DNA of 64,000 bases, taken from positions 2,380 through 66,379 of the forward strand of contig CAVOHX010000021.1 in the NCBI GenBank assembly GCA_963695825.1, written 5' to 3'. Of the stretch, positions 1-64,000 are shown piece by piece. The translations under genes were made by a program, and so were the position numbers. The notes under the pieces are model-generated. The model made no database searches. It was not told the DNA's origin and was given only the letters and a program-made list of their open reading frames with translations. Each line of letters starts with the position of its first letter. The first letter of the stretch is position 1. This DNA is from an uncultured Chloroflexia bacterium. Its GTDB lineage: Bacteria > Chloroflexota > Anaerolineae > Promineifilales > UBA4811.

Positions 1-2
1 AT

Positions 3-170
3 TATCACAAGGGACCCTGTGTACTAGTCCTTCAGAGCATTGGTGACGATGAGCAAATACATGTCGTCTGGGGCATTCCGCGAGGCGCCCAGGCGCCGGC
101 GGTTCTGGTCACTGCATATCGCCCAGACGCAGCGCGGTGGTCCAGCGACTTGACCAGGAGAGAACTATGA
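3..170 (+). CDS. DUF4258-family protein, C-terminal part (5' truncated by window edge); putative toxin of a TA-like pair
   Basis: Frame from nt 3 reads YHKGPCVLVLQSIGDDEQIHVVWGIPRGAQAPAVLVTAYRPDAARWSSDLTRREL*. The 'IHVVWG...VLVTAYRPD..W' pattern is typical of DUF4258. Its stop overlaps the next start (ATGA at 167-170). Confidence 0.7.
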   Translation, partial: YHKGPCVLVLQSIGDDEQIHVVWGIPRGAQAPAVLVTAYRPDAARWSSDLTRREL

Positions 171-382
171 CCAGGCGGTCGATGACGAAATTGATTCAAG
201 AGGGCGAGTACGTAGCCGAGGTAGACGTCGAGCTGCTGATTGCCGACGAAGGTTGGTCGCCCTATCTGTCCCTCGATGATGCCAACAAATTGGATGACGT
301 ACGGCTGGCGCTGCGACGCGGCGATCTTGATGCCGCCTCCAGGCTAGGCCGCGTGTATCGATTGACGCCGGTTTCCGTCTAG
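167..382 (+). CDS. small partner protein of DUF4258 (putative antitoxin), 71 aa
   Basis: ATG at 167 is coupled to the upstream stop and preceded by AGGAG. Sequence MTRRSMTKLIQEGEYVAEVDVEL...GWSPYLSLDDA.KLDDVRLAL. Confidence 0.65.
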   Translation: MTRRSMTKLIQEGEYVAEVDVELLIADEGWSPYLSLDDANKLDDVRLALRRGDLDAASRLGRVYRLTPVSV

Positions 383-437
383 AGACACCAGATGACGGAA
401 CCAGGCTGATCAGTCGGAACCGAGCGCCAGGGCCGGC

Positions 438-530
438 ACCGCTAAAGCGGTCACTACGAACCTGGGCTGGATTGTTGTCCAGCCTGAGCAGGAGAGGGCC
501 AGGGGCTGGGTTCTGGTCCAGCCGAAGCGG
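438..530. repeat. cluster of REP-like palindromes between convergent genes
   Basis: ACCGCTAAAGCGGTCACTACGAAC (438-461, GTAG-type REP on the minus strand), GGGCTGGATTGTTGTCCAGCCTGAGC (464-489) and GGGCTGGGTTCTGGTCCAGCCGAAGCGG (503-530). Confidence 0.65.
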
Positions 531-537
531 GGGACGC

Positions 538-2652
538 CTAGTCGGCCGTGACGACCGGCTCGAGCTCTCGCAGTTGCTCCAGCGGGATGTGGCAGTAGAT
601 GCGGTGATCGGCCGTGTTGTGCAGCGTCGGCGGGGTCTCTCGCTCGCAGATCAGGCCGCTATCGGGCGCCATCTCGCGGCGGGGGCAGCGGGTGTGAAAG
701 ACGCAGCCGCTCGGGCGGGTTGAGCGCGCTGGGCACGGTGCCCTCGAGCCGGATGTGCTTTTGCACCGCGGTGGGGTCGGGGATGGGCACGGCCGAGAGC
801 AGCGCCTCGGTGTAGGGGTGATAGGGGGGCGCATAGATCGCCTCGGCGGGTCCAAACTCCATGACGTGCCCCAGGTACATGACCGCCACGTAGTCGGAAA
901 AGAAGCGCACCACGCTCAGGTCGTGGGCGATGAACATCATGGTCGTCCCGTGCTGCTGCTGGATCTCGAGCAGCAGGTTGAGCACCGCCGCCTGCACCGA
1001 GACGTCGAGGGCCGAGACCGGCTCGTCGCAGAGGACCAGCTCCGGCCGGCTGGCAAAGGCGCGGGCGATGCCCACCCGCTGCTTTTCGCCGCCGCTCAAC
1101 TGGCGGGGCAGCCGGTAATAGTAGCTCTCGTCCAGCCGGACGGCGTGCAGCAGGCGCACCACCTCGTCGTACACCTCGCCGGACGGCACGGTCTTGAAGC
1201 GGCGCAGCGGCCGGGCGATCTGATGCCCCACGGTGTATGACGGGTTCATGGTCGAATCGGGGTTCTGAAAGACCATCTGCAGTTCCCGGACCAGCTCCAG
1301 CTCCCGCTTGGCGACCGGCACTCGAGATGTCGAATCCCAGGAACTCGACCTGCCCGCCAGAGGGGGATTCGAGGCCGACGATGGTCTTGGCGAGGGTGCT
1401 CTTGCCGCAGCCCGACTCGCCGACGACGCCCAGGGTTCTCCCCTTGGGGACCGCCAGACTGACGTCGTCCACCGCCCTGACGTACCTGCTTTTGCCCCAG
1501 CCCGACCAGGCTGAGGACGGATCTCGATTCCTGTTCGTAGTAGGTCTGGAGGTTCCGGACCTGCAGGATGGGCCCTTCCCCGGCCTCGGCCGGAGGAGTC
1601 AGGTCCACCGCCGATTCCTCCGCCGGCCGCCAGGTGGAGGCGTCGATCTCTTCCGCGTAAAAGCAGCGCGCCCGGTGGTCGGGCTCGACCTGACCGCAAT
1701 TGGGGCGCCTCGGTGCGGCAGCGATCGGTCGCATAGTCGCAGCGGGGCGAAAAGATGCAGGCGCCCGCCGGCCGGTCCATGGGAGCGGGCACCCGGCCGC
1801 GGATGGGATACAGGCGGCTGCTCTCCTTGGTGGTGCCCAGCTTGGGCACGCAGCGCATCAGGCCCTGGGTGTAGGGATGCAGCGGGCTTCCGGTAGATCG
1901 CCTCTACCGGACCGGTCTCGACGATCTCGCCGGCGTACATGACCGCCCACCTGGTTGCAGACCCGCGCCACCACCCCCAGGTCGTGGGTGATGTAGACGA
2001 TGGCGGTGTCGAAATCGCGCTTGCAGGTCCTCGATGAGGTCCAGGACGACCGCCTCGACGGTCACGTCGAGGGCGGTGGTCGGTTCGTCCATGATGAGCA
2101 GCGCCGGGTTGTTGAGCAGCGCCATGGCAATGACCACCCGCTGTTGCTGCCCGCCGGAGAGCTGGTGCGGGTAGCGGGTCATCACGGCCGCCGAATCGGG
2201 CATGTAGACCCGGTCCAGCATGGCGATCGACCGTTCCCAGGCCTCCGCCTTGGAGATGCCGCGGTGCACGGTCAGCACCTCGGAGAGTTGCTCGCCGATG
2301 GTGACCGACGGGTTGAGCGCCTGCATCGGGTCCTGGTAGACCATGGCGATCTGGTCGCCGCGCAGCTTGCGCAGCTCCTCCTGCGGAGCGGCCGACCAGT
2401 TCCTGCCCGCGGAACTGGATGCTGCCCGCCGACGATCTTGCCGTTGGCGCCCAGGAAATCGACGATGCCAAAGGCGACCGTCGATTTGCCGCAGCCGGAC
2501 TCGCCCACCAGGCCAAAGGTGGTGCCCTGATGGACCTGGAACGAGACCTCGCGCACCGCCTCGACGTCGCCGTAGCGGGTCTCGTACGAGATGGCGACCT
2601 CGTCGAGGTTGAGGACCGGCCCTGGGGTTTGCTTGCTCTCGGGCATGGTCAT
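538..2652 (-). CDS. fused oligopeptide/dipeptide ABC ATP-binding protein (OppD+OppF type), split by several frameshifts
   Basis: Two Walker A motifs (GESGCGKST), signatures LSGGQQQR and LSGGEKQR, Walker B MDEPTT and CDEPVS, HPYT motifs and a C-terminal GCVFHTRCP, spread over ORFs 2272-2652, 1904-2344, 659-1858, 651-1472 and 538-855. Confidence 0.85.
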
Positions 2653-2658
2653 CCTTCT

Positions 2659-3586
2659 CTACTGGTACCGCAGCGACTCTTCGCGCAGGCCATCCGCGAG
2701 GAGGTTAAAGCCGACCACCAGGGTGGCGATGGCGACCGAGGGCCAGAGCGCCGTCCAGATGTGCCCGGTCAGGATGAACGAGCGCCCCTTGGAGACCATG
2801 CTGCCCCAGTCGGGCGAGGGCGGGGGCAAGCCCAAACCCAGGAAGCCGAGCGTGCCCATGGCAAAGATGGCGTATCCGATGCGCAGCATGGCGTCCACGA
2901 TGATGGGGCCGCGGGCGTTGGGCAGTATCTCGAAGAACATGATGAACAGCGGCTTTTCGGCCCGCAACTCGGCCGCGCGGATATAGTCCCGGGTGCGGAT
3001 GTCGAGGGCCAGACTGCGCACCAGCCGGGCGATGCCGGGGGTGCCGACGATGGCGATGGCGAGCACCACGTTGACGGCCGACGCCCCGACGGCGGCGATG
3101 ATGATCATGTAGAGGAGGATGACCGGAAAGGCCATCATGGCGTCCAGGAGGCGCATGATCACCTCGTCGATCCACCCCATCATATAGCCGCCCACCAGGC
3201 CGAGGGTCGAGCCGAGCAACAGCCCCAGGGCGACCCCCCAGATGGCGATGCCGCCGGGCAGCCAGAGGGTTTCGTTGATGGGGAATATCACCAGCACGAC
3301 CCGGGCGCCGTGAGCCAGGCGGGACCAGAGGTCGCGGCCCAGGCTGTCGGTTCCCAGCAAATGCCCGGCCGAGGGGGGCAGATTCTGGGCCGTATAGTCC
3401 TGTTCGGTGGGCGTGTAGGGGGTGAGCAGGGGGGCAAACATGCCCACAAAGACCCAAAAGAGGACGATCACCAGGCCCACCACGGCCGTCTTGGAGGCCA
3501 GCAGGACCGAGAGGCTCATCCCGCAGGCGCTGCCGGCGCGATGGGCGCCGCGCTCGTGATGCCGTCGTCGATTCGGAGGTTGCCAT
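2659..3586 (-). CDS. peptide ABC permease (DppC/OppC type); probable frameshift near the 5' end
   Basis: [11 protein letters not shown] and LGFLGLG...DWG motifs with multiple TM segments. The N-terminus MATSEST...RRQRLRD lies in an adjacent frame. Confidence 0.88.
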
Positions 3587-3601
3587 GGTCGTCACTCGGC
3601 C

Positions 3602-5726
3602 CTACGAATACCGGATGCGCGGGTTGAGAAAGGTATAGATCACGTCCGCCAGCAACTGGGTGGAAACCGCCACGCCGACCAGGATGATGGCGCCGGCTTC
3701 GATGGCGTTGACGTCCTTGAAACGGGCCGAGTCGAGCAGGTAGCTGCCCAGCCCGGGATAGCCAAAGATCACCTCGACGATGACGATGCCGCCCAGCAGC
3801 CAGTTGACGTGCAGCATGATGACGGTGATGGGGGCCATCAGGGCGTTGCGGATGGCGTGCTGGGTGACGATCTGCAGCCGGGGCAACCCCTTGAGAAAGG
3901 CGGTGCGGATATAGGGCGCTTTCATGACGTCCGCCATGCTGGCCCGGGTGATGCGCAGCACGTACCCCAACTCGAGCAGGGTCAAGGTCAGCACCGGCAG
4001 GACGAGCATGTCCGGCCGGGTCCAGGGGGCGTCCTCGCCAAAGACGGTGGCGCCGGGCACCCATTTGAGCCAAAAGGCAAAGATGAGGATGAGGAAAATT
4101 CCGGTGGCAAACTCGGGCGAGACCGAAAAGATCATGCCCCCGATCGAGAGCACCCGGTCGATCAGCTTGCCCTCGTTGAGGCCGGCGATGAGCCCGAGGA
4201 CCAGGGCGACGGGCATGACGATGGCAAAGGCGATGCCCGCCAGGACCAGCGAATTGCGCAGGCGGGTAAAGAGCAGGGCGGAGACCGGCCGGCCGGTGCG
4301 GAGCGACACGCCCGGGTCGCCGCGCAGCAGCCCTTTTTGCAGCGGGACGTATTCCTGGGGTCCGCCGGCGACGGATACCCACTGGGTGGCGAGAAAGACC
4401 CACGCCTCTTTGCCGGACCCCTTTTCCCAGCGGACCGCGTGGTTTTGCTTGTCCACCCCCCAAAAGGTGCGCACGACGCGGGCGCGCCCGGCAGCGGAGC
4501 TGCGGGCGATGGTCGCGCCGTCCTCGCGCAAGAGCTCCGCGGCGACGGATAGCGATTCAGCGGCCGTCCCCAGCTCGTTCGCCTCCATCCCCCCGGCCGC
4601 GTCGTCCAGCGCCCCCGCCAGCTCGGGTTGAACCCGCTGCAGCGACTGGCGCATCCCCGCCAGGGCGGCCGACAGGACCGCCAGTTGGGCGCTGTCGAGC
4701 TGACCGGCAGCGACCCCGGGCCGACCATCCCTCCAGGGTTGACACCGCCTGGACGTAATCGCCGTCGCGCAGCGCCGCCAGCCAGCTTCCGAGCGAGAGG
4801 GAGAGGGTTTCGATCCCGGGCAACACGCCGCCCAAACTGTTTTCGGCGGCCGTTGGGTCCTCCCCCATCAGGTGGGCAGAGGCCTCGCGCACCTGGGGCG
4901 CCCCGGCGGCGCCCATGTCCTCCAACGACTTGGCGACGCGGTCCAGTTGCCGGGCCATGGCCTGGAGGTCGGCGACCCCCAGGTCGCCGGCGCCGGTCTC
5001 GGACAGGACCCGGTGGACGTCGGTCGCCAGCAGGATGGGCACCTTTTTGGCCGCCTCGTCGGCCGCGCTTTCCAGCGCGCTGCGGGCGCTCCCCGCCTCG
5101 GCCGCCATCATGGCGGTGAGGGAGGCTTCGGGGGTCGCCAGCGCGGCCGCCAGCGCCTCGGAGCTCATCTCCTGCGCTTCCGTCTCCCGCAGGACGACCA
5201 GGACGGCGTCGAGACGCTCGACGATCGCGTCGCGGTCGGCGTCGCTCAGTTGGGGGGAGTCGAGGACCGCCCCCCGGTGCGCCTCCAGGCGCTCGATCTC
5301 GGCCGTTGGGTCGGCGATCTGCCAGCGCTGGTTGTCGGTCTCTTTGACCTCGCTGCCGTCGGGGAGCAGGCGGGTCAGGGTCAGGTCCTCGCCCACCAGC
5401 TCCCAACGGCCGAGGCTACCGTCCTCCAGCTCGGCCCACCACTCCCAGAACCCCTCCTCGGTGGAGATGCGGGTCACGGGAAGGTTGACCCGCCGGGCGG
5501 CGAGCCAGTCAGAGCCGAGCAGCCAAAAGACGTAGCGCTGGAGCAGCGGCCGGTCGAGGCCGTTCTGGGCGAGAAAGGCGGCCTCCTGCTCGGGCATCAC
5601 CTGGTGGCCCAGCACGTTGCGGGCAATGTTCCCCGGCGCCGCTTCCGAGATGGCGAACACGGCGATCGAGACCAGAAACATGGTCAGGAGCATCAACACC
5701 AGGCGGCGCAGCAGGAATTTCGCCAT
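3602..5726 (-). CDS. peptide ABC permease (DppB/OppB type) with a very large extracytoplasmic insertion; frameshift ~4700
   Basis: N-terminus MAKFLLRRL...APGN...GLDRPLLQRY in ORF 4557-5726. C-terminal half LRGDPGVS...YIRTAFLKGL...NPRIRY in ORF 3602-4654. Confidence 0.85.
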
Positions 5727-5754
5727 AAGTCAGGTTTTTACCACAAACCCAAAA

Positions 5755-5789
5755 GGAAGGCCAAGGCAGCACCCTCGCCTTGGCCTTCC
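5755..5789 (-). terminator. hairpin/intrinsic terminator-like element after the substrate-binding gene
   Basis: GGAAGGCCAAGGC-N9-GCCTTGGCCTTCC forms a 13-bp stem, followed by TTTT on the minus strand. Confidence 0.6.
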
Positions 5790-5809
5790 CGATGGACTCT
5801 GGAGGCAGG

Positions 5810-7550
5810 TTAGGCCTTGAGCCAGACCTTTTCCAGTAGGGTGAATCCGGATGGGTGCACAGGGACGTCCATCACGTTGTTGCGGAATATGGTCCAGATG
5901 TTGTGCCACCAGGCGAGCCCGATAGAGCCGCGATCCATCTGGATCTGCTCCAGTTCGCAAAAGAGCTTGCGCCGCGCCTCGACGTCATAGGTGCCCGACG
6001 CCTGGGCCAACAGTTCGTCAAACTCGGGATCGACCCAATAGGACTCGTTCCAGGGTACCGGGTTGCCGTCGGCGTCGCCCGCGTAGGCGATGCCCAGCAT
6101 CTGGGTGCCCAGCGGGCGGTGCGCCCAGGAGGTGATGCCCACGTCCACCTGGTTCCAGACCTCCCAGTACTGGTCGTTGGGCATGGTGTCGAGGGTGATG
6201 TTGAACCCGGCCGGGGCGGCGTCCTCTTTGAGGATCTCGGCGTAGGAGACGATATCGGGCCAGCCGGTGCCCACGGCGATCGACAGGTCCAGCCCGTTCG
6301 GAAAGCCGGCTTCGGTCAGCAACGCCTTGGCCTTGTCCGGATCGTAGGCCGGGATCGGCTTTTCGCAGTACTCGGGGTGACCGGGGTAGACGTGGGCGTC
6401 GTGGCCCACCACCCCCTCGCCAAAGTAGGCGAGTTGGAGGATTTTTTCCCGGTCCTGGCAGAGCTTGAGCGCCATCCGGACCCGGTTGTCGGTCCAGGGC
6501 TCGGTGTCGGCCCGCATGCGCAGCACGCGGGTTCGCGAGCTGGCGACGCCGGGGACCGAGACGTTGGGGTCGTCCTTGAGCGCCAAATAGTGGTCCGGGC
6601 TGGCGGCCGAGCCGAGGTCGAGGAAATCGACCTCGCCCGCCTGAATGGCGGCGATCCAGGCCGACGCTTCCTCGCCCATGTCGATCCACTCGATGGCGTC
6701 CATGTAGGGCAGGGGTTGGCCGTCGGCGCCGTTGCGCCAATACCCCTCACGCTTTTTGAGCAGCACCCGCTCGCCCTCGCTGTAGGACTCGAGGGTGTAG
6801 GGACCGGGGCCGTGGGGGGCCTTTAAAAAGTCGCCTTCAAAGGTGCGGTGGTTCATGACCAGCGCCGCATAGCCGAACAGGTGCTCGGGGACGCCCAGCT
6901 CCGGCCGGCTCAGGTGCAAGGGTGACCGTGTGGTCGTCCACCCGCTCGATGTTCTCGGGGCTGAGGTAGCCGCCCACGACGCCCAACTGGGCCGAGGCGA
7001 CGTCCTCTTTGAGCCACTCGTTCAGGGTAAAGATGACGTCGTCGGCGTTGAAATCGTCGCCATTGTTGTGCTTGATCCCTTGACGAAGGTTGAGCTTCCA
7101 GGTCTGCAGGTCCTCGCTGGGCTCCCAGCTCTCCAACAGCTCGGGCTGGGTGACGTTGTTCTCGTCGGTCAGGGTCAGGAACTGGGTGACGAGCATCATC
7201 TGGTGGGTGGGGTTGGCCCAGGAGATCTGGGAGAGGTGGGCCAGCTTGTGCACGCGGCTGGCGACCTTGATGGTGCCTCCGCGCGTTGGACCGGCCGGGG
7301 CCGGCGTGGCGGTCGGGTCGGGCGCCTTGGTGGGGTCCGGGACCTTGGTGGGCTCGGGCGCTTTGGTGGGTTCGGGCGTCTCGGCCGTGCAGGAGGCCAA
7401 AAAGGCGCTGGCGCCGGCAACGGACGCGCCCAACAAGGTCGCGTGGCGCAGGAACTGGCGGCGGGTGACCCGGCCCTGCCGATAGAGATCCTTCAGTTCG
7501 GGGAGGTACGGATGGCCGTCCTCTCGTTTTTCACCTTTGATGATTTCCAT
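5810..7550 (-). CDS. ABC substrate-binding lipoprotein (family 5), Tat signal; frameshift ~6920
   Basis: MEIIKG...TRRQFLR twin-arginine signal, lipobox-like LASC, EPTKAP linker repeats, PELLESWE and GPGPY motifs. Joined from ORFs 6837-7721 and 5810-6919. Confidence 0.88.
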
Positions 7551-7751
7551 CGTTGTGCTTCTCCTCTTTGATTCAGATTCTTGAACGCCTGTGGACAGGC
7601 TAGACTTGAGGCGCCTCGCAGCGGGCGCCGGCGGAACTGTCAACGGGTCTCGATTTCCTTCTTGACTATCACCTCCTCGCTCGTGACGACAACGCTTTCC
7701 AATTGGCTGACGATTCATCAAACGGCCGGCGGACTGGTCCCTAAAACGGGT

Positions 7752-8450
7752 CTAGGCCGGCATGGCGGGGGGCAGGGCGATCTCGATCTGGCCCAGCGAC
7801 CCCCATTCGAGAGGGCGACTGACCGCGCTCAGGGCGCGCTGTTGGGCGCGGGCGACCAGGTCGCCGGCAATCTTGCCCGCGCGATCCGGGTCCCGCCCAC
7901 AGATGGCGTCCACCAGCAGGTGGTGCTCCTGGCGCATCGCCTCGGAAAGGTCCTCCAGGTCGTAGGTGAGAAAAAAGAAGCGGGCCAGTTCGTCCATCAG
8001 GCCGGAGAGCTGATCGACGACCCGCTGGTTGCCGGCCGCGACGGCGATGGCGCGGTGAAAGTCGGCGTTGAGGTTGATGCGCGGCAGGTAGCTCTCCTTG
8101 TCCTTGAACACGTAGGTGATGTCGGCGAGCCGGACCATCTCTTTCAGGTCGTGGTCCGAGCCGCGGGCGGCCGCCATGCGGGCGGCAAAGGATTCGAGCA
8201 GGTAGCGCATCTCGAACATCTCCTGGATGTCCGACAGGGTGATGGGGGTGATGACGTACCCCGACCGGGGGACGGGCTGGACGAGGTTCTCCAGGGCCAG
8301 GCGGTGCAGCGCGTCGCGGATCGGCGTGGTGCCGATCCCGTACCGGTCCGCCAGTTGGGATTGAACGACCTGTTGACCGGGTCGAAGGACGCAGGCGATA
8401 ATGTCGGCCCGGAGAAGCTGGTAGGCTCGTTCTGCTAGTAAAGGCGGCAT
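7752..8450 (-). CDS. GntR-family transcriptional regulator (FCD domain)
   Basis: LAERAYQLLRADII...LRPG...GTTPIRDAL winged HTH. C-terminal NADFH...EH motifs. Confidence 0.9.
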   Translation of the reverse strand: MPPLLAERAYQLLRADIIACVLRPGQQVVQSQLADRYGIGTTPIRDALHRLALENLVQPVPRSGYVITPITLSDIQEMFEMRYLLESFAARMAAARGSDHDLKEMVRLADITYVFKDKESYLPRINLNADFHRAIAVAAGNQRVVDQLSGLMDELARFFFLTYDLEDLSEAMRQEHHLLVDAICGRDPDRAGKIAGDLVARAQQRALSAVSRPLEWGSLGQIEIALPPAMPA

Positions 8451-8469
8451 GGTGCACCTCGCAACGAGC

Positions 8470-8525
8470 GTGATGAAACATCACTAAAACATCACTAGTG
8501 TACCATGGTCGTGATTGGTTGTCAA
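8470..8525 (-). promoter_or_regulatory. sigma70-type promoter and probable operator for gntR
   Basis: Minus strand TTGACA (8525-8520)-N17-TACACT (8502-8497). Downstream palindrome GTGATG-AAA-CATCAC (8470-8484) and direct repeat AAACATCACTA x2. Confidence 0.65.
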
Positions 8526-8545
8526 GTAGTTGAAACACGGCTCGC

Positions 8546-8721
8546 GCAGAGGGCTAGATTGTTACCCCGCTTTCTCCCCACCCACCCGGAGCCACTGTGG
8601 CGCCGCGGGACCATGGTCCAGCCCGAGCGGGGGTGGGGCAGAGGGCTGGATTGTTACCCCGCTTTCTCCCCACCCACCCGGAGCCACTGTGGCGCCGCGG
8701 GACCATGGTCCAGCCCGAGCG
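8546..8721. repeat. tandem direct repeat, two 84-bp copies with 92-bp period
   Basis: 8546-8629 and 8638-8721 differ at about one base. Each is GGGCT(A/G)GATTGTTA...TCCAGCCCGAGCG, an expanded form of the REP at 464 and 17113. Confidence 0.9.
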
Positions 8722-8790
8722 ATAGCGGGCGTTGGCGCCGGCCCGAGCTACTCGCTTCCGCCGCTCTGCCGGCGGAAAACCGGAACCTTC

Positions 8791-9054
8791 TCAGCCTAAC
8801 GAGCCATAAACCCGCCGGTAAAGCCAACGACCGACGGAATATGTGATCACGAATTGGAAAAACGCCACTCCTACGCCAATCACAATACCTTTTGTACCAG
8901 AGTAACCCCAGATTGCGGTTAGGTCGACAAAGCTCCAATATCCTGCAACCAGAATCGCAAACCATTTCTCTGATAAAGAGTCTTTCTTCCTCCAATATGC
9001 CAAAAGCATAATCAGAAGAATCAGAACTACCAGATCGACAACAATTACCCACAT
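8791..9054 (-). CDS. small membrane protein (87 aa), probable orphan immunity protein
   Basis: About 3 hydrophobic segments, AT-rich, last gene of the Rhs cassette array. Confidence 0.55.
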   Translation of the reverse strand: MWVIVVDLVVLILLIMLLAYWRKKDSLSEKWFAILVAGYWSFVDLTAIWGYSGTKGIVIGVGVAFFQFVITYSVGRWLYRRVYGSLG

Positions 9055-9078
9055 AACCTATCTTCAGAAGTGTCGAGG

Positions 9079-9420
9079 CTACAAGATTCTAATCGAGCAA
9101 GATAGCTTTGCTTTCATCGCATGAGTGTTCTGCACCTTCTCGACGCGCCGGCCGCCAAAGGGGAGATAGCGCGCGCTGTCCACCAGCTCGTAGAGGTTGC
9201 CAAACTCGTGGGAGACAGCGGCAATGCTGCCCAGGTGGTCGGTGTGAAAGTAGTAGACCTCGTCGTCTTCGCCATCAACTTCGACCCGCATGACGATCCG
9301 TTGGCTACCCAGGAAAAAGTAGCTACGGGTGACGGTGCCCGTCACCTCCAGATGCGGGCCGGGGGTGGCGCTCCAGGTGTCGTCGGGGTGGAGGGTGAGC
9401 ACCCGGTTGCCATCCCTACC
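9079..9420 (-). pseudogene. Rhs core fragment without an identifiable toxin tip
   Basis: DGNRVLTLHPDDTWSATPGPHLEV...YYFHTDHLGS...RYLPFGG, then homology ends before the DPxG motif. Confidence 0.75.
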
Positions 9421-9458
9421 ACTACGGACGTTGTCGATCAATGTGTCGGCTCTGTCCA

Positions 9459-9920
9459 TCAGTCCTCGAGGCATGTCACAAGCTGCCCCTGTTGAGCCGC
9501 AGAATCCAATGCACAACAGACAGCGTGGTACCCTGCTATCTTGAAGGCCATTACGGACGAAAACCCCAGATGGAACAACAACTCGTGAACTTGCACCTTT
9601 ACCTGTATGACTGATCTGTCGAGATGTTCATTCAATGCCTCATTGGCCCCCCGGCTCACCCCGGTGAGGGCGTTCCGCAGGAGCGCACGTGTCATCTGTT
9701 CATCCAAGGAAATGGGTGCGCTAGTTTTGACGACAGGTCCCTGCAGGATGAGGAATCTTGCGTCGGAATGGAGGGTCACCATGGACGCGGGCGGCGTGGG
9801 GCCGGCAAGGGGCTCCAGTGTAAGAGACACCTTTGCATAGCCGGAAGGCATGGGCAATACATCGCGCTCGTACTCTCCAGCCACCGTAGAGATCACCGTG
9901 TAGCATCGCCGATTCTGCAT
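9459..9920 (-). CDS. stand-alone elongation factor G domain IV-like protein in immunity position
   Basis: GYAKVSLTLEPL...GVSRGANEAL...VIQVKVQVHELLFHLGFSSVMAFKIAG..AV aligns by eye with EF-G domain IV (GQYGHVKIKVEPL...AVQKGIEEAM...[31 protein letters not shown]). No GTPase or other EF-G domains are present. Confidence 0.75.
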   Translation of the reverse strand: MQNRRCYTVISTVAGEYERDVLPMPSGYAKVSLTLEPLAGPTPPASMVTLHSDARFLILQGPVVKTSAPISLDEQMTRALLRNALTGVSRGANEALNEHLDRSVIQVKVQVHELLFHLGFSSVMAFKIAGYHAVCCALDSAAQQGQLVTCLED

Positions 9921-9931
9921 GGGAACTCTCG

Positions 9932-10973
9932 TTAGCCTCCGCGCTGTTCGACCATCCTAAACCAGTAATCGCTGCCCAGAGTGTCGGGGAAGGCTCGTAT
10001 CATCTCAGTCGCGCCAAATCTCCCAAGGAGCCGTCAACCTCTGCATCTCCAATGCCAGTTGGTGCGCCCTACCAAGATCGACCCCGCCTGCAACGACCTG
10101 AGCTTCCAACAATTCGTGTGTCATCCAGCGCAGGTCATAAATGGTTGCTGGCAGTTCGCCGCCCGCTATCCGAGACATCCGGTTCAACATCGCCTGATTG
10201 TACGGGGCCCACTCATTGTTGATGGCGCCAATAGACCGAAGGTGTTGTTCAGCCTTGGCAATGTTCTGTGGGTTGATCAGGGCGTTGATCTCGTTGGACG
10301 GATCACCATCGCTCGAGAGGGCGTCAATTGCGCGGGTGCCCAGCTCACGTGTCGCAACGAGTTCATTTGTGCAATCCGAGTCGGCACACGCTGCCCCAAG
10401 CATAGCGGAGACGGTCGCTGCGAGCGCCTCAGCGCCGTCAACGACTAGTATGGATCCCACCGCCAGTGAGCTAGCGGCCACAGCAAGGAAACCAAGGGTT
10501 TCGCGAATCTGGCGCGGGTTCGGTCGTGTGTTTGGCGGCGACCAATAGGAGCGACGGCAATATCGACAGATATCCTGATCAGGGAACTTGTCGGGCGAAT
10601 CCACGATATGCCCGGATGGATCGGTGTGGCGAAGCGGGTTCCCCAGGCCGTATGCATATCTGTTTAGGGATTGAGGGTTCGCCGGATCGGGGACAATCGT
10701 ATCCGGCGACAGAAACCGGCCGATCGTCGGGTCCTGCCAACGGGCGCGCATGTCGAGGAGTTTTATGTCAAGCGCGTGGCGATGGTCGGTATAGCCCCGG
10801 TCCGTCAGGTCCTCATCCGGCTCGACGCGCATCCCTCCAAAGGGGAGGTACCGCGCGCTGTCCACCAGTTCGTGGGCGTTGCTATACTCGTGGGAGACGG
10901 CCGCGATGCTACCCAGGTGGTCGGTGTGAAAGTAGTAGACCTCGTCGTCTTCGCCATCGACCTCGACCCGCAT
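9932..10973 (-). CDS. Rhs core + C-terminal toxin C (HExxE...AH motif); probable frameshift ~10010
   Basis: HTDHLGS, RGYTDH, ARWQDP.IGRFLSPD and NPLRHTDPSGH (Rhs cleavage motif). Tip NQAMLNRM...WMTHELLEAQ...RAHQLAL. The ORF stops at 10005, but a shifted frame continues ATEMIRAFPDTLGSDYWFRMVEQRGG* to 9932. Confidence 0.75.
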
Positions 10974-12269
10974 GGCGACCCACTGGTCGCTCGTGAAACA
11001 GATGATGCTGCCTCGCCTGTGCATCGTTCGCTGCCCGATGACATTATTGCATGGAACGGCCAGGGGGTCAACCAGATAGCTCAAAGATTGGGATGAGGAA
11101 ACCGCGCATGCAGGCCGGCACCCAAACAACCCCTCGATTCTCAATCGACCACCAGGCCGTTCCACCGGTCAATACGATCGCGCCATAATGATGAAATACC
11201 CACCACAACAGGCCACTATTGCCAGACACACAACTGCAATCGCCAGGATCGCCTGGAAGAGCGCGGGTCTCGACTCGGGGACAGCGCGGTCGCTTCTCCG
11301 GCGGCCGCGCCACTCGGTGATGGCGGTGCGACAACTGACGACGATGGTTGTGCCACCAACCACAAAGACTGCAACGCCAAGTAGAATCAAGACAGAAAAC
11401 TCAATGCCATGCCCTCCTAGATCAGGCAGGTCGAGAACGTTATTCGTCCCCGTCCAGGACCACCACCGACCAGCAGCCATGAGCACTAGTCCAATGAGAA
11501 TGGCAACAACATAAGAGTAGAACTGATGTCAGCGTGTTCCTTCTCACTGCCACCTCGACGGCATAAGATCAACGCCACGGCGGGTTGCTGGCTGACCATT
11601 GAACATCTCGGCGAACCAACGCAGGAGGAAGTGCCAAATGTAATACTGGCTCTCGTCAACCATGGCCATGTCCCACGGATCATTGGGATCAAACTCGTCA
11701 GGGTCAAGCAATTCCAGAAGCGAGTGTCCCCCATGGCCCCAATCAATCGCATGCCCCAGGCGGTCGTCCAAGGAGAACGGATTCAACGCCTCCAGGTCCG
11801 CCCCCACGGCGGAGAAACGATCATCCAATAACCACTGTTCGAGCCACTCCAAGCCCTGAGTAAGCATGCTGCCGATGAATCCCTGGCCGAAATGCGCGAA
11901 ATAGTCCTGGACGGCGTGAAGGTTGTAGCCAAACCGCCAGGGGTTGAGTCTGTCGGCGTTGATTGATTCCTCTATTGTCTCCCGCCCCTCCCGGTGGCAG
12001 TTCCAATGATTGGTTCCGGGAATCGGCGATAGGTTTGTGAGATTCGTCAGATCATCTGCCCACTTGTTGCCCCCAGCGATTTCGTGCGCCAGATCCGTTG
12101 CCAGTGCCGCGGCTACGTCCTCGGCCAAACCGTACATGCCCACACCGATGTTCAGTGCGCTCTGGTAAACCCACTGATAGGTCTTGTAGTAGTGCACTTC
12201 TATGTGGTAGTGCCCGCTGGGATCTTGCAGCGCTGTCGGCCGATTGTTGACATAACTCATCCGATTCAG
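10965..12269. repeat. ~1.3 kb near-identical duplication, copy 1 (copy 2 at ~14868-16171)
   Basis: Offset 3902-3903 bp. Covers toxin tip A, immunity A and the spacer. A few substitutions and one indel separate the copies. Confidence 0.92.
11169..11553 (-). CDS. membrane immunity protein A, copy 1 (one extra base near 11513 shifts the frame)
   Basis: Near-identical to the intact 127-aa copy at 15072-15455. GTG start overlaps the toxin stop; three hydrophobic segments. Confidence 0.7.
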
Positions 12270-12851
12270 CGACTGGGGATCGGTGTAGTCGGGGACGATC
12301 GTATCCGGCGACAGAAACCGGCCGATCGTGGGGTCCTGCCAACGCGCCCGCATGTCGATGAGTTTGATGTCGAGCGCTTGTCTGTGGTCGGTATAGCCCC
12401 GGTCCGTCAGGTCCTCATCCGGCTCGACGCGTAACCCGCCAAAGGGGAGATACCGCGCGCTGTCAATCAGCGCGTAGAGGTTGTCCACTTCCTGGGACAC
12501 GGCCGCGATGCTGCCCAGGTGGTCGGTGTGGAAATAGTAGACCCGGTCCTCTTCCTGTTCGCCGACGGGTTTGACCCGCATGGCGACCCGCTGGCGACCG
12601 AGGAGATAGTAGCTGCGGATGACGGTGTCCGTCACCTCGAGATGGGGGCCGGGGGTGGCGCTCCAGGTGTCGTCGGGGTAGAGGGTCAGCACCCGGTTTC
12701 CATCCCCATCGTACAGCATCTCGGTAACGGCGCCGCTGATGAGGTCTGTCACCCGCGCCAGCCGGTTCTCGACGTCCCACTCTTGCCGGAAGGCGTCCTC
12801 GTCGTCGCTACGCTGGTATGGTACGCAGTCGCTACGCAAGATGCGCGACAT
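11544..12851 (-). CDS. Rhs core + C-terminal toxin A (Zn-dependent phospholipase C/Het-C-like), copy 1
   Basis: WDVENRL, YDGDGNRV, HTDHLGS and RPTALQDPSGH. Tip with H...H, WAD, HW and GYNLHAVQDYFAH (HxxQDxxxH). Rhs homology begins ~12806. Confidence 0.78.
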   Translation of the reverse strand: MSRILRSDCVPYQRSDDEDAFRQEWDVENRLARVTDLISGAVTEMLYDGDGNRVLTLYPDDTWSATPGPHLEVTDTVIRSYYLLGRQRVAMRVKPVGEQEEDRVYYFHTDHLGSIAAVSQEVDNLYALIDSARYLPFGGLRVEPDEDLTDRGYTDHRQALDIKLIDMRARWQDPTIGRFLSPDTIVPDYTDPQSLNRMSYVNNRPTALQDPSGHYHIEVHYYKTYQWVYQSALNIGVGMYGLAEDVAAALATDLAHEIAGGNKWADDLTNLTNLSPIPGTNHWNCHREGRETIEESINADRLNPWRFGYNLHAVQDYFAHFGQGFIGSMLTQGLEWLEQWLLDDRFSAVGADLEALNPFSLDDRLGHAIDWGHGGHSLLELLDPDEFDPNDPWDMAMVDESQYYIWHFLLRWFAEMFNGQPATRRGVDLMPSRWQ

Positions 12852-13863
12852 CCAGTTTGTACCCTTTTATCCCTTCGGCCCGCAGGAGCTGCCGTAATCG
12901 CGGTGAGATGAGCAACATCGGCGTGGGCACGAGCAGCCCGCGGCGAGTGCCGACCATGTCCTTGGTCATGACTACATCGCTGCCGTCCCAGGCGCCGCGC
13001 GAAACCCACAGCTCCGATAGTTGGTTGAGGCCACTGACGTGGCCGAACGGACAGCGATGGTGGCCATCCACATCCTCGTCAAACGGATCAATACCGAACC
13101 GGGTCGGCGCGACCGTCGGCACAGCGGGTGATGCGACCACGAGTTGGTACCAGGCCGGGATGGGCCTCGGCCGGCGGCGGTCGCGCTGTTCCAGACGCTC
13201 CGCATGCTCCAGGTCCGCCCGATCTGCCAGCTCGCGCTGCTCGGGACGGTTGAGCCACACCCAGAAATCCCAGGTGGGGTGTGGAACGCCGGTCTCAGCC
13301 GCCAACCTCAAAATCTGCCGGCCGGATGGCGTCTTGGAGAGATCAACCGGATCGTCCTGGTAGCGAGCCTTGTGTCGCACGCGACGCAACTCGAAACCGG
13401 TCATTCGCGCATCGACCAGCAGCTCGGCGAGGCGCTGCGATACGATCCATTCATCGGCAATGGTGCGGGCAATGTGCTTGCTCTTTGGTGCTCTGCGCAA
13501 GTCCAGGATCAATTCCGATAGCTGCGTACGACCGGCGCCGCAAGCCGGACAGGCCGTGGTTTCGTCGTAAATTGTACCGCATTCCTCGCCGGTAGGCTCA
13601 AAGACCGCAGTAATCTCAAGGCCGAAAAGCTCCGCGGCTTCAAGTTCTTTGTGGGTGTAACGACGTTTGACCTCCCACCCGTAAAAGAACCTGGTCCCCT
13701 CTTCCTGGAGTCGCCGGTCCAACTCCCCAACCCATAGATAAAGCGGGTCGTCCACGGCAACTTCCAGGGCCCGGACAGTCTCACCAAGTACCCGTCCAGC
13801 ATCGGCCGCCAGGAAACGGCTCGCGTCCTCCTCTGGGATTCTGAACTCGACGCTCTCTCTCAT
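12832..13863 (-). CDS. putative immunity protein B (343 aa, Cys motifs)
   Basis: ATG overlaps the toxin B stop (TAATG at 13865-13861). Soluble protein with EECGT..CPACGAG and CPFGH motifs. Confidence 0.72.
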   Translation of the reverse strand: MRESVEFRIPEEDASRFLAADAGRVLGETVRALEVAVDDPLYLWVGELDRRLQEEGTRFFYGWEVKRRYTHKELEAAELFGLEITAVFEPTGEECGTIYDETTACPACGAGRTQLSELILDLRRAPKSKHIARTIADEWIVSQRLAELLVDARMTGFELRRVRHKARYQDDPVDLSKTPSGRQILRLAAETGVPHPTWDFWVWLNRPEQRELADRADLEHAERLEQRDRRRPRPIPAWYQLVVASPAVPTVAPTRFGIDPFDEDVDGHHRCPFGHVSGLNQLSELWVSRGAWDGSDVVMTKDMVGTRRGLLVPTPMLLISPRLRQLLRAEGIKGYKLDVAHLA

Positions 13864-14876
13864 TATCGCCTCGCCGAGTTCGGAGGAATCGGGTATTTCC
13901 CGTACACCTGCATCATGATGTCTCGGAGCACGGCCGGGCTCGGTTTTCCCTGTCCGTATGCCCACAGCTTCCGGAACTCGTTGGTGATGTACTGATGATA
14001 GGCGACAGGGATCCTGTATTGTGGCCCTGTGGCAGCTCCGCCGAGATATCTGGGCGTGTAGTGGTGCCATTCCATCCTGCCGGCCTTGCTGGGATATCGT
14101 TGCGCCGCCTGAGCAATCAGCTCTGCGACCGGTACTGTAGCTGCGAGGGCCACGGCTGGATTGGCGTCTGGATCATCTCCGACGCCATGCCGAAGGCGAG
14201 CCTCATAGAGGTAGCTCGCGGTATCGGGATCCAGGCCGCTCAACACTAGCTGTTCCGCAGTTATGTGAAAGATGCTGTACTGCGAAAACACTTCTAGATC
14301 CGCAACCTCCGGACTGGCAAACCACGCTTCGGGGTCTGCAAAAAGCTCAATGAAGTGCCACGGGTCATTGAGAAAGTGTATGAAGGCCTGCTCCGCGCCA
14401 AAACGATCAGAGTCAGACACACAACCGCTGTAAACAGGGTCCCACAGCGGCGAAACATCAGGCTGTTTCTCGCTATCGCAACCGGAGTCGGGATAGGCGC
14501 AGGAAAGCGCGTGTCCACTTGGGTCAGTGAAGCCCAGAGGCCGATTATTAACATAACTCAGCCGATTGAGGGACTGGGGATCGGTGTAATCGGGGATGAT
14601 CGTGTCCGGTGACAGGAACCGGCCGATCGCCGGGTCCTGCCAACGCGCCCGCATGTCGATGAGTTTTATGTCGAGCGCCTGGCGGTGGTCAGTATAACCG
14701 CGGTCGGTGAGGTCCTCATCCGGCTCGACGCGGAGCCCTCCAAAGGGGAGATAGCGCGCGCTGTCCACCAGCTCGTGGGCGTTGCCAAACTCGTGGGACA
14801 CGGCCGCGATGCTACCCAGGTGGTCGGTGTGAAAGTAGTAGACCTCATCGTCTTCGCCATCGGCCGCGACCCGCAT
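13863..14876 (-). CDS. Rhs core + C-terminal toxin B (HNH/His-Me-finger-like nuclease)
   Basis: HTDHLGS and RPLGFTDPSGH. Tip EWHHYTPRYLGG...YRIPVAYHQYITN resembles the HH-x2-P...GG...H pattern of HNH-type toxins. Confidence 0.75.
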   Translation of the reverse strand: MRVAADGEDDEVYYFHTDHLGSIAAVSHEFGNAHELVDSARYLPFGGLRVEPDEDLTDRGYTDHRQALDIKLIDMRARWQDPAIGRFLSPDTIIPDYTDPQSLNRLSYVNNRPLGFTDPSGHALSCAYPDSGCDSEKQPDVSPLWDPVYSGCVSDSDRFGAEQAFIHFLNDPWHFIELFADPEAWFASPEVADLEVFSQYSIFHITAEQLVLSGLDPDTASYLYEARLRHGVGDDPDANPAVALAATVPVAELIAQAAQRYPSKAGRMEWHHYTPRYLGGAATGPQYRIPVAYHQYITNEFRKLWAYGQGKPSPAVLRDIMMQVYGKYPIPPNSARR

Positions 14877-16171
14877 GGCGACCCACTGGTCGCTCGTGAA
14901 ACAGATGATGCTGCCTCGCCTGTGCATCGTTCGCTGCCCGATGACATTATTGCATGGAACGGCCAGGGGGTCAACCAGATAGCTCAAAGATTGGGATGAG
15001 GAAACCGCGCATGCAGGCCGGCACCCAAACAACCCCTCGATTCTCAATCGACCACCAGGCCGTTCCACCGGTCAATGCGATCGCGCCATAATGATGAAAT
15101 ACCCACCACAACAGGCCACTATTGCCAGACACACAACTGCAATCGCCAGGATCGCCTGGAAGAGCGCGGGTCTCGACTCGGGGACAGCGGGGTCGCTTCT
15201 CCGGCGGCCGCGCCACTCGGTGATGGCGGTGCGACAACTCACGACGATGGTTGTGCCACCAACCACAAAGACTGCAACGCCAAGTAGAATCAAGACAGAA
15301 AACTCAATGCCATGCCCTCCTAGATCAGGCAGGTCGAGAACGTTATTCGTCCCCGTCCAGGACCACCACCCACCAGCAGCCATGAGCACTAGTCCAATGA
15401 GAATGGCAACAACATAGAGTAGAACTGATGTCAGCGTGTTCCTTCTCACTGCCACCTCGACGGCATAAGATCAACGCCACGGCGGGTTGCTGGCTGACCA
15501 TTGAACATCTCGGCGAACCAACGCAGGAGGAAGTGCCAAATGTAATACTGGCTCTCGTCAACCATGGCCATGTCCCACGGATCATTGGGATCAAACTCGT
15601 CAGGGTCAAGCAATTCCAGAAGCGAGTGTCCCCCATGGCCCCATTCAATCGCATGCCCCAGGCGGTCGTCCAAGGAGAACGGATTCAACGCCTCCAGGTC
15701 CGCCCCCACGGCGGAGAAACGATCATCCAATAACCACTGTTCGAGCCACTCCAAGCCCTGAGTAAGCATGCTGCCGATGAATCCCTGGCCGAAATGCGCG
15801 AAATAGTCCTGGACGGCGTGAAGGTTGTAGCCAAACCGCCAGGGGTTGAGTCTGTCGGCGTTGATTGATTCCTCTATTGTCTCCCGCCCCTCCCGGTGGC
15901 AGTTCCAATGATTGGTTCCGGGAATCGGCGATAGGTTTGTGAGATTCGTCAGATCATCTGCCCACTTGTTGCCCCCAGCGATTTCGTGCGCCAGATCCGT
16001 TGCCAGTGCCGCGGCTACGTCCTCGGCCAAACCGTACATGCCCACACCGATGTTCAGTGCGCTCTGGTAAACCCACTGATAGGTCTTGTAGTAGTGCACT
16101 TCTATGTGGTAGTGCCCGCTGGGATCTTGCAGCGCTGTCGGCCGATTGTTGACATAACTCATCCGATTCAG
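14868..16171. repeat. ~1.3 kb near-identical duplication, copy 2
   Basis: Matches 10965-12269. Confidence 0.92.
15072..15455 (-). CDS. membrane immunity protein A, copy 2 (127 aa)
   Basis: Three TM segments. Start overlaps the toxin A stop at 15446. Confidence 0.75.
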   Translation of the reverse strand: MAVRRNTLTSVLLYVVAILIGLVLMAAGGWWSWTGTNNVLDLPDLGGHGIEFSVLILLGVAVFVVGGTTIVVSCRTAITEWRGRRRSDPAVPESRPALFQAILAIAVVCLAIVACCGGYFIIMARSH

Positions 16172-16735
16172 AGACTGGGGATCGGTGTAGTTGGGGATGA
16201 TCGTATCCGGCGACAAAAACCGGCCGATCGCCGGGTCCTGCCAACGCGCCCGCATGTCGATGAGTTTTATGTCAAGCGCATGGCGATGGTCAGTGTAACC
16301 GCGGTCGGTGAGGTCCTCATCCGGCTCGACGCGCATCCCTCCAAAGGGTAGGTAGCGACTGCTGTCCACCAGTTCGCGCAGTCCAGTGCGGGACTGCACT
16401 GGGTAGGTGTTGCCAAACTCGTGGGAGACGGCCGCGATGCTGCCCAGGTGGTCGGTGTGGAAATAGTAGACCTCGTCGCTTCCTCGCCGGCGGCTTCCAC
16501 CCGCATGGCGACCCGTTGGCTACCCAGGAAATAGTAGCTCCTCGTGACCGTGCCGGTCACCTCGAGGTGCGGGCCGGGGGTGGCGCTCCAGGTGTCGTCG
16601 GGGTAGAGGGTGAGCACGCGGTTTCCATCCCCATCGTACACCATCTCGGTGACGGCGCCGCTGATGACGTGCCTGTGACGCGGATGAGCCGGTTCTCGAC
16701 GTCCCACTCTTGCCGGAAGGCGTCCTCGTCGGCCG
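15446..16735 (-). CDS. Rhs core + C-terminal toxin A, copy 2; upstream core disrupted by frameshifts and a short insertion
   Basis: ORF 15446-16399 has the same tip as 11544-12851. Core pieces DEDAFRQEWDVENRL and YDGDGNRVLTLYPDD lie in ORFs 16557-16850 and 16267-16827. Confidence 0.75.
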
Positions 16736-17112
16736 AGAGGATGAGCTCGTCGAGCATCAGGTCGCCCTGCACCTGCACCCGCCTCGGGGACCCCAGAGTT
16801 TGAGCAGAGATCGTTGCCTCCTTGCACAAGCTAAAAGAGAAAACGCCCATCGGCGACGACGCCGCGCTGTCCCAGCACGCCGCCCTGCCCCGGGCCGCGT
16901 GCCGTTGAGAACAGTATACAACGAAGATGGGGGCGGGGTCAAGAGGGGTTTGTGCGGGGACGTATTGGCATCCGGCCGCGTGCTGCTCCGATCCGGCTGG
17001 CTGACAATAAAGCCCTTGTCATGAACGCCGATCACCCCCACCGGCTCGGCCGCACACCAGCGCCGGATTGTTATCCGGCGCAAGCGACTTGGGGCGGCGC
17101 GAGCACCCGCTT

Positions 17113-17140
17113 CCGCTCGGGCTGGATTACAATCCAGCCC
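17113..17140. repeat. REP-like palindrome (same family as 464 and 8546/8638), reverse orientation
   Basis: CCGCTC-GGGCTGGATT-AC-AATCCAGCCC. Degenerate relatives occur at ~16990-17080. Confidence 0.7.
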
Positions 17141-17165
17141 TTGTTGTGGGACTGCGGCCGCCACA

Positions 17166-17200
17166 TCTGTCAGTCCTCTGTCAGTCTCCTGTGGTATAAA
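17166..17200 (+). promoter_or_regulatory. direct-repeat regulator site with -10 element
   Basis: TCTGTCAGTC at 17166 and 17177 (11-bp period), followed by TGG-TATAAA. Confidence 0.5.
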
Positions 17201-17246
17201 GAGGGTGTCTGGCGGCCGATGGCGCCGCCAGAATGGAGGAGGTCAC

Positions 17247-17453
17247 ATGCGCACCATTCGCACGTTCATCGTTCGCCTGCTGGTGGACACGGACGAACCC
17301 GACGCGTTGCGCGGGGTCGTCCGCTGCATCGCCAGCGACAGCGACCACCCCTTTACCGACCATCGATCCCTGTTGGAGGTTTTGCGCACGGTCAGCCAAC
17401 CCGACCCGGCTGACCCCGATTCTCGGATTGCCCTGACTAGAGGAGGAGCGTGA
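17247..17453 (+). CDS. small hypothetical protein (68 aa) preceding the giant surface protein
   Basis: RBS GGAGGAGG. MRTIRTFIVRLL...LRGVVRCI...HPF...LLEVL resembles small Chloroflexi ORFs seen ahead of large secreted proteins. Its stop overlaps the next start. Confidence 0.65.
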   Translation: MRTIRTFIVRLLVDTDEPDALRGVVRCIASDSDHPFTDHRSLLEVLRTVSQPDPADPDSRIALTRGGA

Positions 17454-20400
17454 TGTCGAGCAAACAGTATCCCCATAAAGGTCGCGTGGGCCTGGTCGCC
17501 AGCGTTGCGCTGTCGGCCGTGGCGCTGCTGGCGTTGTGCGTCCTGCTGAGCGACGCCGCCCCGACCCCGGCGGCCGACGCCGGACTCTGGATCACGGCCG
17601 CCTCGCCCACCGGCGGCGCCGGCGCGCCGTTCGACGCGGTCGAGATCGTCTTTAGCGAGTCGGTCATGACCGGCACTTTTACCCTGGACGACGTGACCGT
17701 CGGCGGGCCGGGCGGACCCATCACCCCGGCCGGTCTGACCCAACTGGCGGCCGATCGCTACCTGCTCGACCTGGCAGGCCAAACGGGCTTGAATACCTAC
17801 TCGCTCAGCGTCGGGACTGACGTCCTCGACCTGGACGGCGGCGCGCTGGACCAGGACCACGATGGCGTGCCGGGCGAGTTCGAGGACCGCTACGTCGCGG
17901 CGCTCTTTGGCGCCGGGGCGGTCATCACCGGGACCCAGACCACCTACGAGGGACAGCACCTGGTGATCCATGGCGACGATTCGACCATCGACGGCAGCCA
18001 CGCGTTTGGGAGCCTCGCCCTCCTGGGCGGCGCGGCGCTGGCCCACTCGACCACCACGGCGGATACCGAGTACCGGCTGGAGCTGGTCCTCACCGACACG
18101 TTGCACATCGACGCGGCGTCGCGGATCGACGTCAGCGGCCTGGGGTACCGGCCCGGCCGCACCCTGGGCAACACGACCATCGGGGCGGCGGTCGAGTATG
18201 CCGGAGGCAGTTACGGTGGGTACGGCGCGGTCGTCGGCTCGGGAGCCACCAACGCCGCCTATGGCGATTACCGTGACCCGGACGAACTGGGGTCGGGCGG
18301 CGCCGTCAGCCTTGGTAGCACGTCGGCCGGGGGTGGATTGGTGCGCATCACCGCCGGCGACGCGGTGGTCGAGGGCCAGATTCTGGCTAACGCCGGCCTG
18401 CTCACCGCCTGGGGGCGGACCGGCAGCGGGGGCGGGGTGCTGCTCCGCGTCGGCGCCCTGAGCGGAAATGGTTTCATCGCCGCCGATGGCGGCGAATGTC
18501 CCACCAGTGCGTTTGCCAACAGCCAGGGGGGCGGGGGCGGCCGGGTGGCGGTCTATTACGACGCCCTGGCGGGATTTGATCTGACCCACGTGACCGCCTG
18601 GGGCGGCCGCGGCGACGCCACCGACGCGGTGGGCGGCGCCGGGTCGGTCTACCTGAAGCGAAACGGCGGCGAGGGCCGCCTGGTCATCCGCAACCGGGGG
18701 GTGTCGGCCGACGCCACCACCCCCCTCGGCGTGGCGGCCGATTCGGTGTTCGTGGTGGACCACCTAATCATCAGCGGCACCAACGCGGTGGTCGTGCCCG
18801 AGCACGACCTGCTCATCCGGGCGGAGAACGTCACCGTGCAGTACAGTGCCACCCTGAGCCACAAACCGGCGACCGCCGACGACGAGTATGCGCTCCGGCT
18901 GGCGGTCACCGACACGCTGCACGTCGCCGCGACCGGCCGGATTGACGTGACGGCCAAGGGGTACCTGCCCGGCCGCACGCTGGGCAACACGCCGACCGGC
19001 GCCTCCTATTCGCTCGCTGGCGGCAGCTATGGCGGATACGGCGCGGTGGGCAGCTCTTCTGGCACCAACGCGGTCTATGGCGACTATCGGAACCCGGACG
19101 AGCTGGGGTCCGGGTCCGGCTCGGAGGCCTGGTACAGCGCATCGACCGGCGGCGGGCTGGTGCGGATCACGGCCGGGACCGCGGCCGTGGACGGTGAGAT
19201 CGTCGCCGACGGCAGCGCGGGTCCGGCCGAGCGCGGGATGCGCGGCAGCGGCGGCGGGGTGCTCCTCGACGTGGGGACGCTCTCGGGCGCTGGCTCGATC
19301 TCGGCCCACGGCGGCGACATCCTCACCAACTATGGCTGGGGCGGGGGCGGGGGCCGGGTGGCGGTCTATTACGACACGCTGGCGGGTTTCGACCTCTCCC
19401 GCGTCACCGCTCGCGGCGGTCACGACAACGGCACGGTGGAGCCGGCCGCCGCCGGGACGGTCTACCTGAAGCAAAACGGCGGCGAGGGGCGGCTGGTGAT
19501 TCAGAACCAGGGCCCGGCGACCACCGTCTACACGCCGTTGGGGCTTCCCGCGGATACGACCTTCCTCGTCGATCACCTGGTGGTCAGCGGCGCCAACTCC
19601 ATCGCTGCGCCCGAGCACAACCTGCCGGTCGAAGCCCAGAACGTGACCGTGGAATTGGGCGGCACCCTCACCCACCGACCGGCGACGGCCGACGACGCGT
19701 TCTCGCTGCGGATGACGATCAGCGACACGCTGCACGTCGCCGCGACCGGCCGGATTGACGTGACGGCCAAGGGGTACCTGCCCGGCCGCACGCTGGGCAA
19801 CACGCCGACTGGCGCCGCCTATTCAAACGCAGGCGGCAGTTATGGCGGTTATGGGCCGGTGGTCGGCTCTTCGGCCGGCACCAATGCGGTCTATGGCGAC
19901 TATCGGAACCCGGACGAGCTGGGGTCCGGGTCCGGCTCGGAGGCCTGGTACAGCGGTTCGGCCGGCGGCGGGCTGGTGCGGATCGCGGCCGGGGCCGCGG
20001 TCCTGGACGGTGAGATCATCGCCGACGGCAGCGCGGGTCCGGCCGAGCGCGGGATGCGGGGCAGCGGCGGCGGGGTGCTGCTCGACGTGGGCCAACTCTC
20101 CGGCGCCGGCTCGGTCTCGGCCAACGGCGGCGACCTCCTCGCCAGCTATGGCTGGGGCGGCGGCGGCGGCCGGGTGGCGGTCTATTACGACGCGCTCGCG
20201 GGTTTCGACCTCTCCCGCGTCACCGCCCGCGGCGGACACGACACCGGCACGGTTGAGCCGGCCGCCGCCGGGACGGTCTACCTGAAGCAGAACGGCGGCG
20301 AGGGGCGATTGGTGATCGAGAACCAGGGCCCGGCGACCACCGTCTACACGCCGCTGGGGCTTCCCGCGGATACGACCTTCCTCGTCGATCACCTGGTGGT

Positions 20401-23400
20401 CAGCGGCGCCAACTCCATCGCTGCGCCCGAGCACAACCTGCCGGTCGAAGCGCAAAACGTGACCGTGGAACTGAGCGGCACCCTCACCCACCGGCCGGCG
20501 TCTGTCAGCGAGGAGTTCTCGCTGCGGATGACGATCAGCGACACGCTGACTGTCGCCGCGACCGGCCGGATCGATGTCTCGGGCAAGGGGTACGCCGTCG
20601 GCCGCACCCTGGGCAACACCCGGATCGGCGCCGCCGTCTCCCTGGCGGGCGGCAGTCACGGCGGCCGGGGCGCGACCGGCTCCTCGGCTCAGACCAACCT
20701 GACCTACGGCGACCCCCGAAACCCCAACGACCTGGGGTCGGGGTCCGGCTCGGAGGCCTGGTACAGCGCCTCGACCGGCGGCGGGCTGGTGCGGATCATC
20801 GCCCGGACCGCGGTGGTAGACGGTCAGATTCTTGCTGACGGTAGCGACGGGGCGGCCGAGCGCGGCATGCGCGGCAGCGGCGGTGGGGTGCTGATCAACA
20901 CCGGGACCCTATCCGGCGCGGGTTTTATCTCTGCCGGCGGCGGCGACCTCCTCTCCAGTTATGGCTGGGGGGGCGGCGGCGGCCGGGTGGCGGTCTATAC
21001 CTGGGACGCGCTGGCATTGCCGGCGGGCAACATCACCGCCAACGGCGGCCTGGGCAGCAGCGGGAACGGCGAGGCCGGTTCGGTCTACCTGGGCGACGAG
21101 CCGTTGCTGTTGTGGACCGACCCGCCCGCCCCGCTCTTTCACGGGACCGAGTGGGTCGGTTGGATCCCCTTTGGCCTCGATCCCGACCTCCACACCGTCG
21201 ATCTGCAGGTGTGCGGCGGCGGCGTTTGCACCCCACTGGGTCTTGATCTGCCCGGCTGGGGCGGGGCCGCCTGGGACACGGCCTCCGACGGGCGACGGCC
21301 GGTACCAACTGCGGGCGACCTTTAACGACGGAACCCGGCAGGTTGCCGGCGAGTTGACCCGCGAGGTGCTGGTCAAAAACGCGGCCGCCTGGCACGCCGG
21401 CCTTCTGGCGGCCGACGAGGTCTGGTCGGCCGACCAGGTCCACGTGGTCGAGGGGAACGTGGTGGTCCCGGCCGGGGTCACGCTCTCTGTCGAACCGGGG
21501 GCGGTGGTCAAATTCGCCCCCGAGACGCGGGTCCGGGTGCTGGACAGCGGGGTGTTCACCGCCCCGGCGACGGCCGTTGGGCCCATCGTGTTCACCGCCC
21601 TGGCGGACGACACGGCCGGGGGCGACACCAACCTGGACGGCGGCCGGAGCGTCCCGACCCCCGGCGCCTGGAATGGGATCGAGGTTGAGGGAACCGGCGT
21701 CGCCTACCTGAGCGGCTATGTCTCGGTCCGCTATGCGGTCGCGTTCCACATGGAGAACCTGGGCGGCAGCCAGACCTGGCTGGGGAGCTTTATGCACATC
21801 GTCCGCGACGACGTGGTGGTCCCCTCGGGGGCGACTCTGACGATCGAGCCGGGCGCAATCGTCAAGTTCGAGCCGCTGCGCAGGCTCACGATCTCGGCCG
21901 GCGCGACGTTATCCGCGCAGGGTAACCTGGCTCAGCCGGTGGTGTTTACCTCCATCCGCGACGACTCGGTCGGCGGGGACACCAACCGGGACGGCGATTC
22001 GACCGTTCCCGCGCCCGGCGATTGGGACGGGGTATACATAAGCGGATGGGCGACCCTGGATCACACCCGCTTTACCTACGGCGCCAGCGGGCCGTCGGGC
22101 AGCGGCGGCGCGTCGTACGGGATGGTGATCGGCAACTCGAGCGCCGTGGTGACCCTCTCTAACAGCGTGGTGCGCGACGGTCTGGCGCAGGGGACCGGCG
22201 GCTGGGGCGCGGCCGACATGACCATCACCAACACGGTCATCGCGCGGGTGGAGCGCGCCGCCACCTCGGACGGGGGCTCCCTGGTCCGGCTGACCAACTG
22301 CACCCTGGACGACAACACCGTCGGACTCTGGTCCCATGGCGGAAGCTGGGAGGTGGTCAACACGATCATCGCCAACAGCAGCGACCAGGGGGTCACCGGG
22401 GCACCGGGTGTGTTTCGCTACAACAACGTCTGGTCCCCCTCGGGCGACAACTACCTGCCCGGGGTGGACGGCAACCTCTCAGAGGACCCGCGCTTCAAGG
22501 ACGCCGCCGACGGCAACTACCGGCTCCGGTACATGAGCGCGATGATCGACGCCGCCGACGGCGCGGCCGCTCCGGCGACCGATTACTGGGGCGCGCCGCG
22601 TTACGACGACCCGCGCACGCCCAACACCGGCGTCCCCACGCCGGGCGGCGCCTATGCAGACATGGGCGCGTTCGAGTTTGTCGAAACCGCGGACTCGGCC
22701 ATCGACCTTGCCGTCACCTCGGTGACCGGCCCGGCGGCGGTCACCGCCGGCGGAACGGTCCAGGTTTTCTGGACCATCGCCAACCTGGGCAGCGAAGCGG
22801 CCGTCGGACCCTGGCGCGACACGGTTTATCTGCTGCGAGCCGGGCAACTGACCGCCGGCCGCGCGCTGGTGGGCCAGAACGCCATCCTGGGACCCGGCGA
22901 AAGCCTGCAGGCGAGCGCCTGGGTGCGGGTTCCCGGCGGCGTGATCGGCGACTATCACTGGCAGGTGGGGACCAACACCGGCGGCGAGGTCTTTGAGGGG
23001 CAGAACCGGGCCAACAACCTGGGCGCCTCTCTGGAAACCGTCCGACTCGATCTGCCCGAGCTGGTCATCGGCGGTCCACCGGCCCTGGGGCAGTTCACCG
23101 TTCCGGCCGAGGACCACTGGTACCGCTTCACCCCGGCCGCCGGGCAGGACGTGGTAGTCGAGCTGGACCGGGATAGCGCATCGGGCGCCAGCGAGCTCTA
23201 CCTGGCGCGCGGGTACATGCCCTCCCGAACCGAGTTCGACGCCCGCTCCACCGCCTGGAACAGCCCAGACGTGAGCGTCGTGGCGGCCGATACCCTGACC
23301 CAGACCTACTATGTGCTGGTCCACGCTCGCACCTTGCCGGGCGGAGCGACCAACTACCAGATCGAGGCGCGCGCCATGTCCCTGAGCCTGGCTGGCGTGG

Positions 23401-26400
23401 ACCCGACATCGGCCGGCAACGCCGGTCCGGTGACCCTCGAGGTCCGGGGCGAGCTGCTGGCGGCGGATATGGAATACGCGCTCCTCTCGCCCGGCGGGAC
23501 CCCCTACGTGGCGACCGAGGTATATCTGGCGGACGCCACATTGGCCTATCCCACCTTTGACCTGGCCGACGCGCCCGAGGGTCTCTACGACCTGCGGGTG
23601 ACGACCGGCGGCGGGACGACGCGAACCCTGGAGGACGCGCTGCTGGTCGAGGCGGGCAGCGGGCCGCTGCTGGTGGCCCAGGTGCAGATGCCCAACCGGG
23701 TGCGCGCCTGGCCGCGAGTTCGACGGTCAGATCGTCTATCACAACGCTGGGGACGCCGACCTGACGGCCCCCATCCTGATCCTCTCCAGCGCCGGCCGCG
23801 CCGGCCTGCGGCTGGACAGCACGGAGCCCTTCACCACCACCGACCTGCATCTGATCGCGGCCGGGTTCGACGGGCCGGCCGGCGTTTTGCGGCCGGGGCA
23901 GAGCGGCCTGATCGGGTTCTCGGTCCTGGCGGACACCGCCGGACACGTGCCGGTGCGCCTGTATCACAAGGCGGCCGGCTCGGCCGACCTGGCTGATTGG
24001 CCGGCGATCGAGTTGCTGGTGCGGCCGGCGGCGGCCGACCCGCTCACCTGGGACCCCATCTGGGCCCAGTTCACAACCCAGGCCGGCCCCACCTGGGGCG
24101 GGTACGTCCGGCTCATGGCGGACGCCGCGGACCAGGTCAGGGCGCGAAGCGGCCGTTTTTATTCGGCCCGCGACGTTTTCGCATCCTACATCCTGGAGCT
24201 ATTCGGCCAGTCGTACGACAATCTGCGGGGCCTCGTTTACCTGCAGGATACGGAACATCCGCTTGCGGGCGCCACGGTCTGGCTCACGTCCGTCGATAAC
24301 CCGAGCGCGCTCGCGGTGGAGACGAAACCCGATGGCTCCTTCTCCGAGCTGATCCCGGCCGGGACCTACACCGTCACCGTGCTCGACTACCTGCTCCAAG
24401 ACGAGGTGGTCGCTATCGTGCCGGCGACCGGCGGGGTGGATCTCGACCTGGTCGTCACCGAGGGCGGCCGGATCGGCGGCCTGGTCGCCGACGGGGCCGG
24501 GAACCACCCGGTGGCGGAGGTCGTGGTGGCGGTCACCGACGCCTCCGGCCGGACCACGCTGACCCGGTCTGACGTTGACGGCCGCTACCAGTTCGGCGGC
24601 CTGCCGGCCGGCGACTATGCCATCGGGACCGCCGACCCAACCTGGGCGCCGCTCGAGGCGCTCCGCGTGGCGGTGAGCAGCGGGCAAACCCACGACGGGA
24701 TCGACCTGCTTCTGGTCGCCGGCCGCGTCCGTGCAGGGGTGGGTGGTCCGCGCGGCCGACGGTACCCCCATCTCGGACACCCTGGTGGTGTTGCAGGATC
24801 GAGACGGCTGGGTCGCGGCCGGCCTGACCGACGCAAACGGCGAGTACATGGTTCAGGGTCTCGGCCGGCCCCCACGAGGCGCGCTACACGGTCGCCGGGT
24901 ACGCGCCCGGCCTGCGCGACGGTCTGTCGCTGTCGCCGGGGCTGACCGCCTCTCTGCCCACCATCTCGATGACCCAGGGGTCGAGCATCCAGGTTACGGC
25001 CGTCGAGCCAGGCGGCGGCGCGCCCATCGAAGAGGCGGCCGTGTTCCTGGCGGACTGGGCGACCGGGGAACCGGCCGCCCTGGGGGCGACCGACGCCGCC
25101 GGGCAAACGGTTCTGACCGACCTGAGCGCCGGCAGCTACCTGCTGCGAACCTCCATCCCCGACCGCTGGGTGGCGACCGACGTGATCACCCTTGGGGTCA
25201 ACGAGGTGGTCCAGCGCAGTTACGAGCTTTACTCGGCCGGGTTGGTCACCGGCACGGTGACCGGCGCCGGCGGCGCGCCGCTCGCGAACGTGCCGGTCCA
25301 GGCCTCCCACACCGATGGCTCTCTCTATCTCGCGTTCACCGACGAGACCGGCACCTACGCCCTCGAGGAGCTGCCGCCCGGCTCGTACGCCGTCTCGTTG
25401 TGGGGCGGCCGCGACCGGGTTGACTTGGAGGTGATGACCTCCACCTGGCAGCACGTCGCGCCGTTCGCGCCCACGGGCGTCATCGTCGAGGGGCGGGTGG
25501 TTGGGAGCGGCGGCGGTCCCCTGACCGACGTCGCCGCCGTCGTGCTGTTCAAGGACGGCCAAGCGGTCCACTCGGCCACGACGGACGAGAACGACAACTA
25601 CCGGTTCGTCGCCGTCACCCCCGGCGTCTACGAGTTGGCGGCCGCCAACCCGGCCGGGATCACCCCCTTCCAAGGGGTGACCGTCGCCGGCGTCGACCTG
25701 CTGGTCCCCGACCTCTGGCTGGGCGGGCATAGCTACGGCGGGTCGGTGGCAGACGGCGGCGGCGCGTCGCTCGCCGAGGCCGTCGTGAGTTTGATCCCCC
25801 TGAACCTGACGGCCGAGGAGCTGACCGGCTACCTCTACCGTCAGACGGCGACCGACGGGCTGTTCCAGTTCGACGGCTTGACCGAGGGGCAGTACACCCT
25901 GCGGGTGGCGCGGCCCGGGTACGCCATCCACCGGCAGACGGTGACGGTGGGCCCCGGCGGCCGCAGCCGTCAGGACGTGACACTCGGCCCGGGGCAGACG
26001 ATCAGCGGCCTGGTGCGCTCGATCGCCTCCGGCCAACCGGTCGGCGGGGCGTTCGTGATTGCCTATGACGCCGCGGCCGGCGACTTGATGGGAATCGTCG
26101 CGAGCGACCCGCTGGGCGCCTATGTCCTGGCGGACCTGCCCGACGGGACCTACGACCTGGTCGCGGTGCACGCCGGTTACCGGCAGGCGATCGCGGCCGG
26201 GTTGGTGGTCCAGGGCGGGTCGCTGGTACGGGACCTGAACCTGGCGCCCGCCAACACCGGCCTGGAGGGGACGGTGCGGGACGACGTTGGCCGGCCGATC
26301 TCAGGGGCGCTGGTCTGGGCCGCCGACAGCCGGGGGCGAGAGATTGCCTCCCGTTTCACGGACCACGACGGCGGGTACCATTTCGACGAATTACCGGCCG

Positions 26401-28279
26401 GGACGTACACGGTCCTGGCGCGTGCGGCCGGGTTTATCCCGACGCAGGCGGCCGGGATCTATCTGGCAGACGGAACTACGGTCGGCGGGATCGATCTGAC
26501 CCTGCTCCCCGGCGGCCTCGGCGTCCAGCCCCAGTTGGCAGGCATCCTCAACGGCATGCCCGACGCCCAGGAGGTCGAGTCCCTCTTTTGGGCCAACGTC
26601 GCCTACCAGGTCTACTCGTATCTCAAGAGCCAGGTGATCGAGCCGCAACGCGAGCCGGGCGACATGCCCGGCGGCCCGCCGGTGCCCCAACCCGAATGCC
26701 CCGAGGCGCGGGACGCCTTTTTCCGCGCCCTGGACGCCCTGTCGTACAAAGAGAGCGCCTGGGATCGCTGGTTGGCCAACTATCGCAACTATGACCGGGC
26801 CTTGGGCTCGGCGGCGTGGACCTTTGGCTGGGAGGCGGCCGACCTGGCAGCCAGCATCGCCGGGCTGCAGGCCCAGGCGGGCGCCGCCCTGATGCAGGCC
26901 TATCCCGGCGTGTACGCGTTTACCCAGGCGGCGCCTCTGCTGGCGAATCTCGGCGGCATGATGGACGGCTTGATCAGCGCGGTGCAAAACGGGAACATGA
27001 GCGGGCAAGAGCTGGTCGATTTCCTGTCCAGCACCTTTGACAGCTTTTTTTCGATCCAATCGCAGGGCATCGGCCTGATGAACCTCTACCTGGCCCTGAC
27101 CACCAACCAGACCGCCATGGGGCTGGCCTCCAACATCGCCGGCTATGTCTCGGTCGCCGCCAAGGCGATCAAGACGCTGGTGCACACGATCCAGAGCTTT
27201 CAGGCCATCATCGCGGCCGCCGACGGGATGGTCCAGGGGCGGGAGGAATACCTGGACGCCTGGAAGAAATTCCAGGCGGCGCTGCGGGCGCTCGAGGCGG
27301 CCAACGACGCCTGCGACGATGACGATGACGACAAAGAGCCGGAGGATAATCCCAATCCGGACAACCCGGTCCCCACCGACGAGGTGGACCTGGACGTGAT
27401 CACCTCCGGGGACCCCAACGACAAGCTGACCGTCGGGCTGGGGAGCGAGGGTTGGGTCGGCGGCGACGCCTCCATCCTGTACGTCATCCGGTTCGAGAAC
27501 GTGCCCACCGCCACCGCCCCGGCGCAGCAGGTGTTCATCACCGACGTGCTGGACGCAGACCTCGACTGGTCGAGCCTCGAGCTGGTGTCGGTCGCCTTTA
27601 ATCAGGTTTACCTGACGGCGCCGCCGGGTATGGATCACTATGAAGGGTGGGCGACGGTGACGACCGATCCCAACCCGGTCCACGTGCAGGCGAGCCTCGA
27701 CCCGGACACCGGGGTCCTCACCTGGATCATGGAATCGGTGGACCCGATCACCGGCGAGCTGCCCGAGGACCCGATCGCCGGGTTCCTGCCGCCCAACGAC
27801 ACGGAGAACCGGGGGCAGGGGTACGTCAGTTTCCGGGTACGGCCGTCGCCGGCGCTGACCGATGGCGTCCCCCTGTACAACCAGGCAACCATCGTCTTTG
27901 ACGTGAACGAGCCGATCGAGACCAACGTCGTGACCAACACCCTCGACAGTCTGCCGCCGATCAGCGCCGTCGAGCCGCTATCCGCCACCAGCCCGATCAG
28001 CTTTACCGTGCGCTGGTCGGGCGAGCGACGCGGCCGGGTCGGGGATAGCCCGCTATCATGTCCTACGTCTCGGTGGACAACGGCCGGTACGCCCTCTGGC
28101 AGACGGCGGTGACCGAGACGCTGGCAATCTACTGGGGCGTTCCCGGTCACACGTACGCGTTCTACAGCGTGGCGGTGGACCGGGTGGGCAACGTCGAGCC
28201 GCCGCCGGCCGTGCCGGACGCGGTTACAACCGTGGCGGCCGGATACGACATCTATCTGCCGATGGTGTTCAAAGAGTAG
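17453..28279 (+). CDS. giant secreted/surface protein (~3600 aa): Ig-like, 4 Gly-rich repeats, beta-helix, CARDB, PPC-like, carboxypeptidase-regulatory-like repeats, DPNDK domain, C-terminal YLPMV motif; several frameshifts
   Basis: Signal peptide. Consecutive ORFs 17450-21325, 20961-23996, 23887-24945, 24731-25423, 24969-28112 and 28058-28279 join into one domain series. Motifs GGGGGRVAVY, DPRF...AMIDA...DMGAFE, DLAVTSV, TDxxGxY, SGDPNDK, YAFYSVAVDRVGNVE and DIYLPMVFKE*. Confidence 0.8.
18095..21090 (+). repeat. four intragenic ~815-bp (~272 aa) Gly-rich repeats
   Basis: Units start at ~18095, 18911, 19724 and 20540 (DTL.V..TGRIDV..KGY..GRTLGNT). Units 2 and 3 are nearly identical at DNA level. 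Confidence 0.88.
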
Positions 28280-28302
28280 CCCATCAGACAAACCCACGCG
28301 GC

Positions 28303-28535
28303 GTAGGGGCGAGGCAGGCCGGTGCTCAACTTGGAGAAAGCTGAGCACCCCATTCCGGCCTGCCTCGCCCCCATCCCGCGCCGACTCCCAAGCCCCGTCC
28401 ACGGGGCGTGGGTGCGGAATAGCCGCCCGAGGACGGGCTGTGGAGCGAGTGGGAGGGCTGGTGAGCGAAATGAAACCACGCTCTTAAGCCCCGTCCGCGG
28501 GGCGTGGATGCGGCCGAGCCGCCCGAGAACGGGCC
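28303..28535. repeat. REP-like palindrome cluster
   Basis: GTAGGGGCGAGGCAGGCCGG...CCGGCCTGCCTCGCCCC hairpin. Two copies of AAGCCCCGTCC(A/G)CGGGGCGTGG..GCGG....GCCGCCCGAG(G/A)ACGGGC. Confidence 0.7.
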
Positions 28536-28665
28536 GGCGAGCGGAATGGACCGCCCGGGGACGGGCAGGTGAGCAGAGTGGACGGGCTGGCGAGCACTCT
28601 GTCAGGGACGGGCAGATGAGGAGAATGGATGGGCTGCCACGCGGGAGGCGTGGGTGCGACGCCGG

Positions 28666-29646
28666 CTAGCCGCCTTGATCGCCCACATACTCGAGCACGA
28701 TCAGGCCCTGATGGCCCTCGGCGATGTAGACATATGAACCATCGACGAACAGCTCGTGGGCGCCGTCCACCCGGCCGTACTCGGCAATCTCGACCGGCCG
28801 CGCCGGGTCGCTCACGTCGAACACCTCGATCCCGGTGTTGTCCGAGACGAACAGCAGCTCCCCGACGACCCGCAAACCGAGCGCCTCGCCGCCGTCATCG
28901 TTCTCCAGGACCCGGCCGATGACCCGCGGCGACTCGGGGTCTGACATGCTCAGGATCCGCACACCGTTTCCGTGGCACGCCAGGTAGACGTGCTCGCCAT
29001 CCAGGTGCACGTCCCAGGCGCCGCCGGTGTCGGGCACAGTCCGCAGCCGCCCCGGAGACGCCGGATCGCTCACGTCGATCACCAGCAGCCCCTCGTCCGG
29101 GACCGCCAGGTAGGCGACGTTCCCGTGCACCGCGACTCCCCGCGCATACACGCCGCCCAGAGAGCCGACCCGGACCGGCGCCGCCGGGTCGCCGGCGTCC
29201 ACGATCTCCAGCCCCTCCGAGCCAGCCAGGTAGACATAAGGATCGACAACCGAGAGGCCGGTCGCCAGCCCCGGCCCGTCGTAGACCCCCACCCGGCGTG
29301 GGTTCGATGGGTCGGTGACGTCCGCGATCACTAGGTTGATTTGCCCGGCGACGTGCGCCCGGCCGTCCTGTACGTGGAGGTCGCCGGCATAGCCCATCTC
29401 GAGGAGACCGACCTCTCGCGGCCGGCGGGGCGTCTCTACATTGAACACCAGCACGCCGTCGTTGTTGGCGACGTACGCGTGGTCCGCGCTCACCGCCACC
29501 GCGTACCCGCCGCCCGACTTGACGGCCGTAACCCGGCGCAGCCCAGTCGACCCCTGGCAGGCAGCCAGGTACACAACCAGGCTCGACGCCAGCGTCAGCC
29601 AGAGCCAAAAGGGTCCCGTAGCTGTCCGATTCCGACGTGTTGTCAT
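28666..29646 (-). CDS. LVIVD-repeat lipoprotein (beta-propeller)
   Basis: Lipobox LAAC. Repeats such as AYLA...GLLVIDVSDPASP and GLEIVDAGDPAAP. Confidence 0.88.
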   Translation of the reverse strand: MTTRRNRTATGPFWLWLTLASSLVVYLAACQGSTGLRRVTAVKSGGGYAVAVSADHAYVANNDGVLVFNVETPRRPREVGLLEMGYAGDLHVQDGRAHVAGQINLVIADVTDPSNPRRVGVYDGPGLATGLSVVDPYVYLAGSEGLEIVDAGDPAAPVRVGSLGGVYARGVAVHGNVAYLAVPDEGLLVIDVSDPASPGRLRTVPDTGGAWDVHLDGEHVYLACHGNGVRILSMSDPESPRVIGRVLENDDGGEALGLRVVGELLFVSDNTGIEVFDVSDPARPVEIAEYGRVDGAHELFVDGSYVYIAEGHQGLIVLEYVGDQGG

Positions 29647-29647
29647 G

Positions 29648-31264
29648 TCACCCTCCTGTCCGAATGGCTCTCTGGAGGACCTCCACCCGGCCGCGCGCCC
29701 CGTCCACCCGCACCCGGTCGCCGGTCCGGAGCGCAGCCGTCGCGTCCCCGCACCCCACCACGGCCGGGATGCCCAACTCTCGGGCCACGATGGCGGCGTG
29801 CGAGAGGGGCGCGCCGACGTCGGTCACCACCGCCGCCGCCCGCGGAAAGAGAAGCGTCCAGGCAATGTCGGTCTGGATCGCCACCATCACCTCGCCCGGC
29901 CGGAGCAGATGGCCATCGTCGGGGCGATCCACCACCCGGACCAAGCCTACCACCACCCCGGCCGAGCCGGGCGACCCCAACACCAGGTCGGTTTCCGGCC
30001 GCGCCGCGACCGTCCGGCCGGCGTCGTACACATCGGTGCGGCGGTTGACGTCGGCCGCCCAGGCAAAGGGATCGAACGGGCCGCGGATGACGGCCGGGTA
30101 GGACGGCAGCGCTTTGTACCGTTCATAGGCCTCGCGCCGGGATTCGATTTTCTCGACCGCCGATCGGTCCCCCTCCAGGAGCGCTGCTAGTTCATCCAGC
30201 GTCAAGAAGAAGACCCGGTCCCCGAGGCCGGTCAGCTCGCCCGCGCGCAGCGCCAGCAGCCGGATCGACCACCGGTCCCGGGTGTAGGCCGAGCGCGCCT
30301 CTTCGCGGAGGCGCGCCCGTCGGGCGCTCTCGCGCATCTTGCGGCGTAGCCGCCCGGCCGCTCGCGGCGCCGCTGCCTCCAGCCGCTCCCACGCCGCCTG
30401 GAAAGCCTGGCGTTGTTTCGCCATCAGCATGTCCAGATCCACCGGAGACTGGCGCAGGCGCGCCAGCTCCCCCTTGAGCCAGGTTGGGTCCTCGGCCGGC
30501 CGCGGGACCGACAACTCGAATTCTTGCGGGCCGCGGTGGCCGTACTGATCCAGGTAGGCGGCGCGGCTGATCTCGCCGCGCGCGAGCTTGACCAGGTTTG
30601 CCATTGGCCCCAGACTCTCCAGCGGCGCGTTCTCGTCGCCCAGGTTGGCGATCAGCAGGTTGGCGTCTTCCGGTCCAACCAGGTTCGCCAGTTCGCGGCG
30701 CAGTTTCATGGTATAGTCGGCCGAATACGACGCGCTGCCCAGGACGCACCACACCCCCCGCTTGATGTGGGCTCGCATCTCGTAGCGCCACAAACTGACC
30801 AGCGCCGCCTCCGACCATTGGGTCTGGATCGCGTCCCGAACTCCCCTGAACCAGGATCGGTTGCCCTTTACGTAGGACCGCGCCTGGCGCACGCCGAGTC
30901 CTTGCCTCGCCTGAACCCACAGCGCACCCAGCATCCCCCGCAGTAGCATTCCGCGCGAGACCGGCAGCGCCGGGATGGGCATCTTGTCAGGAAGCTGCAT
31001 ATAGATGGTGGATTCCATGAAATCGAGCAGGTCCTGGCGTTTGCGGCCCATCCCGTAGAACAGGGTGGCAAAGACGCTGATGTTGAGGTACGGCCGGCCG
31101 CCGATGACCCCCACGGTGGGCCTATCGGGCAGGAAAACCCAGTCGTCGAGGGTGAACTGGATGACCGACCAGGTGAGGGGGGTCATCACCTCGGTCACCG
31201 CCTCGCCGAAATTGACGTTTGACCACAGGCAATCGGCCGTCAGGGAGTCGTTCCATTCGTTCAT
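29648..31264 (-). CDS. PEP-utilising (His swivel) protein, rifampin-phosphotransferase-like, lacking the ATP-grasp domain
   Basis: WSNVNFGEAVTEVMTPLTWS, YGHRGPQEFELSVPR, GSPGSAG and GAPLSHAAIVARELGIPAVVG. Confidence 0.85.
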   Translation of the reverse strand: MNEWNDSLTADCLWSNVNFGEAVTEVMTPLTWSVIQFTLDDWVFLPDRPTVGVIGGRPYLNISVFATLFYGMGRKRQDLLDFMESTIYMQLPDKMPIPALPVSRGMLLRGMLGALWVQARQGLGVRQARSYVKGNRSWFRGVRDAIQTQWSEAALVSLWRYEMRAHIKRGVWCVLGSASYSADYTMKLRRELANLVGPEDANLLIANLGDENAPLESLGPMANLVKLARGEISRAAYLDQYGHRGPQEFELSVPRPAEDPTWLKGELARLRQSPVDLDMLMAKQRQAFQAAWERLEAAAPRAAGRLRRKMRESARRARLREEARSAYTRDRWSIRLLALRAGELTGLGDRVFFLTLDELAALLEGDRSAVEKIESRREAYERYKALPSYPAVIRGPFDPFAWAADVNRRTDVYDAGRTVAARPETDLVLGSPGSAGVVVGLVRVVDRPDDGHLLRPGEVMVAIQTDIAWTLLFPRAAAVVTDVGAPLSHAAIVARELGIPAVVGCGDATAALRTGDRVRVDGARGRVEVLQRAIRTGG

Positions 31265-31288
31265 CTATTGGTCCTCTCGGCCGCCGGT

Positions 31289-32935
31289 TCAGCCGCCGCT
31301 CCTGGATAATACCTCAACCTCGCCCTTAACCCCATCCACCCGCACCCGGTCGCCGGTGCCAAGCCGCGCCGTGGCGTCGCCGCAGTTGACCACCGCCGGT
31401 ATGCCCAACTCGCGGGCCACGATAGCGGCGTGAGACAGGGGCGCGCCCACGTCGGTGACCACGGCCGCCGCCCGCGGGAAAAAGAGGGTCCAGCCAATGT
31501 TGGTCTGGGGCGCGACCAGCACCTCGCCCGCCTGGAGTTGGTCGCCATCCTCGGCGAGATCCAGCCGGCGCACGAGACCCTCGACCACCCCGGCCGATCC
31601 GGGGGTCCCCAGGATGACCTCCTCGCGCGCCGGCCGGGGGACCAGCGTCGGGAGCAGCCCGTGCGAGTCAAAGACGTCGGTGCGGCGATGGGGATCGGCC
31701 GCCCACTCGAAAGGGTCGAAACGGCCGCGGATGACAAATGGGAGAGAGGGCATCGCCCGGTACCGTTGGGTGGTCGCTCGCCGCGCCGGGATGGTCGATG
31801 TCGGCGCCGGCCGGCCCGCCAGCAGGTCGAGCAACTCGTCGAGTGTGAGATAAAAGACGTCGTCGTCCAGGCCGGTCAGCGCCCCGGCGCGGAGCGCCCA
31901 GGTGCGAGCCACCCAGATGAGCCGCACGCTCTCAGAGCGGGTCGCCTCCCGCCGGTGGGCCGCCCCGGCCGCCCGGTCCAGGCGGCGTCGCACCGACCGC
32001 GCCCGGCGCGGGTAACGCTGCCGGAATCGCGCCCAGGCGGCCTCAAATTCCGCGCGCTGGGCTGCCAGCAGCCCCTCGACGTCGGCCGGCGCCCGCGCAA
32101 AGGCCGCCAGCTCCCGATCGAGCCAGGTTGGGTCCTCGGCCGGCCGGGGGACCGAGGTCTCGGTTTCGAGCGCGCTCCGGTGCCCCCAACGCTCCAGATA
32201 CACCTCCCGGCTCAACACGCCGCGGGCCAGACGGGCCAGCTCAACCATCGGCCCCATGCTCGCCAGAAGCGCGTCCCCGCGGCTTACGTTGGAGAGCAGC
32301 GCGTCGGCGTCCTCGGGTCCCATCCGCTGGATCAGCTCACGCCGCAGGGCGCCCACCCGCACGCTATAGGCCAACGTGGTGGCGTAGAGCCGCCAGAATA
32401 TCTCCTCGCTGCGGGGCGCCATCTCGGCCGCCCAAAAGGCGCCCAGTTCTGCGGCGCTGGCCATCGCCTCGATTCGCCGGCGGGCGTCGGTGCTCCAGGC
32501 GGGGTTCTGATCCAGGAACGCATCCAGCCCTCGCAGACCCCGGTTCTGCTTGCGCCGCATGCGGAGCGCCCCGGGCAGGACCGCCCAAAAGGTCGCTCCG
32601 GGCAGCGGAGTCAGGTATTGGTCCATCGTCGCAATATACTCGTCGCGGACGCCGCCCATCTCTTTGCTGATGGTCTCGACGTTCTGGCCCAGGGCGCGGA
32701 GCGCCGAGACGCCGACCGTGACGTTCTGGTACATCCGGCCGCCAATGTTCCCGGCCGAGGCATAGCCGGGCAGGAGATTCAACTGGTCAAAGCCGGCGCA
32801 CATCATCGACCAGGTGAACGGGGTCATCACCACCCCCATCGCCTCGCCGACGTTGACGCTGGACCAGACGAAATCTCCGGTCAGGGTGGCGTTGTATTCG
32901 CCGGTGACTGGGTCGAACCCTCGAGAATCGATCAT
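31289..32935 (-). CDS. PEP-utilising (His swivel) protein, rifampin-phosphotransferase-like, paralog 2, lacking the ATP-grasp domain
   Basis: ATG at 32935 overlaps the upstream stop. WSSVNVGEAMGVVMTPFTWS, WGHRS and GAPLSHAAIVARELGIPAVV. Confidence 0.85.
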   Translation of the reverse strand: MIDSRGFDPVTGEYNATLTGDFVWSSVNVGEAMGVVMTPFTWSMMCAGFDQLNLLPGYASAGNIGGRMYQNVTVGVSALRALGQNVETISKEMGGVRDEYIATMDQYLTPLPGATFWAVLPGALRMRRKQNRGLRGLDAFLDQNPAWSTDARRRIEAMASAAELGAFWAAEMAPRSEEIFWRLYATTLAYSVRVGALRRELIQRMGPEDADALLSNVSRGDALLASMGPMVELARLARGVLSREVYLERWGHRSALETETSVPRPAEDPTWLDRELAAFARAPADVEGLLAAQRAEFEAAWARFRQRYPRRARSVRRRLDRAAGAAHRREATRSESVRLIWVARTWALRAGALTGLDDDVFYLTLDELLDLLAGRPAPTSTIPARRATTQRYRAMPSLPFVIRGRFDPFEWAADPHRRTDVFDSHGLLPTLVPRPAREEVILGTPGSAGVVEGLVRRLDLAEDGDQLQAGEVLVAPQTNIGWTLFFPRAAAVVTDVGAPLSHAAIVARELGIPAVVNCGDATARLGTGDRVRVDGVKGEVEVLSRSGG

Positions 32936-33591
32936 CGCTCGACGCTCTCCCCCAGCAAGAGGCCGTGAGCCACCAGCCAGGCAATAGAGGCGGTCACTGC
33001 CAGCCACTCCCAGATCACCGGCGTCGAGCGGCCGACCGACCCCCCTTCGTAGAGCAACATGAGGGTGACAAAGACCAGGAAGAGCAGGACCATCGCCAAA
33101 CTCAGCAGCGGCAGCAGTCTGGGCACCTTGGCGAGCGTCCACTCGCGGGCGCCGATGATCGATTGCAGGACGACCACCCCCAGAAAGTAGAGGCCGATGC
33201 CCGCCTTGTGTACAGTCGGGGCGACGCTGAAAGGGGTGGCAGTCATCAGCGCGGTTCCCGAGGTGGCAAAGAACCCGATGACCAGCACCGCGGCCGTAAA
33301 CGCGCGGCCGGCGCCCAGTTGGGTCAGGCGCAGCGCCAACAGGACCAGCGCCAGGAATCGCATGGGAACCGCCATGAGAGTCCCCGAGTTGAATATGATC
33401 TGGGGCCAACCGGCCGTGTCTCCGATGTCGCTCAGGTAGGTGTTCAGCGGCGTGAATTCGGGGTGGTCGGGCAGATAGGCCAGCACCGCCCCGACGATGG
33501 TCAGGATGGCCCACGCGCCACCCACCAGGCCGACCAGTTGCAGCGCGGCCGGTATGCTAATGGTTGTCGTTTCTCTCTTGATAGCTATCAC
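32932..33591 (-). CDS. integral membrane protein (DUF998-like)
   Basis: About 6 TM segments, with YLSDIG, FNSG and a His in VHKAG. Confidence 0.65.
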   Translation of the reverse strand: MIAIKRETTTISIPAALQLVGLVGGAWAILTIVGAVLAYLPDHPEFTPLNTYLSDIGDTAGWPQIIFNSGTLMAVPMRFLALVLLALRLTQLGAGRAFTAAVLVIGFFATSGTALMTATPFSVAPTVHKAGIGLYFLGVVVLQSIIGAREWTLAKVPRLLPLLSLAMVLLFLVFVTLMLLYEGGSVGRSTPVIWEWLAVTASIAWLVAHGLLLGESVER

Positions 33592-33617
33592 CTGCTAGAT
33601 CCTCACCTATTGACCAA

Positions 33618-34256
33618 TCAGGCCCACGGCCGCCGGCCGCGGGTCGTCGCCTGCCGCTTGATCTCGGCCTCGCGGCGCGCCTCCACACGGATCCCTCCGG
33701 CCGGCCGGGGCGCCAGGCGGCGCAGTGGTTGGATCACCGCCAGCGTGCGACCGGCGGCGTACGCTTCCAGATCGCAGAAGGTTGGGTCGGCCGGCAGGCC
33801 GGCGCGGCGCACGATCGCTCCCACGAGGCGCGGGTGACGCTGGAGCCGGACCTCCAGGAAATCGGCGATCCGAGTTGGGTCGGTGACTGCCTCGGCCCGG
33901 CCGATGAACCGCCGGTCGCCAACCTGGAGCGTCACTTGCGGGTTGGCGATCAGGTTGCGAAACCAATCGGCCCTGGCCCCTCGGGCTGAGCCCACGTAGA
34001 AATCGCCATCGATCTGTTCATACTGGAGCGGCGTCGTGTGGGGGCGCCCGGTCACCCGGCCGGTCGTGGTGAGCAGCAGCACCGTGCGGCCGGGAATTGC
34101 GCCCAGCCCAATCCGGTACAAGAGGGTCGGCGGCAAGCGCAACAGGCGCCACAGCCACCGGTTGGACCTACTTGGCGGCCGGTTCGGGGCGACCGTCGAT
34201 GCACATCCAGCGCCGGTCGATCCGCTCAGGGTGGCGGTTGTGTTGGTCGCAGTCAT
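33618..34256 (-). CDS. deazaflavin (F420H2)-dependent nitroreductase family oxidoreductase
   Basis: LLLTTTGRVTGRPHTTPL...DWFRNLIANPQV signature. Confidence 0.88.
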   Translation of the reverse strand: MTATNTTATLSGSTGAGCASTVAPNRPPSRSNRWLWRLLRLPPTLLYRIGLGAIPGRTVLLLTTTGRVTGRPHTTPLQYEQIDGDFYVGSARGARADWFRNLIANPQVTLQVGDRRFIGRAEAVTDPTRIADFLEVRLQRHPRLVGAIVRRAGLPADPTFCDLEAYAAGRTLAVIQPLRRLAPRPAGGIRVEARREAEIKRQATTRGRRPWA

Positions 34257-34274
34257 CGTAATCTCCTCATCAAA

Positions 34275-34562
34275 TCAATCGCACGACGCCATTGGCGCCG
34301 TCCGTCTCGATCCATTGCCCGTCCCGCCGGCTATCCTGACCGCCGATACCAGCGTCAAGTTCAGGTCCCAGAGGCGGGTCAGCAGCCCGCGCAGCGCGGA
34401 CTGGTCGGCCACGCGGCAGGTGAAGCAGGTGACCGGCGAGCCGTCCGGCCGGCACTCCTGGGCGACGGTCACCCCTTCGATCCATTCGGACCAATCGGCG
34501 TCCAGCCATCCCTCGACCTCGATCCGGTAGACCGCCGGTTCTGCGCCTCGTTTCCTGCCCAT
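34275..34562 (-). CDS. small conserved protein associated with MalT/LuxR loci
   Basis: YRIEVEGWLDADWSEW...DQSALRGLL.RLWDLNLTLVS motif. Confidence 0.72.
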   Translation of the reverse strand: MGRKRGAEPAVYRIEVEGWLDADWSEWIEGVTVAQECRPDGSPVTCFTCRVADQSALRGLLTRLWDLNLTLVSAVRIAGGTGNGSRRTAPMASCD

Positions 34563-34643
34563 ACGCCACACCTCATCTGAAGATCCGGCCGCTCGGGCCT
34601 CTCCCGAGCTTGAATACAGGGTATCAGACGGCCGGTGTGCCGT

Positions 34644-34663
34644 CATCCTCAAGATGTAGGATG
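34644..34663. promoter_or_regulatory. inverted repeat, candidate LuxR/MalT-like binding site
   Basis: CATCCT-N8-AGGATG upstream of the 34562-28666 operon. Confidence 0.45.
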
Positions 34664-34740
34664 TGGGTTGAGGATAAGGTGGGGAGGGGAGGAGGAGTAA
34701 GACGTGACGAGTGACGCGTGAGGACCTGATGCGGCCGATT

Positions 34741-34779
34741 TCACGTATTACGAATCACGAATCACGAATCACGAATCAC
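34741..34779. repeat. heptamer tandem repeat (ACGAATC)n
   Basis: TCACGTATTACGAATCACGAATCACGAATCACGAATCACG. Confidence 0.85.
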
Positions 34780-37536
34780 GGCCCGGCACGATTCGTGACC
34801 CTATCAGGCCGAGTTCCTCGGCCCGGAGCACCGCCTCCCACCGGCTGTGGACCCCCAGCTTGCCATAGATGTTCTTTTGGTGGGTGCGAATCGTGCTGAC
34901 GGCGATGAACAGGTGTTGGGCGATCTCGGGCGCCGACAGGCCGGTGCGCAGCAGCCGGAGCACCTCGAGCTCGCGCTCGGTAAGCGGCTCGACCAGCGGC
35001 TGCTCGATCGCCGCAACGTCCGCCTCCCGATCGGCGGCCGGCCCGGTCGCCTCAAACCCGGCCAGGATGCTGTTTACATAATCCGCGTCGACGGCCGGTG
35101 CGGCGGCTCGTCGCAGCAGGCGCGCCATCGGCGCCCCCTCGTCGAGGAACGCCCGCCGATAATGGCCCGGCGCCCCCAGCGCCAGCGCCCGCTCGATCGC
35201 CGCCATGGCGGCCGTGTCCTCGCCCAGCGCGTCCAGCGCCAGCGCCCGGAGCGCCTGCCCGTGCAGCGCCAGGTCGCGCCGGTTTCGAGCCTCCAACCCG
35301 GCCGTCAACGGATCCAGGACCGCCAGCGCCTCGGCCGGCGACCCCCGCTTGAGCAGCAGCCGGGCCAGGCTCAGTTGGTCGTACTTGGCCATTCGATCCT
35401 GGAGGGAGCCCGGCAACTCGGTGGGCGCCGCCTCCAGCCGCGCGTCGGGTCCCGCGAGGCCGCGTTCCGCCGCCCAGCGGGTCGCTGCCTCCAGCTCCCC
35501 CTGCGCCACCCAAAGTTGCGCCCGGTATATGCCCACGTACAGGTCGTCCAGGTCGGTGGCGTCGGTGCGATCGGCCAGCCGCGCCGCCTCTTCCATCGCG
35601 TGGGTGGCGGCCGCCGGGTCCCGCTGCGCCTGCCTCAGCCGCGCCAGCCCCACCAGCCCCTCCACCACCGCCAAGCTGCTCCAGTCCCGGGCCAGCTCGA
35701 TCCCCTGCTCCAGGTAGCGCTCGGCCGTCTCCAGGTCGTTCCACTCGCAGGCCAGCTTGCCCAGCCCGACGAACGCCTGCCCGGCCGCCGGCAGATAGCC
35801 GCCCCGGCCGTCGGCCGCCAGCTCGAGCGCCCGCCGGTAGATCGCTTGCGCCTCGTAGAGACGCGCCCCGCGGATCGCGTCCAGCGCCAGGCGCATTAGC
35901 GCCCCGGCCGCCATCAGCACGTTGCCGCTCTCCCGGCCGGCCCGGACCATCTCGTCCAGGGTCCGGCCGCTCGCCTCCCGGTCGCCGGCCGCCGCCTGGA
36001 CCAAACTCTGGCACAGAGCGGCTAGCTGGCGCCACAGCCGGTCGTCCTCGGGCAGTGTACGCAACGCCTCGGCGGCGAGGGGCGCCGATCGGGGTAACCG
36101 CCCGCGCAGCATCTCGTAATAGGCCAGCAGCGCGTTCACCGGGCCGGGCAGCCGGTCGCGGTACGCCTCCACGTCCATCAGCCAGACCGCCATCCGGTCG
36201 ATGGACCGGCCGGCCTGCAAGAGCGCCCCGGCGTGCAGCAAGACCAAGGTCGGCCGGCTCTGGACCTCTTCCGGCGGTAGAGCCTCCATCCACCGGATAA
36301 AGGTGGCGACCTCGCTGCGCATCAGCGCCGGCTCGGCCTCGACCTCGACCAAGGACGCCGCCCGGCCGTGGTCCCCGGCCGCCAACGCGTGCTCGATCGC
36401 CGCCGCGGCAAAACCGGAGGCCTGGTGCCATAGACTGGCCCGCCGGTGCAGCGCCGCCGTCAGGTCGGGCCAGGTCTGCGCCAGCCGCCGCTGCAACAGG
36501 TCGGCAAAGAGCCGGTGGTAGCGATACCAGGTCCGGTCGTCGTCCAGCGCCACGATAAACAGGTTGGCCGCGTCCAACGCCTCCAGGATCCCCTGGCCCA
36601 ACGACGCGCCCGCCGGCGTCGGGCGCTGCCCCTCCCGGCCGTCGTCCTTTAGGACCGCGTCGCAAAGCGGGCCGGTCAGCCGGTCGAGGATCGACGTCTT
36701 GAGCAGGAACTCGCGCACGGCCGGGGTCTGGCGCTCTAACACCTCCTCGACCAAATAGTCCATGATGAACCGATGGCTCCCGGTCAGCTCGTCGATGAAC
36801 TGGGACCGCGAGCGACCGGCCGGATCTCCGCCTCGACCTTCCAGCGAGAGCGCCGCCATCTGCAGGCCGGCGACCCATCCCTCGGTGCGCGATTCCAGAG
36901 CCGCGACCTCGTCCGGAGACAGGTCGAGGCCCATGAGGTCGTTCAGGAAAACGGCCGCCTCCTCTGCGGAGAAACAGAGGTCGTTCTGGCGCAGCTCGAT
37001 CAGGTGGCCCCGGGCGCGGAGGCGGGGCAGGGGCAAAGGCGGGTCGGCGCGGGAGGCCAGGACCAGGTGCAGGTTGTCCGGCAGATGGTCCACCAGAAAG
37101 ACGACGGCGTCGTGGATCGCCAGAGTTGTGATCAGGTGATAATCGTCTAGGATCAGGGTGACAGCGCAGGGCAGTTCCGCCAGCCAATTGATCAGCCCGA
37201 CGAGCTGGGTTTCTTGCAGCGAAATCCCTTGCATGCGCCCCCCACCCGGATCGAGCGGCTCCAGGGCGGCCGCGAGATAGGGCGACAAAGCGAACCGGAT
37301 CGTTGTCGCCATCGTCCAGCGAGATCCAGGCGACCTGAATCGGCGGGTGATCGCGCCGGCGCAATCCCTGGATCCACTCGCCCAGCAGCGTCGTCTTGCC
37401 GAAACCGGCCAGGGCGGAGTCAGCGTCAGCCGGCGATAGAGGCCCAGGTCGAGGCGCTCCAGCAGCCGTGCGCGGGGACCAGCTTGCGCCGCAGGGAGGG
37501 GATATTCAACTTGGTGGTCAGGATCGGTGTGGGCAT
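34769..37536 (-). CDS. MalT-like LuxR-family transcriptional regulator (STAND ATPase-TPR-HTH); frameshifts in the first ~300 nt
   Basis: MPTPILTTKL...PRARLL, AGFGKTTLL, AWISLDDGDNDP, LILDDYH, RTEGWVAGLQ, WYRYHRLF and a C-terminal LTERELEVL...TIRTHQKNIYGKL. Confidence 0.9.
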
Positions 37537-37820
37537 GCGGTTTCTCGTGTCCACTGGATCGCGGCCGGCAGCCGTATGTCACCCCAATTGTACCCCGGCA
37601 AGGCGCCGGATTCAAGCGCGGCGGGCAGGACAGCTCCCCTCGGCATCAGAGGCAGCGCTCTCTTCTCTTGCAGATCTCACCCGGCGAAATCGGCACGAAT
37701 CTTGCACCCTTGAGGGCATTGCGACCGTCCCATCGCCTGACCCTGTGGGTCGATCACAACGTCATACGTACCATTGGGTTTGGGCGGCGATACTCGAACC
37801 CGCGTCAACCGCCATGCCGC

Positions 37821-37850
37821 CCCGAGAGTGGGGCGGCATGGTAGGGCAGT
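37821..37850. other. strong hairpin in the leader of the 37906 ORF
   Basis: CCATGCCGCCCC-GAGAGT-GGGGCGGCATGG, a 12-bp perfect stem (coordinates approximate). Confidence 0.5.
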
Positions 37851-37905
37851 TTCAGGGGCGTTTCGACTGGCTCGAATCGGCGTTAATCCGGGTAGGAGCA
37901 CGCGA

Positions 37906-38214
37906 ATGAACAATAGACACCACCTGGCCCGCGCAACGTTTATCCTGTTGGCGCTGGTCGGCCTCCAACTGGCCGGCCGCCCGGGCGCTCTCCTGGCGCA
38001 TCCCGGCGCCGCGAGCGCCCCCACGTTCGCCGGGCTGGCAGGCCAAGTCCACCCGGCCGCGGGGATCGAAGAGGCCGATCCGGCGGCGGTGTTGATGGCT
38101 GCGCTATTCGGGCTGACCGGGCTGGGCGTGCTGGTCCTCTCCCTGCTCTCCACGCTCCGCCAACGATGGCCCGGCCGCAAGACAGACACGCAGACCGGCG
38201 CACCGGCCGACTAG
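37906..38214 (+). CDS. small hypothetical exported/membrane protein (102 aa)
   Basis: RBS AGGAG. N-terminal signal-like segment and a C-terminal TM followed by basic residues. Confidence 0.5.
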   Translation: MNNRHHLARATFILLALVGLQLAGRPGALLAHPGAASAPTFAGLAGQVHPAAGIEEADPAAVLMAALFGLTGLGVLVLSLLSTLRQRWPGRKTDTQTGAPAD

Positions 38215-38266
38215 AACCAGTTGCCGCCAGCCGGGCCAGCAATCCGGCCGGCCGGGTTTCGCTCAC

Positions 38267-38297
38267 TGTAACTCGCGGATTGGCAATCCGCGCTACA
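38267..38297. repeat. GTAG-type REP palindrome
   Basis: CGCGGATTGGCAATCCGCG followed by CTAC. Confidence 0.6.
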
Positions 38298-38439
38298 ATC
38301 CCCTGATTCTGCATGACGTCGCTGCTGTTGATCGGCCGCGCCGGGTCGGATAACATCCCTATGGGCCAGATCGACCCAATCCGGCCGCCAACTGGGCCGG
38401 GCGCCAAACCCCTCCTGGATCTCGCGTGGCTCGGTCAGC

Positions 38440-38800
38440 GCCCCGCCGACGGGGCTGGCGAGCGTTGGCCATTCCGCTCAGCCGCCCGTCCTCGGGCGGC
38501 CCGGCCGCACCGGCACCCCCCGGACGGGGCTTGCGAAGCGTTGGCGCCCATACATTTGCTGATCCGCCCGTCCCCGGGCGGCTCGGCCGCACCACCGCCC
38601 CGAGGACGAGGCTTGCGAGCGTTGGCATCCCTGGTCGGGGCTTGCGAGCGTTGGCGCCCATACATTTGCCCAGCCATCCGTCAGTATCGCTCATCCGCCC
38701 GTCCCCGGGCGGCTCGGCCGCACCACCGCCCCGAGGACGGGGGCCTTGCGAGCGTTGGCATCTGTGGTCGGGGCTTGCGAGGAGGCGCCCCCTGGTCAGG
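38440..38800. repeat. tandem cluster of REP-like units (reverse complement of the 28390-28535 family)
   Basis: Three copies of CCGCCCGTCC(T/C)CGGGCGGC.CGGCCGCACC...GGACG.GGCTTGCGA.CGTTGGC with shared linker segments. Confidence 0.75.
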
Positions 38801-38933
38801 GCTTACTGGCGTAGGTGCGGGTTGCGAGCGTAGGCGCCCCGCGGACGCGGCCGCATCGCCAGGACCGCGATTTGGGGTACAATCATCATCGGCCGCATTT
38901 CGGCCACCGAACGACAACCTGATGGACCATACC

Positions 38934-40037
38934 ATGAACCCGCGAAACCGACTGCTCGCTGCCATCCGCGGACATCCGATCGACCGGGTGCCGCTCATCC
39001 TGGAAGGCTTTCATTACGCCCCGGCCGAACGGGTCGAGGACCCGACCAGCTGGAAATCCTCGACCGGGTCGCCGAGCACCTGCACCTGTTCCAGCCGCGC
39101 CCCTTTACCGTCAACCGCTACCTGGTCACGCCGGCGCGGTTCATGCGCGAGGTCGATCGACGGGAACGAAATGGCGAGACCATCGTGACCACCCGGATCG
39201 ACACCCCCAAAGGGCCCCTGACCGCCGTCACCGGCCGGAACGACCTGAGCGACACCACCTGGACGGTCAAGTACCCGGTCGAGAGCCTCGACGACGTCGA
39301 CGCCATCCGATCGGTCCCCTGGGAGCTGCCCCCCGACCTGGCGCCGCCGGACATGTCGGCGCTGCCGGACTATTACCCGACCCGGGGCATCAGCTACGCC
39401 AGCACCTCTTCCCCCTTTGTCTGCGTCGCCGGCATGATGCCGTTCGAGATGTTCCTCGAGTTGTGCGTCACCCGGTTGGACCTGATCCGGGAGCTGACGC
39501 AGCAGTGTTTCGATCGCATTCTCGACGTGTTTGACGTGATCCTCGCCCAGCGGACCGTCGAGTACGTCGGCGTCTATGGCTGCGAGTGGCTCACCCCACC
39601 CATGGCCTCGCCTCGACTATACGAAGCGCTGGTCCAAGAGTTCGAGCGGCCGATCATCGAGCGAATCCACGCCGCCGGCGCCGTGGCCCACGTCCACTGC
39701 CACGGCAACGTCCGCTCGACGCTCGAGCGCGTCATCGACCGCGGCGCCGATTTCTTCGAGCCGGTCGAGCCGCCGCCCGACGGCGACATCACCTTTGCCG
39801 AGGCCAAAGCGGTCGTCGCCGGCCGCATCACCCTGGGCGGCAACGTCGAGTCACGCCTGCTGGAGATGGGCGGACCCGGACGAGGTCGAGGGGGCCGCCC
39901 GCCGGGCGTTCGAGAACGGCAAAACGCGGATGGTGTTTCAGACCACGGCCGGTCCCCTGGGACTGATGACCCCCCGGCTGATCGCAAACTATCACCGGAT
40001 GATCGACGTCTGGGAGGCGCTCTCCCCGATCGGCTAG
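38934..40037 (+). CDS. uroporphyrinogen decarboxylase/methyltransferase (URO-D-like) family protein; frameshifts ~39050 and ~39875
   Basis: MNPRNRLLAAIRGHPIDRVP, IDTPKGPLT, HVHCHG, EPPPDGD and LGGNVE. Confidence 0.8.
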
Positions 40038-40046
40038 CGGCTCGCC

Positions 40047-40874
40047 CTACCCTTTGAACTTGGAAAGGGCGGCGTGTTTCATCAGGTTGATGATGTGATA
40101 CACCTCCACCATGTCCGCGCCCGTGTAGACCAGGGTTCGCCCATCCACCCACTCGGCGCCCGGGATGTCCGCCCCGACGTAGGCAAACATCGGCTGCATG
40201 AACTCGATCTCCAGGCGGATGGGCGTCTCGAGCGCCCAGGGTTTCATCTCAGGCAAGCGCTCCAGCGCCTGCCGGGCGCCGGCTCGAATGCGCTCTTCCG
40301 ACGCCGCGGGCGTCAGGCACTTGGCGGCCGTGCTGTGGATCGCCCACTTTGTTGTCACGCTCTCGGCCCACGGCAGCAGCTCCCGAACCCGCGCCGCCAG
40401 GGTGTCATCGCCGCAGACCATCGCCACCGGCACCCCAAAATGGCCGGCGATGGCCGCATTGATCTCGGTCTCGCCCAGCGTTAAACCGTTGAGCCGGAGG
40501 GCATAGATGACCCGGCCGAGCATCGTATGAGAGAGCACCCCCCGCGCCGAGCCGGCCATCGAGTGATACCCCACGAACATGGCGGCATCAAAGGTCTCGT
40601 CCAGCCCCTCCATCTGGGACAGGGGACGGGACGGCCCGCGCACCAGCAGGGCCTCCTTGTGCATTTCGTCGGGCAGCAGGTTGCGCATGCTGCCGTGCGA
40701 GTCCGAGACCACCACCTCGGTCGCCCCGGCGTCCAGGGCGCCCAGGACGGCCGCGTTGGCCTCGGCCGTCATCCACTTGCGGGCCATCGGGTATCCGTCG
40801 CCGCCCGGATACGTGTCCTCCACATCGACCACGCAGGCCACACCTTCGATGTCAACTGAAACATAGACCTTCAT
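40047..40874 (-). CDS. dppA: M55 family D-aminopeptidase (Bacillus DppA type)
   Basis: MKVYVSVDIEG, DSHG, FVGYH, SHT, GET and GDD motifs. Confidence 0.92.
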   Translation of the reverse strand: MKVYVSVDIEGVACVVDVEDTYPGGDGYPMARKWMTAEANAAVLGALDAGATEVVVSDSHGSMRNLLPDEMHKEALLVRGPSRPLSQMEGLDETFDAAMFVGYHSMAGSARGVLSHTMLGRVIYALRLNGLTLGETEINAAIAGHFGVPVAMVCGDDTLAARVRELLPWAESVTTKWAIHSTAAKCLTPAASEERIRAGARQALERLPEMKPWALETPIRLEIEFMQPMFAYVGADIPGAEWVDGRTLVYTGADMVEVYHIINLMKHAALSKFKG

Positions 40875-41276
40875 TTCCTCTCTCCTTTCATCCTTTTCAA
40901 CCAGTTGGCTACAGGCAGCAGGGATCCACCATCCTCTTCCCGCTCAGAAGATTCGCCCTGCCAGACTACCGGTGTGAATACCCTGATCGATCACCATCCG
41001 GCCGCCAACCAGGACCTAGAGGACTCTTATCGGGTATTGGTGCGGCGCCTCACAGGTCCCCGTGTCGGCGACCCGGTCGGGATGCAAGGTGCGGTATTCG
41101 CCCCGAGCACGTCCACTCGGATTTCGCACCGCCAACGCTCCTGGCAGCGGCATGTTCACCAAATGGTGTGCCTCGTCGTTGGCGCCGGACCGCATCGTTC
41201 CGCCCCACGGTCGCGCCGCCAACGACTTGAAAAATCGCTGAACGTGCTCGTCGAACGATTGTCCAGACCGTCAGGC

Positions 41277-42104
41277 TCAGATCTTGGCGTGCGAAAGCGC
41301 CGTGTGGATCATGGCGCTAAAGACCCGAAACACCTCCATCAGGTCCGCCCCGGTGTAGGCCAGCGTCCGACCGTCCACCATCTCGACCCCCGGAATCTCG
41401 GCGCCCAGGTAGGCGTGGACCGGGTGCAGGTATTCGAGTTCGAACCGAACCGGCGTCTCCGGGGTCCACGGCCGCATCTCGTCCAGTCGGCCGAGCGCCC
41501 GCGCCGCTGCGGCTCGGATCCGCTTCTGAGAGGCCCTGGGGGTCAGATTCTTGGCCGCCAGCTCGCTGATCGCCCACTTTGTAATCACGCTCTCCGCCCA
41601 CGGCAGAAACTCCCCCACCCGGGCGTGCACCGAGTCGTCGCCGCAGACCAGGGCGACCGGCACGCCAAAATGGCCGGCGAGGGCGGCGCTGATCCCGGTC
41701 TCGCCCAGGGGGACGCCGTTGAGCCGGGCCGCGTACATCATGCCCTTCAGAAAGGTGTGCGGAAAGACGCTCTTGGCCGTCCCCGCCATCCCATGGTAGC
41801 CGACCAAAAAGGCGGCGTCAAAGGTATCGTCCAGCCCCTCCATTTGGGAGAGCGGCCGGGGGGAACCGCGCACCAGCAGCACCTCCTCGTGCAGTTCGTC
41901 GGGCAGCAGGTTGCGCATCGTGTTGTGCGAGTCCGAGACCACCACCTCGGTCGCCCCGGCGTCGAACGCGCCCAGGACGGCCGCGTTGGTCTCGGCCGTC
42001 ATCCACCTGCGCGCCAGTTGGTACCCCTCTCCCTCGGGCACCAGGTCCTCCCGATGCGTCACGCACGCCACCCCTTCCATATCCACCGAAATATAGACCT
42101 TCAT
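41277..42104 (-). CDS. dppA: M55 family D-aminopeptidase, paralog 2
   Basis: MKVYISVDMEG, DSHN, LVGYH, PHT, GET and GDD motifs. Confidence 0.92.
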   Translation of the reverse strand: MKVYISVDMEGVACVTHREDLVPEGEGYQLARRWMTAETNAAVLGAFDAGATEVVVSDSHNTMRNLLPDELHEEVLLVRGSPRPLSQMEGLDDTFDAAFLVGYHGMAGTAKSVFPHTFLKGMMYAARLNGVPLGETGISAALAGHFGVPVALVCGDDSVHARVGEFLPWAESVITKWAISELAAKNLTPRASQKRIRAAAARALGRLDEMRPWTPETPVRFELEYLHPVHAYLGAEIPGVEMVDGRTLAYTGADLMEVFRVFSAMIHTALSHAKI

Positions 42105-42193
42105 CGTTGCTCCTTTCCTGAATCGCGACGCCTAGTGTAGCACAGGTCGGCGCCGCCGACGCCGCCGCGGCGAAAATTTAAGGTATAATCTTG

Positions 42194-42280
42194 TTGACAG
42201 TCAACGCGACTACAAATATACTATCATTATACTTGAACGCGCACAATCGTATTATTCAAGCACTACACGTGGTGCTTGAA
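42194..42280 (+). promoter_or_regulatory. sigma70 promoter with overlapping palindrome and downstream hairpin; divergent control region
   Basis: TTGACA (42194)-N17-TATACT (42217). Palindrome GTTGAC-A-GTCAAC gives a -35 on both strands. Inverted repeat TTCAAGCAC..GTGCTTGAA at 42255-42280. Confidence 0.7.
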
Positions 42281-42421
42281 ATCCGTTGAGCGCTCCCTGC
42301 ATCAAAGGCACGTGCACGAGGTCTCCGCTAACCGTGCCAAAGGAGGTGCCCACTGGTCAAGTGATGGTCTATCTCTCCACAGTCCGCGATCCATTTAGCA
42401 TCCCATCCAAGGAGGAAGAAC

Positions 42422-44143
42422 ATGAAAAAGCTGAACCTAGTTCTTGCGCTGGTGCTCCTCGTGCCCCTGTTGGTAGGTTGTACCACCCCGGAGGCCGAGG
42501 TCATCGAAAAGGTGGTGACCCAGGTGGTCACCGAAAAAGTTATCGAGACGGTGGTCGTCGAAGGCACGCCACAGGTGGTGGAGCGAGAGGTCACGCGGGT
42601 GGTCGAGGTGGAAAAGGTTGTCGAGCCGACCGCAGCCCCGGCCGAGCCCAAGATCCTCCGCGTCGGCGCCAACCTCGACCAGTACACCCTAGATCCCGAC
42701 AACCCCACCCAGACGACGGTCGCCGGACACTATAACAACGCCAACGTGTTCGACAATCTGACCCGTCTTGACGAGAACTACGAACTGGCGCCGTGGCTCG
42801 CCACATCGTGGGAGTACGACATGGAGCGCGGTGTCTGGATCTTCCAACTGCGCGACGACGTGTACTATCACGACGGGGTCAAGTTCACCGCCGAGACGGC
42901 GGCCGAGTATATCAACTTCCTCAGCACTGGCAGCACGCGGGCCACCCTCATGCAGATCGAGGAGGGGGCGGCGTCCGCCCCCGACGAGCTCACCCTGGAG
43001 ATCAAGAGCGACAACCTATCGCTGCCCGGGGTGCTGGCCCACAATACCTTGGGTATTCGAAGGGGCGACCCGTTCGCCGGCGAGCACATTGGCACCGGAC
43101 CCTTTATCTTTGTCGAGTACGTGCCCCAGGACCACATCACGGTGACAAAGAACCCCGACTATTGGGCCGGGGAGGTGATGGTGGATGGGATGGAGATGCG
43201 CTTCATGCCTGACCCGATCACCCGGTTGCTGGCTCTCCAGGCGGGCGAGGTAGACGTGATCTTTAACCCGCCCGTTGGCGCGATGGCCTCCGCTCTTCAA
43301 GAGCGGGAGGATATCACCGTCTACGGCACCATCCCCGCCACCTGGCTGCTGCTCAACATTGTGCAGAACGGCGCCGAGCCCTACACCATCCTCCAGGACA
43401 TCACGGTGCGGGAGGCGCTGGGTTACGCGATCGACCGGCAGGCGCTCGCCGACACCGCCTGGGGCGGGTATGCCGACACGGGGCAGACCTGGGTCGCCGC
43501 GCCGTTGCTGGGTGAGTATGCGGACCTGGTCGAAGGGTACACCTACGATCCCGAGAAGGCCATGGCGCTGCTAGAAGAAGCAGGGTGGACCGACTCTGAC
43601 GAGGACGGAATCCGCGACAAAGACGGCCGCCGGTTGAACCTGCGGGTGATCCACCAGTATCCCGCCTCTTCCGAGAACGGGCAGGTGCCCCAAATCCTCA
43701 AAGAGCAACTCAAGCAGGTCGGGGTGGATCTGGAGATCGTCACCCTATCCGACTATGCCAGCATGTTCGGTTACTTTAGCTCCAAAGAGATGGACATGGT
43801 CCTGGAGAATTGGACCAACGGAACGCCGTCGCCGTGCTACATCATGCGCTACGTGTTCTACTACTCTGACAACCCCAACTCGTGGCAATCGTGGGTCTCG
43901 CCGGTCATCATCGGCTACGACGAGATCCTGGAGGAGCTCGACAACTGCACCAACTCTGTCGAGTACGCGGACGCCCAGATGTGGGCCGCCGAAACCGCCC
44001 ACACAGTGGTGGACGAATCCCGGGTCTCCATCCCGCTGCTCGCCACCTACCAGTTCTGGGCTTCGGGTCCCCGCGTCAAGGCCATGACCCCCCATCCCGT
44101 CTTTGGCTTTGTGAGATGGGAGCTGATCGAGCTGGGTGACTGA
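42422..44143 (+). CDS. peptide ABC substrate-binding lipoprotein (family 5), module 1
   Basis: Lipobox LVGC, Val/Glu-rich linker, PWLATSWE, IGTGPF and KNPDYW. Confidence 0.92.
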   Translation: MKKLNLVLALVLLVPLLVGCTTPEAEVIEKVVTQVVTEKVIETVVVEGTPQVVEREVTRVVEVEKVVEPTAAPAEPKILRVGANLDQYTLDPDNPTQTTVAGHYNNANVFDNLTRLDENYELAPWLATSWEYDMERGVWIFQLRDDVYYHDGVKFTAETAAEYINFLSTGSTRATLMQIEEGAASAPDELTLEIKSDNLSLPGVLAHNTLGIRRGDPFAGEHIGTGPFIFVEYVPQDHITVTKNPDYWAGEVMVDGMEMRFMPDPITRLLALQAGEVDVIFNPPVGAMASALQEREDITVYGTIPATWLLLNIVQNGAEPYTILQDITVREALGYAIDRQALADTAWGGYADTGQTWVAAPLLGEYADLVEGYTYDPEKAMALLEEAGWTDSDEDGIRDKDGRRLNLRVIHQYPASSENGQVPQILKEQLKQVGVDLEIVTLSDYASMFGYFSSKEMDMVLENWTNGTPSPCYIMRYVFYYSDNPNSWQSWVSPVIIGYDEILEELDNCTNSVEYADAQMWAAETAHTVVDESRVSIPLLATYQFWASGPRVKAMTPHPVFGFVRWELIELGD

Positions 44144-44175
44144 CGACGCCGGCCGCACGGCCGCGTCCCGAATCC

Positions 44176-44213
44176 GGATCATGGCGGCGCCGCCAGTGGC
44201 GCCGCCATGATCC
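44176..44213 (+). terminator. hairpin after the substrate-binding gene
   Basis: GGATCATGGCGGCGCC-GCCAGT-GGCGCCGCCATGATCC, a 16-bp stem with no U-tract. Confidence 0.55.
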
Positions 44214-44290
44214 ATCCAGAGACCTGGAAGGCCGGTTCCATGAGCAGGGTGATGGTCCTGTCAGCATCTGGTTGACGCGGTGATGCTTCC

Positions 44291-45331
44291 ATGAGCGATC
44301 CAGAGGATTCTCCCCGGCAGAACATTTCGTTCCGCAGTGGTCAAGAGACCCTGGTCGGAGACTTGATACTGCCCGAAACAGCGGGCCCGCACCCGGCCGT
44401 CCTGTATGTTGAGGGAAGCGGCCAAAGGGACCGATATGGCGACGACATCAAACCATCGGGAGAGGTGATAGGGATGGGTCGCACACGGTTCCTGTCAGGG
44501 CACTTGGCGCATGCGGGAATCGCCACCTTTGTGTGGGACAAGCGGGGCGTGGGGCAAAGCACGGGAGGGGATCGAAATCCTGGCGATCCGCCCGGGTACC
44601 GCGACCAACACGCGGATGTTTTCACTGACGTTCAGGGCGCCGAAAGCGCGCTGGCAACCCTGGCCGAGAGGCCCGAGATTGATGCGGATCGAATCGCGGT
44701 CATGGGCCATAGTGCTGGGGTGTATCACTCTTGCCTGTTGGCCGAACGCACCAATCTGCCGGCCGCATACATCTTTTCGGGTGGCGTTTGCAGTCGGCAT
44801 GATCGTTTCATCGCTCACATGCTGGAAGTGACCCGCCAGTGTGTGTCCCGGCAGGACGATTTCCGTGCCTGGATGACACGGGTGGCTCCCTACAACTACT
44901 GGTACGAGCATCATTGGCCGGAGATACAGGAAGCTATCCGAAATGGTCAGGATGTTTTTGAGCGGGAGCACGATGACTTTACTTTTCGGCTGTATCTCAG
45001 ACGGTTGAGGCAAGAACTCTCGCTTCCTCGTGACCAGCAATTTCGACACGTGCAAGTGCCAGTGTTGATCGTGCACGGCGAATACGATCTATGGGTCCCA
45101 CCGACCAATGCGACCATGATGGCAGAACTGCTAGGTAACGCCGGCAACGATGAGGTGACGGTAATCATTGTCCCCCGTACGGGCCATGGCTGGCGATGTT
45201 ACCCAGAGGCGCAAAGCATGGTCGAGATCAATCGAGACATCCTGACCCACGGGAACCTAAGGCATCCCCTTTCCAGATTCCTCATTCATTCCGTGGTCGG
45301 ATGGCTGGTCGATAGGTTTCAGATGAGCTAG
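44291..45331 (+). CDS. alpha/beta hydrolase (serine peptidase/esterase-like)
   Basis: GSG, WDKRGVGQS, nucleophile GHSAG, HGEYDLWV and TGH triad motifs. Confidence 0.88.
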   Translation: MSDPEDSPRQNISFRSGQETLVGDLILPETAGPHPAVLYVEGSGQRDRYGDDIKPSGEVIGMGRTRFLSGHLAHAGIATFVWDKRGVGQSTGGDRNPGDPPGYRDQHADVFTDVQGAESALATLAERPEIDADRIAVMGHSAGVYHSCLLAERTNLPAAYIFSGGVCSRHDRFIAHMLEVTRQCVSRQDDFRAWMTRVAPYNYWYEHHWPEIQEAIRNGQDVFEREHDDFTFRLYLRRLRQELSLPRDQQFRHVQVPVLIVHGEYDLWVPPTNATMMAELLGNAGNDEVTVIIVPRTGHGWRCYPEAQSMVEINRDILTHGNLRHPLSRFLIHSVVGWLVDRFQMS

Positions 45332-45351
45332 TGGGGTAGAGAAAGGAGTCA

Positions 45352-45840
45352 GTGTCCATGTCGAAACTTGTCTGGCGAGACCTTCGCGAGATCGAGGGCG
45401 TGCAGCATTGTCACGGTTCGGATTGCGACGAATACTATTACCGGCCGCTGGTCTATGGCGATAACCTGTTCACCTACGTCGCCCACATTCCCCCCGGCGG
45501 AGGGTTTCCCGGCGACCAGGGCGAGTCCGAGATGTTCGAGACGTCGCTCTATATCCTTGCCGGGGAGGTGGTAGTGACCGTGGGCCACGGGACCACACCC
45601 GACTCTTGTGACGAGCAATTCGTCTTGCGGCCCCACATGGCGATGCACCGCCCCAAGGGGCTCGCCTGCGGCATGTGGAACCGGGGCGACGTCCCTGTCA
45701 GCCTGGTTCTCTCCTTTTCGCCGCCTCCTGCGGGACCCAAGAACCCGCGCGAGATGCGCGAACTCGTCGAAAAGCGAGGTAGGAGCGTCGAGCCGCCGGC
45801 CGAGATGAACGCCATGGCAGGTTCGCTGCTTGGGGACTGA
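45352..45840 (+). CDS. cupin-fold protein (single domain)
   Basis: YVAHIPPGGG...ETSLYILAGEV...HRPKG...WNRGD cupin pattern. Confidence 0.75.
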   Translation: MSMSKLVWRDLREIEGVQHCHGSDCDEYYYRPLVYGDNLFTYVAHIPPGGGFPGDQGESEMFETSLYILAGEVVVTVGHGTTPDSCDEQFVLRPHMAMHRPKGLACGMWNRGDVPVSLVLSFSPPPAGPKNPREMRELVEKRGRSVEPPAEMNAMAGSLLGD

Positions 45841-45978
45841 CGGCGGCTCGGCGTCGGTGGGACCCCTTTCCGTGGGCGTTTGCGGCCCGCGAGGCAGCGC
45901 GCCGGCTCGGACCCCCCTGCCCGCCGTCGCCGTGACCCCGTACCCCTTGACCAGCGACCGTCAACAGGAGAGGATACG

Positions 45979-46932
45979 TTGCTTGCCTTTTTCCTTCGTC
46001 GAGTGATCTCTCTCATCCCGGTGCTGTTTGGCATCACTTTGATGGCCTTTATCATGGGCGGCCTTGCCCCTGGCGACCCGGTCATTCAGATTTTCATGAC
46101 CCGCTCTATCGAGCCGCCCTCGGCCGAACAAGTGCAAGAACTCCGCGAGGAGCTGGGTCTCGACGATCCGGCGCCGGTCCGCTATCTCCGCTGGGTCGCA
46201 GGCGCTCTGCAGGGCGATTTGGGATCCTCCTATCGCACGGGGACTCCGGTGGCCCAGGAGATCGTCACCTTTTTTCCCATGACCTTGCGACTGGCGGTGA
46301 TCGGACTGGTGGTGGGAGCTCTGTTGGCCTTGCCTCTGGGGGTGATTGCCGCCGTCTACCACAACAGCGTCGCCGACGTGGTGCTCCGCATCTTGAGCAT
46401 GGTGGGCGCCGCCATGCCCTCGTTTTGGGTGGGCTATCTCTTTATTCTGTTCTTTGCTGTCAAGCACCGCATTCTCCCGGTCGCAGGGGTGGGCACCTGG
46501 CAACACTATGTGCTGCCGTCGGCGGTGATCAGCATCCGAGCGGCCGCCAGTATCAGCCGCCTCCTGCGCACCTCTCTGCTGGAGGTGTTGCACACGGACT
46601 ATGTCCGCGCCGCTCGCGCTCGCGGGATTAGAACGTGGACGGTGATCTTGGTGCATGCCCTGCGCAACGCGCTCATACCGGTGGTCACCTACATGGGCAA
46701 CCTCTTTGGCTACCTGGTGGCAGGGACCGTCGTCCTGGAGACCGTGTTCGCCATCCCCGGCCTGGGGAGGCTGATCACCTCAGCCATCTCCTTTCGGGAT
46801 TATCCGGTCATCCAGGGCTTTGTCGTCTTTACCGGGACGCTCTTTATTCTCGTGAATCTTGGCGTCGATTTCTTGTATATGATCATCGACCCGCGCGTAC
46901 AACTCACGGGCCGGGGAGACGCACGTGGTTAG
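45979..46932 (+). CDS. peptide/nickel ABC permease B, module 1
   Basis: TTG start after AGGAGAGG. APGDP, LGLDDP, GDLGSSY, DYVRAARARG and RDYPVIQG. Confidence 0.9.
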   Translation: MLAFFLRRVISLIPVLFGITLMAFIMGGLAPGDPVIQIFMTRSIEPPSAEQVQELREELGLDDPAPVRYLRWVAGALQGDLGSSYRTGTPVAQEIVTFFPMTLRLAVIGLVVGALLALPLGVIAAVYHNSVADVVLRILSMVGAAMPSFWVGYLFILFFAVKHRILPVAGVGTWQHYVLPSAVISIRAAASISRLLRTSLLEVLHTDYVRAARARGIRTWTVILVHALRNALIPVVTYMGNLFGYLVAGTVVLETVFAIPGLGRLITSAISFRDYPVIQGFVVFTGTLFILVNLGVDFLYMIIDPRVQLTGRGDARG

Positions 46933-47849
46933 CCGCGAACCGAGGGGCCCGGCGGTCACTCTGGAAGAGGCCACCTTCCAGACTGTTTCGCTGGTCGATC
47001 CGGGCCGCCTGGGCGCGCTCCGGCGTTTCTGGCGGCGGCTGCTCCGCAACCGCTCGGCCGTCATTGGCCTGGCGATCGTGGCGTTGGTGACCATCATGGC
47101 CGTGGGTGCGCCGCTGTTCGCGCCCCACGACCCCGACGACCAGTTCCCCACACAACGGCTGGCTCCCCCCAGCCGGGAGTTCCTCCTGGGTACCGACAAC
47201 TTGGGTCGGGACAACCTGAGCCGCGTGATCTATGGCGCGCGGCCGTCGATCGGCTCGGCCGCGCTGGCGACCGTTTTTATCCTCGCCATCGGGATCACCA
47301 TCGGGGCCTGGGCGGGATACATCGGGGGCATCGTGGACGACATCGCCATGCGAGTTGTGGACGTCTTTCTCGCCTTTCCCTCGCTGATCCTCGCGCTGGC
47401 GATTGTGGGTGTGCTGGGTCCCGGGTTGGTAAACACGCTAATCGCCGTCACCCTCGTGGTGTGGGCCAGCTATGCTCGCCTGGTGCGTGGCATCGTGCTC
47501 GAGCTGCGCGAGCTGGCCGTTCGTTCACGCCGCCATCGCCCTGGGCGCTCGCCGCACCACCATCATCATCCGGCACATCCTGCCCAACATTCTCTCTCCG
47601 GTGATCGTGCTGGCCTCCCTTCAGATGGGGTACGTCGTCCTCACCATCGCCGGGCTGAGCTTCCTGGGGCTGGGCATTGAGCAGCCGACCGCCGAATGGG
47701 GCTCGATGCTCAACGCCGGTAGCAGCTTTTTCCAGTTGGCGCCGCAACTCATGGTCTATCCCGGGGTGATGATCAGTTTGACTGTCCTGGGCTTTAACCT
47801 GCTCGGAGACGGGCTGAGGGATCTCTTTGACCCGCGGCAGACCCAGTAG
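46925..47849 (+). CDS. peptide/nickel ABC permease C, module 1; frameshift ~47515
   Basis: LLGTDNLGRD, HILPN and LSFLGLG...EWG. Confidence 0.88.
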
Positions 47850-47901
47850 GCCGAGTGGGCCAGAACCATGATTCATGATGATCAACGAGCGGGAACGGCC
47901 G

Positions 47902-49373
47902 ATGAGTGACGACAGGCCCAACATCCTCTTCATCATGTCCGACGACCACGCGTCGCACGCCATGAGCTGCTACGGCAGCCGGATCAACCGGACGCCCAAC
48001 CTGGACCGCATCGCCGACGGCGGCATGCGGTTCGACAACTGCTTCTGCACCAACTCGATCTGCACGCCCAGCCGGGCCGCCATCCTGACCGGCACCTACA
48101 ACCACGTGAACGGGGTCACGACGCTGGCCACGCCGATGGACAACCGGTTGCTGACCTTCCCCAAGCTGCTCCAGGAGAGCGGCTACCAGACCGCGATCTT
48201 CGGCAAGTGGCATCTGGGCACCGGCCCCGATCACTGCCCGACCGGCTTCGACGACTGGGCCGTGCTGCCCGGCCAGGGCCGCTACCACAATCCCGAGTTC
48301 ATCTTCAAGGGCCCGGACGGCGGCGACCGGCGAACCGTCCGCGGCTACGTCACCGACCTGATCACCGACATGAGCCTCGACTGGCTGCGAGGAGCGGGAC
48401 CCGGACCGGCCCTTCTGCCTGCTCTGCCACCACAAGGCGCCCCACCGCCCCTGGTATCCGGACGAGAAGCACGCGCACCTGTTCCTCAACGAGGACATCC
48501 CCGAGCCGGAGACGCTCTACGACGACTACCAGAACCGCGCCTCGGCCGCGGCCGCGGCCGAGATGCGGGTCGGCGTCCACATGAACCGGACCGATCTGAA
48601 GTGCGAGATCCCTGAGGACCTGCCCGAGACGGAGCTGCGCAAGTGGGCCTACCAGCGCTACATCAAGGACTACCTGCGCGTCGGTCGCCAGCATCGACGA
48701 CAACGTCGGCCGCGCTGCTCGACTACCTGGACGACGAGGGGCTGGACCGAGAACACGCTCGTCATCTACACCTCGGACCAGGGCTTCTTCCTCGGCGACC
48801 ACGGCTGGTACGACAAGCGGTTCATGTACGAGGAGTCGCTGCGCATGCCGTTCATCCTGCGCTACCCGCGGGAGGTGGCGCCCGGCTCGGTCAACGACGA
48901 CATGGTGCTCAACGTCGATTTCGCCCCGCTCTTTCTCGACCTGGCCGGACGTCCCGATCCCCGCGGACATGCAGGGCCGCAGCTTCCGCCCGCTCCTGCA
49001 GGGGCGAGACCCCGGCCGACTGGCGCCAGGTCGATGTACTACCGCTACTGGATGCACAAGGCGCACCACAACGTCTATGCCCACTACGGCGTCCGCACGC
49101 GCCGGTACAAGCTGATCTACTACTACTCCGACGCGCTCGGGCAGCCGGGCGCGATCGACGAGACCTGTCGAACCCGAGTGGGAGCTGTTCGACCTGCACC
49201 AGGACCCCTACGAATTGCACAATGTCTACGACGACCCGGCCTACACGGCCGTGCGGGAGGCATTGAGGTGGGAACTGCACCAGCTTCAGGCCGAACTGGG
49301 TGACGAGCGCTATCCGCCGGGCAACGGTGACCCACCCGACCCGACCGGCGCACTGTTGGAACCGGAATTTTAA
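47902..49373 (+). CDS. sulfatase (formylglycine type); several frameshifts
   Basis: [53 protein letters not shown] and ELFDL..DPYELHN. Confidence 0.85.
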
Positions 49374-49384
49374 GAACGATTGAG

Positions 49385-49416
49385 ATGACATTATCCGCGA
49401 CTTGTAGTATACTACA
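49385..49416 (+). promoter_or_regulatory. promoter with palindromic operator upstream of gntR
   Basis: ATGACA-N17-TATACT. The perfect 14-bp palindrome TGTAGTATACTACA (49403-49416) covers the -10 box. Confidence 0.6.
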
Positions 49417-49439
49417 CGTATTCTCTTGGAGGTGTTAGG

Positions 49440-50111
49440 ATGATGAGGAGTCTGAACATGCCCAGTCTCACGATCAATCACGCCTCGCATTCCGATGCCG
49501 AGAAAGCGTATCAACTCATCAAGGGAAAGATCATCTCCCTCGAGTTGCCGCCTGGCCTGCCAATCAATCAACAGGTGTTGATGGAAGAGTTGGGCGTGAG
49601 CCGCACCCCGGTGCGCGAGGCGCTCAAGCGATTGGAGAACGAGTGTTTGGTGGTGGCGATTCACCGGCGGGGCATGTCGGTAGCCGAGATCGCCTTGAAC
49701 GACCTGCGGCATGTCTATGAAATCCGCGTCGAGATGGAAAGCGCCTGCGCCCGGCTCGCGGCCGAGCGCGCCAGCCGAGCTCAACTCGAGCAGATTGACC
49801 AGCTTCTGACTCAACTGATGAACACCGACCCTCATGATCGGCGCATGGTCGCCGAGTGCGAACGCCAATTGCACTATTTGATCGCCGAGTGCTGCCACAG
49901 CCGGTTCCTGACCAAAGAGGTCCAGCACTACTATGCCATGGCGCTGCGCATCTGGTACTTTTTAATTGATCGCTTGCCCCCGGGCAGCGAGGACTATGCC
50001 GGGCACAAAAAGGTCGTGGAAGCCATCCGGAATCGAGACCCCTCCCTGGCGGAGCAACTCATGCGCGCCCACGTCAAGGAGGTCTTTGAGACCGTCAAGG
50101 TGCATTTGTGA
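49440..50111 (+). CDS. GntR-family transcriptional regulator (FCD domain)
   Basis: AYQLIKGKII...LPPG...LGVSRTPVREALKRLE. Confidence 0.92.
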   Translation: MMRSLNMPSLTINHASHSDAEKAYQLIKGKIISLELPPGLPINQQVLMEELGVSRTPVREALKRLENECLVVAIHRRGMSVAEIALNDLRHVYEIRVEMESACARLAAERASRAQLEQIDQLLTQLMNTDPHDRRMVAECERQLHYLIAECCHSRFLTKEVQHYYAMALRIWYFLIDRLPPGSEDYAGHKKVVEAIRNRDPSLAEQLMRAHVKEVFETVKVHL

Positions 50112-50330
50112 CGGCGACTCCCCGCCCCAGGCTGTTCCCCCACACACCTGGACGGGCAGATTTTGAATGCCAGCGTCAAGCCTGGCGCACCTGGAGACTC
50201 GATCCAGAGTCGAGTTGAATCGTCCATCACATTCGTTCGCGATGAGGAGGTGATGCGTTCTTTCAAAACAATGTTAGGTGTTTGACCAAAAGTTCAGTCG
50301 ATCGATCAACTCAAGATAGGAGAAGTATTG

Positions 50331-52043
50331 ATGAAACGGTTACCCTTACTTTTGGGTCTGGCAATTGCCATCTCGCTGCTGGTGGGGTGTTCGACCCCCG
50401 AGCCAGAGGTGGTGGAAAAAGTGGTCACAGTCATCGTCGAAGAGAAAATCGTCGAGACGGTGATCGTCGAAGGCACGGCCCAGGTGGTCGAGTCGGTCGT
50501 CACCAAGGTAGTCGAGGTGCAGGTCACGCCGACCCCCCTTCCCGCACCGCCGCCCGAGCCGGTGATCCTGCGGATTGCCGGGACTCTCGACCAGTACCGC
50601 TTTGATCCGGACCTGCCGACCGACGTGACCGTCGGCGTCGATATCCGGATCTTTGACACCCTGACCCGATTCGATGAGGACTTTGGCCTTCAGCCGTGGC
50701 TGGCGACCTCGTGGGAGTACGACGTGGACCGAGGCGTCTGGGTCTTTCAGTTGCGCGACGACGCCTACTTTCACGACGGCGAACTGATGACGGCTCAGGA
50801 CGTGGCTGACTATTTTAACTACTTTGCCATCGACAGCCCGATGGCGGTCCTGACCCGCATCGGAGAGAACGCCACCACCGCGGTGGACGACTTTGTCCTC
50901 GAGATCGCTACCGCCAACGTCGGTTTGCCCGGCACCCTGTCCCACGCGACGACAGGGGTCCGCAAGGGCGACCCCTTTGCCGGCGAGCACATTGGGACCG
51001 GCCCCATGATCTTCCAAGAGTACGTCCCCAACGAGTACATCAAGGCGACCGCCAACCCCAACTGGTGGGGCGGCGCGCCGACCATCGATGGCATCGAGTT
51101 GCGCTTTATACCCGATCCCATCACCCGGTTGTTGGCCCTCCAGGCGGGCGAGGTCGATATCATCGCCGATCCGCCGCGCGACGCCATGTCAGCGCTGGAA
51201 AACCGCGACGATATCAACCTGTATCACGCGGTGGCCTCCAAGTTCATGCAGCTAGACCTGCAACTCTCGGGCGAGGAGCCGTTCACCAACCTCCAGGACC
51301 CGGCCGTTCGCGAGGCGATAGGATACGCCATCGACCGGCAGGCAGTGATCGATTCCGCCTGGGGCGGGTTCGGCGAAATGGGTCAGACCCTGATCGCCGC
51401 CGGCCTGCTGGGCGACTCGGTCGGCCTGGTCGAGGGGTACACCTACGATCCTGAACGAGCGATGGAGGTCCTGGAAACCGCCGGATGGGTCGATACCGAC
51501 GAGGACGGCATCCGGGAAAAGGACGGCAAACGGCTGACGCTCCGGATGGTCAACGGCTACCCGAACGCGGCCGAGAACGGCGCAGTTCCCGAGGTCCTGC
51601 AGGCCCAATGGGCGGCGGTAGGCATCGAGCTGGAGATCATCAACGTCAACGATTGGCCCAGCCTCTCCACCTACCTGACCACCCGGACGGCCGACATCTT
51701 TTTGGAGACCTGGACCAACACGGCGCCTGCTCCCTGCATGATCCCGACCTGGGGATTCTACTATGGAGAGACGACCAACGTCTGGCAGGCGATCATGTCA
51801 CCGGCGATCGTCGGCTTTCCCGAGATCAACGAAGAGATCGACAACTGCTCCTCGTCGTTGACTCAGGCCGACGCCGAACGATGGGCCGCCGAGGCGATCC
51901 ACACCATCATGGACGAGGCTCGCACCTCGATCTCTCTGTTCGGCATCTACAACTCCTGGGCCGCCGGCCCGCAGGTGCTCAGCTTTGCCGCCCACCCGGT
52001 GCACAGTCAGGTGCGCTGGGAAGCGGCGGTGATTGAAAGGTAA
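50331..52043 (+). CDS. peptide ABC substrate-binding lipoprotein (family 5), module 2
   Basis: Lipobox LVGC. Clear paralog of 42422-44143 (PWLATSWEYD, GDPFAGEHIGTGP, PDPITRLLALQAGEVD). Confidence 0.92.
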   Translation: MKRLPLLLGLAIAISLLVGCSTPEPEVVEKVVTVIVEEKIVETVIVEGTAQVVESVVTKVVEVQVTPTPLPAPPPEPVILRIAGTLDQYRFDPDLPTDVTVGVDIRIFDTLTRFDEDFGLQPWLATSWEYDVDRGVWVFQLRDDAYFHDGELMTAQDVADYFNYFAIDSPMAVLTRIGENATTAVDDFVLEIATANVGLPGTLSHATTGVRKGDPFAGEHIGTGPMIFQEYVPNEYIKATANPNWWGGAPTIDGIELRFIPDPITRLLALQAGEVDIIADPPRDAMSALENRDDINLYHAVASKFMQLDLQLSGEEPFTNLQDPAVREAIGYAIDRQAVIDSAWGGFGEMGQTLIAAGLLGDSVGLVEGYTYDPERAMEVLETAGWVDTDEDGIREKDGKRLTLRMVNGYPNAAENGAVPEVLQAQWAAVGIELEIINVNDWPSLSTYLTTRTADIFLETWTNTAPAPCMIPTWGFYYGETTNVWQAIMSPAIVGFPEINEEIDNCSSSLTQADAERWAAEAIHTIMDEARTSISLFGIYNSWAAGPQVLSFAAHPVHSQVRWEAAVIER

Positions 52044-52212
52044 TCCGGGTTCAACCTCGTCAGACCCGGAACTCAGCTAGTGGGCGGCGCCGCGGCGCCG
52101 GCGCTGCCCCTCTGAGAGTCAAAAGCAAACGACAAGAGCGGTCCCGACCTCTTATCAGGAGCGGCGCCGGACGAGAACCATTATCCATCGAAAACGTGTC
52201 AGGAGACATTTC

Positions 52213-53244
52213 GTGACCCAGCACATCCATTCGACCTTATCCTCTTCATTCGGTATCCAACACGGCGACGACGCTTTCTGGTACCGGCCGCTCATCCTCG
52301 GCAACCAGATATTCACCTACGTGGCCCACATCCCGCCCGGCGGCGGGGTGCCACCCTATCCCGATACCGCCGAGAAACTGCAGATCGAGCACTCGCTCTA
52401 CCTGCTCGCCGGCTCGCTCCGGGTGACCGTCCGTGGAGCCTCCGCCACCCTGGTTCCCCACACCGCCATCCGCATCCCGCCGGGCGACCCGGTGGAGATG
52501 AAGAACGAAGGAGACACGACCGCCACCATCTACATGGCCTACACCCCCTCCCCCTGGGGCCCCATGTCCCCCATCGAGGACAGACGCGGGGTCACCAACC
52601 TGGAGGAGATGCGCGCCTGGTACCATGAGCGGGGGCGTCGCATCTGGTCCCCGGCCGAGATGGACGCCATGGCTGGCGACCTGACCGCGCGGCCCGGCTC
52701 GGTCGGCCAACTTGACCGAACGTTCAAATCGAGTCGCGAGGGCACGCCCAGCCCCGACGAAACGCTCTGGGCGACGCTGTGGGACGCCGACGGCTATCGC
52801 CACGGGCACGAGCCGGGCGCCCCCGACGACTTTTGGTTCCGGCCGTTCGTCTCTGGGTCCAAGCACATCTCCTACGTCGGCCTGATCCCCCCGGGCGGTG
52901 GGGTGCCGCCCTCGCCTGAAGAGGCGGCCCACGTCGAGATGTCGGTCTATTCCCTGGGCGGCGAGTTGGGCTGCATCGTCCTGGATCCCGACGGGCAAGA
53001 GACGCGGTTCGTGGTCCCGCCCCACCACGCGGTCTATGCCCCCTTGAACGTCGCCGTCGGCTTTTTCAACGACGCCGAGGCCACGGCGAGTTTCTCCCTT
53101 ACCTTTGGCCCGGCAGGCCGGCCGAGACCGAACCTGCCCGGATTCCGCCAGTGGGCGACCGAGGTCGCCGGTTGGCCCGTCGTGCCGCCGCCGTTTCTCA
53201 ACGAGATGCTCGGAGAGACGTTGTGGGACCTGGAGAGCCAGTAG
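52213..53244 (+). CDS. two-domain cupin-fold protein
   Basis: Two repeats (WYRPLILG..FTYVAHIPPGGG and WFRPFVSG..ISYVGLIPPGGG), homologous to 45352-45840. Confidence 0.75.
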   Translation: MTQHIHSTLSSSFGIQHGDDAFWYRPLILGNQIFTYVAHIPPGGGVPPYPDTAEKLQIEHSLYLLAGSLRVTVRGASATLVPHTAIRIPPGDPVEMKNEGDTTATIYMAYTPSPWGPMSPIEDRRGVTNLEEMRAWYHERGRRIWSPAEMDAMAGDLTARPGSVGQLDRTFKSSREGTPSPDETLWATLWDADGYRHGHEPGAPDDFWFRPFVSGSKHISYVGLIPPGGGVPPSPEEAAHVEMSVYSLGGELGCIVLDPDGQETRFVVPPHHAVYAPLNVAVGFFNDAEATASFSLTFGPAGRPRPNLPGFRQWATEVAGWPVVPPPFLNEMLGETLWDLESQ

Positions 53245-53278
53245 TGGAGTATCGCCGCCGACCCCGCCGAGGGAGTCG

Positions 53279-54235
53279 ATGATCGCCTACATCTCGCGGC
53301 GGGTGATCTCTTTGATTCCGGTCCTCATCGGAATCACCATCCTGGCGTTTTTCCTGGGCAGCCTGGCGCCGGGCGACCCGGCCGGTCTGATCTATTCGAT
53401 CCGCATGGGAGAGCCGCCCACCGACATGGAGGTGCTGCAAGAGATCCGCGAGGAGTTTGGCCTGGACGACCCCCTGATCGTGCGCTACTTTCGCTGGACC
53501 GGCGCCGCCCTGACCGGCGACCTGGGCAAATCCTACCGCACCGGCCGGCCGGTGGTAGACGAGTTCGGACTCCACCTTCCCCACACGCTCAGGCTGGCCA
53601 TTTCCGGTCTGTTCGTGGGTCTCTTGCTGGCGTTTCCACTGGGCATGATCGCCGCCATCTTTCACAACAGCATTCCGGACGTCATCGTGCGGCTGTTCAG
53701 CATGCTGGGCGCCTCCATGCCATCGTTCTGGACCGGCTATATCCTGATCCTCATCTTTAGCGTCCAACTGCAACTGCTGCCGGTAGCCGGCGCCGACACC
53801 TGGCGCCATTTCGTGCTGCCGGCGGCCGTGCTGGGCATCGGCACCGCCGCCAGCGTCAGCCGCTTGCTGCGCTCGTCGCTCCTGGAGGTGCTGCGCGCCG
53901 ATTACGTGCGGGCCGACCGCGCCCGGGGGATCAAGTGGTCCCGGATCACCTTTATCCACGCGCTGCGCCCCGCCCTGATCCCGGTCCTGACCCACCTCGG
54001 CGGCGTCTTTGGCTACCTCATCGCCGGGGCGGTCATCATCGAGACGGTTTTCGCCATCCCTGGCGTCGGCCGGCTCATCACCGGCTCTATCAGCTTTCGC
54101 GACTACCCCATCATCCAGGCGTTCGTCGTCTTTACCGGAACCCTGTTCGTGCTGGTTAACCTGGTCGTGGATCTCTCCTATTCGGTCGTGGACCCACGCG
54201 TGTCCATATCAGGTCGAGGAGGGGTCAGTGAGTAG
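53279..54235 (+). CDS. peptide/nickel ABC permease B, module 2
   Basis: MIAYISRRVISLIPVL, APGDP, GDLGKSY and RDYPIIQA. Confidence 0.9.
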   Translation: MIAYISRRVISLIPVLIGITILAFFLGSLAPGDPAGLIYSIRMGEPPTDMEVLQEIREEFGLDDPLIVRYFRWTGAALTGDLGKSYRTGRPVVDEFGLHLPHTLRLAISGLFVGLLLAFPLGMIAAIFHNSIPDVIVRLFSMLGASMPSFWTGYILILIFSVQLQLLPVAGADTWRHFVLPAAVLGIGTAASVSRLLRSSLLEVLRADYVRADRARGIKWSRITFIHALRPALIPVLTHLGGVFGYLIAGAVIIETVFAIPGVGRLITGSISFRDYPIIQAFVVFTGTLFVLVNLVVDLSYSVVDPRVSISGRGGVSE

Positions 54236-55148
54236 CGGAGAACTGACAGGCGGTCAAGAGCTCGCGATGGTCGATTCAGAGTTGCCCGACCACGACCAGG
54301 CCTTTCAATCACACCCAACGGCCGATTTCGTCCGGCGGTTGTTTCGCAACCGCGGCGCCGTGGTCGGGCTGGTCCTCGTCGCGCTGATGGTGACGCTCGC
54401 CCTGGGGGCGCCGCTCCTGGCGCCCCACGACCCGAACCAACAGTTCCCCTCCCGCCGTTTGGAAACCCCGAGTTGGGAATTCCCGCTCGGGACCGACAAT
54501 CTGGGTCGCGACATGCTTAGCCGCATCATATTCGGCGCTCGCCCCTCGATCGGGTCGGCGGTGATGGCGACGCTCATCATCATCTCGGTCGGCATCACGG
54601 TCGGGGCGTGGGCCGGGTACGTGGGCGGCCTGCTCGACGACGTCGCCATGCGGGTGGTGGACGTGTTGCTCGCCTTTCCCAACCTGATCCTGGCCCTCGC
54701 CGTCGTGGGCGTCCTGGGGCCCGGGCTGCGCAACATGCTGATCGCCATGACCTTTGCCGTGTGGGCCGGCTACGCCCGGCTGGTGCGGGGCATCGTACTC
54801 GAATTGCGCGAGCGCCAATTCGTCAAGGCCTCCGTCGCGCTCGGCGGCCGTCGCGCCCACATCATCGCCCGGCACATTCTGCCCAACATCATCTCGCCGG
54901 TCATCGTCCTGGCCTCCCTGCAGATGGGCTACCTGATCCTCTCTATCGCCGGCCTGAGCTTTCTGGGCCTCGGAATCCAGCCGCCCACCTCTGAATGGGG
55001 CGCCATGCTCAACGCGGGGCGGAATTTCTTCCAGTTGGCGCCCCACCTGATGATCATCCCGGGCGCTGCCATCAGTATGACGGTCCTGGGTTTCAACATG
55101 CTGGGCGACGGGCTGCGGGACGTGCTGGACCCGCGCCACGTCAGCTAG
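54228..55148 (+). CDS. peptide/nickel ABC permease C, module 2
   Basis: PLGTDNLGRD, HILPN and LSFLGLGIQPPTSEWG. Confidence 0.9.
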   Translation: MSSGELTGGQELAMVDSELPDHDQAFQSHPTADFVRRLFRNRGAVVGLVLVALMVTLALGAPLLAPHDPNQQFPSRRLETPSWEFPLGTDNLGRDMLSRIIFGARPSIGSAVMATLIIISVGITVGAWAGYVGGLLDDVAMRVVDVLLAFPNLILALAVVGVLGPGLRNMLIAMTFAVWAGYARLVRGIVLELRERQFVKASVALGGRRAHIIARHILPNIISPVIVLASLQMGYLILSIAGLSFLGLGIQPPTSEWGAMLNAGRNFFQLAPHLMIIPGAAISMTVLGFNMLGDGLRDVLDPRHVS

Positions 55149-55169
55149 GGAGACGCGCGCTATGTGTGA

Positions 55170-56246
55170 ATGCAACAGACAGACAGATCTTACCGAGGAG
55201 GTCGATACGTGAACCCGGCAACTCAGTCCCCCAAGGATGGCCCGCTGCTCGACATCCAGGACCTCAGCACCTCCTTTTTCACCGACGACGGCGTGGTCAA
55301 GGCGGTCAGTGGGGTCAATATCCAGGTCTACCCCGGTGAGGTCTTTGGCCTGGTGGGCGAGTCGGGCTGTGGCAAGAGCGTCACCGGCCTCTCGATCCTC
55401 CGGCTGGTGGACAAGCCCGGCCGGATCGTCAGCGGCCGCATCTTGTTCGAAGGCCGGTCATTGCTCGACCTGCCCGAAAGAGAGATGGTGAGTTTGCGCG
55501 GGCAGCGCATCTCGATGATCTTTCAGCAGCCCCTCTCCAGCATCAACCCGGTCTTTACGCTGGGCTACCAGATCGTGCAGACGATCAAGAGCCACGAGCG
55601 AGTGGGCAACACCGAGGCGCGGGAGCGAGCCATCGACCTCATGCGCCAGGTCGGCATCCCCGACCCGGAGGAGCGTCTCAAGAGCTACCCCCACCAGATA
55701 TCCGGCGGTCAGGCCCAGCGGGTGATGATCGCCATGGCGATCGCGCTCAACCCGGCGCTGCTCATCGCCGACGAGCCGACCACCGCCCTCGACGTGACCA
55801 TCCAGGCGCAGATTCTGGACCTCATCCGCGGCCTGATCCGGCAGTACGGCACCACCGTCATCCTGGTGACCCACGACCTGGGGGTCGTCGCCGAGTTGGC
55901 CGAGCGGGTGGCGGTCATGTACGCCGGTCACATCGTCGAGCAGGCAGAGGTCACCGAGCTTTTCGACCACCCGCTGCACCCGTACACCCAGGGGCTGGTC
56001 GCCTCGATCCCCATCCTGGGCGCCCGCAAGCCCCGCCTGGAGACCATCCCGGGCAACGTCCCCAACCTCATCGGCCTGCCCGACTATTGCCGATTTGCCT
56101 CTCGGTGCCGGGCGCGGGTCCAGCACAAGCTCGAGATATGCACCCAACTCGAGCCGCCGATGATCGAAGCGAGCCCCCAGCACCCCGTCCGCTGCTGGCT
56201 CTACCATTCGGGAGAGAACCATCTGCCCCCGATGCAGGCCTCCTGA
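55170..56246 (+). CDS. oligopeptide ABC ATP-binding protein (OppD/DppD type)
   Basis: [29 protein letters not shown] and CRFASRC. Confidence 0.92.
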
Positions 56247-56259
56247 GGTGAGTGATCTC

Positions 56260-57252
56260 ATGGAAACCACGATGACACAAAACGCCCCAAGAACATTGAT
56301 CGAGGTCAAGAACCTGACCAAGTATTTCCCGGTCAAACGCGGCATCCTTCAACGCACCAAAGAGTGGTGCAAGGCGGTGGACGACGTCTCGTTCACCATC
56401 AACCACGGCGAAACCGTCGGCCTGGTCGGCGAGTCCGGCTGCGGCAAGACGACCGTGGGGCTCTCGATGCTGCGTCTCATCACGCCGACCAGCGGCGAGA
56501 TCCATTTCGAGGGGACCGACATCCTGGCCCTGGAGGGAGACGAGCTTCGAGAGATGCGGCGCGAGATGCAGATCATCTTTCAGGACCCCTTTTCATCCCT
56601 CAACCCGCGCACCCCCATCGGGCAGTCGGTCGCCGAGGGGCTGCAGATCCACAAGATCGGCACACCGCGCGAGCGCCGCGACCAGGTCTTTGAGTTGCTG
56701 CGCCGGGTCGGCCTGGAGGACTATCACGCCAAGCGCTACCCCCACGAGTTCTCGGGCGGGCAGCGACAACGGATCGGCATCGCCCGGGCGCTGGCGCTCC
56801 GGCCCAAGTTTATCGTCGCCGACGAGCCGGTCTCGGCCCTCGACGTCTCGATCCAGGCCCAGATGCTGAACCTGTTAAAGGACCTCCAGGGTGAGTTTGA
56901 CCTCACCTACCTCTTTGTCGCCCACAACATGAGCGTCGTTGATCACATCTCGGACCGCGTGGCGGTCATGTACCTGGGCAAATTGGTCGAAATCGCCACC
57001 CCGGACGAGATCTTTCGCCAGCCGCTGCACCCCTACTCCCAGGCGCTCATGTCCGCCATCCCGGTCGCCGATCCGCGCCGCAAGTCGAGCCGGGTGGTCC
57101 TCGAGGGGGACGTGCCCAGCCCGTTCAACCCGCCCTCGGGTTGTCGCTTTCACACCCGGTGCCCGGTGGCGGTGGACCATTGCTCGGTTGAGGAGCCGGA
57201 GCTGTTAGAGGTGCAACCCGATCATTGGGTGGCCTGCTGGTTGGTGTCGTAG
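56260..57252 (+). CDS. oligopeptide ABC ATP-binding protein (OppF/DppF type)
   Basis: [26 protein letters not shown] and GCRFHTRCP. Confidence 0.92.
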
Positions 57253-57343
57253 CGCGGCCGGTCGAAAGCGTTTCCCAGTTGAAAGCATCGATTGCAGTGC
57301 CGGGAGGGTAGAGAGTGAGGCGGCTGCCCTGCCGCCCCACAGG

Positions 57344-58294
57344 CCGGTCCAACTCGAGGAGGTCCGGGCGGCCCAGAACCGCATCGCCGGCGTCGTGACC
57401 CGGACGCCGCTGCTCCCGCTCAACACCACCCAGGCGCCGGCCGAGATCTATCTCAAGCTGGAGAACCTGCAGCCGACGGGCGCATTCAAGCTGCGCGGGG
57501 CGTGCAACGCCATGGCGATGGCCTCCCCGGCGCAACTGGCGGACGGCGTTTACACGGCGAGCAGCGGCAACATGGCGCAGGCGGTCGCCTGGAACGCGCG
57601 GCGGATGGGGGTCCGGTGCACGGTCATCGTGCCCGACACCGCCCCGGGGACCAAGGTGGCGGCTGTCGCCCGGCTGGGCGCCGCGATCGTCACGGTCCCC
57701 TTTGCCGAGTGGTGGCGCATTCTCATCACCCAACAGCATCCGCTCATCGACGGCCGGTTCTTTTTGCACCCCTCCAGCAACATCGACGTGATGGCGGGCT
57801 ATGGCACCATCGCGCTCGAGATATTGGAGGATCTGCCCGACGTGGAGGCGGTCCTGATCCCCTGGGGCAGCGGCGGGCAGGCGTGCGCTGTCGGCTCCGT
57901 CGTTCGCGCCCTGAAACCGGATACCAAACTCTATGCGATTGAGCTGGACACCGGGGCGCCGTTCGCCGCCTCGCTGGCGGCCGGCCGGCCGATCGAAGTC
58001 CCCTACACGCCGTCGTTCGTGGACGGCATCAGCGGGCCGGGTTTGCCCCACGAGATGTGGCCCGTCGCCAGCCAGTTCCTGGACGGATCGCTGGTGGTCT
58101 CTTTGCAGGACATCGTGGAGGCCATCTGTTTGATCGCCGACCGCAACAACGTCATCGCCGAGGGGGCCGGCGCGGCGCCGGTCGCGGCCGCTCTCCGGGG
58201 GATGGCGGGCGCGGGCAAGGTGGCTTGCATCGTCACCGGCGGCAACCTCGACCCGCAAAAGCTCAAGGTGATCCTCGACGGCCGGGTGCCCTAG
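57344..58294 (+). CDS. PLP-dependent threonine/serine dehydratase or racemase family enzyme; start uncertain
   Basis: PVQLEEVRAAQNRI...RTPLL, KLENLQPTGAFKLRGA (PLP Lys), SSGN, PWGSGG, AEGAGA and TGGN. Confidence 0.85.
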   Translation, partial: PVQLEEVRAAQNRIAGVVTRTPLLPLNTTQAPAEIYLKLENLQPTGAFKLRGACNAMAMASPAQLADGVYTASSGNMAQAVAWNARRMGVRCTVIVPDTAPGTKVAAVARLGAAIVTVPFAEWWRILITQQHPLIDGRFFLHPSSNIDVMAGYGTIALEILEDLPDVEAVLIPWGSGGQACAVGSVVRALKPDTKLYAIELDTGAPFAASLAAGRPIEVPYTPSFVDGISGPGLPHEMWPVASQFLDGSLVVSLQDIVEAICLIADRNNVIAEGAGAAPVAAALRGMAGAGKVACIVTGGNLDPQKLKVILDGRVP

Positions 58295-58344
58295 ACCCGT
58301 GGAGACGACAGTTGTAGCTCTCCAGGCGGGAGATCGCGTCGCCC

Positions 58345-59485
58345 ATGTCGTGGATTGAAAAGAACCTACTCGGCGTGAGGGTCAACGAGCTGCCGCGCCT
58401 CATCCCGGGCATGGCGCTGACATCGGGCCTGGCGGCCGTCAGCATCTGGTCGGCCGGCGCCATCGGCCGGGCACTGAATCTGTCCAGCGCCCCGGTCTCG
58501 CCGGTCCTGGTGGCGATCGTGCTGGGGGCGCTCGCCGGCAACCTGCTCCCATTGCCCGATATCCTCGCCCCCGGCCTGAAGTTCTCGGTGAAAAGGCTCT
58601 TGCGCCTGGGCATCATCCTGTTGGGCATACGCCTCAGCCTCCAGGATCTCCTTCGGTTAGGCGCACTGGGCGTCCCGGTGGTGGTGCTTTGCATCGCCAG
58701 CGCCCTGTTCCTCACCACCCGGTTGAACCGGTGGCTGCGACTCCCGGAGCCGACTGGGGACCCTCATTGCGGTCGGCACCTCTATCTGTGGGGTGTCGGC
58801 GATCGTGGCGGCGGCGCCAGCCATCGAGGCCGACGACGAAGAGATCGCCTATTCAGTCGGCGTGATCACGGTTTTCGGCATAGCGGCAATGTTGGCCTAC
58901 CCCTATCTAGCCTTTCGAATCTTTGGCGGCGATCCGGTCAAATCCGGGCTCTTTTTGGGGACTGCGATTCACGAGACCGCCCAGGTAGCCGGAGCGGCGG
59001 TGCTCTTTGCCGACACCTTTGCCCTGCCGCGCGGGCTGGAAGTAGCCACCGTTGCCAAGCTGGTGCGCAACGTCCTGATGGCGGTCGTCATCCCGGCGAT
59101 GGCGCTCCGTTACGCGCGACAGTCCACCGATCCGGCAAAACCCGGCGCGGAGGCAAGCACATTCACCCAACTCTTTCCGGTCTTTATCCTGGGATTCCTG
59201 GGCATGGCGGTCATCCGCTCCATCGGAGACGCCAGTCTGGCGGGCGGCGGCCGGGCGCTAGGTCTCTGGGATCAGAACGCCTGGGCAGCGGCCGTCGGCG
59301 GGATCAAAGAGTGGGCCGTCAACCTGATGGTCGTCGCCCTGGCCGGGGTCGGCTTGAGCACCCGTCTCTCGGCCCTCAGAAAACTGGGGGCGAAACCGCT
59401 CGTCGTCGGCCTGGGCGCGGCCCTGATGGTCGGCGTCGTGAGCGCGGCCGCCATCTTGCTCCTTGGCTCTACTCTGGGTCTCTGA
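58345..59485 (+). CDS. YeiH/putative sulfate exporter family membrane protein; frameshift ~58750
   Basis: LLRLGIILLG, GTSICGVSAI, GTAIHETAQV and AKLVRN. Confidence 0.85.
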
Positions 59486-59556
59486 CCCTGCTGATTTGAC
59501 GAACCGTAACGAACCGTACCCACCATTGGACCCTTGACCCAAAAGCAGAGGATGTG

Positions 59557-61072
59557 ATGACCGAGCGCAGACAGCCCAACATACTGGTATTCAACCCGGA
59601 CCAATGGCGCGGGGACGTCATGGGCCACCTGGGCAACCCGGCCGCGGTGACCCCCAATCTCGACCGGATGGTTCAGGAGGACGCCGTCTCGTTCCGCAAC
59701 GCCTTTTGCCAGAATCCGACCTGCGTGCCCAGCCGGACCAGCTTTATGACCGGCTGGTACCCCCACGTGCGGGGCCATCGGACGATGCACCACATGTTGC
59801 ACGCCGAACACGGCGAGACCAACCTGCTCCGCCTGCTCAAGGAAAATGGGTATCACGTCTGGTGGAACGGCAAGAACCATTTCACCCCCGGCGGCCGGCC
59901 GGTCGATCGCGACTGCGACGTCCGGTTCAGCCCCACAGACGACGACTATCGCCGCTGGGGTCACCAACCCCGGCCGGGTCTGCACGCCTGGACCGACTGG
60001 CGGGGCGAGCGGGGGAGCGACACCTATTACGGCATGTACGCCGGCAAGCTCGACACCGGCGACGACGACCTCTATTTCGACCTGGACTGGGCCCACGTCT
60101 ATGGCGCCCTCGATTTCCTCCGCTCCTACGACGGGGAGCGGCCGTTCTGCCTCTTTTTGCCGCTCTTTTACCCCCACCCCCCCTATGGGGTCGAGGAGCC
60201 CTGGTTCAGCATGATCGACCGGGAGCGCCTGCCGCACCGGCCGCCGGCGCCGGCCGATTGGATCCGGGAAGCCGTCCATCTTGCAGGGGATCTGGGAGCG
60301 TCAGAACATGCAAGCCTGGTCCGAGGAGCGGTGGACCGAGCTTCGCGCCACCTATTACGGCATGTGCGCCCGCCTCGACCACCAGTTCGGCCTGCTGGTG
60401 GAGGCGCTCCAGGAGCGGGAGCTGTACGACGAGACCGCCATTTTCCTCTTTTCGGACCACGGCGATTTCACCGGCGACTATGGGCTGGTCGAAAAGACGC
60501 AAAACACCTTTGAGGATTGCCTGACCAACGTGCCGTTTATCCTCAAACCGCCGGCGAGCGTGCCGGTCCGGCCGCGGGTAAGCGAGGCGCTGGTCGAGCT
60601 GGTCGATTTCCCGGCGACGGTTTTCGAGTTGGCGGGGATCGAGCCGAACTATTGGCACTTTGGCAAGAGCCTTTTGCCGCTCTTGAACAGCGCGGCCGAC
60701 GACCATCGGGACGCGGTCTTTACCGAAGGGGGCCGCCTCATGGGCGAGGAGCACGCCAGCGAGAGCGTCAACCTGACCCGGTGGAACGGTGAACCGGAGG
60801 ACGGGCAGTACTGGCCCCGCATCAGCCTGCAAGCCTCGGACGAGGCGCCGTGGCACACCAAGGCGACCATGTGCCGCACGCGCCGACACAAATACGTGCG
60901 CCGGCTCTACGAGGGGGACGAGTTGTACGACCTGGAGCGCGACCCGCACGAATTGGATAACCGGATCGACGACCCGGCGCTGGCGCCCGTGTTGGCCAAA
61001 TTGAAGGAGCGGATGCTGACCTGGTACATGGAGACCTGCGACGTCGTCCCCATAGAGCTGGACGCCTGGTAG
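59557..61072 (+). CDS. sulfatase-like hydrolase; frameshift ~60265
   Basis: QPNILVFNPDQWR, TPNLD, CVPSRTSFMTG, PHPPY, SDHGD and ELYDL..DPHE. Confidence 0.88.
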
Positions 61073-61107
61073 ATACGACTAGCTACAGATAGCATGAGGA
61101 GAGTGTG

Positions 61108-62263
61108 ATGCACCACAGAAAACTAAAGGGAGGGATGGTTGGCGGCGCCCCCGGCGCCTTGATCGGGCCGGTCCATCGCATGGCGGCCGCGCTGGACGGT
61201 CAGGCGGATTTCGTCGCCGGGGTCTTTTCGTCAAACCCAATCAAATCGGTGCAGGCGGGCGCTGACCTGCATCTCGACCCCGAGCGGGTCTATGGCGACT
61301 ATCGCGAGATGGCGGAAGAGGAGGCCCGGCAGCCGGAGGGCGAGCGGCTCGATTTCGTCTCTATCGTCACCCCCAACGTCACCCATTTCGAGATGGCGAA
61401 AACCTTTCTGGAGGCCGGTTTTCACGTGGTGCTGGACAAGCCCATGTGCACCGGCCTGGAGCAGGCGAAGGAACTGCAAGCGGTGGTCGAGCGGACCGGC
61501 CGGGTCTTTGTCCTGACCCACAATTACACCGGCTACCCGATGGTCAAGCAGGCGCGCCACATGGTGCGGGAAGGGGCTATCGGCCGGGTCAACAAGGTGG
61601 TGGTCGAGTACGCCCAGGGGTGGCTCTCGGGCCTGCTGACCAACCCGGAGAGCGCCATCGGCGGCTGGCGGATGGACCCCGCTGTCTCCGGTCCCTCGTG
61701 CGCCATGGGGGATATCGGCACCCACGCCGAAAACCTGTGCCGCGACCATCACTGGCCTCAAGATCAGCGAGCTGTGCGCCGACCTCACCTCGTTCATCCC
61801 GGGCAACCTCCTGGAGGACGACGGCAACGTGCTGCTCCGCTTCGAGGGGGGCGCCAAAGGGGTGCTGATGGCCTCCCAGATATCGACCGGCGAGGAGAAC
61901 GGGCTGACCATCCGGGTCTATGGGACCGAGGGCGGCCTGCTGTGGCGGCAGGAACAGCCCAGCTATCTGACGCTCCTGGACCCCTCGGGCTACCAGAAGG
62001 TCATCTCAAGGGGGAGCGCCCTCCTCTGCCCGGCCGCACAAGAGGCCGAGCGGCTGCCGGCCGGTCACCCGGAGGGGTTTATCGAGACCTTTGCCAACGT
62101 CTACCGCGAGGCGTTCAAGAGCATTCGTGGGTGGAGGGAGGGTCAGCCGGTCGAGCTGCACGACCACCCGACGGTCGAGGACGGGGTCATCGGGAACGCG
62201 TTCATCGACACGGTGCTCGCCAGCGCCCGATCCGATACCAAGTGGACTGGGATGCTGGCATAG
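61108..62263 (+). CDS. Gfo/Idh/MocA family oxidoreductase; frameshift ~61745
   Basis: GMVGG..GALIG.VHR, IVTPN, DKP, HNYTGYPMV, GDIGTH and PAGHPEG. Confidence 0.88.
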
Positions 62264-62283
62264 GGATCAACCGCTGCACACCC

Positions 62284-62441
62284 GTCATCGCGAGTGGAAC
62301 AAAGCGATCTCCACCGCCGGGCACCTGTCATCGCGAGGGGAACGAAGCGATCTCCACCGCCCGGCACCCGTCATCGCGAGTGGAACGAAGCGATCTCGGT
62401 TTTTAAAGGCGGGAGATTGCTTCGCCAAGGCTCGCAATGAC
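62284..62441. repeat. REP-like array: three direct units (43-bp period) plus one inverted unit
   Basis: GTCATCGCGAG..GAAC.AAGCGATCTC at 62284, 62327 and 62370. Inverted GAGATTGCTTCG...CTCGCAATGAC at 62413-62441. Confidence 0.85.
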
Positions 62442-62492
62442 CAATGCCCTATGTTCTTGGTGTTCGAAACTGTCATTGATGAGGAATAACGT

Positions 62493-63605
62493 ATGCATCG
62501 AGTGCGAGTAGGAATCATCGGGTGCGGCGACATTGCGCGGCGCGCCTACGTCCCCAGCGTGCGAAGGTTCGAGGTCCTCGACCTGGTCGCCTGCGCCGAC
62601 ATTAACCTGGCGGCCGCTCGCCAGCTGGGCGCCGACCTGGAGATACCGCGGGTTCTCACGGTCGAGGCGCTCCTGGCGGCCGAGGACGTCGATCTGATCC
62701 TGAACCTGACGACGCCCCAGGCTCACGCGCCGGTCAACCTCGCCATACTGGAAGCCGACAAGCACCTGTACGTCGAAAAGCCGTTCGCCCTGACCCGGGA
62801 GGCGGCTCGGGCAGTCCTGAACAAGGCGGCCGACAAGCACCTCCTGGTGGCGGCCGCGCCCGACACCTTTCTGGGGGCCGGCCTCCAGACGGTCCGCAAG
62901 GTGATCGACGAGAACTGGATCGGCGAGCCGACGGCCGCGGCTGCGTTCATGGGATGGGCGGGTCCCGAAAGCTGGCACCCCGACCCCGGCTTTTTGTATC
63001 TCGAGGGCGCCGGCCCCCTGCTGGACATGGGCCCCTATTATCTGACGGCGCTGGTCTCGTTGGTAGGCCCCGTCAAGCGGGTCATCGGCATGTCCAAGCG
63101 GACCTGGTCCGAGCGCACCATCACCAGCGAGCCCAAATACGGGCAGAGAATCCCGGTCGAGGTGGACACCCACGTCTGCGCCCACCTCGAGTTCCACTCG
63201 AACTTGATGGCGACCATGACCATCAGTTACGACGTGCAAAAGCACAACCTGCCCCGTTTCGAGATCTATGGGACCGAGGGGACCGTGACCCTGCACGACC
63301 CGGACACCTTTGGCGGGCCGGTGCGCGTCTATCGTTCCGGCGGGTCGGAACCCGCGTGGCAGGAGATGCCGCTGGTCAGCCCCTACCACGGCGAACACCG
63401 CGGGATCGGAGCGGCCGATCTCGCCTATGCCATGACTGGCTCGCGCCCCCACCGGGCGACCGGGGAGCTGGCGACCCACGTCCTGGACGCCATGCTGGCG
63501 ATTGACGAGTCGGTCCGGCTGGGGCGGGTCGTCGAGTTAGAGACGGCCGTTGACCGGCCGGCCGCGCTTCCGACCGGGTTGCGGATGGGCCAACTGGACA
63601 ACTAG
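62493..63605 (+). CDS. Gfo/Idh/MocA family oxidoreductase
   Basis: VGIIGCGDI, EKP, APDTFLG, ESWHP and GPLLDMGPYY. Confidence 0.92.
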   Translation: MHRVRVGIIGCGDIARRAYVPSVRRFEVLDLVACADINLAAARQLGADLEIPRVLTVEALLAAEDVDLILNLTTPQAHAPVNLAILEADKHLYVEKPFALTREAARAVLNKAADKHLLVAAAPDTFLGAGLQTVRKVIDENWIGEPTAAAAFMGWAGPESWHPDPGFLYLEGAGPLLDMGPYYLTALVSLVGPVKRVIGMSKRTWSERTITSEPKYGQRIPVEVDTHVCAHLEFHSNLMATMTISYDVQKHNLPRFEIYGTEGTVTLHDPDTFGGPVRVYRSGGSEPAWQEMPLVSPYHGEHRGIGAADLAYAMTGSRPHRATGELATHVLDAMLAIDESVRLGRVVELETAVDRPAALPTGLRMGQLDN

Positions 63606-63678
63606 TCCGGACCGCTTGGACCCAACGCAGCAGATACCGATACTGGTTTTGTCGTTCATTCAATAGGAGAGTCTTGCA

Positions 63679-64000
63679 GTGTCAGACCACAACATCAAGT
63701 TCGGCACCGACCTCATTACCTTTTACGCCCCCAGCTTTTGGGGCGGCCGCGGCGGGCTGAACCAGCTCCGCAAAACGATTGCCGACGGGGGGTGGGACCC
63801 GCCCAGGTTCTGGGAGCGAATACTCGACAGCGCCCAGGCGGCCGGGATGGACGGCATCGAGATCACCTTCCCGCCTGGCGACTGGAGGAGCGCGCTCCAG
63901 GCCTTTGGTTCCCCGTCCGCGTTCAACGCGGCCTTGCACGACCGGGGGCTGGAACTGGCGGCCGGTTTCTTTTGCGAGATCACCCCCGACGGGCAACGGC
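63679..64000 (+). CDS. sugar-phosphate isomerase/epimerase (TIM barrel) family protein, 3' truncated by window edge
   Basis: GTG after AGGAG. Open frame to the end: IKFGTDLITFY..FWG...FWERILD...AGMDGIEITF...GLELAAGF. Confidence 0.65.
   Translation, partial: MSDHNIKFGTDLITFYAPSFWGGRGGLNQLRKTIADGGWDPPRFWERILDSAQAAGMDGIEITFPPGDWRSALQAFGSPSAFNAALHDRGLELAAGFFCEITPDGQR

Follow-up and report, generated by a model that had tools for sequence, protein, structure and literature searches.

A stand-alone homologue of EF-G domain IV as putative immunity protein of an Rhs toxin tip in an uncultured Chloroflexia bacterium

The target is known for only a minority of polymorphic-toxin tips, and the immunity proteins that accompany them rarely hint at one. 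The question raised by the locus described here is whether a small protein resembling one domain of an essential translation factor serves as the immunity protein of the Rhs toxin tip encoded beside it and, if so, what this resemblance may say about the toxin. The locus occurs in an uncultured Chloroflexia bacterium (assembly GCA_963695825.1, contig CAVOHX010000021.1), and coordinates refer to the stretch of 64,000 nucleotides that was analysed (the window) unless the contig is named. The protein, P0001, is domain IV of elongation factor EF-G from end to end and nothing else. Gene order and sequence comparison suggest that it is the putative cognate immunity protein of the adjacent tip, a reading to which we give a probability of roughly 80%. 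The use of a copy of EF-G domain IV as the likely antidote hints that the toxin recognises EF-G.

The Rhs array and its immunity-slot ORF

P0001 is annotated here as a stand-alone EF-G domain IV homologue and candidate immunity gene on the basis of its ORF, translation, homology and fold. It is encoded on the minus strand, the strand having been left unspecified in the original prediction, by an ORF of 153 codons with an ATG start (9459..9920; window ORF list and translation). The ORF located upstream on the same strand (10005..11165, minus) corresponds to an orphan Rhs C-terminal module composed of a short Rhs repeat remnant, an Rhs-associated core and a toxin tip. The core was recognised by the NCBIfam model Rhs_assc_core (TIGR03696; E 1.7e-15, residues 106-186) and was also found in the genome search at 10608..10850 on the minus strand (contig positions 12987-13229; E 3.0e-16), where its translation ends in TDPSGH; a tip of ca. 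190 aa comes after the core. On the other side of P0001, the array is closed by a truncated Rhs repeat fragment (9079..9516, minus) that overlaps the 3' end of the immunity ORF, the translation of which contains YYFHTDHLGSIAAV and which has a weak match to the Pfam RHS family (E 0.017). Since P0001 is the sole ORF between the tip and this terminal Rhs fragment, it occupies the immunity slot, and its proposed location directly downstream of an Rhs tip is thus borne out.

The upstream part of the orphan array (11169..16827, minus) was delineated from its ORFs and Rhs cores and comprises three more core and tip modules, all on the minus strand (11544-12851, 13863-15068 and 15446-16399), with TIGR03696 detected in the first two (E 1.7e-13 and 6.4e-14, respectively). 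Small or medium ORFs are found in the immunity slots of these modules (11169-11486, 12832-13863 and 15072-15455, minus). The layout of the array is a core, a variable tip, one small or medium ORF and then the next Rhs fragment, and the neighbouring cassettes share with that of P0001 the arrangement of a tip followed by a small ORF. A whole-genome search gave four Rhs cores in the assembly, every one of them within this array; a full-length Rhs protein with a YD shell and a delivery domain was not found in the assembly, which is 57% complete, and the organism may still carry one. The region of the array (ca. 8 to 17 kb) has a G+C content of 56-63% and its flanks one of 64-72%.

Several of these features are those of known Rhs and polymorphic-toxin cassettes, in which a variable tip and, a few nt downstream, a small ORF come after a core with a DPxGH-like end, and of Rhs orphan arrays, in which several tandem cassettes occur in a low-GC island. 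The cassette of P0001 differs from them in that its tip lies outside Pfam and PDB and in that the only Pfam match of its immunity protein is EFG_IV.

Homology of P0001 to domain IV of EF-G

Taken alone, the sequence of P0001 is suggestive of EF-G. It matched Pfam EFG_IV (PF03764) over residues 78-141 with an E-value of 0.014 and 15.6 bits, below the 24-bit gathering cut-off, and EF-G accounted for 16 of the 18 rows obtained at E<=10 when P0001 was compared with PDB sequences by phmmer (best E 0.018). BLASTP against the host's own EF-G aligned 53 residues at 25% identity (E 0.099).

The statistical case becomes clear at the profile level, with the alignment of the P0001 family (A1). When 1.84 billion representative proteins were scanned exhaustively with HMMER, 15 representatives of this family were obtained at E<=1e-3, the query included; a word-index protein search with P0001 gave one relative. 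EFG_IV was matched by 13 of the 15 members at E<=1 (best 2.3e-8), and the A1 profile retrieved EF-G, mitochondrial EF-G2 or Tet proteins in 43 of 44 PDB rows at E<=10 (best 4.5e-6). Comparison of A1 with an EF-G domain IV alignment by hhalign gave a Prob of 97.8% and an E-value of 7.5e-13 over 108 aligned columns, query positions 11-143 corresponding to template positions 7-118 out of 118, that is to the whole domain. The template was made of 24 EF-G domain IV sequences cut from loci of the phylum, 5 of the 29 ORFs initially extracted having been dropped because they were in the wrong frame.

Structural comparisons point to the same domain. The AlphaFold2 model of P0001 (pLDDT 89.1, pTM 0.86) forms a single domain, and EF-G-family chains make up all 50 matches listed by Foldseek (best E 2.3e-8) as well as all 50 matches listed by VIA. 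VIA-align placed residues 1-153 of the model on residues 478-604 of Staphylococcus aureus EF-G (8p2f_E) with a Z of 15.1 and an rmsd of 2.4 Å over 122 residues; the identity between P0001 and EF-G in structural alignments is 17-26%.

The relationship over the whole length had initially been proposed from three alignments made by eye, and these prove to be correct since sequence, profile and fold results agree. GVSRGANEAL and FHLGFSSVMAFKIAG align to residues 539-594 of Thermus EF-G (PDB phmmer), and the profile-profile alignment pairs GYAKVSLTLEP with the EF-G strand GQ(Y/F)G(H)V..EP, with a gap of one residue. The match to EFG_IV that the original prediction entailed was found both between profiles and by Foldseek. 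Its description of P0001 as devoid of a GTPase or of other EF-G domains also stands, the protein having 153 aa and a single-domain model. P0001 thus shares with EF-G domain IV its fold and a homology that extends over the whole domain, and it differs from EF-G by the absence of the G domain and of domains II, III and V (the five-domain architecture is not found), by the replacement of loop I, by ca. 25 extra residues and by its location in a toxin cassette rather than in a translation operon. The other members of the family stand alone as well, as all 15 representatives have 124-164 aa.

Among 400 other genomes of the phylum, 345 contain EF-G frames matched by the A1 profile (profile positions 66-142), a tally that takes in five unpublished genomes (G227, G038, G344, G145 and G173). 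The matches listed in phylum genomes are confined to the C-terminal half of the profile and lie inside EF-G-sized frames, and none in the 400 sampled genomes was better than E 4.5e-9. A frame of 236 aa matching EFG_IV in G091 was considered as a possible stand-alone domain and was ruled out, since it belongs to an EF-G gene that a frame change has interrupted. In the genome that encodes P0001, the family profile gave no second copy of the family, and the other weak EFG_IV match is EF-G itself. The cluster members of ten representatives (up to 40 looked at) all came from metagenome sources; two source names in these clusters read "translation elongation factor EF-G" and the others were "hypothetical protein" or nameless.

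The family keeps several EF-G elements, namely the G.(Y/F).(V).L..EP strand, the G...G helix and (H).V.S(S/T)..AF..A. At loop I, the Q-T-G-G-x-G-Q-Y/F-G-H of EF-G is replaced by D-x-x-P-x-P-S-G-Y-A-K, which is one residue shorter (hhalign), and the motif found at this position, P-x-P-S-G-Y/F-A, is the most conserved of the family. The loss of the QTGG loop had been noticed in P0001 and is confirmed by the profile-profile alignment, in which a Pro-rich D..P.PSG stands in place of QTGGxGQ. The retention of the tip-loop His in loop II, which had been noticed as well, is true of P0001 (H117) and of subgroup A2 (6 out of 6) and does not extend to subgroup A3, in which an Asp occurs in 8 out of 8 members. 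An extra segment of ca. 25 residues is found in the family roughly at residues 48-75 and includes the block of lowest confidence in the model (residues 61-70, mean pLDDT 57). The charge of the family (pI 5.0-8.8) is similar to that of EF-G domain IV (pI 6.1-9.0). No signal peptide is evident by eye in P0001.

Association with a helical Rhs toxin tip

To find further loci, a degenerate DNA pattern encoding E-Y-E-x-[DN]-x4-P-S-G-[YF]-A was run against metagenome and genome collections. The scan gave 22 loci (12 metagenome and 10 genome), three of which contain a true family member according to hmmsearch with A1 (L040, L038 and L037, all on metagenome contigs); this survey is incomplete, as the DNA pattern would miss about 5 of the 15 representatives. 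Viral contigs gave eight pattern matches for subgroup A3, none of which was confirmed. In all three confirmed loci, the ORF located directly upstream on the same strand has the Rhs_assc_core (E 1.1e-22, 1.1e-18 and 1.9e-21) and carries a tip homologous to that of the window, so that the linkage of P0001 homologues to HExxE toxin tips, as anticipated in the original prediction, was found in every further locus (3/3).

The genomic context covers four loci, the window included, the other 11 representatives sitting on short metagenome contigs. Across these loci, 7-21 nt separate the toxin stop from the immunity ATG. In the alignment of the four tips (A4), identity to the first row, the L040 tip, is 38-58%. 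A protein search with A4 and longer lengths gave four proteins and added two tips (P0026 and P0027) that also lie behind Rhs cores, an Rhs core thus preceding all six distinct tips; the same search with the window tip alone returned only the window tip itself. Among the six pairs formed by the four loci, identities range from 30 to 58% for the tips and from 27 to 39% for the downstream immunity proteins, and the closest pair of tips is also the closest pair of immunity proteins. Position, conserved pairing and co-divergence together make an immunity role the best reading of P0001.

In the window, the toxin module (10005-11165) has neither a YD shell nor a plausible start of its own. The toxin ORF stops at PWEIWRD after a change of frame ca. 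27 codons before its natural end. The displaced final codons of the tip (about 26) were recovered in another frame by three-frame translation (9935..10015, minus; P0028), and P0028 shows 50% identity to the final 24 residues of the L040 tip (E 5e-7). The natural toxin stop in this displaced frame lies 11 nt before the immunity ATG, and the immunity ORF is intact. The frame change is either a real mutation or an assembly error. Judged by its sequence, the toxin module of the window is a decaying orphan, and its orphan state and frame change mean that the toxin-immunity pair of the window may be inactive. An intact immunity gene beside a decaying toxin would be expected if immunity against the toxins of neighbours were still selected.

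The tip domain itself (10008..10460, minus; delimited from A4) is ca. 150 aa long, is predicted to be all-helical and occurs in a single copy in the genome. Its invariant residues are found in P-Y-N..M..R, Y-D..W..H-E-L-x-E, A-H and W-x-x-W, the His of the A-H motif being located 13 residues after the second Glu of HELxE. The AlphaFold2 model of the L040 homologue (pLDDT 88.1) is entirely helical with no beta strand; a single predicted helix carries the H, E and E of HELxE, and the helix that follows carries the invariant H. The spacing of HELxE and of the invariant His presumably resembles that of zincin metal sites, and in the model an H, E, E, H spacing on two consecutive predicted helices would suit a metal site. 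The motif is HELxE and not the HExxH of zincins, no peptidase family was matched and no fold match exceeded Z 5.6.

Similarity searches assign the tip to no described family. No Pfam family was matched even at E<=10, NCBIfam and PADLOC gave no toxin family or model beyond the Rhs core, the tip profile had no match among PDB sequences, and the tip model had no Foldseek match at E<=1e-3 in PDB or BFVD. Comparison of this model with 48,161 chains by VIA gave a maximum Z of 5.6, which is noise level for helical models, and a second look a maximum of 4.8. HEPN chains (Z 4.2-5.3), aminoglycoside-kinase C-lobes and hemerythrin were considered as relatives of the tip and rejected as noise-level rows, and Atlas leads at 0.91-0.92 were weak and unconvincing.

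With a pI of 4.05-4.59 and a net charge of -10 to -22, the tips are strongly acidic, a composition that indirectly suggests a protein target rather than an RNA target. A hydrophobic Gly/Ala-rich stretch occurs upstream of the helical domain in the window and L040 tips; from this stretch and from the lack of an evident signal peptide on P0001 we infer that the target may be cytoplasmic.

Possible roles of the pair and their significance

The family, rare and of ca. 150 aa, would have descended from EF-G domain IV after the loss of every other EF-G domain. The putative immunity protein would be made in the cytoplasm and would neutralise the HELxE tip by direct one-to-one binding, probably through the remodelled tip of domain IV, in which P-x-P-S-G-Y/F-A stands in place of loop I.

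What the origin of such a protein says about the toxin depends on why this domain was recruited. At a little under even odds, the domain IV fold, which is S5 domain 2-like, would have been exapted as a scaffold for binding; its origin would then be uninformative on the target of the toxin, which could be anything in the cytoplasm. The low identity to EF-G in structural alignments (17-26%) is consistent with such an exaptation, as are the insertion of ca. 25 residues (~48-75) and the remodelled loops that set the family apart, and the tip-loop His that is not conserved. The language-model features of P0001 point in the same direction, as they are equally close to the clusters of EFG_IV and of Fae, which we take to be another S5 domain 2-like protein; the Atlas also contains an EFG_IV-like cluster of 132 aa. 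Against it stands the match itself, which involves the whole domain and is specific to EF-G-family chains over other members of the fold, these chains accounting for all 50 Foldseek matches and all 50 VIA matches listed and for 43 of the 44 PDB profile rows.

A tentative refinement of the immunity reading, somewhat unlikely in our estimate, is that the partner of the toxin is EF-G domain IV and that a copy of this domain has been captured as the immunity protein, which acts as a decoy or pseudo-substrate. EF-G would either serve as substrate, a metal-dependent HELxE...H site cleaving or modifying its tip loops, or carry the toxin to the ribosomal A site, and the Rhs tip would represent a new enzyme family. 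The replacement of the Gly-rich loop I by a rigid Pro-rich loop would allow the copy to bind without turnover and to compete with EF-G. The whole-domain homology of the immunity protein to EF-G domain IV and the concentration of changes at the tip (QTGGxGQ to D..P.PSG) argue for this role. So do the acidity of the toxin tips (pI 4.05-4.59) as opposed to a neutral-to-basic EF-G domain IV and a similarly charged immunity family, and the position of H, E and E on one predicted helix with the invariant H on the next. A precedent is provided by SRLase1, an RNase toxin that requires EF-Tu according to a preprint (10.64898/2026.09.18.752725). However, the toxin tip has no Pfam, PDB sequence or fold match, so that no activity can be assigned to it, its motif is HExxE rather than the zincin HExxH, and its model has no beta strand. 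The replacement of the tip-loop His by Asp in all eight members of subgroup A3 and an identity of 25% over 53 residues to the host EF-G also speak against a decoy and, to our knowledge, immunity proteins usually bear no relation to the target of their toxin.

It is improbable that P0001 mimics a tRNA anticodon arm and, by imitating RNA, blocks an RNase directed at tRNA, mRNA or the 16S rRNA decoding site. EF-G domain IV imitates the anticodon arm in its structure, and P0001 keeps the fold of this domain, but this explanation is disfavoured by the acidic toxin, since it is uncommon for toxins that bind nucleic acids to be as strongly acidic as these tips. The immunity proteins are moreover not markedly acidic (pI 5.0-8.8), and the tip has no nuclease family or fold match, HEPN-like chains staying at noise level (Z 4.2-5.3). 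The least probable explanation, that P0001 has no immunity function and is either what is left of an EF-G paralogue or a factor that acts on the ribosome, as a helper or in its protection, would recall TetM and TetO, which derive from EF-G and protect ribosomes via domain IV loops, and would agree with the occurrence of TetM and TetQ among the weak matches of the family, but it conflicts with the conserved starts, stops and lengths (124-164 aa), with the location after an Rhs tip in the four loci seen (4/4), with the lack of a G domain to bind the ribosome and with a genome in which no second family copy occurs and the other weak EFG_IV match is EF-G itself.

The preferred reading of P0001 as the immunity protein of the adjacent tip has parallels in known systems. 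ImmD blocks colicin D by tRNA mimicry, and the concept of an immunity protein that imitates a substrate to block an active site is alike; ImmD is not known to be homologous to a translation factor, whereas P0001 is genuinely homologous to a domain of a host protein, and, unlike colicin D, the toxin described here does not look like an RNase, being acidic and helical. TetM and TetO, which are EF-G-derived ribosome-protection proteins, and FusB also confer protection from a translation inhibitor in a manner that involves EF-G domain IV. TetM and TetO differ in keeping all five domains and in acting on the ribosome, FusB differs in not being an EF-G homologue, and none of them is known to be part of a toxin-immunity pair. 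Elongation factors are otherwise found as targets or cofactors of conflict toxins: diphtheria toxin targets the tip of eEF2 domain IV, the Lit protease cleaves EF-Tu, and EF-Tu is also the factor involved in the case of SRLase1. In none of these is an immunity protein known to derive from the factor.

A full-text literature search found no published EF-G-like immunity protein, and supplementary tables might list one; a term search likewise gave no EF-G-like immunity family in Zhang et al. 2012 (first 300,000 of 357,715 characters). What is new is the pair itself, which associates a tip without a described family and an immunity protein homologous to an EF-G domain, the layout being that of ordinary Rhs cassettes.

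The homology of P0001 to a domain of an essential translation factor provides a directly testable hypothesis for the toxin, namely that it binds, cleaves or modifies EF-G domain IV or uses it as a vehicle to the A site. If this is the case, a decoy derived from the target would be an added route by which immunity proteins arise, with a logic that can be likened to that of the integrated decoys of plant immune receptors and of the self-resistance copies of targets in antibiotic gene clusters. The toxin would then represent a new way to inhibit translocation, and the immunity protein would be a small binder of a translation-directed toxin that could be used as a tool. If it is not the case, the pair would still be a new and rare toxin-immunity pair in which a domain of an essential gene has been recruited into a conflict system, which is unusual.

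Composition and flanks of the Rhs array

Besides the orphan Rhs module that carries the toxin tip and is followed by P0001, the stand-alone EF-G domain IV homologue and candidate immunity protein, two further types of cassette were found on the minus strand of the array. The first occurs in two near-identical copies, at positions 11169-12851 and 15072-16399, each composed of an Rhs tip with a weak match to Zn-dependent phospholipase C (E 0.074) and of a small downstream ORF of 105 or 127 aa that by eye is hydrophobic and membrane-protein-like. These copies look like a tip-immunity pair that was duplicated within the array. The other type (12832-15068) consists of a tip (13863-15068) and of a long ORF having an internal ATG that overlaps the tip stop and from which a product of ca. 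343 aa would be initiated; family searches returned no match for the tip and no family for the ca. 343-aa ORF.

G+C content is 56-63% across the array stretch (ca. 8500-17000), whereas the flanks on either side are at 64-72%, a difference that suggests horizontal acquisition of the array. At one end, an 87-aa ORF (8791-9054, minus strand) located behind a terminal Rhs fragment is by eye hydrophobic and membrane-protein-like, and may be a leftover immunity gene. At the other, the array is directly adjoined on the opposite strand by a 1291-aa ORF (17450-21325, plus strand) rich in Gly, Ala and Thr and containing several long internal repeats, at the place where a full-length Rhs might be expected.

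Toxin tips in the array and at two metagenome loci

The toxin tip gene upstream of P0001 undergoes a frame shift ca. 27 codons ahead of its natural end (9935-10033, minus strand). Its homologous tail was found in a different frame, the stop of which would fall 11 nt before the ATG of the candidate immunity gene. This frame change could be either a genuine mutation of a decaying gene or an artefact of the assembly.

The metagenome loci L037 and L040 both have a P0001 family member behind an Rhs core with a homologous tip. L037 is likewise an array (912-1385 and 3139-4762, plus strand). There, the EF-G-like gene is followed by another Rhs core, whose tip differs from the first, and then by a 230-aa ORF. 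An HNH endonuclease ORF (E 1.2e-11) lies upstream. In L040, the tip homologue is part of a seemingly complete short protein (6510-8435, minus strand). At its N-terminus this protein has what by eye is a hydrophobic anchor; an uncharacterised domain occupies the middle, and of the Rhs core just the final portion is present. Upstream lie genes for an M23 peptidase and for a TolB-like propeller.

Other frames resembling EF-G domain IV

In G091, a related genome of the same phylum, the EF-G gene is broken inside domain IV into two overlapping frames of 519 and 194 aa (locus L055, 5340-7368, plus strand), a split that reflects either a frame change or an error in the assembly. In an Atlas search, the neighbours of P0001 in feature space included a cluster comprising 85 hypothetical proteins, ca. 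132 aa long and mostly from Actinomycetota; 16% of its members carry the Pfam domain EFG_IV. Further stand-alone domain IV-like proteins may exist besides the P0001 family.
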